Shown: piece after piece, positions 1 to 64,000 of the stretch
Position numbering within the stretch: position 1 is the first letter of the stretch
Layout of the letters: each line of letters begins with the position of its first letter
Source of the DNA: Poseidonia sp.
Lineage (GTDB): Archaea > Thermoplasmatota > Poseidoniia > Poseidoniales > Poseidoniaceae
Length of the DNA: 64,000 nt
NCBI GenBank assembly: GCA_030827475.1
Contig: JAUREJ010000003.1
Location: forward strand, 6,648 to 70,647
Direction: 5' to 3'
Made by a program: the position numbers and the translations under genes
Notes under the pieces: model-generated
Database searches by the model: none
Seen by the model: the letters and a program-made list of their open reading frames with translations, nothing else
What the model was told of the DNA's origin: nothing

Positions 1-573
1 GTTCAAGAATTGAACAACCTGCCTCCTCCCAACACCGCTTCCTCGCAAGTTAACGCCTTGATCAACATCATGCAGTTCAGCATCGTTCAGGTTGAAGCCG
101 TTGAGCCCTTCGTCCAGTTGATGCCCAAGACCGACAAGAACTTCCAGTTCAAGGTGTACAACTTTGGCAACCAAATCGACCGAATGAAGATCGGTGTGAC
201 GGAAAACACGCGTGACACGCTCGAAGAGGCTGGCTTCACCGTCAACCTCCCACAAAACGTGGTCACCATTGAGCCAAACACCGCTCCAGAGACCGCTCGA
301 ATCATGGTCCGCACGCCAAAGAACCAGGGTTGGTCCGATGCTTATCACGTTCTGGAGTTCTACGCTGAATCCGAGTTTGCCTGCCAAAACGGAGGCTGCA
401 ACCGAGAGTCCCAGATGATCACGGTCTACGTTCGTGGCGTCTACCTTCCGGGCTTCGAAATCGTCCCAGCTCTCTCGATGTTTGCTCTTGCCGGCGCTGT
501 TGCCGGACGACGATTCCTCAACACCGAGGATGAAGAGGATCTTGAGTGGCGCGAAGCCGCTCCCGGCTTGTGA
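1..573 (+). CDS. 3' fragment of a secreted/cell-surface protein (gene continues upstream of the window); C-terminus has a PGF motif followed by a hydrophobic helix and RR (LPGFEIVPALSMFALAGAVAGRRF), resembling a PGF-CTERM-type anchor
   Basis: ORF track 10..573 in a frame open from nt 1; C-terminal PGF + TM + basic residues seen in the translation. Confidence 0.55.
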   Translation, partial: VQELNNLPPPNTASSQVNALINIMQFSIVQVEAVEPFVQLMPKTDKNFQFKVYNFGNQIDRMKIGVTENTRDTLEEAGFTVNLPQNVVTIEPNTAPETARIMVRTPKNQGWSDAYHVLEFYAESEFACQNGGCNRESQMITVYVRGVYLPGFEIVPALSMFALAGAVAGRRFLNTEDEEDLEWREAAPGL

Positions 574-663
574 CGCACGGTCACCAAACCGCCCCCTCCA
601 GAATCAACGAGGGGTTGCCTTCTTAACGCCAATCGTTAAACGGGTAAGCGACGGGGAAGGACC

Positions 664-1899
664 ATGGGTGGCCTGTTGGACAAAGCGAACGCGACAAAAG
701 AAGCCGTTATCGAAGATGAACCCGCACCGGTGGTCATTGCGAAATCTGAAGCAGCGAAAGCACCCTCGGACAATCCCGGCGTTCTTGTCGGTGGAAGCGG
801 ATCGGGCTCTCCCGACACCGCGACCAAGATGAGTTTGGCGGGTTGGGTCATCATTTTGGTTGGCGCCATTCTTTCCCTCCAGGGAGGTGCTTGGGGCTTT
901 GCCGTTGTTGCGGTTGTTGTCGTCCTCGGTGTCGGTGCCATCGTTCAGGCCGAGCGCATGCGAGGCAGCATCAACCAAGTCAAGCTCGGGGCAAGCGTCG
1001 TTGTTGCGTTGCTCATTGCAACCACGCCGTACGCCGCTGTGATGTTGGTGCCAACCAACGCCTCGATGGCCATCACCGATGTGGCTCTCAACGAAGACAC
1101 CAACCAAATCACGTTCAAGATTCGAGGGACCATGTCAAGCGTGGATGTCTCCATTGAAGCGGACGGTGTTGAGGTGTTCGCTGAATCGGCTTCCGTTTCC
1201 AACGATGTCAAAAATTTCAAGGTTGATATTTCCGATATTTTCCAAGGCAATGCTCGGAATTACGAGGGCCAGGAACTGATAGATTACGTCATTAAAGCAA
1301 CCGGGTCGGACGGCTCAAACGAAGAGGTGCTCATCAATCACGACTTGCTGGTTCGCGAGGCCATGAACGGGGGAGTTCGTTTTGCCCACGTCTTGGAAAC
1401 CACAGGCGGCGGAGGGTCCGGAGGTACTTCTTCGGACACCGAAGTCAAAGGCATTTCCATTGAGATTGCGGCCGGTGTGTATTCAGACAGCGAAACCAAC
1501 CGCAACGGAGGCGGCCACAGCATCTCAAGCGATATCAACTATCCTTTCATGAGCGGGGACTACACGGTCGATGTCAAAATCAAAAAGGACGGTGATCAAG
1601 AGTGGTCCCACAGCACCATTTCGGTTGACGGCGATACGGCATCGTGGTCCAGTCCGTCAGGCGGTTCCTCCGGCGGCTCCATGCGGGGATGGTTAGCGCT
1701 TTCAGGGGACGCCCAGAGTTCCACGGGAGTCGCTTACCTTTCGAAAGACTCATTCTACAGTGGCGAAGGTTGCTATGAGTTTGAGGTGAGCATCACAAAC
1801 GAGGTGTACGCCGACGGCCCAACCCAAGTCTTCTCCAACAGTTGGAAGATAGATTGGGATGGGGAAAATGACGAAGATGCCACCTACGACACTTGCTGA
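664..1899 (+). CDS. hypothetical membrane-anchored protein (about 3 N-terminal TM helices, Gly/Ser-rich acidic extracellular domain)
   Basis: 411-aa ORF; hydrophobic segments GWVIILVGAILSL and FAVVAVVVVLGVGAIV; no recognisable catalytic motif; TTAAAC TATA-like element about 25-30 nt upstream. Confidence 0.6.
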   Translation: MGGLLDKANATKEAVIEDEPAPVVIAKSEAAKAPSDNPGVLVGGSGSGSPDTATKMSLAGWVIILVGAILSLQGGAWGFAVVAVVVVLGVGAIVQAERMRGSINQVKLGASVVVALLIATTPYAAVMLVPTNASMAITDVALNEDTNQITFKIRGTMSSVDVSIEADGVEVFAESASVSNDVKNFKVDISDIFQGNARNYEGQELIDYVIKATGSDGSNEEVLINHDLLVREAMNGGVRFAHVLETTGGGGSGGTSSDTEVKGISIEIAAGVYSDSETNRNGGGHSISSDINYPFMSGDYTVDVKIKKDGDQEWSHSTISVDGDTASWSSPSGGSSGGSMRGWLALSGDAQSSTGVAYLSKDSFYSGEGCYEFEVSITNEVYADGPTQVFSNSWKIDWDGENDEDATYDTC

Positions 1900-2014
1900 A
1901 GCCAACGAACACATGCTTTGGCGGGTTCGCCCCTAACCGGTTCAGTGTCGTTTGGCTCGCCAAGCCGTCTCGTCTTGGATGTGAAGGTCGTGGATGCTCT
2001 CTGCTTCCGAGGCT

Positions 2015-3709
2015 TCATTGGTCTTTTTCCTCGTCCTCAACCGACGGCCTTTCGTCCATCGGTTTACTGAAGTCTTCCGGAGTTTTCTTGGATTGAGCCG
2101 AGATGTAAAGGGCGAGACCACCAAAGCCAACGAGGGCGACGATGAGGATGATGAGGGGGAACTCCTCCACCTCTTCTTCGTACGACCACGTCACGGGTTC
2201 AGAGGCTGCGCCTGCATCGTCGTGAACAGCGCCTGCAATGCCGTCCAGGGCGGTGGGCAGCAAAGGCTTGCACGTCAAGGTGGCTTCACCAGAGGTGTAG
2301 ACATACCACGTGAAGGGAATTTCCTTGGATTCGCCTGCCCCCAAACTCACGACCATTTGCGTGGTGTCGGCAATGTCTTCGCCCTCGTAACACCAGACGT
2401 TCACGCCCGAGGCAGCAGCGCTGCCGGTGTTTTCAACGGTCACGGTTCCGGAGACGCTCTTGTTGGCCACACCAACCGTTGTTTCCGGAGCGACGGCCGT
2501 GACGGTGATGTAGGGCAAGTCGAGTTCGATGGTCCCGGTTGAGGTGGTGGGGGCATCGATGGTTTTGGAGAACGTTCCCCAACTGCTGGAGATGGAAAGG
2601 GTGATGGTTGCCTCTTCTTCGTGAACCACGCCGTTGCCGTCCATCCAAGCCACCATGCGCTTGTTCTCGTTGGTCTCGCCCGGGCCAACGAGCACGATGT
2701 CTCCGTTGGCGTCCGTCAAGTCGTTCCAATCGTTGGCGTTGTAGCCGATGTTGTAGATGTCGAGGCTGCCGTTGGGAATGTTGGTGCTCAATGTCCGCTG
2801 AGAGAGAATTCGGACCCAAGCGTCGGTTGTGCCCCCGGTCCCTTGGCTGTTGGTGTACGTGATGCCGGCTTCGTCGTGAAGCACGATGTCTTCGTCCGTT
2901 CGAGACCCGCTGATGATGGAATTGAGGACGCTGACCGTGGATGTGCTGGCGGCGTGAATCGGTGCGCTTCCCGTCAGGCTGGTGCCGTCAAACGAACAGA
3001 TCGCAGCACACGAAATGTTCCCGCCGAGGATGGTGGAGCTCGTGACGGTCAAGTCGCCGTGGGCGTGAAGGTCGAAACCTGATTGGAACCAGTAGAGCGG
3101 TGCCTCGGAGGCGGAGATGTCTTGCGCAGGGATTGTCATCGTATCGCCTCCGCTGTGTATGGCCTTCGCCCAGAGCACGTAGGTTGGCGTGAAATAGGCG
3201 GTTTCAACGGAAATTTCCAGGTCGGTCCCGTTGAGCGGGACATCGAATTCAACGGTATCGGATCCTGAAGCGTTGACGGTGGTCTCACCGTAGGTGAAGT
3301 TGACTTTCACGCCGTCGGCGACGACGTGGTTGAGCTTGAGTTGGACAACGCCCGATTCTGCGATGTCACCGAAATTCAAAGTTAACACGGCAGGAACAAA
3401 ACTGTTCACTTCGACCCGGAGGCCAGCGTTCAGGTTTTCGCTGAGCAAGGCACCGTTGGTCAACACCAACTGGCCCCCATCTTCAACGGTGATGGAGGAC
3501 CCCGTCGCCATGGTGATGTTTGCACTCACGGTCAATGTGTTTCCGCTTTCAACCGTGACGTGCCCGTCCATCCTCGTGTCTTCAGTCCAGGCTTCGTTCG
3601 TTTGAACGGTGGTGCTGTCACCGTTTGACGGCGGACTGGCTGATGCGGCCATCGACGACATCAGAAGCAGGGTCATCATCAACAGGGCTCGGTAAGGTAG
3701 GTCTCGCAT
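2015..3709 (-). CDS. secreted cell-surface protein with C-terminal TM anchor (signal peptide MRDLPYRALLMMTLLLMSSMAASA; C-terminal FPLIILIVALVGFGGLALYI + KK)
   Basis: 585-aa ORF 2015..3772. Internal Met chosen because it is followed by a typical signal peptide. T/S/N/G-rich beta-rich composition typical of archaeal surface proteins. Confidence 0.65.
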   Translation of the reverse strand: MRDLPYRALLMMTLLLMSSMAASASPPSNGDSTTVQTNEAWTEDTRMDGHVTVESGNTLTVSANITMATGSSITVEDGGQLVLTNGALLSENLNAGLRVEVNSFVPAVLTLNFGDIAESGVVQLKLNHVVADGVKVNFTYGETTVNASGSDTVEFDVPLNGTDLEISVETAYFTPTYVLWAKAIHSGGDTMTIPAQDISASEAPLYWFQSGFDLHAHGDLTVTSSTILGGNISCAAICSFDGTSLTGSAPIHAASTSTVSVLNSIISGSRTDEDIVLHDEAGITYTNSQGTGGTTDAWVRILSQRTLSTNIPNGSLDIYNIGYNANDWNDLTDANGDIVLVGPGETNENKRMVAWMDGNGVVHEEEATITLSISSSWGTFSKTIDAPTTSTGTIELDLPYITVTAVAPETTVGVANKSVSGTVTVENTGSAAASGVNVWCYEGEDIADTTQMVVSLGAGESKEIPFTWYVYTSGEATLTCKPLLPTALDGIAGAVHDDAGAASEPVTWSYEEEVEEFPLIILIVALVGFGGLALYISAQSKKTPEDFSKPMDERPSVEDEEKDQ

Positions 3710-3810
3710 GATGAAAAGCAGAGGTGGCGGATGAATAAGCGTTCTTCCGTCCGCGGGTGGCGAAGAGCGCATCGCGAAGGGATTATGCGTTGCCGCTTCA
3801 TCCAGCAGCC

Positions 3811-5085
3811 ATGGAAGCAGCCTCGGTTTTGGTCGTTGGGAGCGGAGGTCGAGAACACGCCCTCTGCTTGGCTTTGAACGAATCTCGACGGGTTTCCGCC
3901 CTCCACTGTGTTCCGGGGAACGCAGGTACGGCCCTTCTCGCTACGAATCACGATGTTGGAGTGACGGAAAGCGAACTGATGCCGCTCATCGCATCGCTCA
4001 GCATCGATCTGGTTGTGGTTGGGCCCGAGGCCCCGCTTTGTGCTGGGCTTGCAGACGCTTGCGCAGCGGCCAATATTCCATGTTTTGGACCCGTCGCAGC
4101 ACTCGCCCATCTGGAGGGTTCAAAGCTGCACGCCAAAGAAACGATGCAAGCAGCAGGTGTGCCCACCGCCGATTATGTGCGCTTGGATGCCTCAAGCGAC
4201 GTGGAAGCAGCGCTCGATGCCTACTCAGGCAAGCCCTGGGTGGTCAAGAGGGACGTCCTCGCTGGAGGCAAAGGCGTGGTGGTGACGTCCGACCGAGAAG
4301 AAGCAAAAGCCTTCATCCATTCTTCTGTGGCCACCGATGGGTTTGTTTTGCTCGAAGCCTTTCTCCCTGGGGAAGAAGCGAGCATGCTCGTGGTCATGGA
4401 CGGGACGGCCTTTCGCACCCTTCCAGCCAGTCAAGACCACAAACGTGCTTACGACGGGGATGAAGGCCCCAACACGGGTGGCATGGGTGCATATTGCCCC
4501 GCTCCGGTGGTGTCGCAGGCCGTCCACGCTCGCATCGTTGAGCGCATCGTTGAGCCCATGCACCGCCACCTTGCCTCCCAACCCGTGCCCTACCGAGGCG
4601 TGCTCTTCATCGGGCTGATGATCGATGATAACGACGACCCTTTCGTTGTTGAGTTCAATGTACGGTTCGGCGATCCAGAGTGTCAAGTGACGCTTCCGTT
4701 GCTCAAGACCGACGTTTTTTCGCTGCTTTACGGGGCCGCTACCGACGAGCTTCATACCGTGGAACTCAACGTGTCCGATGAAACGGCGGTGACGGTGGTT
4801 CTGGCTTCGGAAGGCTATCCCGCCTCCCCCTTCAAGGGGCGTCGGTTGGATGGCCTTGAAGCGTGCATTGCCCGTTCAAAATACGGAATTGCTTGGGTCA
4901 ATTTTGCGGGTGTTGGCCTCGCAGATGACGGCGAATACATCGCCACCGGAGGCCGGGTTCTCTCAACAACTGCACAGGGAGCGAACCTCCAATTTGCACG
5001 AGCGAATGCATACGAAATGATGGACCAAATTTCCCTTCAAGGAGGCCACTTCCGGACCGATATAGGTCACCGAGCCTTGCCGTGA
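3811..5085 (+). CDS. purD: phosphoribosylamine--glycine ligase (GAR synthetase)
   Basis: N-terminus [16 protein letters not shown]-grasp body and C-terminal GGRVL motif; the ORF track extends to 3757 but the family N-terminus starts at MEAAS. Confidence 0.9.
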
Positions 5086-5232
5086 TTTCTTTAAGAATGA
5101 AAGTCGCCTCGGAGCATCGTAAAGCGCAGACTGGGGCACAATGCCGGGTCGTGTGTTCCATTATCTTCAAAAGGGGTTCAGAAGTGGCCAACGACGCCAG
5201 CCTTGAGGCTGGACCGAAATTGAGGGATAGAA

Positions 5233-8200
5233 ATGGAAGAACATACGGAAACGACGGCAAATCAGCCCGGCGCCATCATGGGGTTGCTGCTCGCACCCTT
5301 GGCCGTGCTGCTTGCTCTTGCCACCACCCGAGTCGTGGGCATTGAATACGACTTGACATTGAACAACATGATGCCGATGCTCGTCGTCGCCATCGCCAGT
5401 ATGCTGGCTCTCGTGCCACGCATCGTTCAGGACGCTCGACCCGAATTCGCCTCTTCCACCCTTTCCCTCGGCGTGCTTGCAATCGCGTTCTTCGGTGCTG
5501 AGGTGCTCCACTCCTTCTTGGGCGTTGACGCTCTTGCTGCGCTGATGTTTGCTGTTCTTGTGGTTTTGGGGTCAAACTTTGACCGCCGTGGGCGCCACGA
5601 GTGGGTCGCCATGATGACCTTCTCTGGCGTTGGGTTTTGGCTCGCCCTCGCTGCGGCAGGGGATGCCCTCGCTGCGCTCCCCTCAACGTACACGATGGAG
5701 AGCGGCCAACTCGTCTCGACCATGAACCTTGAGCGTCAAGCCACGGCTTACGTCTTCTTTGCTTACTGGACGATGTTCACGGTCGTAGGCGTTTTGGCTG
5801 GCGTGCTCGCTCGAGGCACGGTCAACCCCGCAGGCGCTGAGGGCTGGTTTGCCTTCCTCGGCCAACACGACGGTTTCAACCGCGCCAACCTGCCGCTCGT
5901 CATCGCCCTCGTCGTTTGGGTGCTCGCCTTCGTTGGCTCCTTGTTCCACTTCAATTCGGTGGACACGATTGACCAGTTGGCCATCACCACCGAAGCAGGT
6001 TACCACGGCTACATCGGCTACTGGACGGCATTTTTGACCGGTTTAGTGGCTCTCATCGTCGCCGGCATGTGCGCCGAGCGATGGTACACCCGCGCCATGC
6101 TCGTGGGTTCCATGTGGGGACTTTACCAAGTCGCTGCTTGGTTTGAAGCCGGTATTTGGTACAACGAAGACATGGACGGCACATGGGGTGCGCTGATCTG
6201 GCTCGGTATCACGTTCTTTTTGGGCGTGGGCATTTACTCCATCGGCAACCACGAAAAGTACGGTGGATGGGCTAACCTTGGCGAGCACGAGCCCTCTCAG
6301 GCTCGCCTGTTCCTCCGGGCACACGGAGCGGGCTTGATGATCGCTCTTGCCTTCTTGGTCGGCCTTGCCATTCGAATTCAATGGTACGCCGTGCCCTCAA
6401 TGAACGCCTTCGGAACCGGAAACTGGGACATGACGGGGGGTTCGGACCCTTGGTACATGAAGCGCGTGGTTGATTACATCCTGGCAAACAACGCTCACTT
6501 GGTGTTCGATGCCGACCGATTCTATCCCATTGGCGGCATCAACCCTCGTCCCCCGCTCTTCTCATGGACCATGGCCATCGGTGCGATGTTCTTGGAGCCC
6601 TTCCTCAACACGCCTGAAGATGCTGTTTGGTGGAGCATGCTCGCTCTACCCGCTGTCTACGGTGCGCTGACCGTGTTCCCCATCGCCATCATCGCCAAAG
6701 ATCACTTTGGAAAGGGTGCAGGCGTCATCGCAGCATGGCTCATCGCCTTCATGCCCGCTCACGTCACCCACTCCACGTGGGCGCTCGCTGACCACGACTC
6801 CTTTGTGATGCTCTTCATCTCGGTCGGCTTCTTGTATTGGCTGCGTGCGGTGAAGTACGCTGGCTCGGCTCGAATTACAAAAGTCACCACGGCGCATCCA
6901 AAGTCCTTCTTCCAGGCTTACCTGGACGTGCTTGCACACCGTCAGGCAGCCGTCGCCAACGCCGTGCTCGCCGGTGTCGCCTTTGGTATCGTTTCCCTGG
7001 GTTGGAAAGGGTTCGTTGTTGGGCCATCGATTTTGTTCCTCGCCTATGCCTTGCAGGTGGCCTTGAACATGTTCCGCCGAAGAGATTCAACCACGCTGAG
7101 TGCGCTTTTCCTCACGATGCTTTTGACGACCTTCCTGATGGCACTGCCCTTCTACGGTCACCCGGAATTCGACTTGATTCTCAACCCCACCGGGCTGCAA
7201 CCCTTCCTGTTCATTTCCGGATTCACCCTGGCCATTGCCTTCGTGACCACCGGATTCCGTGACAAACCTTGGTTGCTCGTGCTGGGCACGCTGGTTGGAT
7301 TGGCCGCAGTCTTCTTCATTCTGCTGTACATCCTCAAGACATTGGAACTCTCAAACGCATGGGATGTCCTGTTCACGGGAAGCGGTTACTTCACGAAGAC
7401 CAAGATTTTCGGTACGGTTGCTGAAGCCAACGCTCCGAACCGAGCCCAACTCTTTGCTTCCTTCGGACCCATCACGTTCTTGCTTGCGCTCATCATCGGC
7501 GGCGGGCTGCTCTGGAAGGGTCTTCGATATCGCAAAGGCACGGAACTCGTGTTCGGTGTTTGGGTCTTCGCAGCCACCTTCATGGCTTGGAACGCTGCTC
7601 GGTTCATGTTCAACGCCACTCCCGTGATGGCCGTTCTCGGTGCTGCGGGTATCGTTGCACTTTGGCAGTGGGCCAACTGGAGCGGTTTGGTTCGTTCGTG
7701 GAAGAAATTCGGCATCCGAACCCCAGCTGACCGCATCACTGGCGCACGAAAGGCCGTTTGGCGGACGCCACAATTCTCGGCGATTTTCCTTGTCATGATC
7801 ATGATTTTCAGCCAACAAGCCACCTACGGCTTGGACTCTGCGATCCCCGGGACTTCGAACCAAGAGGGAGAAATCGACGAGCGAATCTACAACGTCGTCC
7901 CCGATATCCTGCGTTTTGATGCCCTAGGTTTCTCGGTGCTCGACAGCAGCAACTACGACGGTCGTTGGTACTTGGGCAGCTTTGGTTCTTCGTTCAACGA
8001 TAACGGTTGGAACGCGGCGTACGAATGGCTCGCCAACCAAGATACGGACATGAAGTATTCAGAAAAGCCGGCCTTCGTATCGTGGTGGGACTACGGTTTC
8101 CAAGCCATGAGCACCGGTGAGCACCCGTCGGTATCGGACAACTTCCAGTCCGGCATCCCGGCAACAGGGAACATGCTTTTGGCACGAAACCAAGATGACC

Positions 8201-11200
8201 TGACAGCGATGTTCATCTGGCAGCTTGCGGAAGGCGACCGTACCTACGCAACCACCGACAATTCGAACCACAAGTTCACGCCGACTTTCCAGAACACCGT
8301 GGACAAGTACCTCAACGACGCACAGATGGAGGACTTCGTGACGATGCAAACCACGTTTGACGAGACCATGATCGACTTCATTGAACTCCGTTCGTTCAGC
8401 GTCGTGAAGGCCAACCGAAACATCGTGATGGCGGAGGGACACCCCTCCACCGCCGGTGTCTTTGATGCTGACACCACGATTTACCGCATCTACAAAGACG
8501 GCGTTCCCCTCCCATGTACTGAGGAATTCTCCTCTTCCTGTTTGGGTGATGCTTGGTCGTCCATGAGCGAGGCCAACATCACGTTCACGAACAACATCCG
8601 CACACCGGACGAAACTGTCAATGGACGGACACACTCCATCTTTGGCGATTACTGGTACACGGCAGACCTCATCGATGAGTACCTTTCGGTCTCGACCAAC
8701 ATCCACCGAACGAACGCCCGATTGGCCATGATGACGCAACTCTTGACCGAAGCCTTTGATGCCCACCCAACCGCCACCATCCACGACCTCTACAACGACC
8801 TCATCGGCTTGGAGGGCCTTTACCGTGTTCAAGACTACGAAGGCAAACCCGGAGAGACCATTTCTCGTGACCACGAGATTCGGTATTTCGCCATCGATGA
8901 CCGACTCTACCCTCGCGCGGGGCGCTACACAGCTGACTCGAATTACAACCGTGGCCAACCGATGGGCATTTTCGGTGCCCCAACCATCCTTTCTGGACAA
9001 GACATCGGGACGTACATGGACGAGGTTTACGAGACCGTCCGCGGCGACTTCCAAGACGAGATGACGCGAGAAGAGGTTGACGAAGCCATGCAGAAGGATT
9101 TCCTTAACCAGCAAGCTGGGGCCGATATTGACCCGTTGCAGATTCAGGACGTCCGTGTTGATCACAACCCTGCCTTCTTCGACACGATGGTGGCTCGCAC
9201 CTACGTCGGCTACGGGGCTTCAACGCTCGGAATCAACACCGCAGCCAGCAACCCACAGCCGGCGCAACACTTCGGTCAGTCGGGTTCACCCGGCAGCGTT
9301 CTGGCAAACTCCTTGCCGCTGCCTGGAGCCATGATGAACCATTTCGTCATCTCCAACTGGTATTCGGAAGACGAAACGGTCAGCATTCAATCCACCAACA
9401 CCTTGGTGAAGATTCTGAAGTACTACCCCGGTGCAGAATTAACCGGTCAAGTGACGATGACCGATAACGGCGAGGGTCTGCCAGGCGTTCGCATCCTCAT
9501 TGAGCGCGATGCCTTCTCCGGCGAAGGCTCATCGGACAACGATGAGGACACCTATTGGATTCCCATTGGCTTTGTCGATGCGGATGACGATGGGAAGTAC
9601 AGTTTCCTCGCACCTGCTGGACGACTTCGCGTGACCGCCTTTGCCGGGGATTACGACCCAAGTGAGGCTCGTGACAACCTTCGAGACGGCTCGTATGCAG
9701 AACGATTGAGTGACATTTTGACCGACACCAACGACGACCGACAAATCAACGAAATCACGGCCATCCTCGGCCAAGTCGCCAACATGAGTTGGCTCGGAGA
9801 AGCCCAACTCAACGTGACGGCCGACCAAGCCAATCGCGTGGTGCCCATGGACCGGACCCTTGATGTCTCCATTGAGAGCAGCGGTGTGTCCGGTACCGTG
9901 ACCTGGAGCGGCGATGAAGCGTTCAACGGTGATCCGATTGCTGAAACCACGTTCATCCTCCGCAACATCTGGTCGATGACCGACAACTACACCGTCGTCA
10001 CCACCAGCGGTTCGTTTACTTCGGAGGAATCCCGTATTCTCCAAGGTACGGGCGAAGCAACGCTCACCGAGGACGGTTCATTTGACAGCGAAGGCATTGC
10101 ATTGGCCAAGAACTTCATCGGAGATTTCACGCGCGATATCGGAAACGAGCGTTCCTTCTTCGCCAACGGCACATGGAACGGAAACGGTTTGCTGGAAGCC
10201 TCATGGGTGGGCGTTGAGAACATCACTGCCTGTGAGGCCGACAACACCTCAAACGCCGTGATGCCCGCTAACGAGACGATTTGCGTTGTTGATGCAACCA
10301 CCACTCCACCAACCTACCGGTTGGAAGGAACGGTTGACGCTCAGGGGACCTTCACATCCGAGGGGACCTCCACGCTGACGCGTACCTATGGCGATGCAGA
10401 TGCAGGCCAGGGTGAAACGATTGAAGGCGCAGGTCTCTTTGAAGGGACGGGAACATTCAACGGGACCGGTCTGTTCATCGGTGTAGGAACCTTCTCTGGT
10501 CCGATGGTTGAACCCGGTTCTTTCTACAAGACCGGCTTGCTGCCCGGCACTTACAACATGATTGCACAGTTGGCCAACGGCAAGGAAGTACTCCTTCCTG
10601 ACCCCGTTGAAATCGGCGTTGTCCCCTCGTTTGATTTGCGCATGAACATGCCGGGAGCCATCTTCACCGACATCCTCTCCAACATGGTCGGCGACGGTTT
10701 GGCAAACACCACGATTGAACTGATTGACCGAGACCTTGGCGAGGACGCTGCAGTTTACATCGTAACGGATGAATTGGGTAACTTCTCCTACGGGCCCGTT
10801 GCAAAGGGCGACTACTACTACCGTGTGGACGTCGACGGAGACGGGTACTACGACCTCAACGAATCGGTCATGGTTCTCGATGACACGACCAACATCAGCC
10901 TTGCCATGGGTGTACCGGATACCGTCGATGTCACCATGACGTTGATCTCTCCCGTTGACCCGTTGACACAGGAACCGCTCTTCGATGTGTCAAACCGAAC
11001 CATTACCTTCGAAAACACTGAAGGAATTTTGCAACCGATGAACGTCACTTCGGACGAAAACGGGGAGCTCTCTATCGAGTTGCTTTACGGTGTTTGGGAT
11101 GTTCGAGATGACGCCAACCCGGACTTTGTTCTGTTTGACCAAGTTGACCTTTCACCAGGAACTGAAAACATTGTGAAGGACGTGACCTATGCTCAAGCCG

Positions 11201-14200
11201 CCTACATCAACGGTAGCCTCCGCTCCTATCCAGGGGTCACGGTCGAGGAATACGATGCATGGTTGGACGCAACGCTTGAGGAAGACAAGGTCAAGACCAC
11301 CGAACCTGCTTCAGCACTGACCGTGAACTTCGTATCAGGAACATTGGCATTCACAGCCGTGACCAACGTCTCGGGCGCCTTCTCCGTTCGCGTCCCCTCC
11401 GGATTGACCTACCACATGACGACCGAGAGCGTCATGGCGAACCGTGGGTACGGTGAATTGGTCGAAGTTGAATCCGGTGTTGATCTTGACCTCGGCCCTC
11501 TCTTCCTTGAACCTTCAACCGGTGTTTCGGGTGTCCTTTACCTCTACGACAACACCACTCGCTGGGATGCGACTCAACCGCTTTGGGAAGCGGTCGATGT
11601 GGTTGCCACCAACGAAGATGGATTGGAATGGCGAACAACTGTATCGGACACGGCGACGTTCTTCTTTGACCTTTTGGACGGGGATTGGGACTTGTCGGTT
11701 GACGACGAACGACTCAACGTCTCGGTGATCCAAGACGTCTCTGTCAACCATTCGCTCACGGAGACCCTTTCCACCATGGATTTGATCGCCAACCCAGAGG
11801 CCATTGAACTCACGTTCAACATCTACCTCGACGCCGGTGGAGATGGAATGCTTGAGAACGGAACGCTGGTCTCTCCAGATTTCCAACTGAAGCCCATTGA
11901 TGAAGACAAAGAAAGCCTGTACTTCACCGCCGATGATTACACCTCAAACGGGAATATCACCCTGGCCTTGACGCCAGGTGGGTATGACCTCGTGTTCAAT
12001 CGAACCACGGCCGAGTCCGAGAATGCATCCGACTTTGATTTGATTGGTGTCCAATTCTTCGACGCCATCGTCGTAGGACTTGATGCCATTGACGAACCCT
12101 TTGATGTTGCTCTGAAGAACACCTATCTCGTGAATGGAACGCTAACGAACAGCACCGGTGACGGAATTGCGAACGATTTCCTGCTCTACAACGAAGCTGA
12201 AGACCAATGGTTCAACATCGGTTCGGACGAGAACGGCAGCTTTGCCGCTTACGTTCCCGCAGGCGAATGGCTCGCCATCGTTGCGCCCTTCTCAAACGGG
12301 AACGAGACCGAAACCCTTCGCTCGCCAATCTCTGTGCAACACGATTCTGCACGGCTTGACCTTGCGCTGACCACTGAAGTCAGTGTTGAGGTGACCCTTC
12401 AGTTGATGGCATGGTTGACCAACGAGACCCTCGCCGACATGACGGTGACGGCTGTGAGTCAAGACGGCTACGGCAACATCACCTTTGACCGAACCGATGC
12501 AAACGGGAACGCAACCGAGATGATGATGCCGGGGACGTGGAGTCTCTACCTCAATCGGACCGTTGGCACACAATCTTGGTTCTTGGACACGAGTGACGCA
12601 CCGTTTACCACGGCTGACGCGGTCAACAACAGCCTTGTTCTTGGCCCCGTCTACGCAGAACTCGAAGTCGAAATCGGCGGGAAAGTGTACTGGGATCTTG
12701 ACAACAACAGCCTTCCAAGTTTGGGCGAAGGGATTTCTGAGTTCAACATCACGTTACAAGGCGTGAACCATTCGGATGTCAGCATTGACACGGTGACCGA
12801 CAGCGAAGGTGTTTGGCGTGCATTTGTTCCCATCAGAGACGTGTACAACGTGACGGTCGCCAAGGAAGGCTTCGAAACGGTCTACTACGCGACCGAAAAC
12901 GAATCTGGATATGCAGTGTACGACAGTCCGGACTCGCGTGACATCGAAGTCACGGCGGGTTCTGTTGATGTGTTCGGTTACGTGACCGACCAGTTGGATG
13001 CCCAACGCCTCATTGACGCTACCATCGTCCTTTACCCTGTTGCGGGCGTTGAACGTGACCCGGTCTCCTTGGACGGCACGATGAACGGTACAACCCTTGA
13101 ATGGTCGGCGAGCATTCAGCCCGGTGACTGGGTCGTTGTTGTTCGTGAAGCTGATCCCGGGCAGAACGGTGGCGGTGTAGCCATCGGCCTCTTGGAGGCC
13201 ACCGTATCCAACGGAGGTAACCTCTCCTTGGTCATGGCCCTTGGCGGTTATGTCGACCTCTCCACGGCTTGGGCAGATATTGAACAAAACGAACACCACG
13301 CCGGTGCAGACGGTGCTGGAGGAAGCATGATTCAAGATGATGTTGAACTCGAAGTGACCTTTGAGGAGATGAGCTGGATTCTATCCTTGCCATCTTCAGG
13401 CAAGTTCGAGAAACTCCTCTTCCCGGAAGGTACAATCGCCTTTGACAGTGAATTTACCACGGTCCAGCACGAGCGACAATTGGAAATGGAATACTTCGGT
13501 GGGCAGACCACTTCGGTGGCTGCGGATTCGTCCATCTCTGCAACCCTCAACTACAACCGACGGGTCAACTCCAACTTGGACGTGAACTTTGTTGAATCCT
13601 CAGTCGGAAGCTCGGCGACGGTGCTTGATGTTGAGGACGTTGAGCTCGAAGCGATTGTCTCGTCCGGCAACGCATCAATTTTCAACACCATCACGTTTGA
13701 CTACACGGTTGACTACAACGGTACAGAAATCGTCGATGTTTTCACCGTGAGCGGTGAATTGGGTCTCGCACAAGACTCCGAGGATTGGACCGTTCAAATC
13801 TGGAACAGCACCAGCTTAGCCTACGAAGACAGCGTTGAAATCGTGCTTGGAATCGGTGATAACGAAACTGAAGCCGCACTGACGACCACGGTTCGTGTCC
13901 AAGTGACCCTTCCCGATGTTGGCGATGCTTGGAGCCTTGAAAACGGGCACCGAGTCACCGTCCGCATGAAGACTGATCTGGGCGAATCAACCCAAGTCTC
14001 TGCGAAAATCTTCGTACCTCAGACCTACGCCTTCAGCATCTCCGATGCGACCGAAGAACTCGGCATGTCTGCGCTTGTTGAGCGCCGTTTCTCCTTTGAC
14101 ATCACCAACGACGGAAACGGACAAGACACGTTCACCATTGAACTCTTGGAAAGCGGTATTCTCGAAGGTTGGTCCATTACCCCAATGACCTCCACGCTGA

Positions 14201-14808
14201 CGTTGAGCAAGGGCGAGACCCGAACCCAACAGTTCACGGTGTTTGCTCCCGAATCTTTTTCCGAGGGTTCATTTGATTTGACCGTCTACGTCAACAGTCT
14301 TGACGAAACGGTCGCACAGCAGACGGTTGTTGTCAACGTGCAGGCTGCCGTGATCAAGTTGGTCGTCGACGAAGGGGCCATCGTGGTCAATTCCGACTCC
14401 AATGCGAACCAAGCCGGCAGCGTACGTGTGCCCGTGAGCAACAACGGCTTCTTGGACGCACCATCGGTTCTCGTCTATATTGAGCCTACATCGCCGGCGA
14501 GCCAACCAGAGCGCTCGGTGACCATCAACGTCCCCGCCGGGGAAACCGTTGAGGCGGTGTTCGATGACATGACCTTCACGCAGGGCAACCAGCGATTCAA
14601 CATCCGTGTTGAGGTTGCAGGTGCTGAAACAAGCAGCGTTGAATCCATCTCGTTGCCTGCCGGTGGGACCTTCTCCTTGGAGTACTACACCCAGAGTGAT
14701 ACCGAAGGCGAGTCCATTTGGACGACGCTTCTAATCATCGTTTTGCTTGTTCTCGTGGTCGTTGGCGGCGTGAAAGTCAGTCGTGGTGGCCGTAGAGGCA
14801 AGTTCTGA
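5233..14808 (+). CDS. aglB: giant (3191 aa) AglB/STT3-type oligosaccharyltransferase: multi-TM core with EL1 acidic motif (DPWYMKRVVDY, about nt 6445) and the WWDYG catalytic signature (nt 8083..8097, aa 951-955). Preceded by about 350 aa of extra TM helices and followed by about 2200 aa of acidic beta-rich extracellular sequence that ends in a C-terminal TM helix (LLIIVLLVLVVVGG + RGGRRGKF)
   Basis: Uninterrupted ORF. WWDYG is diagnostic of STT3/AglB/PglB. Many hydrophobic helices lie before it, and the DxxK motif TVDKYLN follows it. Confidence 0.8.
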   Translation: MEEHTETTANQPGAIMGLLLAPLAVLLALATTRVVGIEYDLTLNNMMPMLVVAIASMLALVPRIVQDARPEFASSTLSLGVLAIAFFGAEVLHSFLGVDALAALMFAVLVVLGSNFDRRGRHEWVAMMTFSGVGFWLALAAAGDALAALPSTYTMESGQLVSTMNLERQATAYVFFAYWTMFTVVGVLAGVLARGTVNPAGAEGWFAFLGQHDGFNRANLPLVIALVVWVLAFVGSLFHFNSVDTIDQLAITTEAGYHGYIGYWTAFLTGLVALIVAGMCAERWYTRAMLVGSMWGLYQVAAWFEAGIWYNEDMDGTWGALIWLGITFFLGVGIYSIGNHEKYGGWANLGEHEPSQARLFLRAHGAGLMIALAFLVGLAIRIQWYAVPSMNAFGTGNWDMTGGSDPWYMKRVVDYILANNAHLVFDADRFYPIGGINPRPPLFSWTMAIGAMFLEPFLNTPEDAVWWSMLALPAVYGALTVFPIAIIAKDHFGKGAGVIAAWLIAFMPAHVTHSTWALADHDSFVMLFISVGFLYWLRAVKYAGSARITKVTTAHPKSFFQAYLDVLAHRQAAVANAVLAGVAFGIVSLGWKGFVVGPSILFLAYALQVALNMFRRRDSTTLSALFLTMLLTTFLMALPFYGHPEFDLILNPTGLQPFLFISGFTLAIAFVTTGFRDKPWLLVLGTLVGLAAVFFILLYILKTLELSNAWDVLFTGSGYFTKTKIFGTVAEANAPNRAQLFASFGPITFLLALIIGGGLLWKGLRYRKGTELVFGVWVFAATFMAWNAARFMFNATPVMAVLGAAGIVALWQWANWSGLVRSWKKFGIRTPADRITGARKAVWRTPQFSAIFLVMIMIFSQQATYGLDSAIPGTSNQEGEIDERIYNVVPDILRFDALGFSVLDSSNYDGRWYLGSFGSSFNDNGWNAAYEWLANQDTDMKYSEKPAFVSWWDYGFQAMSTGEHPSVSDNFQSGIPATGNMLLARNQDDLTAMFIWQLAEGDRTYATTDNSNHKFTPTFQNTVDKYLNDAQMEDFVTMQTTFDETMIDFIELRSFSVVKANRNIVMAEGHPSTAGVFDADTTIYRIYKDGVPLPCTEEFSSSCLGDAWSSMSEANITFTNNIRTPDETVNGRTHSIFGDYWYTADLIDEYLSVSTNIHRTNARLAMMTQLLTEAFDAHPTATIHDLYNDLIGLEGLYRVQDYEGKPGETISRDHEIRYFAIDDRLYPRAGRYTADSNYNRGQPMGIFGAPTILSGQDIGTYMDEVYETVRGDFQDEMTREEVDEAMQKDFLNQQAGADIDPLQIQDVRVDHNPAFFDTMVARTYVGYGASTLGINTAASNPQPAQHFGQSGSPGSVLANSLPLPGAMMNHFVISNWYSEDETVSIQSTNTLVKILKYYPGAELTGQVTMTDNGEGLPGVRILIERDAFSGEGSSDNDEDTYWIPIGFVDADDDGKYSFLAPAGRLRVTAFAGDYDPSEARDNLRDGSYAERLSDILTDTNDDRQINEITAILGQVANMSWLGEAQLNVTADQANRVVPMDRTLDVSIESSGVSGTVTWSGDEAFNGDPIAETTFILRNIWSMTDNYTVVTTSGSFTSEESRILQGTGEATLTEDGSFDSEGIALAKNFIGDFTRDIGNERSFFANGTWNGNGLLEASWVGVENITACEADNTSNAVMPANETICVVDATTTPPTYRLEGTVDAQGTFTSEGTSTLTRTYGDADAGQGETIEGAGLFEGTGTFNGTGLFIGVGTFSGPMVEPGSFYKTGLLPGTYNMIAQLANGKEVLLPDPVEIGVVPSFDLRMNMPGAIFTDILSNMVGDGLANTTIELIDRDLGEDAAVYIVTDELGNFSYGPVAKGDYYYRVDVDGDGYYDLNESVMVLDDTTNISLAMGVPDTVDVTMTLISPVDPLTQEPLFDVSNRTITFENTEGILQPMNVTSDENGELSIELLYGVWDVRDDANPDFVLFDQVDLSPGTENIVKDVTYAQAAYINGSLRSYPGVTVEEYDAWLDATLEEDKVKTTEPASALTVNFVSGTLAFTAVTNVSGAFSVRVPSGLTYHMTTESVMANRGYGELVEVESGVDLDLGPLFLEPSTGVSGVLYLYDNTTRWDATQPLWEAVDVVATNEDGLEWRTTVSDTATFFFDLLDGDWDLSVDDERLNVSVIQDVSVNHSLTETLSTMDLIANPEAIELTFNIYLDAGGDGMLENGTLVSPDFQLKPIDEDKESLYFTADDYTSNGNITLALTPGGYDLVFNRTTAESENASDFDLIGVQFFDAIVVGLDAIDEPFDVALKNTYLVNGTLTNSTGDGIANDFLLYNEAEDQWFNIGSDENGSFAAYVPAGEWLAIVAPFSNGNETETLRSPISVQHDSARLDLALTTEVSVEVTLQLMAWLTNETLADMTVTAVSQDGYGNITFDRTDANGNATEMMMPGTWSLYLNRTVGTQSWFLDTSDAPFTTADAVNNSLVLGPVYAELEVEIGGKVYWDLDNNSLPSLGEGISEFNITLQGVNHSDVSIDTVTDSEGVWRAFVPIRDVYNVTVAKEGFETVYYATENESGYAVYDSPDSRDIEVTAGSVDVFGYVTDQLDAQRLIDATIVLYPVAGVERDPVSLDGTMNGTTLEWSASIQPGDWVVVVREADPGQNGGGVAIGLLEATVSNGGNLSLVMALGGYVDLSTAWADIEQNEHHAGADGAGGSMIQDDVELEVTFEEMSWILSLPSSGKFEKLLFPEGTIAFDSEFTTVQHERQLEMEYFGGQTTSVAADSSISATLNYNRRVNSNLDVNFVESSVGSSATVLDVEDVELEAIVSSGNASIFNTITFDYTVDYNGTEIVDVFTVSGELGLAQDSEDWTVQIWNSTSLAYEDSVEIVLGIGDNETEAALTTTVRVQVTLPDVGDAWSLENGHRVTVRMKTDLGESTQVSAKIFVPQTYAFSISDATEELGMSALVERRFSFDITNDGNGQDTFTIELLESGILEGWSITPMTSTLTLSKGETRTQQFTVFAPESFSEGSFDLTVYVNSLDETVAQQTVVVNVQAAVIKLVVDEGAIVVNSDSNANQAGSVRVPVSNNGFLDAPSVLVYIEPTSPASQPERSVTINVPAGETVEAVFDDMTFTQGNQRFNIRVEVAGAETSSVESISLPAGGTFSLEYYTQSDTEGESIWTTLLIIVLLVLVVVGGVKVSRGGRRGKF

Positions 14809-14861
14809 TTTGGCCCGTTCAAAGAACAAGCATTCTTGTGCTCGTTCAGTGGGGCTGAGGC

Positions 14862-16073
14862 ATGGAGGGTCTGCGGGACGTCGAGTACCTGCCTGAACCC
14901 AGCGACAGGAGCATTGTTTCCGCTGTCGACCCGACCGTTATCGGCTTTCAGGACGAATGGCGCTCAGAGATCATGGGCTGGGCACCCTTCCCGGTCGAAC
15001 CCGTGGTGCGGACCCGACGACGACAACGTTCCTTGGGTGGGTTGGTGGTGTTCGCTCTGCTCGTTTCTGCAAGCCTCGTGCTTTGGCAGAATCAATGGGT
15101 TGTAGTTGAACTTCCGCTCCCAAATTCCGAATGGGCCTTCGCTGATTCTGGGATTCGCTCTCTCCAAGAATCAGGGTTGACGGGCGAGGATGTTCGCGTC
15201 TGCATGGTGGACACGGGGATCGACCTGTCGCATCAGGCGTTCTTTGGAAAAGAAATCGTCTTCAAGGACTTCATTGGCGGTTCAACAACACCGGTTGACT
15301 ACGGTGCGGTCGCGCACGGCACGCTAATGGCGGGTTTGATGATCGCCACCGGCCATCAGACCGGTTCAGCACCAAACGTGACGTTTGCCATGGCGGCCGC
15401 TCTTCAAGACAACGGTGAAGGAGAAAACACCGGCTTTGACAGCGATGTGGCAGATGCCATCCGCTGGTGCCAGTTTGATTTTGAAGCGGACATCATCTCC
15501 TTGTCTTTGGGAGGGACTGAGCGGGCACAAAACGCTGATGAAGGCTCTTCTGCGGCTGCAACGCGACAAGCTACGGACGCCGGGGTCTATGTGGTCGCTG
15601 CTGCGGGCAACGACGGACTGTCAGATGACGGGGACGTCGCCTCACCTGGCAGTGTGCGTCTTGCGATTTCAGTGGGGGCGACAACACAATCCGGTTTACT
15701 TTGGGAAAACTCTTCTGCCGGGGCACGGGAAGACGCCGAAGCCAACCCCCGCGCATCGCCTCACGAAAAACCCGAAATCGTCGCACCCGGTCATCGCATC
15801 ATCAGTACAGGTGAAAGTGACCTCTGGTATTCAAGCAGCGGAACCTCTGACTCCACCGTTTTCGTTGCCGGTGCTTTGGCGCTTATCCTCGAGGCTCAAC
15901 CCAACCTCAAGCCGTCCGTATCCCAGGACGCGTCGTGCATTGAGCGGGTGAAACTCGCTTTGGCTCAATCCGCACAACCGTTGTCAAACGAAAGGCACGA
16001 TGCCCGGGGAGGGTACGGCTTCCTCGATGCGGCTGGATGGTTGGCTCAAATCGGTGCTGTTTCGGAGTGCTGA
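14862..16073 (+). CDS. subtilisin-like serine protease (peptidase S8) with N-terminal signal-anchor/Tat-like RRRQRSL + hydrophobic segment and no recognisable I9 propeptide
   Basis: Catalytic triad contexts VCMVDTGID (Asp), HGTLMAGL (His), SGTSDSTVFVAGA (Ser); alternative start at 14973 (MGWAPF). Confidence 0.85.
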   Translation: MEGLRDVEYLPEPSDRSIVSAVDPTVIGFQDEWRSEIMGWAPFPVEPVVRTRRRQRSLGGLVVFALLVSASLVLWQNQWVVVELPLPNSEWAFADSGIRSLQESGLTGEDVRVCMVDTGIDLSHQAFFGKEIVFKDFIGGSTTPVDYGAVAHGTLMAGLMIATGHQTGSAPNVTFAMAAALQDNGEGENTGFDSDVADAIRWCQFDFEADIISLSLGGTERAQNADEGSSAAATRQATDAGVYVVAAAGNDGLSDDGDVASPGSVRLAISVGATTQSGLLWENSSAGAREDAEANPRASPHEKPEIVAPGHRIISTGESDLWYSSSGTSDSTVFVAGALALILEAQPNLKPSVSQDASCIERVKLALAQSAQPLSNERHDARGGYGFLDAAGWLAQIGAVSEC

Positions 16074-16107
16074 GGGCTCTTTTCACCCCAAAATCGGCCA
16101 CCGAAGG

Positions 16108-16122
16108 GTTCCGTTTTTGTTC
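16108..16122 (+). terminator. oligo-T tract (CCGTTTTTGTTCACC) about 35 nt downstream of the S8 protease stop; candidate archaeal terminator
   Basis: T5 run after the stop. Confidence 0.35.
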
Positions 16123-16230
16123 ACCGTTCTCCGCTTTAGAGTCATTTTACGGAAGTATATTCCCTGAAAAGGGTAAATGAAATGATATTCTTACGTCATT
16201 ATGATACGGTAAGAGCGGCGATTGAGGCGC

Positions 16231-16243
16231 AGTATTATATTCG
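16231..16243 (+). promoter_or_regulatory. TATA-box-like element (AGTATTATATTCG) in an AT-rich island (16120..16260) about 35-45 nt upstream of the giant beta-helix protein start
   Basis: Strong local AT bias in an otherwise 58% GC sequence. Confidence 0.4.
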
Positions 16244-16275
16244 TGGCGTTCATGGAGGGATTAGGTGCATCTGTC

Positions 16276-19200
16276 ATGTCACGCCGAAAGCAAGCAAAAT
16301 CTCTGTCGCTCGTCCTTCTCTACATGGTCTCCATCATGGTGGGGATGGTCAGCCTTCCAACGGTGATGGCCAACAACGAAACAACCCAAGGCACCGTCAC
16401 CGGTGTCGAAACATGGTCTGGAACCATGAACCTTCAAGGAGATGTTGAGGTCGCTGAAGGTGCGAAACTCATCATCAATGCCGGGACCACCGTGAACATT
16501 CCCTTCGGGAAGTTCATTGACGTCAAAGGTGCCATTTGTGTTGGTGATTCCGCCTGCGGCGCCAGTGCAGGTTCAGCATCCTCCAAGGCACGCTTCATGT
16601 GGTCTCTCCCCACCGATTACACCAAGATTGGTCGTTGTTATGTCAACGGATCGAGCACCTTCACCAACGGGGACGCAGCCTGTGGGTCCGGTTTGGTGAT
16701 TCGTGACACGATTGACCAGTCCATCACTTCCATCAACTTCGCTCACTTTGAGAACGCTTACGGCTACCCCATCTACGTGCAAACGCTCCAGGCCGTTCAG
16801 TACGGTGCATTGGTGTTTGATGGCTCAAGCACCACGGCACGTGGACTCTCGTTTACCGACATCAACACCTCAAACGTTATTGCGATTGATTTCGCATCCC
16901 CAACCATCTCCGAGTCCACGTTTGAACTCGGCGTTGACGGTCGAGGGTACGATGCCGCTGCTGTCCGCGCCTACGGCGCAGGTGCCGGTATTCTCGCCAC
17001 GTTTGAAGTCAAGGATTCCAGTTTTACAGGCAACGATGCTGACTGTGGCCAGCAGGGCGGAGGTCGTGCCGTCCTCTTCATCGAAGATTCGTACATTGAC
17101 ATGGACAACCTCGACATCTCACAAAACTCCTATGGCGTTTTGATGAAGTCAAGCTCCGGCTCGCTCACAAATTCTGTGATTGATGTCAAGTGCAACGCAA
17201 TCGACACGAACTCGTTGAAGACAACGGGTACGATCGACCACACCCTCACCATCACCAACAACGTCATCACCACGGCCGAAGGTGCTGGTTTGACGGCCTA
17301 CGACGGTGCCAAAGTGTACGCTGAGCGGAACACCATCTCGGGGGCTTCGGAAGGTTCTGGTGTCGGTATTCGTTCCTCGGTCGTGGAACTCCACAACAAC
17401 ATCATCGGCCCCGTTGGTGGCTGGAACGGCTTGTGGATTTACGGGACCTCTGATGTGGTCGCCGAAAACAACACCATTCAGGACACGGGTAAAGAGCCCG
17501 TCCTCATCGGTGAGTACCACTATCAGGATTCAGGCTGGCAGGTGCCTGCACCAAGTGCTGCCCGTCTCTACCTCGCGAACAACGTGATCTCAAACAACTC
17601 CGGGACGTGCAACTCTCAGATGTACGGCGGTGACTTCCCTTGCCCTGCCGTGCACGTGTTCCGTTCATCAGCCAGCATTCTTGACAACACCATCTCCGGA
17701 AACAACGGTGACATCATCCGTGCCAAGGGTTCGCTTGTGAACGTCCAGCGCAACACCGCTGACAGCCAAGGTGGATTTGCGGGCAACATCAGCCTTCACG
17801 ATGACAATTACGGAAACAAGTACGGTTCTGTTGCTTATTTCTCTGGCAACACCTGGACCGGCGTTTCCCAAGTGTACAACATCACTGAATCCCGCGTGAC
17901 CGTTCAGTCTGAACAAATTCCATCGCCGGGCTTCAACGAATCTTACCCTGTCAACATTCGTTGGCTCGGTGCCGAGTGCCCATATGTTCAGGACGAGTGC
18001 TTGAAACTGCCCGACACCGTTGCTCTCCCCCCCGCACAGATGCCTTTGGCTCTCGAACTCGTAGAAAACGCAACGGTGTTCTCTTTCGCTGACCTGCAAA
18101 ACTTTGATTCATCGATGATCCATGTTCAAAACCAAAACACTGCTTGGGGCTCCCAAGTCCGGGAAGGTGAACTTGTCCAGTACCAGGTTAAAGCCAAGAA
18201 CTCCAACGTTGCAGGTGCAACGGTCGTCATCAAGGACGCAACGGGTCTGCCACTTTACGAATTGACAACCGACGCTCTCGGTTACACACAAGAGGTGTCT
18301 CTCCCCTCCGACTTCCTTCTGGACCGAAACTGGAATCACATCGTGGGTGATAAGAACGCTGCAATCCCCGGAACGAACGACGGAACGGGACAACCCATCG
18401 TCGTTGACGAGGATTCTTGCGCCGACGGCATTGACAACGACGGCGATACTTACGTTGACGATTTTGACGTTTCCTCCGGTGCAGGTGACACCTCAAACTG
18501 CGAGAGCGGCAACCGTGAGATGCCGTTTTACACGGTTGAAGCCTTCAAGTTTGGAAGCGGTACCAAAGAACTCTCCTACGTGTTGAGCGGTCCGGTGAAC
18601 GACGTCATCAACCTTGACAACCTCCGTCCTGGGGTGACGGTGAATCAGCAAGACGGCACGTCGTTTGCGACGACCGTTCGTCTGACAGGCCAAGCCTGGG
18701 ACGGTGCGAAATGGCCATACGCCAACGACAACACCGCCGTTCAATCGCAATTTGGAAAGATTCAGCGCGTTGAGATTCAGCCGCCGGGTTCAACCGACTG
18801 GTACACTGCCTCCGATACTTCCGGCTCGGGCGGCGAAATCACGATGGCAAACCACCCGTTCAAGGACTGGGTTTTCGACTGGGACATGTCTGCTCACCCT
18901 GAGGGCGAGGGCGACGTGACGTTCCGCATCCGGTCCTTCGATGGCTTGGATTATTCACCGGTCGAGGTCCGTCAGTACAAGCTCAACTTGGTCGCTCCCA
19001 CGATTTTGGTGGATGTTCCGACCACGGGAAGCACCTTCAACAACGGCAAAGTGCTTTTCCAAGGTACGGCATCTGACCCTTACCAGGGCACCTACGGCAG
19101 CGACGTGAAACAAATCTGGTTCCATATTTCCGGCGAGGGTGGATTCGAGCAGCAATTCTTCCAGGCTGGGTCGACGAGTTGGTCCTATGAATGGGACGTT

Positions 19201-20697
19201 GGCGACCTCCCAAGCGGCGACTACACCGTTACCATCTGGGCTGCTGACAGCGACTTATGTATTGACAACAACACCGGTTGCCAAGTTGAAGTTCGGACCA
19301 TCACCATCAACAACGAAAACCTCCGGCCGAATCTTCAATTATCTTGGATTGGTGCAGCAGACCAGTCCTCAGGCGGTATTGATGGCGACACCGTTCGTGC
19401 ATCAACTGAAACGAAGATTGTCGGCGTGGCCCGTGACGTTGGTGGCTTTGTGACTCGTGTTGAAATCGAAATCACCGACCTCGCCAACGGACTGGTGCTT
19501 AACGATGGGCCACTTCCGGTCACTTCGTTCAACGCTGACGGTTCATGGGTTGCCAACTGGGACACCTCTGACCTCGTTCACGACCGTGTGTATTCCGTGA
19601 CGGTTCGGGCTTACGACGGCGATGATTACTCGGACGACATCGTTTGGAGAATGACCATCAACAACCCACTTGATGCAGAAAATATTGATCCCGTGTTCAA
19701 CGAAACCGGCTGGGTGGGTACATGGACCATTTTCTGCGATGAAAATTCCAACTCCTTCGACCGCTGCGGTGGCGGTGTGACGTTTGACCTCGGTAATTTC
19801 TTTTCGGACCCCGATGGAACAGGGACCCCAGCCAACGACCTGGAATTCTACATCTACGATGACCCAGCAACCATTGAAGACGACATGTACTTCGATTTCA
19901 TCCGAATTTCCGCTGATGGATTGCTCACTTACGATCCGGTTTCCATGATGAGTGTCACCAGCAACATCCCCGATTGGTCCTTGAACGCCGTGGTGATCTA
20001 TGCTCAAGACGATCAAGAATCAAAGGCATATTCACTCAAAGTGAACTTCCTCGTCCGCGGGGTCTCCTTCAGCGTTGAGCGCGCCGACTCCGGCGCCATC
20101 ACCGTGAACGACCCCGCTACGTTCCGAGGGACAGGACTTCCCGGAAGCACGGTGAACCTTCGCTTCGCAGATGGAAACTCCCTCCTAAACAGCACGAAGG
20201 TTCTCTCCGACGGAACGTGGAGCATGGACCTCTCAGCCAGCCAACTCGGTATTGAAGGTAAGTCGGCGGTTGTCTTTGAAATGGACGATCAATACTTCAG
20301 GTTCTCCGGTCAATCCCAAACCGAAAAAGGCGAATTCAGTATTTCGGTTGCGGGGGCCGATGATGGCGGTTCGGGTGTCCTCGGTATCGTTCTTATCGTT
20401 CTCGCAGTTTTGGTGCTTCTCGGTGCAGCTGCGTTCTTCTTCATCGAATTTGAGGAAGTGGTTGACGAAGCCGAGTTGACCGGCGATGACGCCCAAGAAG
20501 CGGAGGACCCTTATGCTTGGGCCAAAGCCAAGCAAACGCCAAGTCTGCCTGAACAGGCCCATGCGCCTATGGAAACTGCTCAAGCCGTTGCAGAAATCGC
20601 TGCACCCGCCGCTGCCTCCCAACATCCAGGGTGGCTGTGGGACGAAGCCACGAACCAGTGGGTCCCTGACCCGAACTACCAGCAACCGCAACAGTGA
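16276..20697 (+). CDS. giant secreted cell-surface protein with right-handed parallel beta-helix (NosD/pectin-lyase-like) repeats, Asp-rich Ca-binding-like segment (DGIDNDGDTYVDDFD), C-terminal TM helix and short Pro/Trp-containing cytoplasmic tail
   Basis: ORF track 16222..20697; signal peptide MSRRKQAKSLSLVLLYMVSIMVGMVSLPTVMA starts at 16276; repeated motifs NNVITTAEGAGL, RNTISGASEGSGVGI, HNNIIG; C-terminal GIVLIVLAVLVLLGAAAFFFIEF. Confidence 0.8.
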   Translation: MSRRKQAKSLSLVLLYMVSIMVGMVSLPTVMANNETTQGTVTGVETWSGTMNLQGDVEVAEGAKLIINAGTTVNIPFGKFIDVKGAICVGDSACGASAGSASSKARFMWSLPTDYTKIGRCYVNGSSTFTNGDAACGSGLVIRDTIDQSITSINFAHFENAYGYPIYVQTLQAVQYGALVFDGSSTTARGLSFTDINTSNVIAIDFASPTISESTFELGVDGRGYDAAAVRAYGAGAGILATFEVKDSSFTGNDADCGQQGGGRAVLFIEDSYIDMDNLDISQNSYGVLMKSSSGSLTNSVIDVKCNAIDTNSLKTTGTIDHTLTITNNVITTAEGAGLTAYDGAKVYAERNTISGASEGSGVGIRSSVVELHNNIIGPVGGWNGLWIYGTSDVVAENNTIQDTGKEPVLIGEYHYQDSGWQVPAPSAARLYLANNVISNNSGTCNSQMYGGDFPCPAVHVFRSSASILDNTISGNNGDIIRAKGSLVNVQRNTADSQGGFAGNISLHDDNYGNKYGSVAYFSGNTWTGVSQVYNITESRVTVQSEQIPSPGFNESYPVNIRWLGAECPYVQDECLKLPDTVALPPAQMPLALELVENATVFSFADLQNFDSSMIHVQNQNTAWGSQVREGELVQYQVKAKNSNVAGATVVIKDATGLPLYELTTDALGYTQEVSLPSDFLLDRNWNHIVGDKNAAIPGTNDGTGQPIVVDEDSCADGIDNDGDTYVDDFDVSSGAGDTSNCESGNREMPFYTVEAFKFGSGTKELSYVLSGPVNDVINLDNLRPGVTVNQQDGTSFATTVRLTGQAWDGAKWPYANDNTAVQSQFGKIQRVEIQPPGSTDWYTASDTSGSGGEITMANHPFKDWVFDWDMSAHPEGEGDVTFRIRSFDGLDYSPVEVRQYKLNLVAPTILVDVPTTGSTFNNGKVLFQGTASDPYQGTYGSDVKQIWFHISGEGGFEQQFFQAGSTSWSYEWDVGDLPSGDYTVTIWAADSDLCIDNNTGCQVEVRTITINNENLRPNLQLSWIGAADQSSGGIDGDTVRASTETKIVGVARDVGGFVTRVEIEITDLANGLVLNDGPLPVTSFNADGSWVANWDTSDLVHDRVYSVTVRAYDGDDYSDDIVWRMTINNPLDAENIDPVFNETGWVGTWTIFCDENSNSFDRCGGGVTFDLGNFFSDPDGTGTPANDLEFYIYDDPATIEDDMYFDFIRISADGLLTYDPVSMMSVTSNIPDWSLNAVVIYAQDDQESKAYSLKVNFLVRGVSFSVERADSGAITVNDPATFRGTGLPGSTVNLRFADGNSLLNSTKVLSDGTWSMDLSASQLGIEGKSAVVFEMDDQYFRFSGQSQTEKGEFSISVAGADDGGSGVLGIVLIVLAVLVLLGAAAFFFIEFEEVVDEAELTGDDAQEAEDPYAWAKAKQTPSLPEQAHAPMETAQAVAEIAAPAAASQHPGWLWDEATNQWVPDPNYQQPQQ

Positions 20698-20722
20698 CGG
20701 GCTAACGAGCGAGGGAATTTTG

Positions 20723-23248
20723 ATGGCTGTTCTGGGGAAGCCGGGGGTGCAAGAGAGGATCCTTTTGCACTTGTTGGACTACTCTGATTTCAAAGACAGC
20801 ATTGAAGTGCCGTTCGCACTCTCTCAAATGGGTATTGCGAACGCCGTGGCCATCGCTCGTTCAAACGTGCCCCGAGCAATTGCTGGCTTGAAGGACCAGG
20901 GGATATTGGTTGAACGCCAAGCTCATGTCAAAGGCGTTTCTCGAAAACGGAAGGCCTACTTTTTGACCGATAGCGGCGTTTCCCTCGCAGCGGAGACATG
21001 GCAGCGTCTTTCGGACGTTCCCGTACGATGCATCATCGATGCTCAGTCACCCAGAGATACAACGCTCGGTGGCATTAAGTCTGTGCTTCCTTTTCCGATG
21101 CGACCCGTGGATGTCATCCGGTACATGGACGATAACCACACCTTGGACCTACGAAGCTTAAGCGCCGAATTGGTCGAGCGGGATTTGTCAAAACACGTGG
21201 AAAAACAACTGGTCACCTCCCTCGCCGACCTTCCGCGTCTGCGTCATTTCTACGGGAGGGAAACCGAACTTGACAACATGGTGAACCTTCTCGAAGCACG
21301 GGCAACGACATTGCTCGTACCGGGGATCGCTGGAATCGGGAAAACGACGGTGGCCTCCAAGTTGATCGAGCGGTTCCTTCATCGACGAAATTTGCTCTAT
21401 CACCGGTGTCAAGATTGGGAAGGATCCCGGTCTTTTTTCGAATCCGTGGCGGACTGGCTCTCGAGCATGGGAAACTCAGATTTTTCGACATATCTTGCTG
21501 CGACACCTGTTCCTCAGCCCGGTGACGCTGCGCGACTTCTCGTCGAGGCCCTTCAAGGCTCACCCGCCCTCATCGTCATCGATGATTTTCACAAGGTAGC
21601 CGACCTCGTTCTTCACCAAACCTTCCAGGCCATGTCGTTGAATTTGCTCGGAAGTGAGGAAAAGATTGGTTTGGTGATGTTTTCAAGGTCGTTCAAACCC
21701 GTTGTTCCGACAAAGGACGCTGAAGGGCGGATTGCAAGCTTGGTGTTGCCGCTTGACGGTCTTGATTCCGCTTCGGGTCGTAAACTTCTCAGCAGTTTTA
21801 AGCAACTCGAAGAAGAACAATGGCTTCACATTCACGGCTTGTCCCGAGGGCACCCACTGGTCTTGGAACTCATCAACCGTGGAGCTTCGGCCGGAGCGTT
21901 CCACGAGACGTTGGAAAATTATGTCACGGTCGAGATTTTCTCAAAATTGAGTGCCGAACAGAAGCGTGTCCTCTCCGCCCTGGCCATTTTCCGAGAGCCG
22001 GTGTTTCTTGATGCCCTGGCTCAACAACAGTTGGATACCGATGTTCTCGACAGTCTTGTCGAGTCGGGTTTGGCTCGCCAAGCCGACGCGGATACATACG
22101 ACGTTCACGATTTGATTCGTGAATTCCTGCTACGAAGCATGACGCCCGCCCTCAAATCGGAATTTCACAGTAAATGTGCTGATTGGTACGGTAAGCAGCC
22201 CGAGAGTCACGAAATTCTCGTGGAGTTGATCTATCATCTCATTCAATCCGGGCAACACGACGAAGCTTCAAAATCCATCGTCACCGAAGGTCGTCATCTC
22301 GTCACGCAAGGCCACATGGAATTGCTTGGCCTGATTGAACAAGTCGATACGGCTGACATCGACTCCACAACGCAACTCTCTCTGGCTCAACTGCAGGGTG
22401 AAATTTTAGCCTTGTTGGGACGTCACGATGAAGCAGAAGTGTTGCTCCAAACCGCTTTGGAGCGAGCAGAGAAGAACGCCGATGTTCTCGTTCAAGCCGA
22501 GTTGCTCTCATCTCTGGCGGATGTGAGCCGGAAACAAGGGAACAGCGACCTCTCACTCCAGCGCCACAAAAAAGCGCTCAAGCACTACATCGCTCTCGGG
22601 GATGCTCGTTGGGCTGCTCGAACCTACAACAACATCGGCTACCTCCTGCGCCGGAAAAACGAACAAGCAAAGGCGCTTGAAGCCTATGGTGAGGTGGAAT
22701 CCATTCTTTCATCCTCCAACGATGACGGTTTGATCAGCAGCCAGATCACGCTGGCCAGAGCCCTCATCGACCTGGGTGAAGTCGACCGTGCCCGTCACCA
22801 CGCCATGGCGTCTCACGAACGCACCTCTGAACTCGAAGACACGTCGTTGCACGCACGGGCTCAAGCTGTTCTTGGGAGGTACTATTCGCGGGTGGAGCAA
22901 TCTGAACTTGCCCTGTTCCACTACAACGAGGCACTTGTTGCAATGAACGAAGCAGGTGATGTCCAATCGCTGGTTGAGATCACGATGTTGCTGGGCGAGG
23001 TGCTCCACGATGCTGGGCGAGGCGATGAAGCCATTGAGCATTATCGGGAGGCCCTCGTGTTGGCCGAAGCTAACGACCTACGCATGCAAATAGGGGAATT
23101 GTTGACCCGTCTCGGTGGACTTTCTCCCGAACGTCACGAACGAATGGAATATTTGCAACGTGCCCTCAAAGTGTTCCGTGAATTGGGCGCTCAATCCCGC
23201 ATGCGTGAAGTCCAATCGCTGGTCCACCGAGCCGTAATGGGACGCTAA
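20723..23248 (+). CDS. STAND-type signal-transduction NTPase: N-terminal winged HTH, P-loop NB-ARC/AAA-like domain (Walker A GIAGIGKTT, Walker B LIVIDDFH), C-terminal TPR array
   Basis: Motifs read directly in the translation. The ORF track start at 20486 would overlap the upstream giant gene by 212 nt, so the Met at 20723 preceding the wHTH was chosen. Confidence 0.75.
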   Translation: MAVLGKPGVQERILLHLLDYSDFKDSIEVPFALSQMGIANAVAIARSNVPRAIAGLKDQGILVERQAHVKGVSRKRKAYFLTDSGVSLAAETWQRLSDVPVRCIIDAQSPRDTTLGGIKSVLPFPMRPVDVIRYMDDNHTLDLRSLSAELVERDLSKHVEKQLVTSLADLPRLRHFYGRETELDNMVNLLEARATTLLVPGIAGIGKTTVASKLIERFLHRRNLLYHRCQDWEGSRSFFESVADWLSSMGNSDFSTYLAATPVPQPGDAARLLVEALQGSPALIVIDDFHKVADLVLHQTFQAMSLNLLGSEEKIGLVMFSRSFKPVVPTKDAEGRIASLVLPLDGLDSASGRKLLSSFKQLEEEQWLHIHGLSRGHPLVLELINRGASAGAFHETLENYVTVEIFSKLSAEQKRVLSALAIFREPVFLDALAQQQLDTDVLDSLVESGLARQADADTYDVHDLIREFLLRSMTPALKSEFHSKCADWYGKQPESHEILVELIYHLIQSGQHDEASKSIVTEGRHLVTQGHMELLGLIEQVDTADIDSTTQLSLAQLQGEILALLGRHDEAEVLLQTALERAEKNADVLVQAELLSSLADVSRKQGNSDLSLQRHKKALKHYIALGDARWAARTYNNIGYLLRRKNEQAKALEAYGEVESILSSSNDDGLISSQITLARALIDLGEVDRARHHAMASHERTSELEDTSLHARAQAVLGRYYSRVEQSELALFHYNEALVAMNEAGDVQSLVEITMLLGEVLHDAGRGDEAIEHYREALVLAEANDLRMQIGELLTRLGGLSPERHERMEYLQRALKVFRELGAQSRMREVQSLVHRAVMGR

Positions 23249-23255
23249 TTCAGCT

Positions 23256-23735
23256 TCATTGAACCGCTGCAGGCCGGTCGAGCGAGAGGAACGTGACGCC
23301 GTCTTCGTGAACCACCCAAAGCCGTTCCACGCCAGAGAGAGGAATGCGCCCCTCATGGACACCAGCGCCTGTTCCTGACAACGCTGTCGAGGTGTCAAGC
23401 GGTCCACCTTCATCGATGAGCAGAAGAGAAGTGTTCGTGAGTTCAAGCCAAAACAAGGATTCGTCCGCTTCCGTTGGCCGCCAACTGACCGCCTCGGCGT
23501 AGGATATGTTCCCGCCAAGCCGGCTTGACTCATCTGCGCGCTCAACAGCGGCGGCGATGTCTTCCATGTTGGCTTGGATTGCCTCTTCGTTCCATCGCAA
23601 TCGGGTGTTGGTTTCAATGTCCCACGCCCAAACGCTGAACATGGACATCAAAAGGACCCCAAGAAGGAAGGTGAAAATGTAGCCCAACTCCGTGGCCGCA
23701 GCCCGGGTGTCGGCTCGAATGCTCGTGGACCTCAT
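23256..23735 (-). CDS. small archaeal type IV pilin-like protein (class III signal peptide-like N-terminus TRAAATELGYIFTFLLGVLLMSMF)
   Basis: N-terminal basic residue, small residue, then a 20+ aa hydrophobic stretch; start overlaps the stop of the upstream gene (23732..23735). Confidence 0.6.
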   Translation of the reverse strand: MRSTSIRADTRAAATELGYIFTFLLGVLLMSMFSVWAWDIETNTRLRWNEEAIQANMEDIAAAVERADESSRLGGNISYAEAVSWRPTEADESLFWLELTNTSLLLIDEGGPLDTSTALSGTGAGVHEGRIPLSGVERLWVVHEDGVTFLSLDRPAAVQ

Positions 23736-25966
23736 GCCATCACCTCTCGGGTGGTGACATCGAGCGAGGCCAGTTGGAGGGTGAATTCGATGACCTCACC
23801 GTTGGTGTGCCAGACCGCTTCTGCGGTTCCGTAACTCGGGTCCGGGACCCAACCCACATAATCCGTCAGAAGGTCCAACCGGCCGGGGTACACCGTCCAA
23901 TCCTCGCTTGCTTCGAGCCCGATGCCCGCACTGTCAGCGATGGCCGTTCCGTAGGGTTCCGACCAACCCCGCCTGACTTCGTAAGCGGGCGTTGAGGCCA
24001 GTGACATTCGGTGGACGAGTTCAATGTCAAGTTCCAGTTTTCCCCCTCCACTCTCGCTGTTGGCGGTTGGATGAAGCGAGGGAACCGTTGCGGCGAAGCG
24101 AGGTCCCGGTCCACCTCGGTCTGAGGGCGGCACGATGACGTAAGGGTTGAATTCCGGGTGATTGGTCACGACGGCTCCTCCGCTGAACGCCACTTCCATG
24201 CCGGCGATCGAGGATTGGAACTGGTATGCGAGTCGGGAGAGGTGGAACGACCAAACCGTTCCGATGGAGGCGTGCGTTGAGATGCCGTCGTTTCCAATCA
24301 CATCAATGGCGACGCTTGCGGGGTGACGTCCATCAATCCATGCGCGATGGAGGTCAACTTGGCTTCTTCCACCCATGCGTTCCCAAGGGAGGTCGGTGGT
24401 GATCCAACCGCTGGCTTGAGTGGAAACCGCCGTGCATCGATCTGCGCCGTCATGCGGGAGGTGATGCAACCCGTGAGCGCCTGCTGTGCGAAGGAGGCGA
24501 ACTGGATGGCCGTCAGTCACGGACAGAGCGGTTGTTCCGAGGGGAGCGGTGATGCTTTGCCGATTGTTTGCATCAAGGAACACGCCCGAATCGTTTGCAG
24601 CTCCCGTCAGGTTCCATGTTGAGGTGTAGCCTGCGAGTCGGTAGTGAAGGGTCTCAGCCGTGGTGTTGTCTTCGTTGGTGTACCTGAACACGCCTCCAGA
24701 ACGACCACCCGTGTCGTCGGCAGGAATCATTGCTGTGCCGACAGCATCGTTTGAACTGTTCAATGTGTTTGAAGCGGCCCATGCGAGGAAGACATCCCCG
24801 TCGGCGTCGAGCACAAGCGCACCTTCGTCGAGGGCCGGGGGCCACGCTACGTCTTCAACACCGCCGGCTGCGACAGAAATGCCGCCACCTCGCCACGTTA
24901 CGGTCACCACAGCATCGCCCGGATTGGTTAGGCGTAGTGTCCCGTTCATGAGAGGTGGGAGGAATTCATGGCCGAGGTACATGCCGGTCGTTGAAGGCCA
25001 AGCCGTCAGACCGAGGTCGTTTCCAGTGTTGGATTTCAGCAGGAGGCGTGAAGGCGAACTCGTCGTGATGTGAGCGACGGTGTCGGCCTCAACGGTGAGT
25101 TGGTGGGTGAACGCAACTGCGGTTCGTGCCAAGCCGCTGGGCAGGGCGTAGTGGATGCTGGTTTCCTCGCCGACCGTAATGTGAATTTGGTTGGCCTTTT
25201 GGCTGAGGAGGTGGATGGCGGTGGTGCCTTCCTTCAGCGGGATGGACCAAGCGTGACCTTTCTTGTCGGATGGTTCAGGAGCGTTTGGCAGGACGTAGGT
25301 CGCCCCGCTGCCCCCTGTTTCACCAAACACCGTAAGAGCATGACTCGATGTTAACACGGCTTCGCCGATGCTGGAAAGGTCAAACGATGCAGCATCATCG
25401 ACCCGCAGAGCGACGTTTTCCGCTTCTTCGCCGTCAACGTTCAACGTGACATCAATCGGGCCGAGCGGCATGGCGAGACCCGGTGTGACGGTGAAGAAGA
25501 CCCTGTCGAGGAAATCCTCGAGCGTGTAATAGTACGGTCGGTCCGGTCCAAGACGCAAATCGGTAACACAAACCGCCTCAACAAAACTCTCCGGGTGGCG
25601 AATCTCCAGTTCATCGTCAAAATCCAGTGCACCTCGTGCCCGCAGGGTCATGTCTTCCTGCCATGTTGCTGAATACCACATTCCGCCCCGCATGCTGTCC
25701 CAAACAAGATTTCCATCAACAGGAATCAAGGTCGCATGGGTGGAATCTCCGGGCATCCCTCGTTCGCTGAGGCTTGAGGTTTGGTGAGCGAGGAGCGTCA
25801 TCTGAGAGGACATGTCGTGGCGTTCAACCGAACCCTCCATCTCCTCGATGACGGGCATCATTGAGACCATCATGAGGCCGATGATGGAGAGGACACCGCC
25901 GAAGAGGAGCACCGTTGCAACGGCGGCAGAGACCGCTTCGTCTTCCCGGCGAAGTTGCCCCCTCAA
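23732..25966 (-). CDS. large (744 aa) archaeal pilin_N-domain protein (N-terminus EAVSAAVATVLLFGGVLSIIGLMMV resembles the conserved pilin_N/DUF1628 segment AVSPVIGVILMVAITV)
   Basis: N-terminal motif; translationally coupled on both sides (4-nt overlaps). Confidence 0.65.
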   Translation of the reverse strand: MRGQLRREDEAVSAAVATVLLFGGVLSIIGLMMVSMMPVIEEMEGSVERHDMSSQMTLLAHQTSSLSERGMPGDSTHATLIPVDGNLVWDSMRGGMWYSATWQEDMTLRARGALDFDDELEIRHPESFVEAVCVTDLRLGPDRPYYYTLEDFLDRVFFTVTPGLAMPLGPIDVTLNVDGEEAENVALRVDDAASFDLSSIGEAVLTSSHALTVFGETGGSGATYVLPNAPEPSDKKGHAWSIPLKEGTTAIHLLSQKANQIHITVGEETSIHYALPSGLARTAVAFTHQLTVEADTVAHITTSSPSRLLLKSNTGNDLGLTAWPSTTGMYLGHEFLPPLMNGTLRLTNPGDAVVTVTWRGGGISVAAGGVEDVAWPPALDEGALVLDADGDVFLAWAASNTLNSSNDAVGTAMIPADDTGGRSGGVFRYTNEDNTTAETLHYRLAGYTSTWNLTGAANDSGVFLDANNRQSITAPLGTTALSVTDGHPVRLLRTAGAHGLHHLPHDGADRCTAVSTQASGWITTDLPWERMGGRSQVDLHRAWIDGRHPASVAIDVIGNDGISTHASIGTVWSFHLSRLAYQFQSSIAGMEVAFSGGAVVTNHPEFNPYVIVPPSDRGGPGPRFAATVPSLHPTANSESGGGKLELDIELVHRMSLASTPAYEVRRGWSEPYGTAIADSAGIGLEASEDWTVYPGRLDLLTDYVGWVPDPSYGTAEAVWHTNGEVIEFTLQLASLDVTTREVMA

Positions 25967-27048
25967 CGACTCACCTCGATGCGTTGAAGATCGACTTCAA
26001 AATACAGCGGCAAGTTTTGAGCTGAGACGCTGAAGCCATCAGCGCCGCTTGCTCTTCCGTACGGGGAGAATCCAATGTAGGTGTCGAGCGTTCCAGCAGC
26101 GCGTTGCACGTTGTACTCGGAGAGCCAGTTGTCATGGTACTGGGGTGTGACCACATCGTGAAGGGCGTTTGTCACCGTGAATTGAACGTTGTAGGCGCGG
26201 CCGCTGAACAATGTTATGGGGCCTTGAGAGACGAATTCCAAGCCGATGTTGGAACCTGTTCCGATGCTTCCGTTGGTGATCACATCGGTCAGCAGCATGG
26301 ACAATCGCAACTCATCGTTGGCCATGCGATCAAACTCCACCAGGGGCATGGCGCTGACATCCCATGGTCCGTTTGGAAAACGCTCTGCTCGGGCGTTGTT
26401 CATCAGGACGATCTGATGTTCACCCTGCCCGAGCGAGGTGTGAATCTCCAATCCAGAAAGCGTCCACGAGACTTGTCGGTAGAGGGGTTCGTCATCCGCT
26501 CCAAAGACGGTGATGATCATCCAGTGGTTGGCGCTGGCGTTGTGCGAGACCATCACTTCCCGGTGGCTGGCCTCCACTTCGCTCGTGAGCGAAACGCCGG
26601 GCGATTGAACGGTGATGCTTCGAGCGGTTTCATTGGCGGCGAGGACACCAATCGTGGTGTCGTTCACATGACGCAACGAGATTCTTTCCGACGAAGTGAG
26701 GTCGGCCCCAATGGTCCAATGTTCGACGTTCTGCACCGGTCGGATCGAAGTGGATTGGATGGCCAGCGTGTTTCGGAAGCCCGTGCCTTCCGGTGCGTTC
26801 CCGGCCACCTCAATGCGGTCCTCAATTCGGTCAGCGAGCCCGGTGGCCGAATTCCAATTCGTGTTATCCTCAAAATCGGACAGGTACGGATTCAGGAAAA
26901 TCCAGACCCCGCCCATGATGGTGATGACCATGGCCAGCAACATCACGACACCCAGAACTTCGCTCACCGCCCGTTCTTCACCCCACAGGTGGCGGGAAGC
27001 GGACTGCGTCGATGGCCGGTTCACGCTTTGGACACGATGAGGTATCAT
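25963..27048 (-). CDS. archaeal type IV pilin-like protein (361 aa) with canonical class III signal (ER-A|VSEVLGVVMLLAMVITIMGGVWIF)
   Basis: [KR][GA] followed by VS-x-V-h-G-V-h-h-L, matching the pilin_N consensus (RGVSPVIGVILLVAITV). Confidence 0.75.
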   Translation of the reverse strand: MIPHRVQSVNRPSTQSASRHLWGEERAVSEVLGVVMLLAMVITIMGGVWIFLNPYLSDFEDNTNWNSATGLADRIEDRIEVAGNAPEGTGFRNTLAIQSTSIRPVQNVEHWTIGADLTSSERISLRHVNDTTIGVLAANETARSITVQSPGVSLTSEVEASHREVMVSHNASANHWMIITVFGADDEPLYRQVSWTLSGLEIHTSLGQGEHQIVLMNNARAERFPNGPWDVSAMPLVEFDRMANDELRLSMLLTDVITNGSIGTGSNIGLEFVSQGPITLFSGRAYNVQFTVTNALHDVVTPQYHDNWLSEYNVQRAAGTLDTYIGFSPYGRASGADGFSVSAQNLPLYFEVDLQRIEVSR

Positions 27049-27056
27049 TTAGCCAT

Positions 27057-27890
27057 TCACCCCAAATCCTGCGATGCGACTTCGTTGTGCAGGGGTGATT
27101 TGGTTTCGGTTTCGGATGGCTGCCCGATGTAATGGGAAAAATCAGGGCCGTCCTGTTCGGAGATTTTCAGGTCGCCCGTGAAGACTTCTGCGATGTGATA
27201 GAGCACGGTCGATTCGGCGATGTGAGGCCGATTGTTTTTCTGGCTTAGGTGCGTCAGGACAATGGTTCGTGTGGCTTCCGTACAAACCTCGGCCAGGAAC
27301 TGGCCGGTTTGGTCGTTTGACAAGTGGCCTCCGCGTCCGGAGATGCGATCCTTCAAGCTGTACGGGTACGGGCCTCCAAGCAATTTCTTCTCGTCGTAGT
27401 TGGCCTCAATGGAAATGTGTTCGCAACCCCGCACGTGCGTGACCAGTTCGTCGGTCCACGAGCCGAGGTCGGTGATGATGGCGGCTCGTTCTCCGTTGTG
27501 GCTTGCGACAAAGGCCACATTGTCCGAACCGGCGTGGGGGACGGGAACGGGCAGCACGGAGAGGTCGTCACCGACACGTATCAAATCAAGCGCAGCGAAG
27601 TGGGTGGTCAACGAGGGGAGCAGGTCGAGTTCAAGCGCCGTACGCTCGTTGGCCAGGATCTGGGTGTTCCATCGCGTTTGCATGATGCGAGCACCACCTC
27701 CGTGGTCGCCGTGATGATGGGAGATGAAGACGCAATCGATGTCCTCCGGGCTGAGGTCAAGGCGGGCGAGCCGCTTCTCCAGTTGTGCGCCGCTGAAACC
27801 CTGATCGATCAGCACCCGAACCTTTGGCGTCTCCAGCAGCGTCGAGTTGCCCCGGCTTCCGGTTCCAAGGTGGGTGATGGTCATCGTCAT
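27057..27890 (-). CDS. MBL-fold metallo-hydrolase (YycJ-like: HLGTGSRGNS, HHHGDHGG, GHLSN motifs)
   Basis: HxHxDH zinc-binding motif and GHLSN. Start at MTMTITHLG (27890) rather than the track's 28079; this leaves an 8-nt gap before the pilin operon. Confidence 0.8.
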   Translation of the reverse strand: MTMTITHLGTGSRGNSTLLETPKVRVLIDQGFSGAQLEKRLARLDLSPEDIDCVFISHHHGDHGGGARIMQTRWNTQILANERTALELDLLPSLTTHFAALDLIRVGDDLSVLPVPVPHAGSDNVAFVASHNGERAAIITDLGSWTDELVTHVRGCEHISIEANYDEKKLLGGPYPYSLKDRISGRGGHLSNDQTGQFLAEVCTEATRTIVLTHLSQKNNRPHIAESTVLYHIAEVFTGDLKISEQDGPDFSHYIGQPSETETKSPLHNEVASQDLG

Positions 27891-28077
27891 GCGAACAACT
27901 CGGAGCGGTCGCGGAGGATTCTTGAACACACCGACAGAACCTGACGGTATCGGATGTTTTGGCGGACTTTCGCACGACGTCAAGGTGTGCGTGTATGAAC
28001 AATGTTCCATCACCCTCATAAGCAATCTGAGCAAGGTATTCTTTGAGCGAAGCGTATGCTTTGCAGCAGGCGAGAAC

Positions 28078-31000
28078 ATGAGGCGCAGTCAAACCACGCT
28101 CCTAACCACCCTCGCAGTCGTTGCGAGTTTACTCTTCATGTCGCAATTTCCTTCAATTTCGAACGTTGCCAACGTTCACCCCGATGACACGACGCAAACG
28201 CCACCTCCCAACACGGATTCGGATGGTGATTTGATTCCTGATGTTCACGAAACGCTCTTTGAAGGTTGGATGAATTGGACTGCACCTGATGGTCGTCCAG
28301 TTGCGATGAAAGGCTTGGACAAGGACGATGCTGTTGATGCTGACACCGACCGGGACCTTGACGGTCTCAACGCCACCGAGGAATTCTGTTGGCCCTATCC
28401 CGCCAACTGCACCGCTCCTGGCTTCCCTCGTGGACTCACCGGCGAACTTGATGAAAACAACGACCGAGTCTACCTTGACCCTCGCATGGCTGACACGGAC
28501 GGCGACGGGATGCCCGATGGGTTTGAGGCGTACATGTGTCAGCGAATGGGCGGATTTGACATCGTGAATTTGAGGTTCATCTGCCCTTCATTCGACCCGT
28601 TGAACGGTAGTGATGTGACCCTGGATTCGGACAACGACGGCTTTGATGTGAACAGGGACGGTGTCATGAGCGAAGCCGAACGTTACACTGCACCCGAAGA
28701 GTATGCACACGGCATGCCGTCAAACTACACCACTGAGCTCGACGGCTTGTGGTGCTTTGCAACCCTTCCCAACGGGGCCCTTCTGAAAAATTGGCCTTAC
28801 ATTTCCTCGGGGGCGAACGCCACGTTCCACAACCTCTTGCCCGCCTGCACCAATCGCGATGTTCCGCATGTTGGTGAAGATTTGTGGCTCGGAACCGACC
28901 CGCTGCTCGATGACTCCGACCGCTACCTCTGGGACGGATTTTCAATCCGGTCGCTTTACCCTTCGTTCGGTGACGGCATTCCCGACGGTTGGGAAGTTCA
29001 CTTCGGCCTCGACCCGCTGAACCGTTCCAACGCCCTTTCAGACCCCGATCGAGACGGCTGGGACGCCAATCGAGACGGTGGTGTTTCCGAGGACCTTTCC
29101 CGCACCTTCACGGCGCTCAAACTCGGTGAAGCCCTCTCGACGCTTGAAGAATACACGGTGCACTACGACAACGGAAACACGGTCTATCCGGGATTGAAAA
29201 CGACTTACGTTGGCGATGAAGAGCCGTTTTCCACCTTCCCGCTGATCTACGATGCAGAAGCCGATGCGCTCTCCGTCTTGCACCATGATGTCCGAGCCCT
29301 CGACGAGCACGATGATACGGTTTATGTCATGACGCGATACGGTATCAGCACGGTCAACGAAGTCGACTCCACCCAATCCCATCAATGGCTGCCGCAGGGC
29401 GTTGAGTTGACCGACGGTTTCCTCGCCCGCTCGAACAACCTGCCCTTCGCTTTGGTGATGGGCACCACCGCCGGTTTTGCCGTCGCCCCTTTGCTGGCAG
29501 ATGGAAGCCTCGGTGCCTTAGCGTCGTGGGATTGGTCACTGACGGGGCATCTGAACGCCATCGCCCCGCTTTCAGGGGATGGCGCCTCGTTGTTCGTCCT
29601 CGGTTTGGCCGATGGTGGTGAGGGCGCGTTGATTGAACTTGGCAACGCTGCCGTGATTTCTGAGACCCATGAACTCGGCATTGGCTTGGTATCAACACTT
29701 GCCGAAGCAAACGCTTCCGTCACCGATATTGAACACGGTTTAGCAGGAGGTGCAACCCTTTCGCTCTTCGTCGGAACGGACCGCGGTCTCCTGGTTGTTG
29801 AAACCGCCTCTGCTCGTGACGAGGCGGTCGGCGAGTGGCGCTTCTTCTACACGCAAGACGATGTGGATCTTCCCCCGAACGTTGACGAAGTTCGAAACCT
29901 CCCTCCCGGTTCGACCGGCAATCCTGCCGAAGTCCGGACCATGATTCTCGACGGCCCAACGTCAAGCAATGCGCAAGTGTTGTGGTTTGGCACCCCTGCC
30001 GGATTGCACAAACTCAACCTCAATGACGATTCCATCGACCACAGCGGCTTGCTCCTCCACCCCGGTGTGGACGGAGCGATGGCGCGGGAAACCAACAGCA
30101 TCCGAAGCATCCATCCTACGGGTGATGAAATCTTGGTGGGTTCGGATTGGGGGCTTTGGGCAGTGGCCGGCGATTACGCCTCGGTCTACGGCCTCCAAGA
30201 CCAAACCCGACTTCCGGGTGAAATCGTCGCCATCACGACATCCGTTGGGGAAGGGAACGTGACCGTCTACGGTGCGGCCTCACCCGGCCAATACGCCAAC
30301 CTCCTTCTCATGGATCCTGGAGCCAACGATTCGGATGCCGACGGCATGCCCGATGGTTGGGAGGTCGTCCACGGATTGGACCCCACCGACCCTTGGGATG
30401 CACTCTACGACAACGACGGAGACGGTCTTGATCTTGACCAATCCGGAGATATGAACCTCGAGCGACTTTGGACGAATCTCGACGAATTCCGATACACGAA
30501 ACTGACTCCCGAAGGCTACAATTCAACCGACCCTCGTGTTGGTGATACCGACGGGGATGGTTTGGGGGACGGAGCCGAATATTTCGGTTTCTTCTTTGAA
30601 CAATCCACCCTCTGGTGCCACTACACCGTTCAGTTGGTCCATGTCTGCGATGATGCGGCAGGTCAAGCCGCCAACGCAACTTACCTCGCTGTAGCGAACG
30701 TCGACAGCCCCACCGACCCTACCAGCGAAGATTCCGACGGTGACGGCATGCCCGACGGCTGGGAAATCCAACACCGACGCTGGGTTGGGACCACCTTCTC
30801 GGGCGGAAACAACTGGAGCCTTGATCCCCTACGAGCCGAAGATGCAAACTGGGATGCTGATGGTGACGGTCTGCCGAACCTCTGCGAATACCAGTGGTCT
30901 GTCGTGCGTCTTATGGGCCTTAACGGCGACCTTTTGGCGGATTACGGTGAATCACCCGAAGCCGTTGCCTCGTGGGCGGTGGCCGACCCGAACCTTATCG

Positions 31001-33828
31001 ATTCAGACGGAGATACCCTTCCCGACGGTTGGGAATCCAAAGGCCTCTGTTCGTGGGACCCTTCTCGTGTAGGCGTGAATCCCCTCAACGGCTCGGATGC
31101 CTTTGAAAATCCTGATGGGGACGGTTACGACATCAATCACGACGGCGTCTTGAGTCAGGATGAAGCCTTTGTGAACTATCTTGAATATCACGTTCGAACC
31201 GACCTTTTCAGTGGCAACATGACGCTCTCCGGGGAGCCTCTGCCCGCAGGCTTTAGCACTCAACTCTTCGACCGCATCGGAGAACTGGGTCAACCCGACG
31301 CCACCTTTGCAGAACGGGCATCGGGTGCCGTGACGTCCGGTCAATCCACCTTCAGCGTCGGAGCAGCCGACCCGTTGAGCTCGGACACCGACCGGGACGG
31401 CATGCCCGACGGCTGGGAAATATGGCACGCACGATGGAACCTGCTCGACGATGCATGGACGCTGAACCCCTTGGACTCCACGGACCGTTGGGACGACGCT
31501 GATAGCGACGGCATGACGAACTGGGAGGAGTACAACGCCATCTCGCCTCTCCTGAGTCAGACGGATGCAAACCGCTCATCCCCGCAATGGTTTGTGACCA
31601 CAATCGGTACAGCCTTTGCGCTTCAACAATGGCCCGGTATTCCAACGGAGGCCTCGTTCGGAGATTTCCTCACGCAAGACCAGATCAACCTCACAGGTTG
31701 GACATCCGACCCCAACAATGTTGACACCGACGGCGATGGTATGCTCGATGGCGTGGAATTGCTCTTCACCTCGTGGAACGTCTCAGCTGCGACATGGACG
31801 CTCAATCCGCTCGTTGCAGGAGACGGTAATTTTGACGGCGACGAAGACGGTCTTATCGACCGGCAAGAATTTGCCCTTGCCACCGAACAACCCGACAACG
31901 GTGTTGAACATCCAAGCGATGCGCCGTTGATGCATGTGGACGGGGATTTCCAACAACCCACGGAAAAAGCCCAGCGCGTGTTCAACATCCTCATCTCAAA
32001 GGAGACGAGAGGCAAGCGTTTGCTGAACGACTTCAACGCCTGGCAGCAGGGTGAACCCCCCAACGCCTTCATTGAGGTTGTTTTGGGAATGACCGACCCC
32101 ACCATCCCCGACACCGACGGTGACGGGATGTACGATGGATTTGAGTATTGGTTCACGTCGTGGGATTTGGACCAAAACCGTTGGTCCATCAACCCGCTCA
32201 TCGACGGTGACGTGAACTTGGATTCGGATCAAGACAGTTTTGATTGCAACGGGGACGGTGAAATCGATGGCAACGAATCCTTCTCGAATCTCAGGGAATG
32301 GGAATCCCGAACATGGGGGAAATTCCTCAACCGGAACACGGTTCCCGTTTCCATGGGCATCATCGATTTCGGCGAAGATGCGATGCTCGCCTATCAGGAA
32401 GAAATGGGATACTCTCTGATTCAAGCCCAATCAGCGCTTTACCAAGACTTTGTTGAGAAAGGTCAAGACTCCGCCGACAGAATGGCGAAGATCAACTCAT
32501 TGGAGAGCGAGAATTTCAACCGAAGTCTTCGGGGCGTTGCTGACCCAACACATCCTGATTCAGACAGTGACGGCATCCCGGATGGTTGGGAATACTGCTA
32601 CGCTATTTTCGGGATGGATGATGCCACAACTCAAAATCACTGGGCAGCCAATCCTCTCAACCCGTGGGACGTGAATTACGACGGTGACCATGACGGATGG
32701 TACGACCGAACCGCGTTTGACATTCCTGCTGTCCAAGGCACGTGGGACGAACGAACCTTTACGCCCTCCGGTGTCATGATTCAAAACGGAATTGGCGACT
32801 TGCCGTTCACGAACGCCATGGAATACGACAACCAAACACGCCCAGATCTCAACGACAGCGACGAGGACAGCCGGACCTTCATCACGGTTGTCGAGAACGG
32901 GGCGGTCGTCTCTCATGAACGGGACTACAATTACTCCGATGGTCGTGAGGTGTTCAAGTACGGCTCAAATCCAAGCGACAACGATACCGACGGTGATATG
33001 CTTCCCGATTGGTACGAATACAAGCTCGGATGGAACGAAAGCAACGACAATTTCAGTTCTTACCTCCAAATTCAGGTCGTTTGGATCGATGTCGCAACCG
33101 GTGGGCCTTGTAGCACATCGACCACATCGTGTTTGCCCCTCTCGCAAGACGGTTCAGGCGGTACCCTGAGTCGCCCTGAGATCGAGATGGCTTGGTTCAC
33201 ATTGAACCCTGCGGATCCAAACGATGCCAACGCCGACCCCGACCAAGATGGAAATTGGGATTGCTCAGGTGCTGGTTGTACGTACGAACCTTACACCAAT
33301 TTCCAGGAGTTCTACGCCATAACGCTCAATGTCTACGCTTCACCGAATGCTGTGAGGTTGAGCGGGTTGACCTACGATGGGTCACCGGTCACCGAAGGCT
33401 GGCAGTTCCGTGCTGCACTCCTCGGCCTCGGCCAGTCGAACGAGTTGGTATTGAACTACTTGAAACTGGACAAATACGCCGGTCCAGACCGTCAATACGG
33501 CTACATTGTGGACGACAAAGATACTGATTTCTTATCGGTTGATCCGAGCGACGACGTGGTGATGATGGCCGGAAACCGGACCGACCAGTGGGAGATTTAC
33601 TACGCAGGATCGCCCAACACTGCTCCTGTACGGAGCGTGGGGGAGCACGAATTCGGTTGGTATTTGCTCGATTTCGACGACGACCATTTGGCCGAAGGTT
33701 CAAACCCGATGAATTGGGATACGGACGGAGATTGGATGAACGATTGGTTCGAGGTTCGGGACGATGAAGAGGACGGTGTCCGAGGAGATTCCTCTCCCAT
33801 CCGATACGACTCCAGACAAACCAGTTAA
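28078..33828 (+). CDS. giant (1917 aa) secreted acidic protein built from many thrombospondin type-3-like Ca-binding repeats (D-x-D-x-DG-x-x-D-G-W-E) plus beta-propeller-like middle region; no C-terminal TM anchor
   Basis: Signal peptide MRRSQTTLLTTLAVVASLLFMSQF; at least 10 copies of DTDGDGMPDGWE-like motifs (e.g. nt 28495, 30336, 30733, 31387, 31726, 32110, 32563, 32986). Confidence 0.85.
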   Translation: MRRSQTTLLTTLAVVASLLFMSQFPSISNVANVHPDDTTQTPPPNTDSDGDLIPDVHETLFEGWMNWTAPDGRPVAMKGLDKDDAVDADTDRDLDGLNATEEFCWPYPANCTAPGFPRGLTGELDENNDRVYLDPRMADTDGDGMPDGFEAYMCQRMGGFDIVNLRFICPSFDPLNGSDVTLDSDNDGFDVNRDGVMSEAERYTAPEEYAHGMPSNYTTELDGLWCFATLPNGALLKNWPYISSGANATFHNLLPACTNRDVPHVGEDLWLGTDPLLDDSDRYLWDGFSIRSLYPSFGDGIPDGWEVHFGLDPLNRSNALSDPDRDGWDANRDGGVSEDLSRTFTALKLGEALSTLEEYTVHYDNGNTVYPGLKTTYVGDEEPFSTFPLIYDAEADALSVLHHDVRALDEHDDTVYVMTRYGISTVNEVDSTQSHQWLPQGVELTDGFLARSNNLPFALVMGTTAGFAVAPLLADGSLGALASWDWSLTGHLNAIAPLSGDGASLFVLGLADGGEGALIELGNAAVISETHELGIGLVSTLAEANASVTDIEHGLAGGATLSLFVGTDRGLLVVETASARDEAVGEWRFFYTQDDVDLPPNVDEVRNLPPGSTGNPAEVRTMILDGPTSSNAQVLWFGTPAGLHKLNLNDDSIDHSGLLLHPGVDGAMARETNSIRSIHPTGDEILVGSDWGLWAVAGDYASVYGLQDQTRLPGEIVAITTSVGEGNVTVYGAASPGQYANLLLMDPGANDSDADGMPDGWEVVHGLDPTDPWDALYDNDGDGLDLDQSGDMNLERLWTNLDEFRYTKLTPEGYNSTDPRVGDTDGDGLGDGAEYFGFFFEQSTLWCHYTVQLVHVCDDAAGQAANATYLAVANVDSPTDPTSEDSDGDGMPDGWEIQHRRWVGTTFSGGNNWSLDPLRAEDANWDADGDGLPNLCEYQWSVVRLMGLNGDLLADYGESPEAVASWAVADPNLIDSDGDTLPDGWESKGLCSWDPSRVGVNPLNGSDAFENPDGDGYDINHDGVLSQDEAFVNYLEYHVRTDLFSGNMTLSGEPLPAGFSTQLFDRIGELGQPDATFAERASGAVTSGQSTFSVGAADPLSSDTDRDGMPDGWEIWHARWNLLDDAWTLNPLDSTDRWDDADSDGMTNWEEYNAISPLLSQTDANRSSPQWFVTTIGTAFALQQWPGIPTEASFGDFLTQDQINLTGWTSDPNNVDTDGDGMLDGVELLFTSWNVSAATWTLNPLVAGDGNFDGDEDGLIDRQEFALATEQPDNGVEHPSDAPLMHVDGDFQQPTEKAQRVFNILISKETRGKRLLNDFNAWQQGEPPNAFIEVVLGMTDPTIPDTDGDGMYDGFEYWFTSWDLDQNRWSINPLIDGDVNLDSDQDSFDCNGDGEIDGNESFSNLREWESRTWGKFLNRNTVPVSMGIIDFGEDAMLAYQEEMGYSLIQAQSALYQDFVEKGQDSADRMAKINSLESENFNRSLRGVADPTHPDSDSDGIPDGWEYCYAIFGMDDATTQNHWAANPLNPWDVNYDGDHDGWYDRTAFDIPAVQGTWDERTFTPSGVMIQNGIGDLPFTNAMEYDNQTRPDLNDSDEDSRTFITVVENGAVVSHERDYNYSDGREVFKYGSNPSDNDTDGDMLPDWYEYKLGWNESNDNFSSYLQIQVVWIDVATGGPCSTSTTSCLPLSQDGSGGTLSRPEIEMAWFTLNPADPNDANADPDQDGNWDCSGAGCTYEPYTNFQEFYAITLNVYASPNAVRLSGLTYDGSPVTEGWQFRAALLGLGQSNELVLNYLKLDKYAGPDRQYGYIVDDKDTDFLSVDPSDDVVMMAGNRTDQWEIYYAGSPNTAPVRSVGEHEFGWYLLDFDDDHLAEGSNPMNWDTDGDWMNDWFEVRDDEEDGVRGDSSPIRYDSRQTS
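30742..30767 (+). repeat. 26-nt exact intragenic DNA repeat gacggcatgcccgacggctgggaaat encoding the DGMPDGWE Ca-binding motif (second copy at 31396..31421); part of a family of degenerate TSP3-repeat coding units
   Basis: Identical strings read at both positions. Confidence 0.8.
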
Positions 33829-33890
33829 CGCCCGCAATCATCTGACCTTGAACCGCATGGTTCAAATCGTAGGTCGGCTGTCTTTAGATT

Positions 33891-36800
33891 ATGCAGGGCG
33901 GCGAACAGCATACACTCGGTACTCGCAGCATTTTCTTGTTGCTGGTCAGCCTCATGTTCCTCACGCCGCTTGGCCCCTTTGCCAACATGATGGTGACCGA
34001 GGCTGATGCGGCTGCGGGCACGCGTCACGTCTACGTGTTCAAAGACGGGTCAACCGAACACATCGCTCTCTACCAAGGAGCCAATCCCGACCTTGGAGCC
34101 ATGGTTGAACTTCCACGAGGTGCTTTGGTGACCGACGTCACCATGACCCTTTCCGGCGCTTCCGCCACGGGATGGTCGCAAGTCGTCGCCGATGACCGCG
34201 TCCACTGGGTTCGTGGCGCTGCGTCCGGGACGGATGATCGCAGCGGAGATTTGACCCTTGCACTCTCCAACGTCACTCGCAACTTCCTCCCGCACGGAAA
34301 CGACGCTTACATCCATCCCAATTCCGATGCGTGGTTGGACAACGGTTCCTATGCCCTCCGCCAACCGCACACTTCCAACGCAACGGAAACCCTCTTCTCC
34401 CAGCAACTGACGAAGACCTCTTCATCGTTTATGGCCCAAAGCCAAGGTGCTATTCTCAAGCATCACGATTGGTTGTTCCTTTCCACGTGGTCGTCTTCGA
34501 ATTTCCACAACGTGGTGGAGCGTCTTTACCCAAACAACGCGACCCGCGAATCGGTCATCACGCTTGAGCAGGCTTCGTGCACCTTGCCTCAGAAACACTC
34601 GTCGTCGTACTACGCCTATTACGGGTTCCGTGATTGGACCGTGACCGATGATGAACGTTTGTTTGGTATTCTCTCCGGATACCGCTACTCCTACGGTTCC
34701 ACGGCTCCTGTCAACTATCATCGCGTGATGGAAATGGACATCTCTCGTGACGACACGTGGACCTGCATTGATTCCTACGACATCTCACCGTCGGTCGGTG
34801 AATACACCGGGATTGCTTACGACCGGGACACCGGTAAGGTTTGGGTGGCGCACAACGCCATGAACCGGCTCTACGCTTACGATTTCGCTGGAGATGGAAC
34901 GTCTACTTACACCCGCAGTCAAGAATTCTACACCTACACCTCGTCCTCCAGTTCAACCTGGGAATGCGGTGGCAGCACGTCGAACAACCAGAAGCAAATG
35001 CTAAGGGGCTTGGAAGTCAACGGCTCGACCTTCTACATGCGATGCCAGAAAGACTACTACTACGACGACCGGGACCAACTTGAGGCCTGGTCGGTTTCGG
35101 GTTCTTCCTCTGCCCTCATTCCCGAGTCAACCGTCCGCCAGATTTCCCGACTTGGGTACGGCTTGCAATTTGACGGCGAGCGCTTTGTCACCGTCGACTG
35201 CGGTTATTCAACGTGGTCCGGTGCCACCCTGTACTACCGCGAGTTTGGAACGGGATGGCTCTACGAAACAACACCGTCGCCGGGAACGACCACGTGGTAC
35301 GGTGACGTGATCAAAACAGGCGACCCCGTTTTGGCTGCGAACGTTCAGACCTACTGGTCAGCAGCTTCCATCGGTGACCGCGTCGACTACTGGGTCTCTG
35401 CTGACAACGGAACACACTGGGAAGAAGTGGAATCCAACTCGACCATTCACTTTGACTACCCCGGTACTGAATTGGTGTGGAAGGCCCAACTCATCGGCTC
35501 CACTGCGGTGTCGTGGTGGGTTGACATGGATTATGCAACGGCCTATTCTTCACAAGGTGATTGGACCTCCCCATACTTCAACACCGGTACCAAGGTCGGA
35601 AAAGTCCGTCCGCAGTGGACCGCAGATGTTCCTGCTGGAGCCACGCTCACGGTCCAAGTCTCAAACGACAACGGAACCACTTGGTTGGACGCTACAAACA
35701 ACGCAGAAACGAGTTTCTCGACCGAAGCAGCCGGGAACACGCTCCGCTATGCCGTGGTGATGGGAACCAACGATGCCACCAAGACGCCCAAACTTGACCG
35801 CTTTGTTCTGGAGTATGAGGAAGGATACCCAGACCGCCCCATGCTTGATGTTGGCGGTGACGGGACGTACGATTGGGAATCCGATATTTTCCTCAACGAG
35901 TCTTCTGTGGTGGCTTCCGATGACTCGCCGGTCGGTGAAATTGTGAAGAGGGCCCCAACCCTTGTGGATGCCTTCAACGACCACATTCCCGAAAACGGGG
36001 ACGGCATGGTGACCATTCCAATTGGCGTGAAGGCAGCAAGTGCTGGCCGTGTGAAAATTTCCAACATCGACATCACCTATGCCATGCAGACACGCGCCGT
36101 GGACGCCTCCTTTGAGGGCGGCCTTGCCGCTCCGGACGGTGTGTTCAGGAACTTCATCACCCGGGTGGCTCCGGGCGACGATGTTGACCGAGTCACGAAG
36201 GCGGTGGTCGCCATCGACCACACCTACGGCGAAAACCCTTCGTTCACCTGGGAGCGAGGCGATGTTTGCTCGGTCAATTCGGACGGTGGTGGCATTGTCA
36301 TCTTTGACGCCACCAACTGCACATCAACGGTCAGTGCCAACGACGTGGTCTCCATTTGGATGCCGACAAAGGTGAACTGGAGCTGGAACGACGAATCGAG
36401 TACGGAAGCCATCATCTCGGTTGAGGACGATTTAGGCCCCTCCGTGAGCCAGTGGATGACCTCGGACATGAAACTGGTGGTTGAGAACGACATCCAACTG
36501 GACGGCCTGCGTGTCTGGGAAGAAACCGGCCGGCAACTCTACCCGATGGATTGGGTCCGTGGAGGTTTCAATCTCAGCTTCACCGGCTCCATCCACTTCC
36601 AAGACTCACAACTCATGCCTCCAGCGGGAAGTTTCTCCCTGCGCGTCATCGGCCAAAACGTGACCTATGATGGCGACCCGATGGGCGAACCCATGGTGCT
36701 CTATGAAGAGGTGAACCCGGCTTTTGGGGCCTACAACATGACCTTCACTTCACCCATTGAATCCGCTCCGGGAGGGATGATTTTCTACGTTCAAGCCGTG

Positions 36801-39338
36801 AACCTTGAAAACGGCTCAACCTTCACCAACCCCACCTACAACAGCATTCGATTGATTCTCGACGGCAATTCTCCACTCGTGCTCAGCGCTACCCCGCTCG
36901 ATGGTACTGAACGCCATGCTGGTGCTCCCGGGGTCGGTCAAGCTGTTTCCATTGTGGTCCAAGATTCGGTTGACCCGCCGCGCCAACTGAACCTTCACTA
37001 CTGGGTTGGATGCAAGGCAAGCGATGCCATCGGTTGCACGGATTACAACTTTGATGGGCTCCCCAACGAAGACGAGTACGAATTGGTCACCCTCTCCTCG
37101 CCGGAAACACGTACCGGTGGCCTCAACATCTTCGAAGGTTTGATCGACGATTCCATGCTTCTGCATCGCCAGCGAGTTTCGTTTTACGTCTCTGGCGAAG
37201 ACGAGCAAGACAACCAGATTGCGATGGGCAAAGGACCCGTTTGTCCAGTCTCGACCATCACCTGCGGCTCACGGCCGGGTGAAGTGGTTCCCGATTGGGA
37301 TGCAGATTTGGTCACCTACCACATTCGTCAAGAATTTGAACCCGAGGTCGACCTTGGCAACACCTCAATCCTTGGGCATGACGACTACGAACCCCTCCAT
37401 CCAGGCATCCCTTACACGGCGCAAATCAAGTTGAGCGACACGAATGGATGGCAGGACATTCAGTATGTTCAAGTCGCCCTTGGAGGCGATTTCGACGACG
37501 ACGAATCCTCGTTGTTCATCTCCCTTGCCGAAGGGCAAGACGGTCATCCCAAAGCGGTGATGACCCCGGGCTCGAGCAACATCGCAGTCTCCAACCTGTA
37601 TTCCACGGTTGCACTGGAGGAAGGTGACGACTCCGTAGTGGTCATTCAAGCACGCTTCCAGTTGACATGGATGTTCCCCGAATCCTTCGATACAAACGGT
37701 GTCAGTCACTTCCTCCCCCGTGTCAAAGTGACCGATATGCCTTGCAACGAGAACGAGGTAACACCTTGTTTCGAGATCATGGAAGGGATGGGCGACGATT
37801 GGTGGAGCCTAGACAACGATTTCCGCTTTGATACGGAAGCAGGACACATTCGGGCAATTGAACTTCGGAACAGCGAGAATCACTACAACGAAGAAAATTC
37901 GGAAACCATCATCGGAGCAGGTCAAGCCCTCCGTGTTTCAGGGCGGGTCTTGTTTTCAGAAGACGAAACTCCAGCCCCTCCCGGTTCCTTTGATGTCGTG
38001 TTTGGAGATTTCGAAAACAACTGGAGGACCTCGACACGGGATGACGGTGAGTTCAGTCTCGATTTGCTTGTTCCTTCTGTCCGTTCAGGCCGCTTGGACC
38101 TCCGCTTGAGCATGGATGATCTGCCCGGTTTGGCCCTTGATGAGAGCGAATTTTCGCCTCGGGTCCGCCTCGCTGTTGACAGTTCACGGCCAACCATTGA
38201 CAGCATCTCTCTCGGTGGAGTGCCCGTTGGTTCCCCGATCTCAATCGGGGCTGCTGACAACCTCGAGGTGATTCTTGTCACCAATGACGAAAACGGGTTT
38301 GACTTCGATGAATCCGCTGTCCTTCACTATCGCGTGAGGGCCGGTGAAGCAGAGATTTCTCGGGGAAGCGTTCTGCTTCCCGACATCACCAGTTTCGGCC
38401 AGGAGTACTTCTGGAGCGGCAGGTTGGATTTGACGGATTCAGGCGCAACGACGCTGCTGCCGTCCTACGCCGTTGATGTTTGGGTTTCGGGCTCGGACAA
38501 AGCCGGAAACCCCTTCGACACCCTCGACAATTCGATGATGGAACCGTTTGCCTCATGGCCGCTTGCACTGCTCGGTCCTCGCATTGATTTGCAGCACGAA
38601 GCGTCCAATCTTCAGTGGGACATTCCGTCTCCTTACGAAGGCGAAACTGCAACGTTGGTCGTTGAAACCGAGAACCTTGGCGGAAACGGCTTGGTTGAGT
38701 ACGCCCTTCAAAAATTGGTTGAGGGTGGATTCTGGTCCACCGTTCAAACCGTCAGCGTTGAAGCGACAGCTGGAGCGACCGTGACGGCTGCCCTGCCGGT
38801 GACTCCCGAGGAAAGGGCTGGGTCAACCATCGAGTACCGAGTGTTGGTCTTGGTAGACGGGGTTGAGATGGATCGTGCTATCGTCGCCTCGTTGTTCATC
38901 AAAGAAGAAACGGTTCGTGACGGAGAAGCGCTCACGCAACAGCTCTCCAGCGATGTCTTCAGCGTGACGTTGTTCGTCATCGCTTTGGCTTCCGTTTCTT
39001 TCGGAATGTACGCCCTCGTGCTTCGTCGTCGTTTGCTCGCTCCTGAAACGGAGGAAGAAATGGCGGATCAAACGGATGTGGTGGCCGAAGAGATGGCTGC
39101 AGGGAAGACAGTTCCAACGATACAGGCTCCGCCTGCTCCGCCGGCTCCGGCAGGGCAGGTGCCGCCACCGCCTCCGGGTGCGAAGGTCCCACCAGCTCCT
39201 CAACAAGCACCGGCAGCACCCGGCCCTGACCGAAGTTCCCCCCCTCCCGTACCCCCAACAGGGCTTCCTGAGGGATGGACCCAAGAACAGTGGGACTCTT
39301 ACGGTTGGAAGTACATTGATGCCCTCGCCAAGAAGTGA
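33891..39338 (+). CDS. giant (1815 aa) cell-surface protein: signal peptide, long beta-rich extracellular domain, C-terminal TM helix (VFSVTLFVIALASVSFGMYALVL+RRR) and proline-rich cytoplasmic tail (PPAPPAPAGQVPPPPPGAKVPPAP ... PEGWTQEQWDSYGW)
   Basis: Uninterrupted ORF; topology read from hydrophobic segments. Confidence 0.8.
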   Translation: MQGGEQHTLGTRSIFLLLVSLMFLTPLGPFANMMVTEADAAAGTRHVYVFKDGSTEHIALYQGANPDLGAMVELPRGALVTDVTMTLSGASATGWSQVVADDRVHWVRGAASGTDDRSGDLTLALSNVTRNFLPHGNDAYIHPNSDAWLDNGSYALRQPHTSNATETLFSQQLTKTSSSFMAQSQGAILKHHDWLFLSTWSSSNFHNVVERLYPNNATRESVITLEQASCTLPQKHSSSYYAYYGFRDWTVTDDERLFGILSGYRYSYGSTAPVNYHRVMEMDISRDDTWTCIDSYDISPSVGEYTGIAYDRDTGKVWVAHNAMNRLYAYDFAGDGTSTYTRSQEFYTYTSSSSSTWECGGSTSNNQKQMLRGLEVNGSTFYMRCQKDYYYDDRDQLEAWSVSGSSSALIPESTVRQISRLGYGLQFDGERFVTVDCGYSTWSGATLYYREFGTGWLYETTPSPGTTTWYGDVIKTGDPVLAANVQTYWSAASIGDRVDYWVSADNGTHWEEVESNSTIHFDYPGTELVWKAQLIGSTAVSWWVDMDYATAYSSQGDWTSPYFNTGTKVGKVRPQWTADVPAGATLTVQVSNDNGTTWLDATNNAETSFSTEAAGNTLRYAVVMGTNDATKTPKLDRFVLEYEEGYPDRPMLDVGGDGTYDWESDIFLNESSVVASDDSPVGEIVKRAPTLVDAFNDHIPENGDGMVTIPIGVKAASAGRVKISNIDITYAMQTRAVDASFEGGLAAPDGVFRNFITRVAPGDDVDRVTKAVVAIDHTYGENPSFTWERGDVCSVNSDGGGIVIFDATNCTSTVSANDVVSIWMPTKVNWSWNDESSTEAIISVEDDLGPSVSQWMTSDMKLVVENDIQLDGLRVWEETGRQLYPMDWVRGGFNLSFTGSIHFQDSQLMPPAGSFSLRVIGQNVTYDGDPMGEPMVLYEEVNPAFGAYNMTFTSPIESAPGGMIFYVQAVNLENGSTFTNPTYNSIRLILDGNSPLVLSATPLDGTERHAGAPGVGQAVSIVVQDSVDPPRQLNLHYWVGCKASDAIGCTDYNFDGLPNEDEYELVTLSSPETRTGGLNIFEGLIDDSMLLHRQRVSFYVSGEDEQDNQIAMGKGPVCPVSTITCGSRPGEVVPDWDADLVTYHIRQEFEPEVDLGNTSILGHDDYEPLHPGIPYTAQIKLSDTNGWQDIQYVQVALGGDFDDDESSLFISLAEGQDGHPKAVMTPGSSNIAVSNLYSTVALEEGDDSVVVIQARFQLTWMFPESFDTNGVSHFLPRVKVTDMPCNENEVTPCFEIMEGMGDDWWSLDNDFRFDTEAGHIRAIELRNSENHYNEENSETIIGAGQALRVSGRVLFSEDETPAPPGSFDVVFGDFENNWRTSTRDDGEFSLDLLVPSVRSGRLDLRLSMDDLPGLALDESEFSPRVRLAVDSSRPTIDSISLGGVPVGSPISIGAADNLEVILVTNDENGFDFDESAVLHYRVRAGEAEISRGSVLLPDITSFGQEYFWSGRLDLTDSGATTLLPSYAVDVWVSGSDKAGNPFDTLDNSMMEPFASWPLALLGPRIDLQHEASNLQWDIPSPYEGETATLVVETENLGGNGLVEYALQKLVEGGFWSTVQTVSVEATAGATVTAALPVTPEERAGSTIEYRVLVLVDGVEMDRAIVASLFIKEETVRDGEALTQQLSSDVFSVTLFVIALASVSFGMYALVLRRRLLAPETEEEMADQTDVVAEEMAAGKTVPTIQAPPAPPAPAGQVPPPPPGAKVPPAPQQAPAAPGPDRSSPPPVPPTGLPEGWTQEQWDSYGWKYIDALAKK

Positions 39339-39345
39339 GGATTGA

Positions 39346-39792
39346 TTGAACGTGGCTGACACCCCCGTTGACGGCATGGTTACGCTTCAAGAGCGTACCG
39401 TGAACTTGGTGAATCAGCTCAACATGCCTCTGGTTGAAGTGTCGCTGGTTCTTGCTCGTCATATCAATCGGCTCATGCAAACCTTGACCGAACATCTCGA
39501 TGCTACCGGCCAGTCCGTGAGCGACCGTGTCTCGCACCCATGGCCTGTGGAGGTTGAGGCGGCAGATTCTTCGTCAAATTTCCCGCTCGACAAGGTAATG
39601 GATATTGTCGACCAACAGCGAATGGACATTCTGGACACGCTGATTCGTGTCACTTTGGTTGAAATCAATGCCTCGGTCATTGACGCCTTGCTCGCGCTTC
39701 GGGCTTGGGAACATCTTGCTCGTACGCAGTTGGCGCTTGCGACCGGACCGGGACAATTGTTTTCTCCGTTGGAGATTCCAGAGGACTGGTGA
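39346..39792 (+). CDS. small acidic helical cytoplasmic protein, hypothetical; starts 8 nt after the giant gene's stop
   Basis: 148-aa ORF, no TM, compact genomic position suggests co-transcription. Confidence 0.5.
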   Translation: MNVADTPVDGMVTLQERTVNLVNQLNMPLVEVSLVLARHINRLMQTLTEHLDATGQSVSDRVSHPWPVEVEAADSSSNFPLDKVMDIVDQQRMDILDTLIRVTLVEINASVIDALLALRAWEHLARTQLALATGPGQLFSPLEIPEDW

Positions 39793-39829
39793 GCAAGGGC
39801 TTCAAAAACGAGGGCGGGGAGGTGGTGTC

Positions 39830-40618
39830 ATGACCCATGCTCGTCAAACAGCCCTGGTCCTCGTTACGCTGCTGCTGTTGGTGCCGTCCTCGGGGTGCTT
39901 GGGCGAAGATGGTTTGCGGGTTTTTCCCGAGAAGAAAGGTGTTCCAGGTGGGCTCACCTTGGCGTGTTTGCGGGATGGCTCCTTCACGTCGATGGTGATT
40001 GAGATCGATCATGCCCCCGGTTATCGACCGTACACCAGTTCAACGGACCTCTTGGTGGAGAGGTTGGAGCAAGTTTGTGAAAAACCCGGAGGTATTCGCA
40101 TTCAATACAACGAAGTCTCGTTTGTCGAACAGGCCTCATGGAGCGCCCAAGATGTTCGGGATGAAGGTTGGGAGAACAAAGACGTCTCTCCCATGGACGG
40201 GAACACGCTTCGATGGCAGATTCTTTTCCCAGAGGGGACTTACGAAGACGAGAGCGTTCTCGGCGTTGCCGTGGATGCATCGACCATGGCGCTTTTCAGC
40301 GATGCGATTGAGGAAGCCGACGGCTTGTTTGGACGCCCCTCTGTTGAAGACGTTGAAAACAGCGTCATCGTCCATGAGGCAGGGCACCTGCTCGGGCTGG
40401 TCAACCTCGTCTACACCTCTCCCGTGGACCATGAAGACCCGGATCATCCCGGTCATTCAAACAACGACGAATCCGTCATGTATTGGGCCATTGAATCCAC
40501 GGGACTGAGGAACTTCATCACGGGCGATCTACCCACGACGTTCGATGACGATGATTTGGCGGACCTTGCAGGATTGGCGAGCGGCGACATCCCTGTACGT
40601 GATCAACTCTGGCCTTGA
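39830..40618 (+). CDS. secreted zinc metalloprotease-like lipoprotein (signal + lipobox-like LVPSSGC; HEAGHLLGL zinc motif)
   Basis: HExxH with Gly at +3 after the second His; GGAGGTG Shine-Dalgarno-like sequence 5 nt upstream of the ATG at 39830. Confidence 0.65.
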   Translation: MTHARQTALVLVTLLLLVPSSGCLGEDGLRVFPEKKGVPGGLTLACLRDGSFTSMVIEIDHAPGYRPYTSSTDLLVERLEQVCEKPGGIRIQYNEVSFVEQASWSAQDVRDEGWENKDVSPMDGNTLRWQILFPEGTYEDESVLGVAVDASTMALFSDAIEEADGLFGRPSVEDVENSVIVHEAGHLLGLVNLVYTSPVDHEDPDHPGHSNNDESVMYWAIESTGLRNFITGDLPTTFDDDDLADLAGLASGDIPVRDQLWP

Positions 40619-40938
40619 CCCATTCCCGCAACGGCGTCTCGCCAGGCATCAAAGATGGACCAGAGATAAAGCAAAACCCAGAGAACGATGGTGAGGGCCA
40701 ACGGAATTTGCAACAAACTCCAATCGGTTGCACGTTGATGTTGTCGGTTGAAATGTTGGCCGAGGAACAAGAAGGGTACCGCAGCCAAAACGGCGGCGAT
40801 AAGCGGCCGAAGGGCGCCCCACATGCCCACGCCAAAGGTGATTTCACGCCAAATTTCCCGAAGGATTCTGGTGCCAAGAAACCCCCGTTCATTTGCGTTG
40901 GAATCAGGGCTAAGTTGGACCACCAATTCCTCTTCCAT
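40603..40938 (-). CDS. possible small 2-TM membrane protein
   Basis: 111-aa ORF with two hydrophobic helices in an otherwise uncovered 320-nt gap; competing ORFs on other frames look non-protein-like. Confidence 0.35.
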   Translation of the reverse strand: MEEELVVQLSPDSNANERGFLGTRILREIWREITFGVGMWGALRPLIAAVLAAVPFLFLGQHFNRQHQRATDWSLLQIPLALTIVLWVLLYLWSIFDAWRDAVAGMGQGQS

Positions 40939-41024
40939 GGCCCGTGGTCGTCGTGCTCATTTGTGAACTTGGCGCAAGGAAGCGGGGGGATTGGATGAAA
41001 AACCCCTGCCTTGATGGCCTTTCA

Positions 41025-42101
41025 ATGCCGGTCAAAACCGTTCTTGTCACGGGTTTTGAACCGTTTGGTGGTCATGCTGAGAACGTCAGTGCGGAAGTCG
41101 CAAGACGTTTGGGCGTCCTCACGGAAGTGGTGCACCCGTGGACGGGAGAACAGGTTCCAATATCGGTGACGACCGATATCTTGAGCGTTGACCGTACGGG
41201 TGCATGCAAAACAGCTGCGCGATTAAGAAACGGTGAGATGTACGATGCCGTCTTGCATCTCGGCCTTTGTGAACGATGCGAACATCCGCAAATCGAACGC
41301 CTCGCCAGGGACCGATTGGACATGCGCATTCCGGACAACATCGGGCGGCAGGTACGTGCTGGTAAGCTGGATGGTGGCGGAGATCGAGGCATATGGGTTG
41401 ACCCCTCCCTTTGGCCACGAAAAGCCTTCAACGTCCCCTATCACCTGTCAACCGACGCAGGGGCATACTTGTGCAACGAGACGTTTTTTGAATCGCTCAA
41501 AGCTCTCGGTGAATCTACGCAAAGGCCGTTGCCACCACCCTGTGTGTTTGTTCATCTCCCCGATGTTCACCGTTCACCGGTTGAAGCAAGCACGGAGTTT
41601 TCACAACAGGTGTTGACCTTCCTGCTCCATCCAACGCCAAATGTTCCCGTCCATGTTGTTGCTGGCTACCTTTCGGATGGATTGGGAAAGCACCTCGTTG
41701 CGAAACGAAGCGCGGGTGAATTGGACGCAGGAGAATGGGAATTTCCCGGAGGGAAACTTGAGGAGGGTGAATCTTGGACGGAGGCCATTGAGCGTGAACT
41801 CCGTGAAGAATTGGGTCTTGAAGTCACGGGTCGCCAACTTCTCGCCACGGTGGTGCGAGACGCTGGCAAGACCACGTATGCGGTGCATCTTGTGCGTTGC
41901 GATTGGTCCGGTGAAGTGGACCGTCTTGCCCTCGACGTCCACGATGCAGTCTCATGGGTGGACCTCACGGACAAAGGCCGCCGGTGGGCGGGGCGGGACG
42001 CTGAACTCCATTCACTGCTCTGCGACTTGACTCATAACCAGGTCGATGCGTCTCCGTCCTCGGTCATAGCCCGTTCATCGTTGATGGAGCGAGGGACTTG
42101 A
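41025..42101 (+). CDS. pcp: fusion protein: pyrrolidone-carboxylate peptidase (peptidase C15; VLVTGFEPFGG, active-site Cys context AGAYLCNE) + C-terminal NUDIX hydrolase (GGKLEEGESWTEAIERELREELGLEV)
   Basis: Both signature motifs present in one ORF; alternative starts at 40944/40995. Confidence 0.75.
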   Translation: MPVKTVLVTGFEPFGGHAENVSAEVARRLGVLTEVVHPWTGEQVPISVTTDILSVDRTGACKTAARLRNGEMYDAVLHLGLCERCEHPQIERLARDRLDMRIPDNIGRQVRAGKLDGGGDRGIWVDPSLWPRKAFNVPYHLSTDAGAYLCNETFFESLKALGESTQRPLPPPCVFVHLPDVHRSPVEASTEFSQQVLTFLLHPTPNVPVHVVAGYLSDGLGKHLVAKRSAGELDAGEWEFPGGKLEEGESWTEAIERELREELGLEVTGRQLLATVVRDAGKTTYAVHLVRCDWSGEVDRLALDVHDAVSWVDLTDKGRRWAGRDAELHSLLCDLTHNQVDASPSSVIARSSLMERGT

Positions 42102-42547
42102 CTTCGCCCGGGGTGCCAAGTTGCCGCTTGGAGCCATTCATCCAACCCGTTGCCCTCAATGGTGACGGTGAACACACCGCCAAGCGGGGCCTCGCCAGGT
42201 ATCGGGAACGCAATTTTTCCGGCGAGCGCCGCAAGTCGGGCGATGCTAAACTCGGTTTTGTCCCCTTGCATTCCTCTTGCCATGGTGTCCAAGGCCGTGT
42301 CGAGGATGCGCTGCTCGTGGAGCAACTGGAGGAAGGTTTTGAGCGAGACGTTCTCGAAAGACCAATCGAGGTTTGAGGCCTTACCAAAAACCGGTTCGGG
42401 GGTTTCTTGCGGTATTCCTGCATCGGGGAACACATTGAGGAGCGCGTTTCCCACTTGAACCGGAGAGTCAGCTCCCCGAAGTTGCGTTGAAACCAAGACG
42501 GAAAACCCCTCACCAACGCCACTTAGACGGAGTCGCTGGTCAACCAT
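42032..42547 (-). CDS. conserved-looking hypothetical protein (171 aa), convergent with a 70-nt 3' overlap on the Pcp-NUDIX gene
   Basis: Protein-like composition, while the alternative frames are low-complexity. Confidence 0.45.
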   Translation of the reverse strand: MVDQRLRLSGVGEGFSVLVSTQLRGADSPVQVGNALLNVFPDAGIPQETPEPVFGKASNLDWSFENVSLKTFLQLLHEQRILDTALDTMARGMQGDKTEFSIARLAALAGKIAFPIPGEAPLGGVFTVTIEGNGLDEWLQAATWHPGRSQVPRSINDERAMTEDGDASTWL

Positions 42548-42612
42548 GAGCCCGGGAGAGGACCGTAGGCCAAGAAGGTAGGGGTCAAGAGAAATTCGAG
42601 CGAAGGGGTGAA

Positions 42613-43674
42613 GTGAGCAGTGCCTACCCCAAGGGCATGAATGACGGACAGGGCCCTTCGGTGGCGACCGTCATTCCCGTTTACAACGAGGCGGAGCACA
42701 TTGAGTCCTGTCTCCACGGACTTGTCCATCAATCACTTTCTCCAACGGAACACATGATTCTCGTTCTCGACGGTGGTTCAACCGACGATACCGTGGCCAA
42801 GGTTGAAGCGTTGATGGACCGCTTTTCTGGGCCCGAATTTCCAACACTTCAACTGATGAAAAACCCCGAAAGAACCGTCCCACACGCACGAAACCTTGCC
42901 CTCGAGCATCTTCCCAAATCGGTGAAGTTCCTCGTTGAAATGATCGGCCACGCAGAGGTTCAATCCGACCATCTTGCAAAACGGTTGGACAGTTGGGACC
43001 GCTGCGCATCAATGACAACGCTTCCGCTCGGTGGGGTTGGTGTTCGGGTGGTGGCCTCCGAGAGGGAGGATGGCCCGGTTTCCAGGTGGATTGAGTCGGT
43101 GCTTGCTTCCAAGTTTGGTCAGAGCGGCGGTCAATTTAGCCCGTTCTCTCAAACGGAGCCAACCGATGTTCCGGCCTTCGTAATGCACGAACGCTCTGCA
43201 CTCGAGGCCGTGAGCGGATGGGACGCTTCCTTTGTCACAAGCCAGGACAGCGAACTTTCCATGCGGCTCCTGAAATCAGGCTACGCCCTCTACCGAACGC
43301 CAGAGCCCACCATCGCCATGCACAAGCGGGCCACGCTCGGACAATGGTGGCGCATGGGTCACCGGTACGGTTTTTGGCGAACCAAGGTGCTGATGCGTCA
43401 TCCACGTCGTGCCAAATGGCAGGAGTTCCTTCCTTGGTTTGGCCTCCTCGCAACGTTGGGATTGTTCCTCAACGGTGTTGAGTTTTGGTGGGCGCTGCCT
43501 TCCGCCTATGGAGGGTTGCTCATGGTTCTTGCCTCCCGCAACGCATTTGCACACCGTTCCTTTTCGAGCCTGTTCGGCGTTCCGCTCTGTTTCGTCATGC
43601 TGCACACGAGTTTTTCCATCGGTTTGCTGGACGGCCTGTTCCGCAAAGGGCGCCTGCCCCGTGACCGTGGTTGA
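42613..43674 (+). CDS. family-2 glycosyltransferase with C-terminal TM helices (dolichyl-phosphate sugar transferase-like, AglD/AglJ/DPM1-type)
   Basis: VIPVYNEAEHI ... ILVLDGGSTDDT N-terminal GT2 signature; hydrophobic C-terminal segments. Confidence 0.75.
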   Translation: MSSAYPKGMNDGQGPSVATVIPVYNEAEHIESCLHGLVHQSLSPTEHMILVLDGGSTDDTVAKVEALMDRFSGPEFPTLQLMKNPERTVPHARNLALEHLPKSVKFLVEMIGHAEVQSDHLAKRLDSWDRCASMTTLPLGGVGVRVVASEREDGPVSRWIESVLASKFGQSGGQFSPFSQTEPTDVPAFVMHERSALEAVSGWDASFVTSQDSELSMRLLKSGYALYRTPEPTIAMHKRATLGQWWRMGHRYGFWRTKVLMRHPRRAKWQEFLPWFGLLATLGLFLNGVEFWWALPSAYGGLLMVLASRNAFAHRSFSSLFGVPLCFVMLHTSFSIGLLDGLFRKGRLPRDRG

Positions 43675-43710
43675 GAACAACCACCCAATAGATACATCAG
43701 CGAAGGGGCA

Positions 43711-44664
43711 ATGAACGAGGCGAACATCATGGGTGAAACACGACGCATGACCTCTCGCGGTTTGAGCGTTCTGCCCTTGCTGCTGATGGGCGTCACCCAC
43801 CTCTCACTCCCCCCGCTGAAATCGATGTTTGACCTTGAGCCCCGTTTGATGTACGGCTATTACGGTCTTGCCCTCCTTCTTGGTGTTGTGCTTTTGCGAC
43901 GCTCAGGCGTTGTCAAAGACCACGAATACAACCGAGCAAAAGCCATGAAAAAAATCCGTCATGTCTACGAGGCTGAAGCCAGAGGGGTATGGGAGACCAA
44001 CGCCTCACTCAATGGCAATATGGACCCGAAAACACAGGGCAACCTGTCGAAGACCGTTGGCGAATTCTCCGCTGAGGGTGGTGAACTTGAACTTCCTGAC
44101 GATGAGCAGGTTGAGGTGAGAATGTTGTCGGAGGCGGCACATGTTGTCAAAGCAAACGCCCGAGTTTCCGGAGAAATCTCGCTTGACGATGACACCAGGG
44201 CAGCAACGGTTGGGGCAACCCGGAACGTTGGCCCCATGGACCGTTTTTTGGATGCCTTGTTCGGCCTTTTCGGTCGTGATAGCCGTGCTGAGCGCGAAGC
44301 GCAAAGGCGCCGTCGCCTTGAACAAGCGGCCTCATACGCCCCGGTGGTCGCGCAACGACCGGTCGCCCCTTTGCGGTTCAACAAAACCGATGACGCTAGT
44401 GAGGTGAACATGGTCTCGATGAGCGATGAAGGAGGTGTTGAGACCGTGATCTCTTCCACGGGTATGGAAAAAGAGGTCCCGCTTCTTGGTATATCGGAGG
44501 TTCAACCCAACCCAATGCAAGAATCTCTGGAGAGCATGGCCATGATGGGCCAAGTCCCATCGTCTTCCAACACCTTCTCGACAGCAGGTCCTCAATGCCG
44601 GGGATGTGGCTCGCCGGTCTCATCGACCGAACGGTTTTGCCCGCATTGCGGGTTGGACCTTTGA
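43711..44664 (+). CDS. membrane protein with N-terminal TM helices and C-terminal zinc-ribbon (CRGCGSPVSSTERFCPHCG)
   Basis: TM helices and C-x2-C-x11-C-x2-C at the extreme C-terminus. Confidence 0.55.
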   Translation: MNEANIMGETRRMTSRGLSVLPLLLMGVTHLSLPPLKSMFDLEPRLMYGYYGLALLLGVVLLRRSGVVKDHEYNRAKAMKKIRHVYEAEARGVWETNASLNGNMDPKTQGNLSKTVGEFSAEGGELELPDDEQVEVRMLSEAAHVVKANARVSGEISLDDDTRAATVGATRNVGPMDRFLDALFGLFGRDSRAEREAQRRRRLEQAASYAPVVAQRPVAPLRFNKTDDASEVNMVSMSDEGGVETVISSTGMEKEVPLLGISEVQPNPMQESLESMAMMGQVPSSSNTFSTAGPQCRGCGSPVSSTERFCPHCGLDL

Positions 44665-44720
44665 GGGAAAGCGTGAAGTTGAAAGCGGGCCCCTCATCGT
44701 AGCAAATGGAGACGAAGGTG

Positions 44721-45845
44721 ATGGCTGACAAACGGGACTATTACGAGGTCTTGGGCGTTGAGAAATCCGCTTCGCAAGCCGAACTCAAGAATGCCTTTCG
44801 TCGGCTCGCCCGGTTGTACCACCCGGACCGAAGCACCGAAGAGAACGCCGAAGACCGGTTCAAGGAAATTCAAGAAGCCTATGCGGTGCTTTCCGACGAT
44901 GAAAAACGCAGTCAGTACGACCGGTTTGGTCACAGCGGGCCCCAAGGAAATCCCTTCGGCGGATTTGGCGGTGGGTTCAACATCAACCTTGACGAAATTC
45001 TTGGAGGGGATTTTTTCTCCTCCTTCTTCGGTGGAAGCTCCGGTCGTCGCCCTCGGAGCCGCCGTGGTGCAGACATCTTGCTTCGTCATTCGATCAACCT
45101 CGAAGACGTGCTTAACGGAACTCAGCAGGAGGTTGTCCTTGACCTCCCAGAGCCTTGCACATCATGCGATGGAACGGGAGCAGAAGGCGGAGACCTGGTG
45201 ACGTGCTCAGCATGTTCTGGCCAAGGCCAGGTGCGTGTCCGCCAACAGGTCGGCCCATTCATTCAGGAATCCGTTCAGGCCTGCAACCCGTGCTCCGGTC
45301 GAGGTCGCGTGTCGGACCGCGCCTGCGAAGATTGCAACGGACGGGGCCAAGAACTCACGCCGAACACGCTTCGGTTTCAAGTCCCAGAGGGTGCAGAATC
45401 CGGTACACGATTGCGCATGCGAGGAAAGGGCGAACCTGCACCCCAGGGTTCGGGTGAACCCGGTGATTTGTTCATCGAGTTGGAAGTCGACCCCCATCCT
45501 TGGTTTGAGAGGAACGGTTCAGACCTCATCATGTCGCTTCCTCTTGGCTATGCTGACCTTCTTCTGGGTACGACGGTGACCTTGGACCATCTCGACGGAA
45601 AACCGCTTACAATCAAAATCCCTGCCCATTCCAATTCAGGCGAGACCGTTGAACTTCGAAAACGAGGATTGCCTCGTCAGCGCGGGACCGGACGTGGTGA
45701 TGTGGTCGTCCTGCTCAAATTGTACATGCCGAAAAAGGTCAGCAAGGCAGCGAGAAAGACGTTGGAATCGGTCCGAAGTGACCTGAGCCCGGACGACATC
45801 ACGAAGAGCATTCTCGACGATGCTTCTGAGCGTCGTCGCTCATGA
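44721..45845 (+). CDS. dnaJ: molecular chaperone DnaJ (J-domain HPD, four CxxCxGxG zinc-finger repeats)
   Basis: DYYEVLGV...YHPDR; CTSCDGTG, CSACSGQG, CNPCSGRG, CEDCNGRG. Confidence 0.9.
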   Translation: MADKRDYYEVLGVEKSASQAELKNAFRRLARLYHPDRSTEENAEDRFKEIQEAYAVLSDDEKRSQYDRFGHSGPQGNPFGGFGGGFNINLDEILGGDFFSSFFGGSSGRRPRSRRGADILLRHSINLEDVLNGTQQEVVLDLPEPCTSCDGTGAEGGDLVTCSACSGQGQVRVRQQVGPFIQESVQACNPCSGRGRVSDRACEDCNGRGQELTPNTLRFQVPEGAESGTRLRMRGKGEPAPQGSGEPGDLFIELEVDPHPWFERNGSDLIMSLPLGYADLLLGTTVTLDHLDGKPLTIKIPAHSNSGETVELRKRGLPRQRGTGRGDVVVLLKLYMPKKVSKAARKTLESVRSDLSPDDITKSILDDASERRRS

Positions 45846-48062
45846 GGTCTGACCGGTCCGTCGGACGCTTTCGGGCATTCGTGCAGCGAAGGGTTCCCCG
45901 CCGACTCGCCCGTTGAGTTCAACGTCGACGTGCTGTCCAGGTCCTTCAAGTTCAACGACCACATAAGCCCGGTGACCCTCGTGAAGTTGGTCCAAGAAAA
46001 GTTCCTCGCCTTGGTGCAAGAAGCGAGGCTCGACGTGGACGACCTCAAAGGCTCGACCTTCAGGGGCGTCAAAGCGCAGGGCAGCGAGTTCCCAAGCATC
46101 GGAGAGGATGTGAACGCCGACGACCAAGACCCAATTTCCTTCGGTTTTCGCAAGCCGAGTGTCAACCTGCCACACGGCCAAGGCGACGGATTCGGTGCGG
46201 TGTTCGAGCCGTTCCTCTCCCCAGGCATCCATGCCTTCCTGCCAGTCGAGTTGCGCGACCGCTTCCAGCACGTTTGAGAGGTCCGTTCGCGCTTCTTTCA
46301 CGCTCGTCTCACCGCTGTCAAGGCGTGCGGTGTACCATGCCAAGCGCTGTTTCTGTTCAGCAAGAACACGGGCAAACCGCTGGCTTCGCCGGAGTGTCAC
46401 GGTCAAATAGACAACGGGGAGGAGGAACAGAAAACCGAGGAACCAGCGAGCCACACCGCCCCAGAACACCGCATCGTCGCTTGGAGGAAACCACGGTTCT
46501 TCGCCCTCGTCGATCAGAGAGTATGCTGCCTGCACCGTGTAGGTGCGGGACTCGACATCTTCTCCCCAGAGATGGGGTGTGGCCTCGGAGGCGTTTTGGA
46601 AACGAAACTGGACAAAATGTGTACCTCGACCAACTTGCAGTCCGATGCTCAATGTATCGCCGACGGGTCGTGTAATGTCCGTGAGGAGAACTTCGCCGGT
46701 CTTTTGGTCAATGTCCCAGAGTTGGGCTTCCAACCCTTCCACATCTCCATCAAGGGTAAACTGGACAAAATGTATGGAGTCCAGCCAACCGTCCACCTCA
46801 AGCCGGTATGTGTCTGCAGTATCGTGAACGGCGAGGGTGAATTCACCGTTGGTGGTGCTGGTTAAGTTGAGGAGGGGCCAACTGGTGTTGTTCACTTCAA
46901 GGCTCGAGGGGCGATAAGCTGGGGCTTCCAAGCCATCCTTGTCAGCGAAGGACACGCGAAGCAGTTCGATGGAAAAGACGGAGGAGTTGAGGACATTGAG
47001 CCGACCAACGGTGGTCTCCGGGTAGGGGTGGACCGTCAAGGATTCTCCAGGACCTAAGACGGAGGGTGTGCCCTTGACCCAAGAATCGCTCATGAGCTGA
47101 TCGATTTGGACCGTCGCTCCGGAGAGTCGTGTATGGAGATGGAGCGCCTCAACATCGGGCCACGAAAAGAGCACTTCCCGGGTGTGGTGTCCGAGAACTT
47201 CCGCACCGTAGCGAAGGTCGGTATCGACAAGACTGAGTGTATCTGCAGCCGGATGAAGCATCACGTGTGCCGCCCACAACGCTCCAAGTTCCGGTGAGGA
47301 AAGGCGGGCGATGAAGCGGCCGTCCTCTTCCGCCGTCCACCATGCCGCATTGGGCGGTTGCCCGGCGAGTTCGCTGAAACCCGCATCGGCGGTGTGGATG
47401 GCGGCGTGGCTCTGCTCGGCGGTGTTGGATTGGTGGTACATCCGGACGCTGATCGCTCGGGTGGTGGCCAACCACTGCCACTCCACCGAGTCACCGGCCT
47501 GTACATCGATCACGATGTATTCGTCGTTGGTCGAATCGAGGTGGCCCGAGAGGCGGAAATCCAGATCCTGTGTGGACCCGATGCGAGATGCGAGGGTGCC
47601 TGTCTTGGCGTCCAGACAGGTTTCGACAGGATCACAGACGCCGATGGAAGCCGTGGTGGCGATTTCTCCCGGGGCTGGGCGAACGGTCGGATGCGCTTCG
47701 TCGATCGGCGCGACCACCATCATAGAGAGCGTATCTTCGGTGGAGCTGGTGACGGTGATGGTGACCTCGGTTGTGTCCGAAGCGGCGATGTTGAACGTGT
47801 TGAGTGCCCCTTCTTGGGTGGTGATGGCGTTACCTGTCACATCGACCGTACAAGCATCGCAATCCCAAGCCAGGAGGGCAAGTTCTCCAGCGTTCAAGGG
47901 AATGCGGCGTTCGTGAGGTGCCTCCGGGGAGATGTTCACCACGGTGATGCGACCGGGATCTTCAGTCGATGATTGAGCCAACGCATTGGTCATTGGATGA
48001 AAGCAAAAGGAAAGGAACAACAGGAGCAATGAGGTTCGCGCAACACCTGAAGTCCACCCCAT
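45840..48062 (-). CDS. single-pass surface protein: signal peptide, about 500-aa extracellular domain, TM helix (FLGFLFLLPVVYLTVTL+RRSQR), about 190-aa cytoplasmic domain
   Basis: Topology from hydrophobic segments. Confidence 0.6.
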   Translation of the reverse strand: MGWTSGVARTSLLLLFLSFCFHPMTNALAQSSTEDPGRITVVNISPEAPHERRIPLNAGELALLAWDCDACTVDVTGNAITTQEGALNTFNIAASDTTEVTITVTSSTEDTLSMMVVAPIDEAHPTVRPAPGEIATTASIGVCDPVETCLDAKTGTLASRIGSTQDLDFRLSGHLDSTNDEYIVIDVQAGDSVEWQWLATTRAISVRMYHQSNTAEQSHAAIHTADAGFSELAGQPPNAAWWTAEEDGRFIARLSSPELGALWAAHVMLHPAADTLSLVDTDLRYGAEVLGHHTREVLFSWPDVEALHLHTRLSGATVQIDQLMSDSWVKGTPSVLGPGESLTVHPYPETTVGRLNVLNSSVFSIELLRVSFADKDGLEAPAYRPSSLEVNNTSWPLLNLTSTTNGEFTLAVHDTADTYRLEVDGWLDSIHFVQFTLDGDVEGLEAQLWDIDQKTGEVLLTDITRPVGDTLSIGLQVGRGTHFVQFRFQNASEATPHLWGEDVESRTYTVQAAYSLIDEGEEPWFPPSDDAVFWGGVARWFLGFLFLLPVVYLTVTLRRSQRFARVLAEQKQRLAWYTARLDSGETSVKEARTDLSNVLEAVAQLDWQEGMDAWGEERLEHRTESVALAVWQVDTRLAKTEGNWVLVVGVHILSDAWELAALRFDAPEGRAFEVVHVEPRFLHQGEELFLDQLHEGHRAYVVVELEGPGQHVDVELNGRVGGEPFAARMPESVRRTGQTS

Positions 48063-48146
48063 GCCTTTGCGTGGGGGAGGAGTCTTTCAAATCCACCCCC
48101 TTCAAGGGTTCAAACCTTTCAAGAAGCGAAGGTCTCAGCACGGTTC

Positions 48147-49919
48147 ATGGCGGATGTCTTGGGGCGCACGGTTTTGTCCCGACACCGCTACGCTCGAGTT
48201 TGGGGTTTGGGTGACCGGAAACAACCAAGTTCTCAAACGCCGGGTGTCGTGCTTCTTGAGGGCGACCCGTCGTTGCCGTTGAATTACGCTCCGTTTGAAT
48301 CCACCACCACCGCAACGCTTCCAGCGACCCTCGACCTCCATGCACGGGGCCCGTTTTCGCCTCCTCATTTCACAGAGATTCAGCCCCATTACAGCGTTTC
48401 GATCGGTCACGTCTTGCCCCCCTCCCTTGAAGATGCAAACGCAGGTGAACCTCAGGGCACCAGCGAACTCTTGCCTGTCTCCTGGCAGCGTATGCACCAC
48501 GACGCATCGCTCATTGACGCCACCCTCTCCCCCGAAATTGTGGTCTTGACCGATGCGATCCAACTCGCCAGTCAGCCGGGGAAACTCCCTTCTGCGATCA
48601 TCGCCCTCAAACACCGGTTCCCAGGAGCGCTGCTGTGGGCTCCTGGTCTTGGCGGTCCGGACAACCTTGCTGCTCTTGTTCACATGGGTGTCGATTTGGT
48701 TGACCTTGCCCGTTGTCACCAAGCGGTGGCTCTCGGCATGGTCCTCACCCAAAACGGGCCTCGTCCACCGCTCGCTCACGAAGACACGAACCTTGAGACT
48801 CAAGCCTACCACATGATGAAGGCCATCGATGAAGTTCGCTCTTCCGTCATCAACGGGAGCATCCAAACGCTGGCGGTCCGCTCGTCGTTGTCCAGCCCAC
48901 GCTTGGTTGAGCACCTTCGCAAACACCAGGCACAAAGCTCAGTCCAACCCGGCTTGCTTTCCTCACATGTTGACGCATCGGACGTTCTGGAGTGTTTCTC
49001 GCCCCACATGCTCGACGACCCGGTGGTCATCGACTGGGAACGTTTCATCACAGAGGCGTACACGCCGCCAAATCCGGTTCGTGAGGTGATGATTTTTCTG
49101 CCATGTTCGGCAAGGAAGCCGTATCGCCTCTCCAAATCCCATACCCAGTTTTTGCGAGCCATCCAATCCACGGGTTGTCACGAGGTGATGATGACCTCAC
49201 CGCTTGGTCTCGTCCCTCGCGACTTGGAAGATGTTTGGCCCGCAGCAAATTACGATGTTCCGGTGACCGGGGACTGGTCCAAGGATGAACTTGACAGGGT
49301 ACGACGCATGCTGTCTGCCCTGGTCAAGAAAGGCGGTTACAAACGCATCATCAACCACACAGGGATGGAATTGGATTTCTTGGACATTGACGTGGTTGAC
49401 ACCCGGAACGGTGACGGAGCCACGCATCACGATGCGCTGCAACGTCTCACCTCCGCTGTCAAGGACGCGGTCCAGATGTTTGAACTTCGCAACCAAAAAA
49501 ACAGTTACCGCTTGCTTGAACACTTCAAAAGTATCGCTCGGAAAACCACGGGGACGGATGCATGGCTTGAGGGGGTGAAGGTCAAAGGCAAACTCCCACG
49601 GTGGAAACTTGAGAAAGACGGGGTTCAACTCGCCGTTTGGTCGATTGACCGCAACGGGTTCTCGTTCTCGCGCGCATCCATCGATGTTCTCCATGAACAC
49701 GGTGCGCTCAAAGAAGTGCATCTTCACTCGGACGTGAAATGGAAGGGGGACGTTTTTTTCCAACATGTTTCATCTTTTGACGCTGAAATCCGCTCGGGTG
49801 ATGATGTTCGAGTGCTGCAAAACGGTGAATGCATTGGCCTTGCAAGGTCACTCGCACCGGGTTGGGAATGGTCGGGGACGCCGGGGATGCTGGCCAAGGC
49901 CCATCAACGGAAGAAATAA
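48147..49919 (+). CDS. arcS: archaeosine synthase ArcS (TGT-like N-domain, PC-x3-KPY-x2-S-x2-H motif LPCSARKPYRLSKSH, C-terminal PUA)
   Basis: Signature motif and domain order read directly. Confidence 0.8.
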   Translation: MADVLGRTVLSRHRYARVWGLGDRKQPSSQTPGVVLLEGDPSLPLNYAPFESTTTATLPATLDLHARGPFSPPHFTEIQPHYSVSIGHVLPPSLEDANAGEPQGTSELLPVSWQRMHHDASLIDATLSPEIVVLTDAIQLASQPGKLPSAIIALKHRFPGALLWAPGLGGPDNLAALVHMGVDLVDLARCHQAVALGMVLTQNGPRPPLAHEDTNLETQAYHMMKAIDEVRSSVINGSIQTLAVRSSLSSPRLVEHLRKHQAQSSVQPGLLSSHVDASDVLECFSPHMLDDPVVIDWERFITEAYTPPNPVREVMIFLPCSARKPYRLSKSHTQFLRAIQSTGCHEVMMTSPLGLVPRDLEDVWPAANYDVPVTGDWSKDELDRVRRMLSALVKKGGYKRIINHTGMELDFLDIDVVDTRNGDGATHHDALQRLTSAVKDAVQMFELRNQKNSYRLLEHFKSIARKTTGTDAWLEGVKVKGKLPRWKLEKDGVQLAVWSIDRNGFSFSRASIDVLHEHGALKEVHLHSDVKWKGDVFFQHVSSFDAEIRSGDDVRVLQNGECIGLARSLAPGWEWSGTPGMLAKAHQRKK

Positions 49920-49998
49920 TCCTCCTGAAAGCAACGCCGCTCGTTTGCGGAGTGATTAAGAAGGGGAGATAAGTCGGAAGCCCGCTTGGTGATGTGAA

Positions 49999-50457
49999 AT
50001 GGCACGTATGTACAAGTCCCGACGAGGCCAAAGCGGCTCCTCCCGACCCCACGTTTCCGAGGCACCTTCATGGTCAAACACCGACAAGGATGCCGTTCAG
50101 TCCCTCATTCTTGAAATGGGGAAATCCGGAATGTCCTCCGCAGAGATCGGGACGGTGCTGCGAGACAAGCACGCTGTCCCCGATGTTCGCCTTGTGCTCG
50201 GCAAGCGAATCGGCCAGGTCTTGGCTGAGAACGAAATGGGAGGTTCCTACCCAGAGGACATGATGAACCTGATGCGTCAAGCCGTCGGCATCATCAACCA
50301 TCTCGGTTCGGGCAACCACAAGGACATTCACAACAAGCGAGCGCTTGAAATCACCGAATCCAAGATTCGGAAACTCGCCAACTACTACAAGGGCGAAGGG
50401 CGCCTCCCGGGCGAATGGCGCTACAAGCGGGACGAACTCCGCTTGATGGTCGAGTGA
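49999..50457 (+). CDS. rps15: 30S ribosomal protein uS15 (archaeal S15)
   Basis: MARMYKSRRGQSGS ... NKRALEITESKIRKLANYY. Confidence 0.9.
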   Translation: MARMYKSRRGQSGSSRPHVSEAPSWSNTDKDAVQSLILEMGKSGMSSAEIGTVLRDKHAVPDVRLVLGKRIGQVLAENEMGGSYPEDMMNLMRQAVGIINHLGSGNHKDIHNKRALEITESKIRKLANYYKGEGRLPGEWRYKRDELRLMVE

Positions 50458-50503
50458 CTTCGGCGCTACGCGAAGGACACGTTGATGAGGGGCGACACGC
50501 CCC

Positions 50504-51442
50504 GTGGATTTGTTCAACATGAGAGATTTGTTCTCGGCACCGTTCATTCAACCCGTCTCGGGATTGCTTCATCGGTACCTCGAACGGCTTCAAGCGGCTG
50601 ATGCTCTCCAACTGAGCGCTCCGGCGACCTTGGAGGGTGTGCTTGCACTCGGGCAACTCGAGGGGGCCCTCCTGGATTGTGGCGTCAAGTACAGCCGCCG
50701 ATTCACTGCACCTCGTGAACATGTCCCACGAGATGACTGGGGCCTCCCAGAACCCCCTCAGCAAGGTCTCGGGGTCTTTCTCAATGTCGAAGACGACACG
50801 TGGTCGGCCAGCGATCTTCCCGAGGGGGCTTTGGTAAACATCGTTCCCGTTCAAACCAAGATGGTCTTCGCCTCCAAAAACAAGCCGCACACAGGGGCGC
50901 TTGACCCGGTTCTTCAGGCTGCTGCTTTGGCTGCAGCTCTCGCTCCAAACGGACGACGAGTGCGTTCTTTGCGCCCATTTATCTCGCTTGGTTTGTGGAT
51001 GCGAGGTGCCCTTGACACGAGTTACGACCCCATTCATTCAGCCACGGTCGCTCATCTCCAGGATGAAGGCAGCATACGAACCGTTCCTCTTCCTGAAGTG
51101 GGTGAACCGGTTGTGGACATGATGCCCGGGATGGCTTCCCGCCAACTCAAACGCTTGAGCAAAGCATGGGACGGGATGGACGTCGACCAGCGCACATTGG
51201 CCCTGAGCGAGTTGGTTCTGCCTTGCTTGACCCATCCGAGACTGTCCACACCTCGTCTTGAGGAATTGGTGTGGCACCGGATGGTTCTCAAGGGGCACCC
51301 GCAAGATGTGGTGAGTCAGGCCTATGAGGTGCAAAAATCATGGCCGAAAGAACTCGATGAGGCCCGGCTCTTCGCCTCAAAAACACTCGATTCATGGCTG
51401 CGAACGGGCATGCTGATGTCCTCTGACCAAGCGACGGGTTGA
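50504..51442 (+). CDS. hypothetical cytoplasmic protein (312 aa)
   Basis: ORF only. Confidence 0.45.
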   Translation: MDLFNMRDLFSAPFIQPVSGLLHRYLERLQAADALQLSAPATLEGVLALGQLEGALLDCGVKYSRRFTAPREHVPRDDWGLPEPPQQGLGVFLNVEDDTWSASDLPEGALVNIVPVQTKMVFASKNKPHTGALDPVLQAAALAAALAPNGRRVRSLRPFISLGLWMRGALDTSYDPIHSATVAHLQDEGSIRTVPLPEVGEPVVDMMPGMASRQLKRLSKAWDGMDVDQRTLALSELVLPCLTHPRLSTPRLEELVWHRMVLKGHPQDVVSQAYEVQKSWPKELDEARLFASKTLDSWLRTGMLMSSDQATG

Positions 51443-51449
51443 AGCCACC

Positions 51450-51818
51450 TTGGGCCTTGGGTCAGTCATGGCGATTGAACGGTTGTTGACCGGAAGCATC
51501 CAAAACCAAATCCAAGAGTTGATGTCGACCGAGGATTTGGTCATCGAGGCGTTCCGTGACTTGGTGAAGGATGAACTCAAAGCCCATATCAGGGCAAAGG
51601 TGGACGATGACCCTGACCTGAAGGCCGAAATCAAAGAGGCCGTTGCTTACTATTTCCACTCAAAGGCGCGTAGCATTTACGCAGAGCTGAAAGCCACGAG
51701 AGCTGCAACCCGACTCGGCCTGCGCTTGCTTCCTGATGAACTGCAAGGCGAAGTTGGCGAGGCCTTGGTCACCTTGTTCGAAAAGGAACTCGGAGCCCTC
51801 CTCGAAAAAGCACTTTGA
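51450..51818 (+). CDS. small acidic coiled-coil-like hypothetical protein
   Basis: ORF only. Confidence 0.4.
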   Translation: MGLGSVMAIERLLTGSIQNQIQELMSTEDLVIEAFRDLVKDELKAHIRAKVDDDPDLKAEIKEAVAYYFHSKARSIYAELKATRAATRLGLRLLPDELQGEVGEALVTLFEKELGALLEKAL

Positions 51819-51883
51819 GGCACATCAACTCACCGTGAGGCGTTCATGTTATGTGCCGGTCGTCCGTGGAATGGGCGAGAGCC

Positions 51884-53905
51884 ATGCGTGGTGCCGTCCT
51901 TCTCAGTTCGCTGTTTGTCTTGACAGCGTTGCTGCCGTTGGTGCAAACGGTCGAAGCGGCTGAAACGGAAGACATCCGTGTTTGTTGCGATGCATCCGAA
52001 GTCGAACTCTATCTCTTGGGCAACGATGCCAACAAAAAACTCACGCCGTTCGCCTCAGAACTTGCAGAAGAGGCCCAAACGGTGTCCCTTGAAACCTCGA
52101 TTTCATCTCAAGAAAGTCTCGGCCGATGGGTTCTTCCAGACACGTGGGGCGGGCTCATCCCCACGGCAACTTGGCAGTTCCAGATGAACTACGAGATCAC
52201 AAACGCCGCTGGAGTCCAAATCAACGCAACGGCCACCGTCAATATCGGGTCAAAGAGCTTTAGCGCCCAAACCGACCCAGGCGCATCTTTCCTGCCACAA
52301 GGGACGGGGGTTCTGAGTTTTGACATTGAAGTGGATGAATTGACCACCTCGGGCTCTTCCAACATCGAATTGGAACTCACGGCACAGGCCGTCGTTTTCA
52401 GCGTCCCAGGGGCCGATGCAAAGTTGGAATTTTTGTGGGGTGGTGAAGACGACGCCTCTTCCATTGAGGCAACGATTCCGCTGATGGACATCATGATGCC
52501 CGAGCCAGAAATCGAGGGCTCGGACGTCTACTTGGCGGTCCTTCTTGACTCACCTTGGGGCCTCTCTACCCTTGCCCTTGCCGAATCCATTGACCTCCGT
52601 GTGAACGGGAAAACGGTCAGCGGTGACCCCATTGAGACCGGTTCAAACGACGCCGTGCGCGTGACGTGGACATGGATGGATGCCGCTGGTGGTGAAGAAA
52701 CGATCAACGTTGAAGTTGAGTTGCTTTTCCAACAAGGCAAACCTTCGCTGAAAGGGTCGACTTCCTTTGATATCGAGACGTTTGATTCCGGTGGTGGTAC
52801 GGGCACCTACTATCCGCCCGATGAACCTCTCCGAACCGACGGCAGCGGGAGCGAATTGGACGTGGAGATGAACATCGCTTTGAGCAACGATGGGAACGGT
52901 TTACTCCTTGAACGTATCACCAGTTTGACGATCGATGATGAGTTGGCTTTCTGGATGCGGTGGGGAATGGACCACATCGGTGATGACAACCCTGCCCTCT
53001 CTTCCATGCTTCGTGCGTTTTCAGCCGGCCCGGTAACTGACGATGACCGTGTAAGCCGGTTCATTGAGGACGTTGAACTCGCTGAGTTTGAACGGCAGAT
53101 GATTTCCTTGGGGCCGATGTACCTCAACGCTGGATTGGGCCTTGAGACCGAAGAATTGCTCGGTGATTTCCGAGAGTTCAACGAAGTCAGAATCGAGGTT
53201 GACCTCAACGGAGAAAACGCCGTCATCAATCACCCCGTTACCTTGCGATTCTCCACGACACAACTCATCACGGACGGGGTGCGTTTTGACCTCCTTCGAA
53301 ATTTCGTGGTGGTGCAACCCGCACCGCTTTGGAGTGGAATCGACATTGAAGTTACGGCAACCTCCAATTCCATGACGGCGCTGAGCAGCAGCATTCTACG
53401 CGAATCCGATGCGTTCGAATTCTCGGTGGTTCGTTTTCCTTGGGGCGACCGAATATCGTTGAGCGGAGATGGCATTGAACAGGGTGAAAAATTCACGTTG
53501 GCCACCCTACCGACCTCTTCCATCGCTTTTGCACCGCTTTCCCTGACGGCGCTGACGATTGCAGCTCTCTTCGCCTCCTTCGTCATTGGGTTGCGCTTGA
53601 CGCGTCAGCGGCGACGGACCTACCTCTATCTCGAACTCGTCCTCGTTCCCGTGGCACTGATGGTGACCATCTTCGGGTATCCTCCACTGTTCATCGGCAT
53701 TGCCTTGGGCGTCGTTTCCTTCGTGTGGTGGGTCACGGCCATTGCCAGTCCTCGGATGATTGGCGGCCGTCCTCCTCGCTCTCAGCAGGTGCATCCGACG
53801 GTGCCGTGTCCGGCCTGCCATACCGTAAATGCGGTTACCACAACGGAACGACCCCATCGCTTTGCCTGCAAAGGATGTCAGCGGACCATCAAATTGGTTG
53901 CTTGA
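51884..53905 (+). CDS. secreted protein with signal peptide (MRGAVLLSSLFVLTALLPLVQTVEAAE), large extracellular domain, 2-3 C-terminal TM helices and cytoplasmic zinc-ribbon (CPACH...CKGCQ)
   Basis: Topology and Cys motif. Confidence 0.6.
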   Translation: MRGAVLLSSLFVLTALLPLVQTVEAAETEDIRVCCDASEVELYLLGNDANKKLTPFASELAEEAQTVSLETSISSQESLGRWVLPDTWGGLIPTATWQFQMNYEITNAAGVQINATATVNIGSKSFSAQTDPGASFLPQGTGVLSFDIEVDELTTSGSSNIELELTAQAVVFSVPGADAKLEFLWGGEDDASSIEATIPLMDIMMPEPEIEGSDVYLAVLLDSPWGLSTLALAESIDLRVNGKTVSGDPIETGSNDAVRVTWTWMDAAGGEETINVEVELLFQQGKPSLKGSTSFDIETFDSGGGTGTYYPPDEPLRTDGSGSELDVEMNIALSNDGNGLLLERITSLTIDDELAFWMRWGMDHIGDDNPALSSMLRAFSAGPVTDDDRVSRFIEDVELAEFERQMISLGPMYLNAGLGLETEELLGDFREFNEVRIEVDLNGENAVINHPVTLRFSTTQLITDGVRFDLLRNFVVVQPAPLWSGIDIEVTATSNSMTALSSSILRESDAFEFSVVRFPWGDRISLSGDGIEQGEKFTLATLPTSSIAFAPLSLTALTIAALFASFVIGLRLTRQRRRTYLYLELVLVPVALMVTIFGYPPLFIGIALGVVSFVWWVTAIASPRMIGGRPPRSQQVHPTVPCPACHTVNAVTTTERPHRFACKGCQRTIKLVA

Positions 53906-54316
53906 TCACAATCTCAAATCTTTGAGGTTCTTCACGAGTTGAACCGCTTCTTGATAGTCGCCCGGCGAAAAATAGCCGATGAATTCGTCGTTATCGTCCA
54001 CCGCTACTACCGCTTGTGGGCTACGTGCCTGCACATCCGCAAGAACGGCTTTCAGGTCGTCATCCAAACGGACGGTCATCAAATCCATCTCCATGTGTTC
54101 GTGGCATCGATCAGCGGTAGCATCAACGCCATCGGCCAAGGCTTTGACCAGTTGCCGTTGTCCAAGAACCCCTTGGACCCGGTTTTCATCGTTCAAGACC
54201 ACCAAGATCCCGCCAGGGACGGTCAGCAACCGCTTCGCAGCTTCCTGAACCGTATCGTCGCTACCGATGGTCATGTGTTCGTCGTCAAGCGTGAGGTCCC
54301 GCACGGTTTTGCCCAT
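53906..54316 (-). CDS. CBS-domain pair protein
   Basis: Two CBS-like repeats; start at MGKTVRDL. Confidence 0.7.
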   Translation of the reverse strand: MGKTVRDLTLDDEHMTIGSDDTVQEAAKRLLTVPGGILVVLNDENRVQGVLGQRQLVKALADGVDATADRCHEHMEMDLMTVRLDDDLKAVLADVQARSPQAVVAVDDNDEFIGYFSPGDYQEAVQLVKNLKDLRL

Positions 54317-54353
54317 GCCACGCGACAGGCGTTGGGCTCTTTGTAGGTTGGGC

Positions 54354-56081
54354 TCAGGGTTCGTCCGTTGTTTCATGGCACACCATCAGGCTACCGTCGT
54401 CCATGACACGGGCGTAGCCGATTCGTTCCAACTGAACGATGGTTCCTGCTTCGTGCGTGTGGTGCTCAAGTTGACCGCTGATTCGTTGAATCTGGTTATT
54501 CTTCGTTTCCAAGAGAATTCCTTCGCTGGCGTGAGAAGCAGGCAACCAGTGGATCACCGGATGCGAATGGTGGCGCTCGATGGACGTGATGCGGGCTTCA
54601 TTGTCGTGGAGTTCCACATCGGCGAATTCCTTCAAACGGACATCCATTTTTTCTATGTCATCGGCCTCAAGCCAAACTGCATTTTCGCTAAATTTCCAAG
54701 TTCGCCATCCCATCGTTTGGTGGTTGGGGTGAACCGGGACCTTGACCTCGGTTGGATGTTCACCTTCAAGTTTGAAGGCCACGGCATTCCTTACGAAAGA
54801 AAGACGTGGTGCGTCGTCGTCAACCGCTTTCGTGTTGTGTGCGTAAAGGGTCGCCAACGGTACGGAAATGTCTTTTTGTGTGATGCCGAGTTCAAGCCAA
54901 AATTGTTCGAGAGCCTTGGCTTGGATGCCTCGGTCCTTGAGCGCCGAAAGCGTGGGAAGCCTTGGGTCGTTCCACCCATCGTAACGACCTGCTTCAATGT
55001 CCTTGCGCATCTGTGAGGTGGAAAAACCACCCCATTCGTGGACCTTGACTCTTCCCCAATACAAGGTTTCGGGGTATTTCCACCCGAAGTGTTCGTAAAG
55101 CAAGGTTTGCTTTCGGGTGGAGTCCATCAAATCCTTCCCTCGCACGATGTGCGTGACGCCCTGGAGATGGTCCTCCACTGCACTTTGGAAGTCCAAGAGG
55201 GGCCAAACGTCGTAGGTCGACCCAACTTCTGGTCGAGGATGAGGGTGGGCCTTCGTGTCTTGTATCCTCAATGCAGGCCAATCCCTTAACGCCGGATTCT
55301 TCAGATCCATTTCGGTTTTCACCCGAACAACTGCATCTCCGGGCTTGTATGCGCCTTTCAGCATGCCTTTCCACAGGGTCAGGTTGTCCGAAGGGCTCTG
55401 ATCTCGGCACGGGCAATTCGTCTTCGCTTGTCGGTGTTCTCTGAACGCGTCAGCCGAGCAACGGCAAACGTAGCCGAATCCATTCTCCAACATTTGCTCA
55501 GCGTGTTTGTAATAGTGCTCCAATCGGTCGGATGCGATGACCACCCGGTCCGGTGCCCGCCCTGTCAACCAAGTCGCCTCTTCCACGATTTGTTCGTAAG
55601 CCTCCAACATGGGCGGCTTGACTTTCGTGTCCGTATCGTCAAAGCGGAGAATGAAGACACCATCGTACATTTCCCGGTAGGTGTTGTTGATGACAAGACC
55701 ACGAGCATGGCCGAAGGACAACGGACCGTTCGGATTGGGTGCAAAACGCAGAACAACCTCACCTTGGGTCGCGTTGGTGAGTTCTGTTAGGCCTTCTTTT
55801 CGTGGCTTCGTTGACCGCTTTTCCAGCAGATGAGGTGCTTCGTTTTCGAGAATGGAACGAAGGTGATCCAATCCTCTTGTTTCTGCGAGTTGGTTGGCCT
55901 CCGAAACCCGTTGAGCGACCAACCCGTTGACGGCCTTTCCGTGGGGCCGAAGATCGCTTCGTGTTGCCATGATGCGTCCAATCACGGAACCCACGGCCGC
56001 CTTTCCTTCATACTCCAGAGCGTTTTGGATGGCCAAGTGGCGGATGACGGCCTCCGTTGCTTCATCGGGTTTCCAATCCAT
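54354..56081 (-). CDS. gltX: glutamyl-tRNA synthetase, archaeal/eukaryotic type
   Basis: LRFAPNPNGPLSFGHARG (HIGH-type) and conserved archaeal GluRS N-terminus. Confidence 0.88.
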   Translation of the reverse strand: MDWKPDEATEAVIRHLAIQNALEYEGKAAVGSVIGRIMATRSDLRPHGKAVNGLVAQRVSEANQLAETRGLDHLRSILENEAPHLLEKRSTKPRKEGLTELTNATQGEVVLRFAPNPNGPLSFGHARGLVINNTYREMYDGVFILRFDDTDTKVKPPMLEAYEQIVEEATWLTGRAPDRVVIASDRLEHYYKHAEQMLENGFGYVCRCSADAFREHRQAKTNCPCRDQSPSDNLTLWKGMLKGAYKPGDAVVRVKTEMDLKNPALRDWPALRIQDTKAHPHPRPEVGSTYDVWPLLDFQSAVEDHLQGVTHIVRGKDLMDSTRKQTLLYEHFGWKYPETLYWGRVKVHEWGGFSTSQMRKDIEAGRYDGWNDPRLPTLSALKDRGIQAKALEQFWLELGITQKDISVPLATLYAHNTKAVDDDAPRLSFVRNAVAFKLEGEHPTEVKVPVHPNHQTMGWRTWKFSENAVWLEADDIEKMDVRLKEFADVELHDNEARITSIERHHSHPVIHWLPASHASEGILLETKNNQIQRISGQLEHHTHEAGTIVQLERIGYARVMDDGSLMVCHETTDEP

Positions 56082-56110
56082 GCCGTTCACTCCTGCGTGG
56101 TGCCGCCCCT

Positions 56111-56860
56111 TCAAGTAATGCGTGGGCGGGTGTCATCAAACAACGTTCGCTGGTGGGTCTGAGGTTTCCCCCGTACGGGAACATGACCTGCTCGGTTCGT
56201 TTCCCAAAACCGCTTGACTGTCGCCCACCCCCAGCGGAGATCAACATCAAGACCGGTTTGAGGGCAGAGGTCGGGAAGCGCGCGTTGCGTTGTGGGGTCG
56301 CTTGGATACCCCGAGCCGATTGCGAAACCAAGCCGTTCTTCGATGGCATTGACGGCACGTTCTCTCGCTTCTTTTGCGAGGATGCTGGCCATGCTTACGA
56401 CGACATGCCGTTCGTCGGCTTTGTGCTCTGCTCGTACCGTTGAGTTCGTCCAGGGCCAATCCGGTAAACCGTCCACAATGCGTCGAGCGAAGCGTTCGCT
56501 GTTCACATCGCACGCATCCGCCATGACAGAAAGGTCTGAGCGTTGCGGCAGCAAAAGCAGTGCTTCTTGAAATCCTTGTACTTCGAGAAGATTGAGACTT
56601 ATTTCTCGCATGGCGAGGTCGATTCGCTCAGCAGAAAGGGTGATGACTCCACCAAACCATCCGCGCTCCTCGCTTTCTTTGGTGAACCAGTCTTCAAGTT
56701 CCCGCCTTTTTTTGGGCGAGAGGTCTTTGGAATCGCGAACTCCTTGTTCTTTTAATAAGGCAAGATCGCCCTCTGGGATTGCACATACACCTACCATGAG
56801 AGGTCCGAGAACCGGGCCTCTACCGGCCTCGTCCACGCCTACATGCCAGTTCATGCTCAA
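56111..56860 (-). CDS. rnhB: ribonuclease HII
   Basis: HVGVDEAGRGPVLGPLMVGV. Confidence 0.88.
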   Translation of the reverse strand: MSMNWHVGVDEAGRGPVLGPLMVGVCAIPEGDLALLKEQGVRDSKDLSPKKRRELEDWFTKESEERGWFGGVITLSAERIDLAMREISLNLLEVQGFQEALLLLPQRSDLSVMADACDVNSERFARRIVDGLPDWPWTNSTVRAEHKADERHVVVSMASILAKEARERAVNAIEERLGFAIGSGYPSDPTTQRALPDLCPQTGLDVDLRWGWATVKRFWETNRAGHVPVRGKPQTHQRTLFDDTRPRIT

Positions 56861-59277
56861 AACTCCAAATCATCCTCGGGTTTTTGATTGGTGAGGATGT
56901 TCTGCGCCTCAAGCGATTGAACCTCGGACATCACTGAGGCAGTTGCTGCTCCATCCCCAAGGGGAGGTGCAGGGAGGAGACCTTGATGTTGAAGCGATGA
57001 CAGGAGATCATCTGCCTTGGCCTTCCCAAAGTCTTCTGTCCGTTTGTCCAACACCAAGGTTGCGGCACTGACAAGTGCATTATCAACCGGGGACTGAGGT
57101 TGGCTCGGTTGCCCGTGAGCGTGACGGAACATGGCTTCGTAGGTCTCTTTGGGGACGGCTTGCAAGGGCTCGCGAGGCGTTTCAAGAACTTCTTCAGGTG
57201 TTGGCTCTTTTTGGTAACGGGTCATCCAATCGTCTTCTGCACTTGTTTCTTGGTAGGGCAGTACGTTTTGCTGCTCCAATCGACGATCACGGTCGATGAC
57301 CGCTTTGTAAATCACAAGGCTCGCAAAGACGATTGCAAGCAGCACACCCGACCATGCTTTGACATAGAGTACTGCCGTGCTCGCTATACCGCCCCAATCA
57401 ATTCCTCCGTCCTCTTCATCCGCCGGTTGCCAAGCTTGTCCAAGATAGTCGCCCGTTGAGGTGTGGACAAACGGTAATTCAGGAGCGTAGCGTGACCGAA
57501 TGGTGGTGGTGATGGTGACCGTGCCGTTGTTGACTTGGTCCTGCGGGAGTTGAATCCAAGCTCGAATGGTGAAGTTGGAATTGAGGGGGATGTCGTTGAT
57601 TTCAAAGGACCGCGGAAATTCAACATCGTCTTCATAAACGGCGTTTTCAGGAGGTATGAACCCCATATCAACCACATGGCTTGATTGCAGTTGGACGATG
57701 AGCCCATCGATGGCGTTTCCATCGTTTCTCGCTTCCATGGCGATGGTGAGCCGGCCCCTGGCGTTGACTTGCTCAGCAATGTTTCTGAAGGTCCACTTGA
57801 TTTCGGGTCCAACGACCAAAGGAATGCTGACCGTATCAAGGACGGTTCCGGCATCGCCCAGAACTTCAATGGAGGCAACGCCGGTCATGAACGCAACGCT
57901 CCCCTCATCTGCGGTCACGTTGAGAGGGGCGAAGGTTTTGGTTTGGCCTTCTTGAACGAGCATCGCCTCGGGAGGGAGGGTGACCTCAAACCCGTCCGTT
58001 ACTTCACCGAGGCGCAGGACATAGGTGTTGTACGAATTGCCCGTGTTGAGGACGCTGATGGTCGCTGAACACGCTTGTTCGGGAAGAATGTTATTGCACC
58101 CGTCTTCGGTGTAGGTTGCCAAAGCAGATGTTGTCCGGTTGATGGTGGCCGTCATCGGTGCCGTTCGCAACAAGGAACTCGCACCGCTTGCAAAAACTTG
58201 GAGTTGAATGTGCATGCTGCCTGCGAATTCATTGGGTGCTTGAAAACCGATCTCAACGGTTCGGCTCTCGTTGGGTTGGAGAGTGATGTCTTCTAAACCT
58301 CCAAAAAGCGCAACAACCCAACCCTCCTGCGTGAATCGGTCGGATGGCGTTGATCCAGCGAGGATCTCACCGTTTTCATCCAAGGGTTGGAGGGTGATGT
58401 TCAGCGTGTTGGGTGTGTTCCCAACGTTGCGGACGACCGCATACAGGCGCCCGTCCTGATTAGGTGCAACTTCCAAAAACGGATCGTAAGTGTCAATCGT
58501 GGCGTTTTTCTTTTCATTCATCATCAAATCGACCGACCATTGAACTGCGGCTCTGTCGAGGGACGAAGTGGCCGTGAGGGTGAACCGCGGACCGGTTTCA
58601 AAGAGAGGCATGCCGTTTTGGATGGCGGGGACATCAACCCAAAAGTAGGCGTAGACGAGTTGGTTTGGCTGAACAACGAGGTGTGCCTGGCCTCCAACGA
58701 CGTTTTGCATCTGCCAACCCCAGTCCCATCCCGAGTTGGTGGAGAGAGAGAACGAAACGTTGTCAGCCAGGGTTCCGTTATTTGTGAGGTTCATCGCAAT
58801 GGAGGTTCGTACCTTCTCATCGACCGTGAATTGACTCACGCCTTGGGAGCCAAAGTTGAGATTGGACCAGGGTGCAACGATGACATTCATGGTGATGGTT
58901 TTCGATTCCGCCCCTTCGAGGTCACTTGAAACGCTAAACGAGACCGTGTGGTTTTGGAATGCTGCGGATCCATTGGCTTTGATGGAAAACACCAGTTGTC
59001 TCAAGTGGTTCGGGACGACGATTTCGGAAAGGGGTAAGCCGATGACCGTGAGCGGTTCGGGCACGCTCAATACCTCTATCGTCAGGGCTTGGTTGACGTC
59101 TGCCTTGTTTTGAACCGTGATGTACGTCGAGACGGTCTCGTTTTGATGCACAATGACCTCAGTTGGGGCTATTGCGCCGATGACGTCTTCATCACGTCCC
59201 TCAGGATGGCTTTCCGCACCAAACACAGGGTTCAAGGTGGGGAGCACCAAAAGGACCAACACAGCCACCCAGCGCAT
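56857..59277 (-). CDS. cell-surface protein (signal peptide MRWVAVLVLLVLPTLNPVFGAES, about 640-aa extracellular beta-rich domain, TM helix, about 150-aa acidic cytoplasmic tail); stop overlaps rnhB start
   Basis: Topology from sequence. Confidence 0.7.
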   Translation of the reverse strand: MRWVAVLVLLVLPTLNPVFGAESHPEGRDEDVIGAIAPTEVIVHQNETVSTYITVQNKADVNQALTIEVLSVPEPLTVIGLPLSEIVVPNHLRQLVFSIKANGSAAFQNHTVSFSVSSDLEGAESKTITMNVIVAPWSNLNFGSQGVSQFTVDEKVRTSIAMNLTNNGTLADNVSFSLSTNSGWDWGWQMQNVVGGQAHLVVQPNQLVYAYFWVDVPAIQNGMPLFETGPRFTLTATSSLDRAAVQWSVDLMMNEKKNATIDTYDPFLEVAPNQDGRLYAVVRNVGNTPNTLNITLQPLDENGEILAGSTPSDRFTQEGWVVALFGGLEDITLQPNESRTVEIGFQAPNEFAGSMHIQLQVFASGASSLLRTAPMTATINRTTSALATYTEDGCNNILPEQACSATISVLNTGNSYNTYVLRLGEVTDGFEVTLPPEAMLVQEGQTKTFAPLNVTADEGSVAFMTGVASIEVLGDAGTVLDTVSIPLVVGPEIKWTFRNIAEQVNARGRLTIAMEARNDGNAIDGLIVQLQSSHVVDMGFIPPENAVYEDDVEFPRSFEINDIPLNSNFTIRAWIQLPQDQVNNGTVTITTTIRSRYAPELPFVHTSTGDYLGQAWQPADEEDGGIDWGGIASTAVLYVKAWSGVLLAIVFASLVIYKAVIDRDRRLEQQNVLPYQETSAEDDWMTRYQKEPTPEEVLETPREPLQAVPKETYEAMFRHAHGQPSQPQSPVDNALVSAATLVLDKRTEDFGKAKADDLLSSLQHQGLLPAPPLGDGAATASVMSEVQSLEAQNILTNQKPEDDLEF

Positions 59278-59374
59278 GAACTCGGCTTAGGCAGGACCCC
59301 TATGAAACACACCCCTTCATGCTGGATTAAGCCGTAGCGTAGGTTTCTTGAATCAAGTCGAACACGCACAGTTC

Positions 59375-59800
59375 ATGCCTCCGTTTTGGCCGTTCAAGAA
59401 AAAGGATACCGTTGCTGAAGTGGATGAGGCGCCTCCTGCACCCATGGTCTACAAGCGAGGCGAAGACCCGCATGCCCGACCACTGGTGACCTCGGATACC
59501 GAGGCGTACAAAGATGCCCTCGCTCTCTTCGGCGACGGCTCTCAAACCGTTGAAGCGGCGACGGACCAGTCGGTCCACTACGACGGCGTAACGGCTTCGG
59601 ATGAACCGGTGTCATCTTTGGAGGATGAACCGGCAAGCGTTATGAGTCCATCGGCCGATGGGGGTGATGTCCCCTCTGATGAGACCGTGACTTGGGTTCA
59701 TCACACCGATGGCTATCATTACAAACGACATGCTGACGGTTCGTTTGAGCCAACACCGTACACGTTGGGGGAAAACGGTTCGTATCAGCCGTATTCCTGA
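59375..59800 (+). CDS. acidic low-complexity hypothetical protein
   Basis: ORF only. Confidence 0.35.
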   Translation: MPPFWPFKKKDTVAEVDEAPPAPMVYKRGEDPHARPLVTSDTEAYKDALALFGDGSQTVEAATDQSVHYDGVTASDEPVSSLEDEPASVMSPSADGGDVPSDETVTWVHHTDGYHYKRHADGSFEPTPYTLGENGSYQPYS

Positions 59801-60468
59801 TCAAACAAGGTTGGTATCGGCTCAATCAGTCCGGGATGGTTCGCAGTCACTCTGTTCACTTCCGTGGAAACGGGGTGACGGGCGATGGTTGAGGTCGGCG
59901 TCTCATCGGGTTGTTCACCTTCGGTGAGCCACAAACCGAGATGTTCGTTTGTGAGCAACACCGGCATCCGGTCATGAACCGGGGCACAATCTGCATTGGA
60001 ACCACGGGTCAACATGGCAAAGGATTCAAGCGCATTCCCCTCCGAAATCCACGTGTCCCATATCGCCGCAAAGAGGCACGGATTCTTGTCCACTCGGCGG
60101 TGGTAAAAAGGAACCTTTCCACGGGGTGTCGTCATCCACTCGTACCATCCATCAGCGACCACCACCCCCCGCCGTCGTTCAAAGGCCGAACGGAACATTG
60201 GCTTTTCATGAACGGACTCGAGCCGGGCGTTGATGGGCTCGCGATGACTGGGTTTCGCCCATGATGCTCGAAATCCCCACTGCATCATTCGAAAGTGCCG
60301 CGGCACTTGGCTCTCGCCGTGGACACCGTGCTGGGTCATGACGGGAACCATGGTTGTGGGGGTAATGTTCCACGATGGCGTGAACGGCGTCAAATCGGAA
60401 AGGGGTTCAGACCCAAACTGCGCTGCGATGTCTTCGAGCGGCGTCGCAAGTGCGAATCGGCCGCACAT
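59785..60468 (-). CDS. SOS-response-associated peptidase (SRAP/YedK/HMCES family; abasic-site processing), N-terminal MCGRF with catalytic Cys2
   Basis: MCGRFA start and conserved body. Confidence 0.8.
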   Translation of the reverse strand: MCGRFALATPLEDIAAQFGSEPLSDLTPFTPSWNITPTTMVPVMTQHGVHGESQVPRHFRMMQWGFRASWAKPSHREPINARLESVHEKPMFRSAFERRRGVVVADGWYEWMTTPRGKVPFYHRRVDKNPCLFAAIWDTWISEGNALESFAMLTRGSNADCAPVHDRMPVLLTNEHLGLWLTEGEQPDETPTSTIARHPVSTEVNRVTANHPGLIEPIPTLFDQEYG

Positions 60469-60477
60469 GCTTCTTCC

Positions 60478-62226
60478 TCAAACGGGGTCATCGACCAAAC
60501 TGGCGAGCGTTGTGACGTCAAACTCTGCTCCGTTCAAGGGGACACGGAGGTCGTAGAGGACGGCGACGGCAGGGTCAAGTTCTCCAAAGCATCCCACCCA
60601 GGTTCCGTTGACCAGAACCTTGGCCGACCGGCCTGCGAGCCACGGCCCCTCTCCGTCAGGCAAGGCTTCCACCGACCAATCGGTCACGCCCATGTCGGTA
60701 CAGAGGGCTTGGATTCGTCCCCGAACCGCTGCAAAACCTCCAGCCCGCTCAGCGGTCAAGAACGCAAGTCGCTCGGTGTTCGCGTGGTTCCGCACCACCG
60801 TTCCCAATTCGTACACCGATTGAGGCAGGTCATGATGTCGATTCGCACCCAGCAGTCGAAGCAAACCCGGAAGGAGATGTTGCCTCAAGACGGTGTGCTC
60901 CACCGTGATGGGGTTGGTGATTTTTGTCACGGCATGTTGTGGCTCCCATCGCATATTGGTGAACTGGTCCCGTTCGTTGGAGAGGGTGAGGGATTGAATT
61001 TGCATCATGCCAAGGCCTTGCATCGCATCCCTCAATCGTCGGCGAAGGTGGTGGTCCGGCCGTGCTGTTGCCGTAAATTGGGCTTTGGGGTGGTCTACAC
61101 CCAAGTCCTCGTAGCCGTGGCCGATGGCCAACTCTTCGACGAGGTCCACGGGATGCAGAAGATCAAATCGCCATCGTGGCATCGTAAAGACGAGTTCGGA
61201 ACTACCAGCCCTGGCGACCGCCATCTTTCTGCTCCGTTCTGGGGCGCTTTCACCAACGGCTTGGCGACCCTCAAACCGACCGCCCATGCGATTGATGGCA
61301 TGGTGCAAATCCTCGTCGCTGAAGCTTCTTCCAAGCAGACTGGTGACCAACTCTTCGGGGACGATGTGGCGTTGGCCTTCGCCTACGGGGAGGGTACGCT
61401 TTTCGCCGGAACACGTCGTGATGTCAACGGTTTGAACCCTCCCTCCACGCTCCATCAGTTGGAGGCAAATGAGCATCAAAGAGGATTCACAAGCTCGTTC
61501 GTCCCATCCGGTAACATCGATGAAGAAATCCCGGGTGTTGTGCGTTACGGTTGTATGGTCGCCGTTGATGATGGGCGGGAAGGAGAGGACATCATCGTTG
61601 TCGTCCAAGATCAGAGGATAAGCGTCGTTCCCTTCCAAAAGATGTGCGTATTCCGTTCCTTTGGGGTGGAGTTCCAAAATCTGTTGAATCGTCATCGGCT
61701 CGTCACAGGCGAGTGGAACAAATGCTGCGGTTTCAGGAACGGTGACGACACGGAAGGGAGGGCGCAGTTTGGCCAAATCATGGACGCCGATGGAGACACG
61801 CCGCCGCCCCCGCCCGATGGCGAAGTGCAGTTTCTCTTGATGGTCCATCAAGCCCTTGATGAAGAGGTCAAGTTCAGCGGCATCGCCGGGCAAATCAACG
61901 TCACGGACGACGGCGCAATGGACCACCGGGCGGACAGAAGTAAGGCTCGGGTCCACGGAAACGGTGATTCCGCTTGGTGAGGTCTCCATATCGGGTTGTG
62001 CCGCTGCATTGTGCAGAAAGGGGGCCATGGCAAACGCCAAGGTCTCGCCGCTCAACAAGTCGGGGCGGTCGGGGAAAATTTCGATGTCAAGGGTTTCCTC
62101 GTTGCATGTGTCGATATCCGTTCCCAACAGCGGCAATTCCTCGTGTGTTTGACTCACATCATGGACGAGACCTCGCTTTTCCATCAACGAGGTGAGGAGT
62201 GACTGGGGGATGGAGATGGTGGGCAT
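60478..62226 (-). CDS. pheT: phenylalanyl-tRNA synthetase beta subunit, archaeal type
   Basis: MPTISIP start, B3/B4 and B5 regions, length about 580 aa. Confidence 0.85.
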   Translation of the reverse strand: MPTISIPQSLLTSLMEKRGLVHDVSQTHEELPLLGTDIDTCNEETLDIEIFPDRPDLLSGETLAFAMAPFLHNAAAQPDMETSPSGITVSVDPSLTSVRPVVHCAVVRDVDLPGDAAELDLFIKGLMDHQEKLHFAIGRGRRRVSIGVHDLAKLRPPFRVVTVPETAAFVPLACDEPMTIQQILELHPKGTEYAHLLEGNDAYPLILDDNDDVLSFPPIINGDHTTVTHNTRDFFIDVTGWDERACESSLMLICLQLMERGGRVQTVDITTCSGEKRTLPVGEGQRHIVPEELVTSLLGRSFSDEDLHHAINRMGGRFEGRQAVGESAPERSRKMAVARAGSSELVFTMPRWRFDLLHPVDLVEELAIGHGYEDLGVDHPKAQFTATARPDHHLRRRLRDAMQGLGMMQIQSLTLSNERDQFTNMRWEPQHAVTKITNPITVEHTVLRQHLLPGLLRLLGANRHHDLPQSVYELGTVVRNHANTERLAFLTAERAGGFAAVRGRIQALCTDMGVTDWSVEALPDGEGPWLAGRSAKVLVNGTWVGCFGELDPAVAVLYDLRVPLNGAEFDVTTLASLVDDPV

Positions 62227-62234
62227 GTCTTCAC

Positions 62235-63827
62235 CTACCGTGCGAACCAATGGGGGAGAGGGCGACCGTAACCTGCAAGGCGTAGGCCACTGACGGCGGC
62301 TGTTTCCTGATCCAAAGCTCTGAGGTGCTTTCGGTCCAGTAGGTCAACGCTGCTCAAACCGATGCGGCGAAGGTGGTGCGCAAGGTCATCTTGGGTTCCC
62401 TGAAGCCAGTAAGCGATGTCTTCGCCGTCCGCCGTAGGAGCAACGCACGCAACGAGGTCAACTCCCGAGGCCATCAAAACAGCCAGGTCGTGACCCGATG
62501 CAGCAAAACCCAGAAGGAACCCCGCTTGCGTCATCGTACCTTGGAGATGTTCTTTTTTGGAGCGCCCCATCATGGGAAGGGCGGCTGCTTCAGAAAGTCC
62601 AGACCCGTCTTCGATTCGAGCCATGGCAACATCGACACCGTGGTAGGCGGCCCTTGCGTGCAAGGCTTGGATGCGGCTGATGCCTTGGATGAGGACCACC
62701 GGAACGTTGGTTGATGCGACGGAGCGTAAAGCGACAAGCAAACCGTCGAGTTGCTCGGCGTTCATGGGGGGAAGTTCGTCGAGGTCAACGGCGAAGCCTC
62801 CAGCGTCTGGAAGCCAAGAAGCCACGTCGAGGAGGTTGGATTGACCAATCAACATCACATCAACGGCGCGTGGCTCGGCTTCAACAAGCGCAGGATGACG
62901 ATTGAGAATCGAGGTCACATCTGCAGGGGTGTTCCCGTCCGGCGACATGGTGCTGCCGCTGACCAAATTCGCCAGGAGGGGTACCGGAAGGGCCAACGAT
63001 TTCACCTCATCGCGGGTTCCGATCAAGGCGACGGTGTCGACGGTCTGGTAGGTTCTCAACGGAGGATTTTCTTCGTTGATGAGGCCGATTTGAGAGAGGT
63101 CGCCTGAGGAGACCACGAACCCGCCGTGCTCAAGATGGAGTTTTTCTTGGGCCATTAAACAGACCGCATCGGAGGGAACGTGCAAGGATTCATCGTCAAG
63201 TTTGGCGTTGATTTCTTTGACCTCATCCGCTTCAAGGGGGCGAAGCAGCACACCGGGTGCTGGAGGTGGGCAGCGACCGTTGACAACGATGCGCCCTCCG
63301 CTCATGCCTGCTCCAGGGTCAGGCCCTACATCGCCGTGGACCACGATGAGCCCTCCCTCCATGCCACCACCAATTCGAGCTCCGCTTGCACCTCGGATGA
63401 CCAAGGTGCCGCCTCGCATGGCTGCGCCGGCGTCGTCACCGGTTCCATCGAGGACCGTGATGCTGCCGTCGGCCATGGCGTAACCGGTGAAATGGCCCGC
63501 CATTTGTTCACAGACCACGGTTGTGCCGAGGTTCGCTGCACCGAGGAACGACCCGGCATCGCCTTGAATCGTGAACGAACCACCCTGTCCGAAGGCAGCG
63601 ACCCACGACCCGAGAACGCCAAGTGCCCGGACCCGAGCGCCTTCAGGGAGTGCGGGGCACAACCCCAATTCTCCGTTCTTTGGGACAGGGTCCCCCGCAT
63701 TGGTCCAACCGATGCGGAGAATGGCGTTTTGTTCGGCGGCAGCCTTCAGGCGGGGACCGAGTTTCTCGTTGATGTTCAACGACCTTGTGACCACCTCGTG
63801 GATATCCGCCATGACCTCTGGTTTCAA
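62235..63827 (-). CDS. glutamate-synthase-related protein with GXGXG beta-helix domain (GltB domain 3 / FwdC-like) plus GltB-like C-terminal region
   Basis: Repeats GGTLVIRGASGARIGGGMEGGLIVVHGDVG, GAGMSGGRIVVNG. Confidence 0.6.
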   Translation of the reverse strand: MKPEVMADIHEVVTRSLNINEKLGPRLKAAAEQNAILRIGWTNAGDPVPKNGELGLCPALPEGARVRALGVLGSWVAAFGQGGSFTIQGDAGSFLGAANLGTTVVCEQMAGHFTGYAMADGSITVLDGTGDDAGAAMRGGTLVIRGASGARIGGGMEGGLIVVHGDVGPDPGAGMSGGRIVVNGRCPPPAPGVLLRPLEADEVKEINAKLDDESLHVPSDAVCLMAQEKLHLEHGGFVVSSGDLSQIGLINEENPPLRTYQTVDTVALIGTRDEVKSLALPVPLLANLVSGSTMSPDGNTPADVTSILNRHPALVEAEPRAVDVMLIGQSNLLDVASWLPDAGGFAVDLDELPPMNAEQLDGLLVALRSVASTNVPVVLIQGISRIQALHARAAYHGVDVAMARIEDGSGLSEAAALPMMGRSKKEHLQGTMTQAGFLLGFAASGHDLAVLMASGVDLVACVAPTADGEDIAYWLQGTQDDLAHHLRRIGLSSVDLLDRKHLRALDQETAAVSGLRLAGYGRPLPHWFAR

Positions 63828-63912
63828 CCATCACCCAAATAGCCTGCTATCCATCACTTCCCAACGGTCCGTGTTTTCTCCCAACTGCCGTCTTTGGAAA
63901 GGCGAAGAAGCC

Positions 63913-63921
63913 TTTATTGAC
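63913..63921 (+). promoter_or_regulatory. TATA-like CTTTATTGA about 20-27 nt upstream of the gap ATG (leaderless-type archaeal promoter)
   Basis: Position and sequence. Confidence 0.4.
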
Positions 63922-63939
63922 GGGCTCAATGAGCAGAGC

Positions 63940-64000
63940 ATGGAGAAGGTCATGACCGTTAAAGTCGCCATCAACGGATACGGGACAATTGGAAAGCGAG
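63940..64000 (+). CDS. gap: 5' end of type II (archaeal) glyceraldehyde-3-phosphate dehydrogenase
   Basis: MEKVMTVKVAINGYGTIGKR. Confidence 0.75.
   Translation, partial: MEKVMTVKVAINGYGTIGKR

Follow-up and report, generated by a model that had tools for sequence, protein, structure and literature searches.

The gene described here lies in a 64,000-nucleotide stretch of DNA (the window) that belongs to Poseidoniales (Marine Group II) archaea. We estimate a probability of roughly 0.55 that it is the local copy of a Poseidoniales-wide orthologue, encoding a Sec-exported, extremely acidic, probably glycosylated cell-surface protein in which calcium loops flank a beta-propeller. Its fixed length and order-wide conservation argue for a constitutive surface or envelope role where geometry matters, and not for a strain-variable adhesin. 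Seawater, at about 10 mM Ca2+, would keep the approximately 24 loops loaded with metal, and calcium would then serve as a structural staple, folding a highly negative chain rich in coil into a defined, rigid body of constant size. Retained on the cell surface, such a body would display the propeller, the likely ligand-binding module, perhaps for glycans. Marine Group II are described as the most abundant planktonic archaea of ocean surface waters and are uncultured (PMC6461757); the literature consulted offered nothing on their cell envelope and no expression or proteomic data specific to this gene.

The coding sequence comprises 1,917 codons including the stop (Table 1). The longest mechanical open reading frame (1,993 aa) opens upstream at a TTG at position 27847, and a database call gives 1,968 aa; both lengths reflect upstream start-codon choices, and we took the ATG at 28078 as the start because the orthologues begin MRR[SK]Q there. 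Computed from the 1,916-residue protein, the chain has a mass of about 207 kDa after the signal peptide, a pI of about 4.05 and 12.4% aspartate. In a hydrophobicity scan of the whole protein, the N-terminal segment was the sole strongly hydrophobic window besides one propeller strand, and no C-terminal hydrophobic anchor was detected. The protein therefore looks exported, by way of a Sec-like N-terminal signal. It has 16 cysteines, mostly invariant among orthologues, and 27 N-x-S/T sequons compared with 14.6 +/- 3.6 in shuffled sequences, 11 of which are kept in at least 80% of orthologues; it is probably disulfide-bonded and probably N-glycosylated. The preliminary description, which proposed a large secreted archaeal protein without a membrane anchor, is upheld by these features, and its archaeal attribution by the named homologues, which are Poseidoniaceae, Thalassarchaeaceae or Marine Group II.

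Table 1. Features of the gene and its product; positions are those of the window.
Feature	Position	Strand	Basis or remarks
Coding sequence	28078..33828	+	1,916 aa + stop; start backed by orthologue N-termini MRR[SK]Q
Sec-type signal peptide or signal anchor (aa 1-30)	28078..28167	+	MRRSQ, hydrophobic TTLLTTLAVVASLLFM, polar SQFPSISNV; hydrophobicity, conserved in orthologues
N-terminal calcium-loop region (aa ~39-345)	28192..29112	+	long motifs at aa 47, 139 and ~295-306; short DxDxDG at aa 91, 183, 190, 322 and 329
Long motif, aa 47, DSDGDLIPDVHE	28216..28251	+	pattern match
Long motif, aa 139, DTDGDGMPDGFE	28492..28527	+	pattern match; PF18884 22.8 bits
Beta-propeller, roughly seven-bladed (aa ~372-734)	29191..30279	+	AF2 pLDDT 87, pTM 0.86, all-beta
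C-terminal calcium-loop array (aa ~743-1901)	30304..33780	+	motif pairs; AF2 model
Long motif, aa 751, DSDADGMPDGWE	30328..30363	+	pattern match; PF18884 23.2 bits
Long motif, aa 823, DTDGDGLGDGAE	30544..30579	+	pattern match
Long motif, aa 885, DSDGDGMPDGWE	30730..30765	+	first 26-nt copy (30742-30767); PF18884 24.6 bits
Long motif, aa 975, DSDGDTLPDGWE	31000..31035	+	pattern match
Long motif, aa 1103, DTDRDGMPDGWE	31384..31419	+	second 26-nt copy (31396-31421)
Long motif, aa 1216, DTDGDGMLDGVE	31723..31758	+	pattern match
Long motif, aa 1345, DTDGDGMYDGFE	32110..32145	+	pattern match
Long motif, aa 1494, DSDSDGIPDGWE	32557..32592	+	pattern match
Long motif, aa 1636, DTDGDMLPDWYE	32983..33018	+	pattern match
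Long motif, aa 1881, DTDGDWMNDWFE	33718..33753	+	pattern match
Hydrophilic C-terminal tail ...DG.RG[DN]S[SG]SPIRYD[SD]R.T	33766..33825	+	kept in nearly all complete species representatives

The protein contains 24 D-x-[DN]-x-[DN]-G sites, mostly paired: 13 long copies of the type DxDxDG[MIL]PDGWE (12 with the full pattern and a degenerate thirteenth at aa 298) and 11 short ones. The more than ten aspartate-box motifs first reported are thus present, with the exact string DGMPDGWE in three copies only (aa 751, 885 and 1103). Searched with a degenerate DNA version of the motif, the window gave six matches, all within this gene, where shuffled sequence predicts none. Most units of the C-terminal array consist of a long-motif loop, a second loop of the form DxDxDGxx[ND]xxE[YF] 27-44 residues further on, and then a unique conserved linker. 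Seventeen loops fit the 12-residue EF-hand pattern D1-D3-D5-G6-D9-E12. Their ligand columns are invariant or nearly so in an alignment of 41 sequences, as are, nearly, the columns of the N-terminal loop region. In the AF2 models, a predicted helix begins at or beside loop position 9 in all nine loops compared. From sequence and model together, the loops appear to be of a calcium-binding, EF-hand-like type, and Ca2+ binding is predicted. The model of aa ~850-1540 has a pLDDT of 80-93 and is mostly coil with short helices; Foldseek against the PDB returned no solved-structure counterpart for the array (best E 5.6). The last 36 residues average 79% identity to the query in the orthologue alignment, and the tail has neither a transmembrane helix nor a known sorting signal. 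An integrin-type reading of its RGD was rejected, since the triplet is not conserved and Thalassarchaeaceae have RGN.

The propeller sits between the two loop regions and is the least conserved part of the protein, being 30-50% identical to the query when orthologues are aligned. Foldseek searches with its model returned WD40/RACK1 structures and the Bacteroides hybrid two-component sensors (HTCS) 4a2l and 3ott, at E values of about 1e-7 to 1e-9, and the family profile matched 3v9f (E 6.4e-5). The WD40 propellers match as well as or better than the HTCS sensors; one Foldseek match is annotated as sensing heparin/heparan sulphate. No Pfam Reg_prop match was reported by hmmscan of the protein, and no binding site is identifiable in the propeller.

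The loops had been described as thrombospondin type 3 calcium boxes, and that description holds in part. Aspartate-box loops of calcium-binding type are abundant, but PF02412 (TSP_3), the profile proposed as a check, gave no hmmscan match at E<=10 in the whole protein, four orthologues or ten motif segments, a search in which HMMER filters may hide very weak matches. Neither the motif profile, the family profile nor Foldseek found any thrombospondin or COMP chain. The bacterial TSP3 repeat, PF18884, scored 24.2 bits over six stretches of the whole protein, 0.8 below its 25-bit gathering cut-off, and 22.3, 28.0, 19.9 and 25.7 bits in the four orthologues, so that two of the five family members tested lie above the cut-off. 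Eight of the ten motif segments scored 12.8-24.6 bits, all subthreshold, and some database orthologues carry a precomputed PF18884 match. Sequence homology to undisputed PF18884 proteins was evident: the nearest non-orthologous relatives, recovered by phmmer at E 1e-52 to 1e-71 over 13-27 matched stretches, themselves score 62-393 bits on PF18884. The motif profile also matches the TSP3 repeats of the OmpA-family structure 5wtl (E 3.9e-5) and the calcium site DTDRDGIPDEWEI of C2 toxin. Judged by these sequence comparisons, the loops would seem to represent a diverged variant of the bacterial TSP3 repeat, and two orthologues are already named "thrombospondin type 3 repeat-containing protein" by NCBI.

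PF03495 (binary toxin B/anthrax PA) scored 22.4 bits against a cut-off of 25 and covered only profile positions 1-15 of 78, a match that reflects the motif and not the domain. The EF-hand families of Pfam matched faintly. The NCBIfam models NF033765 and NF047639 (CglD/MtsD) gave local matches only (30.5 bits vs. 400 for CglD, 18.4 vs. 800 for MtsD). A dockerin-like arrangement of loop pairs was discarded, as Pfam Dockerin_1 did not match; the motif-profile match to designed ankyrin repeats (GADPNAKDSDG) is a compositional coincidence, and the match to neocarzinostatin (E 0.03), the sole result of whole-protein phmmer against PDB sequences, is due to chance.

The gene is set among genes of envelope type: those for a giant AglB fusion (an AglB/STT3 oligosaccharyltransferase), a giant type-I membrane protein, a GT2 and pilin-like proteins. 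Close by lie genes for a subtilase, a beta-helix/Ig protein and a CARDB protein. The window also codes for several further giant exported proteins; tRNA genes and Rfam families were not found in it. No anchor holding the protein on the cell was found. The adjoining gene encodes a 1,815-aa membrane protein that would naturally serve as anchoring partner, yet roughly half of the species lack it there. The idea of an obligate complex between the two gene products, comparable to SlaA/SlaB, was accordingly downgraded, the neighbour being absent from the locus in 2 Poseidoniaceae and approximately 22 Thalassarchaeaceae species.

The exact repeat GACGGCATGCCCGACGGCTGGGAAAT was confirmed as two identical 26-nt copies at 30742 and 31396, in direct orientation and in frame at a spacing of 654 bp, with no extension of the match either way. 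When synonymous codons were resampled with the protein fixed, the longest match averaged 15.9 nt over 500 runs and never exceeded 25 nt; the identity is longer than codon usage alone predicts. This is what favours a strain-variable adhesin or matrix protein in which recombination between exact DNA repeats alters repeat number, the length variation that the preliminary description had envisaged. The comparison of relatives went decisively the other way. More than 100 orthologues align at 42-100% identity over approximately 100% of their length, nearly without gaps and with invariant D, G, E, W and C columns, and one locus per genome was recovered across the Poseidoniales. Two longer gene calls aside, the 116 full-length orthologues span 1,870-1,946 aa. 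By our own calls, 43 of 45 complete genes from species representatives encode 1,884-1,946 aa, and both outliers are technical (a missed start in L044, an N-masked locus in L060). Complete members of the strain-level 90% clusters have 1,916 aa or small shifts consistent with alternative start calls, and the gene measures 5,751 nt in all seven related assemblies. None of these sets held a length variant, so length hardly changes, whether one compares the whole order or close strains. At the same two sites, the closest strains have 17 nt in common and other relatives 2-17 nt; the 26-nt identity is confined to this lineage and was seen in none of the relatives checked. Outside the 26 nt, even the best-matching 180-nt units are only about 61% identical. 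Paralogous units within the protein average 40% identity (maximum 48%), whereas the identity of orthologous units is 60-62% across the two families and 90% in a close species; this difference shows that the units are not being homogenised, and the comparison gave no sign of concerted evolution. We read the repeated DNA as a side effect of strict conservation of the peptide motif together with codon bias, not as a driver of copy-number change, and we regard a variable adhesin as very improbable. That the repeats arise from assembly or gene calling, a doubt raised at the outset, is less credible still and can practically be dismissed: nothing was found in its support, and the same collinear gene was recovered from over 100 independent assemblies (ENA, JGI, NCBI and Logan), some of them with contigs of 0.6-3 Mb.

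A role as a cation-dependent adhesin or matrix protein, as first suggested, is plausible, and two more specific functions deserve consideration. The protein could be a principal component of the Marine Group II envelope, an S-layer-like lattice or a spacer beneath one, assembled through its calcium loops and docked by its C-terminal tail. Calcium-dependent assembly is common in S-layers, and the order-wide single locus, nearly fixed length, export, sequon richness, conserved cysteines and tail, and envelope-type gene surroundings all fit. Nevertheless, no S-layer family of Pfam or NCBIfam matches, there is no C-terminal transmembrane helix or PGF-CTERM, the would-be membrane partner is lacking at the locus in roughly half of the species, and the other giant exported proteins of the window are equally good candidates; we consider this possible but unlikely. 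Its boldest form, a core building block of the envelope in which RG[DN]S.SPIRYD.R is a new docking signal free of any transmembrane segment and the array is a fold with no solved counterpart, is a little more doubtful again. We would give about the same slim chance to a substrate-capture or particle-attachment protein serving heterotrophy, in which the propeller would bind algal glycans or polymers and the loop array would form an extended stalk. The kinship of the propeller in profile and fold with the HTCS sensors, its one heparin/heparan sulphate match, the nearby subtilase, beta-helix/Ig and CARDB genes, and the precedent of CglD, a calcium-dependent DxDxDG adhesin, all point that way, as does the reading of Poseidoniales "thrombospondin genes" as adhesion genes (PMC6461757). 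Such genes were already noted by Rinke et al. (2019), whose supplements do not state which gene was counted as "thrombospondin". Against capture, however, stand the equal or better matches of generic WD40 propellers, the undetected Reg_prop, the low conservation of the very module that would bind, and the presence of the gene even in lineages regarded as free-living.

A protein that is exported and that all lineages retain at nearly identical length makes a good candidate core surface component, and with that a possible handle for antibodies, cell sorting or virus-receptor studies. The loop array, confidently modelled without a PDB match, makes the structure worth solving. More generally, aspartate-box repeats together with short exact DNA repeats do not by themselves imply a variable adhesin.

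Among known systems, the type 3 repeats of eukaryotic thrombospondin and COMP share with this protein the DxDxDG boxes, the character of an acidic secreted glycoprotein and the scarcity of regular secondary structure. However, their Cys-rich C-type/N-type spacing is absent here, and loop position 12, read from the sequence, is a glutamate followed by a helix. PF18884 proteins, such as the OmpA-family 5wtl and giant metagenome proteins, have the same DTDGDG[IML]PD aspartate box. The present loops differ in that they are not tandem 22-residue repeats but lie in units of approximately 110-150 aa with unique linkers conserved per position, in a copy number that is fixed rather than variable, and with a propeller added. 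The calcium site of anthrax PA and C2-II (PF03495) has a similar 12-residue loop, in which D1, D3, D5, G6, D9 and E12 recur and a helix sets in near position 9, and DTDRDGIPDEWEI of C2-II is all but identical to DTDRDGMPDGWEI (aa 1103); yet the entering helix and canonical pairing of EF-hands are lacking, as are the toxin domains. The Myxococcus xanthus surface proteins CglD and MtsD, likewise prokaryotic, carry some twelve DxDxDG repeats, although the protein studied here lacks VWA/MIDAS and EGF-like domains and is no lipoprotein. CglD supports calcium-dependent adhesion and traction, but its fold is not measurably stabilised by calcium (bioRxiv 10.1101/2023.10.19.562135), which speaks against the staple proposed here. 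Finally, the periplasmic sensor propellers of the Bacteroides hybrid systems (3v9f, 4a2l, 3ott) match by profile (3v9f) and in fold (Foldseek E ~1e-7 to 1e-8), although WD40 proteins score at least as well, and blade motifs of the GT..GL type are legible in the sequence; unlike those systems, the present protein has only one propeller and neither kinase nor regulator modules, and Reg_prop is undetected in it.

Recombination between exact DNA repeats as a possible source of length variation between strains was the most interesting idea in the preliminary description of this gene; our main result is that this claim is wrong. Its underlying observation was confirmed: the 26-nt sequence GACGGCATGCCCGACGGCTGGGAAAT is present in two copies, with identity ending at both flanks, and aspartate motifs are repeated throughout the protein (12.4% Asp, 24 D-x-[DN]-x-[DN]-G sites). 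The gene is exactly 5,751 nt, as in the window, in seven related assemblies (six from the two nearest lineages, the seventh with 81% protein identity), and complete members of its 90% identity clusters measure 1,916 aa or slightly more, consistent with upstream start calls. The closest lineage (loci L063-L065) shares 88% nucleotide identity. Exact identity at the two repeat sites extends over only 2-17 nt in 12 related loci (8 distinct genes), and in the closest strains the pair is broken by one synonymous Gly codon (GGT vs. GGA). Synonymous-codon resampling reached 26 nt in none of 500 runs. The resampled maximum was 25; the identity, confined to this lineage, is therefore a somewhat improbable product of codon choice or, at the very most, a minute conversion tract. 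The repeat units of the protein are 60-62% identical between orthologues of the two Poseidoniales families and 90% identical in a close species, compared with a mean of 40% (maximum 48%) among units inside the window protein. Orthologous units are thus more alike than units within one protein, which indicates that the duplications are older than the order and were not homogenised. Neither strain-level lengths, unit identities nor related loci gave any sign that the 26-nt identity drives length change.

The gene is the single long plus-strand ORF in its region. All orthologues begin with MRR[SK]Q, and its start was therefore placed at an ATG downstream of the mechanically called TTG. Many antisense or off-frame ORFs (80-190 aa) lie across the gene on the minus strand; these are probably spurious, of a kind common with high G+C. 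Full-length orthologues (n = 116 among the best 120 matches, which have 42-100% identity and, for nearly all, 99-100% coverage) measure 1,870-1,946 aa, and two longer calls (1,968 and 2,039 aa) are probably upstream start-codon choices. Named homologues belong to Candidatus Poseidoniaceae, Thalassarchaeaceae, Poseidoniales or Marine Group II. Scanning the genomes of species representatives yielded 55 orthologue loci, one per genome, and the ORF is 1,884-1,946 aa in 43 of the 45 where the whole gene is readable; of the other two, L044 has a missed start and L060 is N-masked. All but one of the 55 loci are labelled as Marine Group II-type or simply as archaeal; the exception, the contig of L024 (CAXRAI010000019.1), filed as a Salinimicrobium sp. 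MAG, has Marine Group II-type neighbours around the orthologue and is probably mis-binned. Gaps are almost absent from a 32-sequence alignment, in which the loop Asp, Gly and Glu vary little or not at all, as do many Trp and most Cys. Among 1.8 billion cluster representatives, only about three full-length clusters (50% identity) share the layout of this protein, and the family is therefore all but restricted to the order. With regard to the database entries P0107 and P0170, the 90% identity cluster of the orthologue P0107 includes unrelated glycosyltransferases (~375-388 aa) and a 1,865-aa member of near-orthologue length from a Marine Group II/III fosmid, with the UniRef name 'AAA ATPase'; both the glycosyltransferases and the name look like artefacts of clustering and annotation.

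The repeats had also been described as thrombospondin type 3-like, a proposal that held only in part. PF02412 (TSP_3), the profile suggested for checking it, matched neither the whole protein nor any of four orthologues and ten motif segments at E<=10. PF18884 (bacterial TSP3 repeat) scored 24.2 bits on the window protein against a cut-off of 25, 19.9-28 on orthologues, and 12.8-24.6 on 8 of 10 motif segments. Homology to that family is supported by the closest relatives outside the orthologue set (phmmer E 1e-52 to 1e-71, 13-27 matched stretches), which reach 62-393 bits on PF18884. A long DxDxD..[hydrophobic]xD..E pattern fits 12 sites; a motif HMM recovered the same 12 and a degenerate 13th at aa 298. 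At the DNA level, all six copies of a degenerate motif pattern in the 64-kb window lie within the gene, with none in shuffles. The motif profile matched 5wtl, an OmpA-family protein, in its TSP3 repeats (E 3.9e-5) and the C2 toxin component II calcium site DTDRDGIPDEWEI; no thrombospondin or COMP chain was matched. The loops lie mostly in pairs, 27-44 residues apart, within units of ~110-150 aa whose linkers are each unique and conserved position by position. The 12-residue EF-hand-type pattern holds for 17 loops, and AF2 places the start of a short helix at or adjoining loop position 9 in all nine loops compared. The modelled geometry is that of a loop with an exiting helix, as in EF-hand-like DxDxDG sites. 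The eukaryotic T3 repeat of solved thrombospondin structures is not known to have such helices.

About 24 invariant loops, predicted from sequence to bind calcium, flank an all-beta propeller, modelled with AF2 over aa 345-760 (pLDDT 87, pTM 0.86). The propeller is the segment with the lowest conservation. Its Foldseek matches are WD40 proteins and periplasmic sensor propellers of Bacteroides hybrid two-component systems, and one such sensor (3v9f, E 6.4e-5) is the sole PDB sequence match of the whole-family profile. The N-terminus resembles a Sec signal, the C-terminus lacks a hydrophobic segment, and the pI is ~4.05. N-x-S/T sequons number 27 (14.6 +/- 3.6 expected), with 11 conserved in at least 80% of orthologues, and most of the 16 Cys are invariant. 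Nearly all orthologues across the order keep a hydrophilic C-terminal tail, RG[DN]S[SG]SPIRYD[SD]R; it holds no transmembrane helix or known sorting motif and may act in docking or sorting.

Genes and features around the calcium-loop protein gene (window coordinates).
Feature	Position	Strand	Remarks
STT3/AglB ORF	5233..14808	+	3,191 aa; STT3/AglB oligosaccharyltransferase domain at aa 392-654
Beta-helix/Ig protein			~1,490 aa (1,491 in window); first in conserved order, before STAND ATPase
STAND-type ATPase	20486..23248	+	HTH domain and TPR repeats; near locus in 47/55 species
Three genes, 159, 744 and 361 aa	23256..27048	-	Two larger have pilin-like N-termini
Metallo-beta-lactamase-fold gene	27057..27872	-	Divergent to gene under study; adjoins it in 50/55 species loci
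Mechanical ORF call	27847..33828	+	TTG start
Gene under study	28078..33828	+	ATG start; 1,916 aa
26-nt repeat copies	30742 and 31396
C-terminal tail	33766..33825	+	aa 1897-1916
Type-I membrane protein	33891..39338	+	1,815 aa (~1,810); Pro-rich cytoplasmic tail; directly after gene under study
Following genes			Small ORFs, pyroglutamyl-peptidase/NUDIX fusion, GT2

Gene order around the locus is common to both families. To judge from a 212-nt overlap of its mechanical ORF with the preceding gene, the STAND ATPase probably starts further downstream. Orthologues of the metallo-beta-lactamase-fold gene match Pfam Anti-Pycsar_Apyc1-like, and no functional link to the gene under study is evident. The pilin-like genes (DUF7289/archaeal type IV pilin N-terminus) occur at 27 of the 55 species loci, and the gene for the 1,815-aa protein, which has no Pfam match, at only 22. 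Both are absent in ~22 Thalassarchaeaceae species, where the small gene usually following the latter adjoins our gene directly; two loci (L014 and L018) keep the pilin-like genes and lack the 1,815-aa gene. These genes may constitute a surface module of their own that is dispensable. Further upstream, the STT3/AglB ORF has a very large added region that includes a CarboxypepD_reg domain; for an oligosaccharyltransferase fusion its size is unusual.

That the protein keeps its size and occurs in every lineage speaks for a constitutive role at the surface or in the envelope rather than for a variable adhesin, and we give this reading, of an exported-looking calcium-loop protein, a probability of roughly 0.55. 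In seawater the loops would be permanently calcium-loaded, and the bound metal would give a polyanionic chain, otherwise rich in coil, a rigid and definite shape. The propeller would be the ligand-binding module, and the protein would be retained on the cell surface. Within that reading, an envelope or S-layer-like component seems rather unlikely, and capture of substrates or particles slightly less likely again. The 1,815-aa neighbour is missing in ~22 species, so the protein does not depend on it at this locus, which weakens a two-subunit, SlaA/SlaB-like arrangement.

The general kind of this protein is already known from reports on the order. 'Thrombospondin genes' were found widespread in Poseidoniales and interpreted as adhesion genes (Rinke et al. 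2019, PMC6461757), family-specific modules with calcium-binding domains were described there (Meheust et al. 2022, PMC9258230), and two orthologues bear the NCBI name 'thrombospondin type 3 repeat-containing protein'. Among prokaryotic DxDxDG surface proteins, Myxococcus CglD, a calcium-dependent adhesin, offers a functional precedent (bioRxiv 10.1101/2023.10.19.562135); the match of our protein falls far under the CglD family cut-off. Less ordinary are its loop array, confidently modelled and without a solved counterpart, and its strict length conservation, propeller insert and conserved C-terminal tail.

Follow-up and report, generated by a model that had tools for sequence, protein, structure and literature searches.

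A 64,000-nucleotide stretch of Poseidonia sp. DNA (the window) encodes a single protein in which an N-terminal pyroglutamyl-peptidase (Pcp, peptidase family C15) is joined to a C-terminal NUDIX hydrolase. This is neither an artefact nor a new kind of system but a modest domain fusion of low to moderate novelty. We consider it probable, at about 0.6, that the protein is a cytosolic bifunctional clean-up (house-cleaning) hydrolase with two independent active sites. The N-terminal pyroglutamyl-peptidase I, with a Glu-Cys-His triad, would cleave pyroglutamate from the N terminus of peptides, and the C-terminal, Mg2+-dependent MutT/NudG-type NUDIX domain would hydrolyse a (d)NTP or a closely related derivative. 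The two predicted active sites would be competent and would act on separate substrates, and the fusion would be kept most likely because, in a genome that is streamlined, it co-expresses and stabilises two clean-up functions of the housekeeping type.

The gene, its domains and the residues discussed below are located as follows. The Pcp triad was assigned by residue-level alignment to the solved Pcp structures 6ltq, 1iu8, 1iof and 2ebj, and residue conservation was counted in an alignment of 62 orthologues with identity down to 30%.

40993..41004, plus strand: A/T-rich conserved element GGATGAAAAACC, at -32..-21; found at the same position in L081, L002 and L001
41025..42101, plus strand: Pcp-NUDIX fusion gene, 358 aa plus stop (ORF, both Pfam domains, full-length orthologues)
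41037..41627, plus strand: pyroglutamyl-peptidase I (C15) domain (Pfam aa 5-182; sequence comparison and Foldseek)
41295..41297, plus strand: codon GAA of catalytic Glu91, in the motif IERLA (aligned to the Glu of the ERV/ERI motif in Pcp structures; 62/62)
41472..41474, plus strand: codon TGC of catalytic Cys150, in the motif AGAYLCNE (aligned to the nucleophile Cys; 61/62, with one Ser)
41553..41555, plus strand: codon CAT of catalytic His177, in the motif FVHLP (aligned to the His of FVHLP/FIHVP; 62/62)
41628..41648, plus strand: inter-domain linker HPTPNVP, 7 residues, aa 202-208 (secondary structure of the model)
41649..42035, plus strand: MutT/NudG-like NUDIX hydrolase domain, aa 209-337 (Pfam, profile and Foldseek)
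41751..41819, plus strand: Nudix box GKLEEGESWTEAIERELREELGL, aa 243-265
42042..42098, plus strand: disordered C-terminal tail, aa 340-358, pLDDT <50; the opposite strand here carries the 3' end of the convergent gene

The open reading frame extends from a GTG at 40944 to the stop at 42099-42101 (40944..42101, plus strand; 385 codons), and initiation at the ATG at 41025 gives a product of 358 aa in a single uninterrupted frame. The DNA read across the junction (nt ~41600-41660) contains no stop or frameshift. An earlier note on this DNA had placed, at the correct coordinates, the C15 catalytic motifs and a whole Nudix box in one open reading frame and had asked for a check of the junction near nt 41650, and one frameshift-free protein with both catalytic sets complete is borne out; the range of 359-385 aa that it gave for the protein corresponds to uncertainty about the start codon. 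ATG 41025 is the likely start, because NCBI calls a start giving 358 aa in a Poseidonia orthologue 82% identical to the window protein (MFZ9047177.1), because the 27-residue N-terminal extension from the GTG is not conserved, and because an ATG at 40995, another candidate, lies inside a DNA element. We rejected GTG 40944, whose extension is kept in the closest relatives only and lacks conservation at the protein level, as well as ATG 40995, because the A/T-rich element around it recurs in L001 and L002 but has no ATG there (gTATCAATAAC in L001, gTATCAAAAACC in L002). This element probably serves as an archaeal TATA box, with transcription giving a leaderless mRNA, and read in that way it supports the start at 41025. 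When the family HMM was run against every ORF in the six frames of the 64-kb window, it matched this gene alone, with no second copy of Pcp or NUDIX, and neither the tRNA nor the Rfam scan detected RNA genes there.

Both Pfam families are matched on this one protein above their gathering thresholds, as the earlier note had anticipated. The PF01470 (Peptidase_C15) match covers aa 5-182 and scores 53.9 bits (gathering cutoff 22.7; E 3e-14), and the PF00293 (NUDIX) match covers aa 212-316 and scores 60.1 bits (cutoff 21.1; E 3e-16).

The Pcp fold continues past the Pfam match through a C-terminal helix at aa 186-201. Foldseek comparison of this lobe with the PDB returned more than 30 Pcp chains (E 1e-14 to 1e-11, target-normalised TM 0.73-0.81), and the top Pcp structure for the family profile is 6ltq (E 4e-34). 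In addition to the triad, Phe11 and Phe14 of the pyroglutamate (pGlu) pocket are invariant (62/62), while all 62 orthologues have either Tyr or Phe at position 148; these correspond to a hydrophobic pocket that we take to be Phe10/Phe13/Phe142 in Bacillus amyloliquefaciens numbering. The canonical pyroglutamyl-peptidases I (MEROPS C15), here represented by the enzymes of Pyrococcus furiosus (1iof), Thermococcus litoralis (1a2z), B. amyloliquefaciens (1aug) and Fervidobacterium (6ltq), share the fold at these TM values, the Glu-Cys-His triad and the motifs GFEPFG, ERxA, PDNxG, AGxYxCN and FxHxP, and they are likewise cytosolic proteins without a signal peptide. However, the Pcp half of the fusion is only 21-30% identical to them, and the fusion family has its own invariant Arg108 and Glu152. 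Moreover, canonical C15 enzymes are stand-alone proteins of ~210 aa, whereas the fusion continues into the NUDIX domain at the point where they end. The NCBIfam Pcp equivalogs (TIGR00504, PRK13194 and others) give 55-58 bits, below their cutoffs of 200-308 (for instance 57.8 against 274). The Pcp half is thus best described as a divergent C15 subfamily whose functional orthology with the characterised Pcp is putative.

The NUDIX half carries the box G243-KLEEG-E249-SWTEAIE-R257-E258-LR-E261-E262-LGL, an exact fit to GX5EX7REUXEEXGU, and G243, E249, R257, E258, E261 and E262 are each conserved in 62/62 orthologues. The predicted model has the Nudix alpha/beta/alpha sandwich fold according to Foldseek, with PDB matches to BdRppH, Mycobacterium smegmatis MutT2 and Escherichia coli NudG/Orf135 (target-normalised TM 0.76-0.87) and also to 3gwy, a putative CTP pyrophosphohydrolase from Bacteroides fragilis. 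The MutT/NudG(Orf135)/MutT2-type enzymes (2rrk, 5zrc, 5x1x and BdRppH 3ees) share with it the complete Nudix box, the fold (TM 0.76-0.87, at 29-35% identity) and the WEFPGGK motif that precedes the box. In contrast to these, the fusion is joined to a peptidase and is not a MutT, NudG or RppH equivalog by NCBIfam. The MutT (8-oxo-dGTP diphosphatase) models give 49.9 bits against 97.9 (TIGR00586) and 49.5 against 148 (PRK10776), and the NudG (CTP/5-methyl-dCTP pyrophosphohydrolase) model gives 55.9 against 156 (PRK10546), so the likeness to NudG 2rrk is one of resemblance only. Because the NCBIfam scores of the two halves are far below every equivalog cutoff, we infer their exact substrates rather than assign them, and both halves appear to be divergent members of their subfamilies.

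The alternative that survives best, although we think it unlikely, concerns the substrate of this half: the NUDIX domain may act on the 5' ends of RNA, as a pyrophosphohydrolase or decapping enzyme of the RppH/BdRppH kind, and the protein would then link RNA turnover to peptide turnover. BdRppH is among the best structural matches (TM 0.84-0.87, 31% identity), its entry 3ees is the top sequence match for the NUDIX half, and there are weak NCBIfam matches to RNA pyrophosphohydrolase models. However, the RppH models (PRK00714) give only 21-26 bits, below both their cutoffs of 116-259 and the 50-75 bits of the MutT/NudG-type models, and the family profile places MutT 5x1x (E 2e-29) and NudG 2rrk (E 4e-28) above BdRppH. 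In addition, BdRppH itself has entries titled as GTP and dGTP complexes (3ffu, 3ef5).

The fusion is widespread within one archaeal lineage. The PF01470+PF00293 architecture occurs in more than 110 clusters at 90% identity in a large protein database drawn from NCBI, JGI, ENA and Logan assemblies, with members down to ~30% identity; when 1.84 billion representatives at 50% identity were scanned exhaustively with HMMER, ~50 clusters gave a single alignment running through both domains. All taxonomically named members, with taxonomy taken from cluster names and synteny, are Poseidonia sp., Candidatus Poseidoniales, or MAGs assigned to Euryarchaeota, Methanobacteriota or Thermoplasmatota. Among the matches listed from a genome scan with the generic pattern WE[FY]PGGKxE, those at L001, L002 and the NUDIX-only locus L021 were informative. 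The gene neighbourhood is conserved at 11/11 archaeal loci examined (L001, L002, L021, L081-L086, L089 and L090), which span a GC content of 37-63%, and reads in order:

1: giant protein, ~1800 aa
2: lipoprotein, ~260 aa, with an HEXXH motif in the window and close relatives
3: membrane protein, ~110 aa, minus strand
4: Pcp-NUDIX fusion gene
5: convergent 171-aa protein, 42032..42547, minus strand, overlapping the 3' end of the fusion gene by 70 nt
6: family-2 glycosyltransferase
7: zinc-ribbon protein
8: DnaJ

Given this neighbourhood at all examined archaeal loci, the fusion is one orthologous gene, vertically inherited in Marine Group II archaea (Poseidoniales). The L083 orthologue of the convergent 171-aa protein has a weak PF01877 match.

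Two of these loci carry one half of the protein only. In L086, the gene ends directly after the C-terminal helix of the Pcp fold, giving a 207-aa protein with an intact triad at the syntenic locus; its cluster contains 36 sequences, one of them annotated as Ca. Thalassarchaeum sp. The closest relatives of this protein are fusions (60% identity to P0116 over the full length), and it nests among fusions in a neighbour-joining tree that has no support values and is read only together with pairwise identities. These two observations indicate that the Pcp-only form descends from a fusion that secondarily lost its NUDIX half. At L021, the gene in the syntenic position encodes a stand-alone NUDIX protein of 140 aa with an intact Nudix box, and two extra membrane-protein genes occupy the place of the Pcp half. 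The best matches of this protein outside its own cluster are the NUDIX halves of fusions, at 40% identity. Each half can therefore persist alone, and presumably function alone.

Pcp-NUDIX fusions with the same domain order also occur in P0265 (L087, a 170-kb contig) and P0311 (L088). Their neighbours (PilZ, cNMP-binding proteins, SBP_bac_5 and an AI-2E transporter) suggest an apparently bacterial lineage. P0265 shares 28% identity with the window protein and is essentially a singleton in a set of 5.8 billion proteins. As both of its halves branch with stand-alone outgroups, in neighbour-joining trees again without support values, this fusion probably arose independently. Five further candidates (P0261, P0282, P0297, P0320 and P0324) were rejected as tandem NUDIX-NUDIX proteins.

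Modules of the MutT/NUDIX_4 type are joined elsewhere to MutY HhH-GPD, ThiE-like TMP-TENI, GNAT, DUF309, NAD kinase and Vsr domains. Since the same NUDIX type is joined to so many unrelated enzymes, the one in the fusion seems to behave as a portable, self-sufficient module. The Pcp domain has other partners as well, namely CoaE and DUF309. Like the GNAT N-acetyltransferase/(d)NTP pyrophosphohydrolase, the PRK08999 Nudix-ThiE-like and the MutY plus NUDIX_4 proteins, the Poseidoniales protein combines this portable module with an unrelated enzyme, and its NUDIX domain is C-terminal, as it is in the majority of the fusions named above. In contrast, the partner here is a cysteine peptidase, whereas those in the other fusions handle DNA, thiamine or acetyl-CoA. 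NCBI already calls the GNAT-NUDIX proteins 'bifunctional'.

In an AlphaFold2 model built from the orthologue alignment (mean pLDDT 92.7, pTM 0.90; five models alike), only the last 19 residues are disordered. This C-terminal tail (aa 340-358) is restricted to the subclade of the window protein. None of the Foldseek PDB matches is a solved structure covering both lobes.

The earlier note had suggested that the fusion might couple the two activities. A functional coupling could take the form of rigid packing, of one composite or sequential substrate such as a nucleotide-linked pGlu or peptide conjugate, or of nucleotide binding by the NUDIX domain that allosterically gates the peptidase. Several observations point in this direction and, to that extent, against independent sites. 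The predicted pTM of 0.90 with a linker of only 7 residues, in five similar models, and the tight spacing of the domains (53-61 residues between His177 and Trp238 in 62/62 aligned orthologues) suggest a fixed interface, possibly with a role beyond co-expression. Outside the known catalytic sets, Arg108, Glu152, His306 and Asp325 are invariant in this family, and the recurrence of the same domain order in a rare, apparently bacterial lineage, probably through an independent fusion, hints that the pairing itself is selected. However, the Pcp-only and NUDIX-only derivatives persist at the same locus with their catalytic residues intact, and the NUDIX module is found in fusions with many different partners; to our knowledge, no nucleotide-pGlu or nucleotide-peptide conjugate serves as a substrate. 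The single-half forms are the strongest available argument both against obligatory coupling, which they weaken, and against a merely regulatory NUDIX domain. We regard coupling in any of these forms as rather improbable. A narrower version, in which Pcp and NUDIX make up a fixed two-lobed enzyme whose pairing itself is selected, for a composite substrate or for cross-site regulation, seems more doubtful still. If it were true, the protein would found a new class of bifunctional enzymes and would give a first physiological indication of what pyroglutamyl peptidases do in prokaryotes, which has long been unclear. Two independent sites, with substrates of their own, are in our view the better account.

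It is very improbable that one half is catalytically dead and serves a regulatory or scaffolding role, as the earlier note had proposed for the NUDIX module: low equivalog scores are all that speak for it, whereas the catalytic positions of the two halves show no variation, or almost none, in 62 sequences down to 30% identity, and a regulatory NUDIX domain in particular is unlikely because every catalytic residue of its box is invariant.

That a sequencing or assembly error joined two adjacent genes, a concern raised with the original observation, has next to no probability: the gene is indeed split at the junction in the related assembly L081 (GCA_038142585.1), where it is called as a 285-aa NUDIX-only protein, but nucleotide alignment shows that this split is due to a single G inserted at the junction relative to the window, an indel in the opposite direction that breaks a fused gene, and the continuous reading frame in more than 110 independent clusters already refutes the artefact. 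For the same reason we rejected L081 as a natural two-gene state. Several genes are likewise split in L082, a 2.0-Mb polished long-read contig.

The earlier note knew of no described fusion of this kind. This holds for the literature, as full-text searches found no published description of a peptidase C15-NUDIX pairing and the one paper they brought up, on proteomics, is unrelated, but not for the databases, where the pair is common in archaeal MAGs and carries the JGI name 'pyrrolidone-carboxylate peptidase/8-oxo-dGTP pyrophosphatase MutT (NUDIX family)'. As it is both common and already named, the pairing is unremarked rather than unknown, an unpublished variant of the MutT-type NUDIX domain joined to another enzyme. 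Its Pfam architecture is already precomputed in public data. The NCBI name is only 'NUDIX domain-containing protein', which misses the peptidase half.

Fused, Pcp-only and NUDIX-only states at one locus amount to a natural experiment on the effect of fusion; beyond this, the finding mainly improves annotation. Poseidoniales, which are among the most abundant archaea of the surface ocean, feed mainly on proteins and peptides. The order-wide fusion is a 'Rosetta-stone' hint, suggesting that these cells co-regulate two activities of damage control or clean-up, the unblocking of pyroglutamyl peptides and the sanitising of the nucleotide pool.

The Pcp-NUDIX fusion gene and its convergent neighbour share their 3' ends, with a 70-nt overlap at 42032-42101. 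The tail of the fusion protein, THNQVDASPSSVIARSSLMERGT, is predicted to be disordered and is clade-specific, and its coding DNA lies antisense to that for the conserved C-terminus of the neighbouring protein (..RSINDERAMTEDGDASTWL). It may thus be the opposite strand that keeps the tail conserved. Orthologues of other clades end ~20 aa sooner and overlap the convergent gene by just 4-39 nt. The genes surrounding the fusion gene in the window are as follows:

27847-33828, giant ORF of 1993 aa, directly upstream
33891-39338, giant ORF of 1815 aa, directly upstream
39647-40618, conserved upstream neighbour with the motif HEAGHLLGL
42032-42547, minus strand, convergent 171-aa gene overlapping the fusion gene at its 3' end
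45840-48062, minus strand, 740-aa ORF with no Pfam match, conserved in related loci
48147-49919, plus strand, 590-aa DUF5591 protein adjoining the 740-aa ORF, also conserved in related loci

The 1815-aa ORF has no Pfam match; it is kept in six related loci (L001, L002, L081, L082, L084, and L086) at 33-93% identity, with a weak counterpart in the NUDIX-only locus L021 (39% identity across 92 aa). HEAGHLLGL in the upstream neighbour is a zinc-metalloprotease motif, and the same gene, also lacking a Pfam match, contains a lipobox-like LVPSSGC downstream of an internal Met; its orthologues are called at ~260 aa.

A subset of Poseidoniales loci, including representatives of all three states (fusion, Pcp-only, and NUDIX-only), contains one or two additional minus-strand genes of ~185-222 aa each, in the interval that separates the Pcp/NUDIX gene from the small membrane-protein gene:

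2687-3940 in L021, minus strand, two genes that look membrane-protein-like
2277-2828 in the Pcp-only locus L086, minus strand
5399-5956 in the syntenic locus L089, minus strand

In two related assemblies the orthologous fusion gene is split. One extra G at the domain junction in L081 (GCA_038142585.1, 6296-6440) breaks it, leaving a Pcp ORF of 258 aa and, as a separate call, a 'NUDIX' protein of 285 aa; this probably reflects either an indel introduced in assembly or recent pseudogene formation. Several genes are broken in L082, a polished long-read ENA contig of 2.0 Mb (at 6001-7091 and 9754-10874), including the fusion gene (303 + 72 aa) and DnaJ (250 + 103 aa), and these breaks suggest indel errors left over in the contig.

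A rare Pcp-NUDIX fusion is also found in two loci whose gene context is bacterial-looking:

6001-7540 in L087, stretch with the Pcp-NUDIX fusion and the gene that follows it
72-1660 in L088, stretch with the Pcp-NUDIX fusion and the gene that follows it

In both, the fusion is followed by a cNMP-binding-domain protein of ~180 aa, and the two genes form a conserved pair. Other fusions involving Pcp, DUF309, or NUDIX occur among database proteins (P0263, P0331, P0346, and P0535). In these, the Pcp domain is joined to dephospho-CoA kinase (CoaE) or to DUF309, or occurs in tandem, and in P0535 DUF309 is joined to a MutT-type NUDIX; DUF309 thus pairs separately with each half of the fusion.
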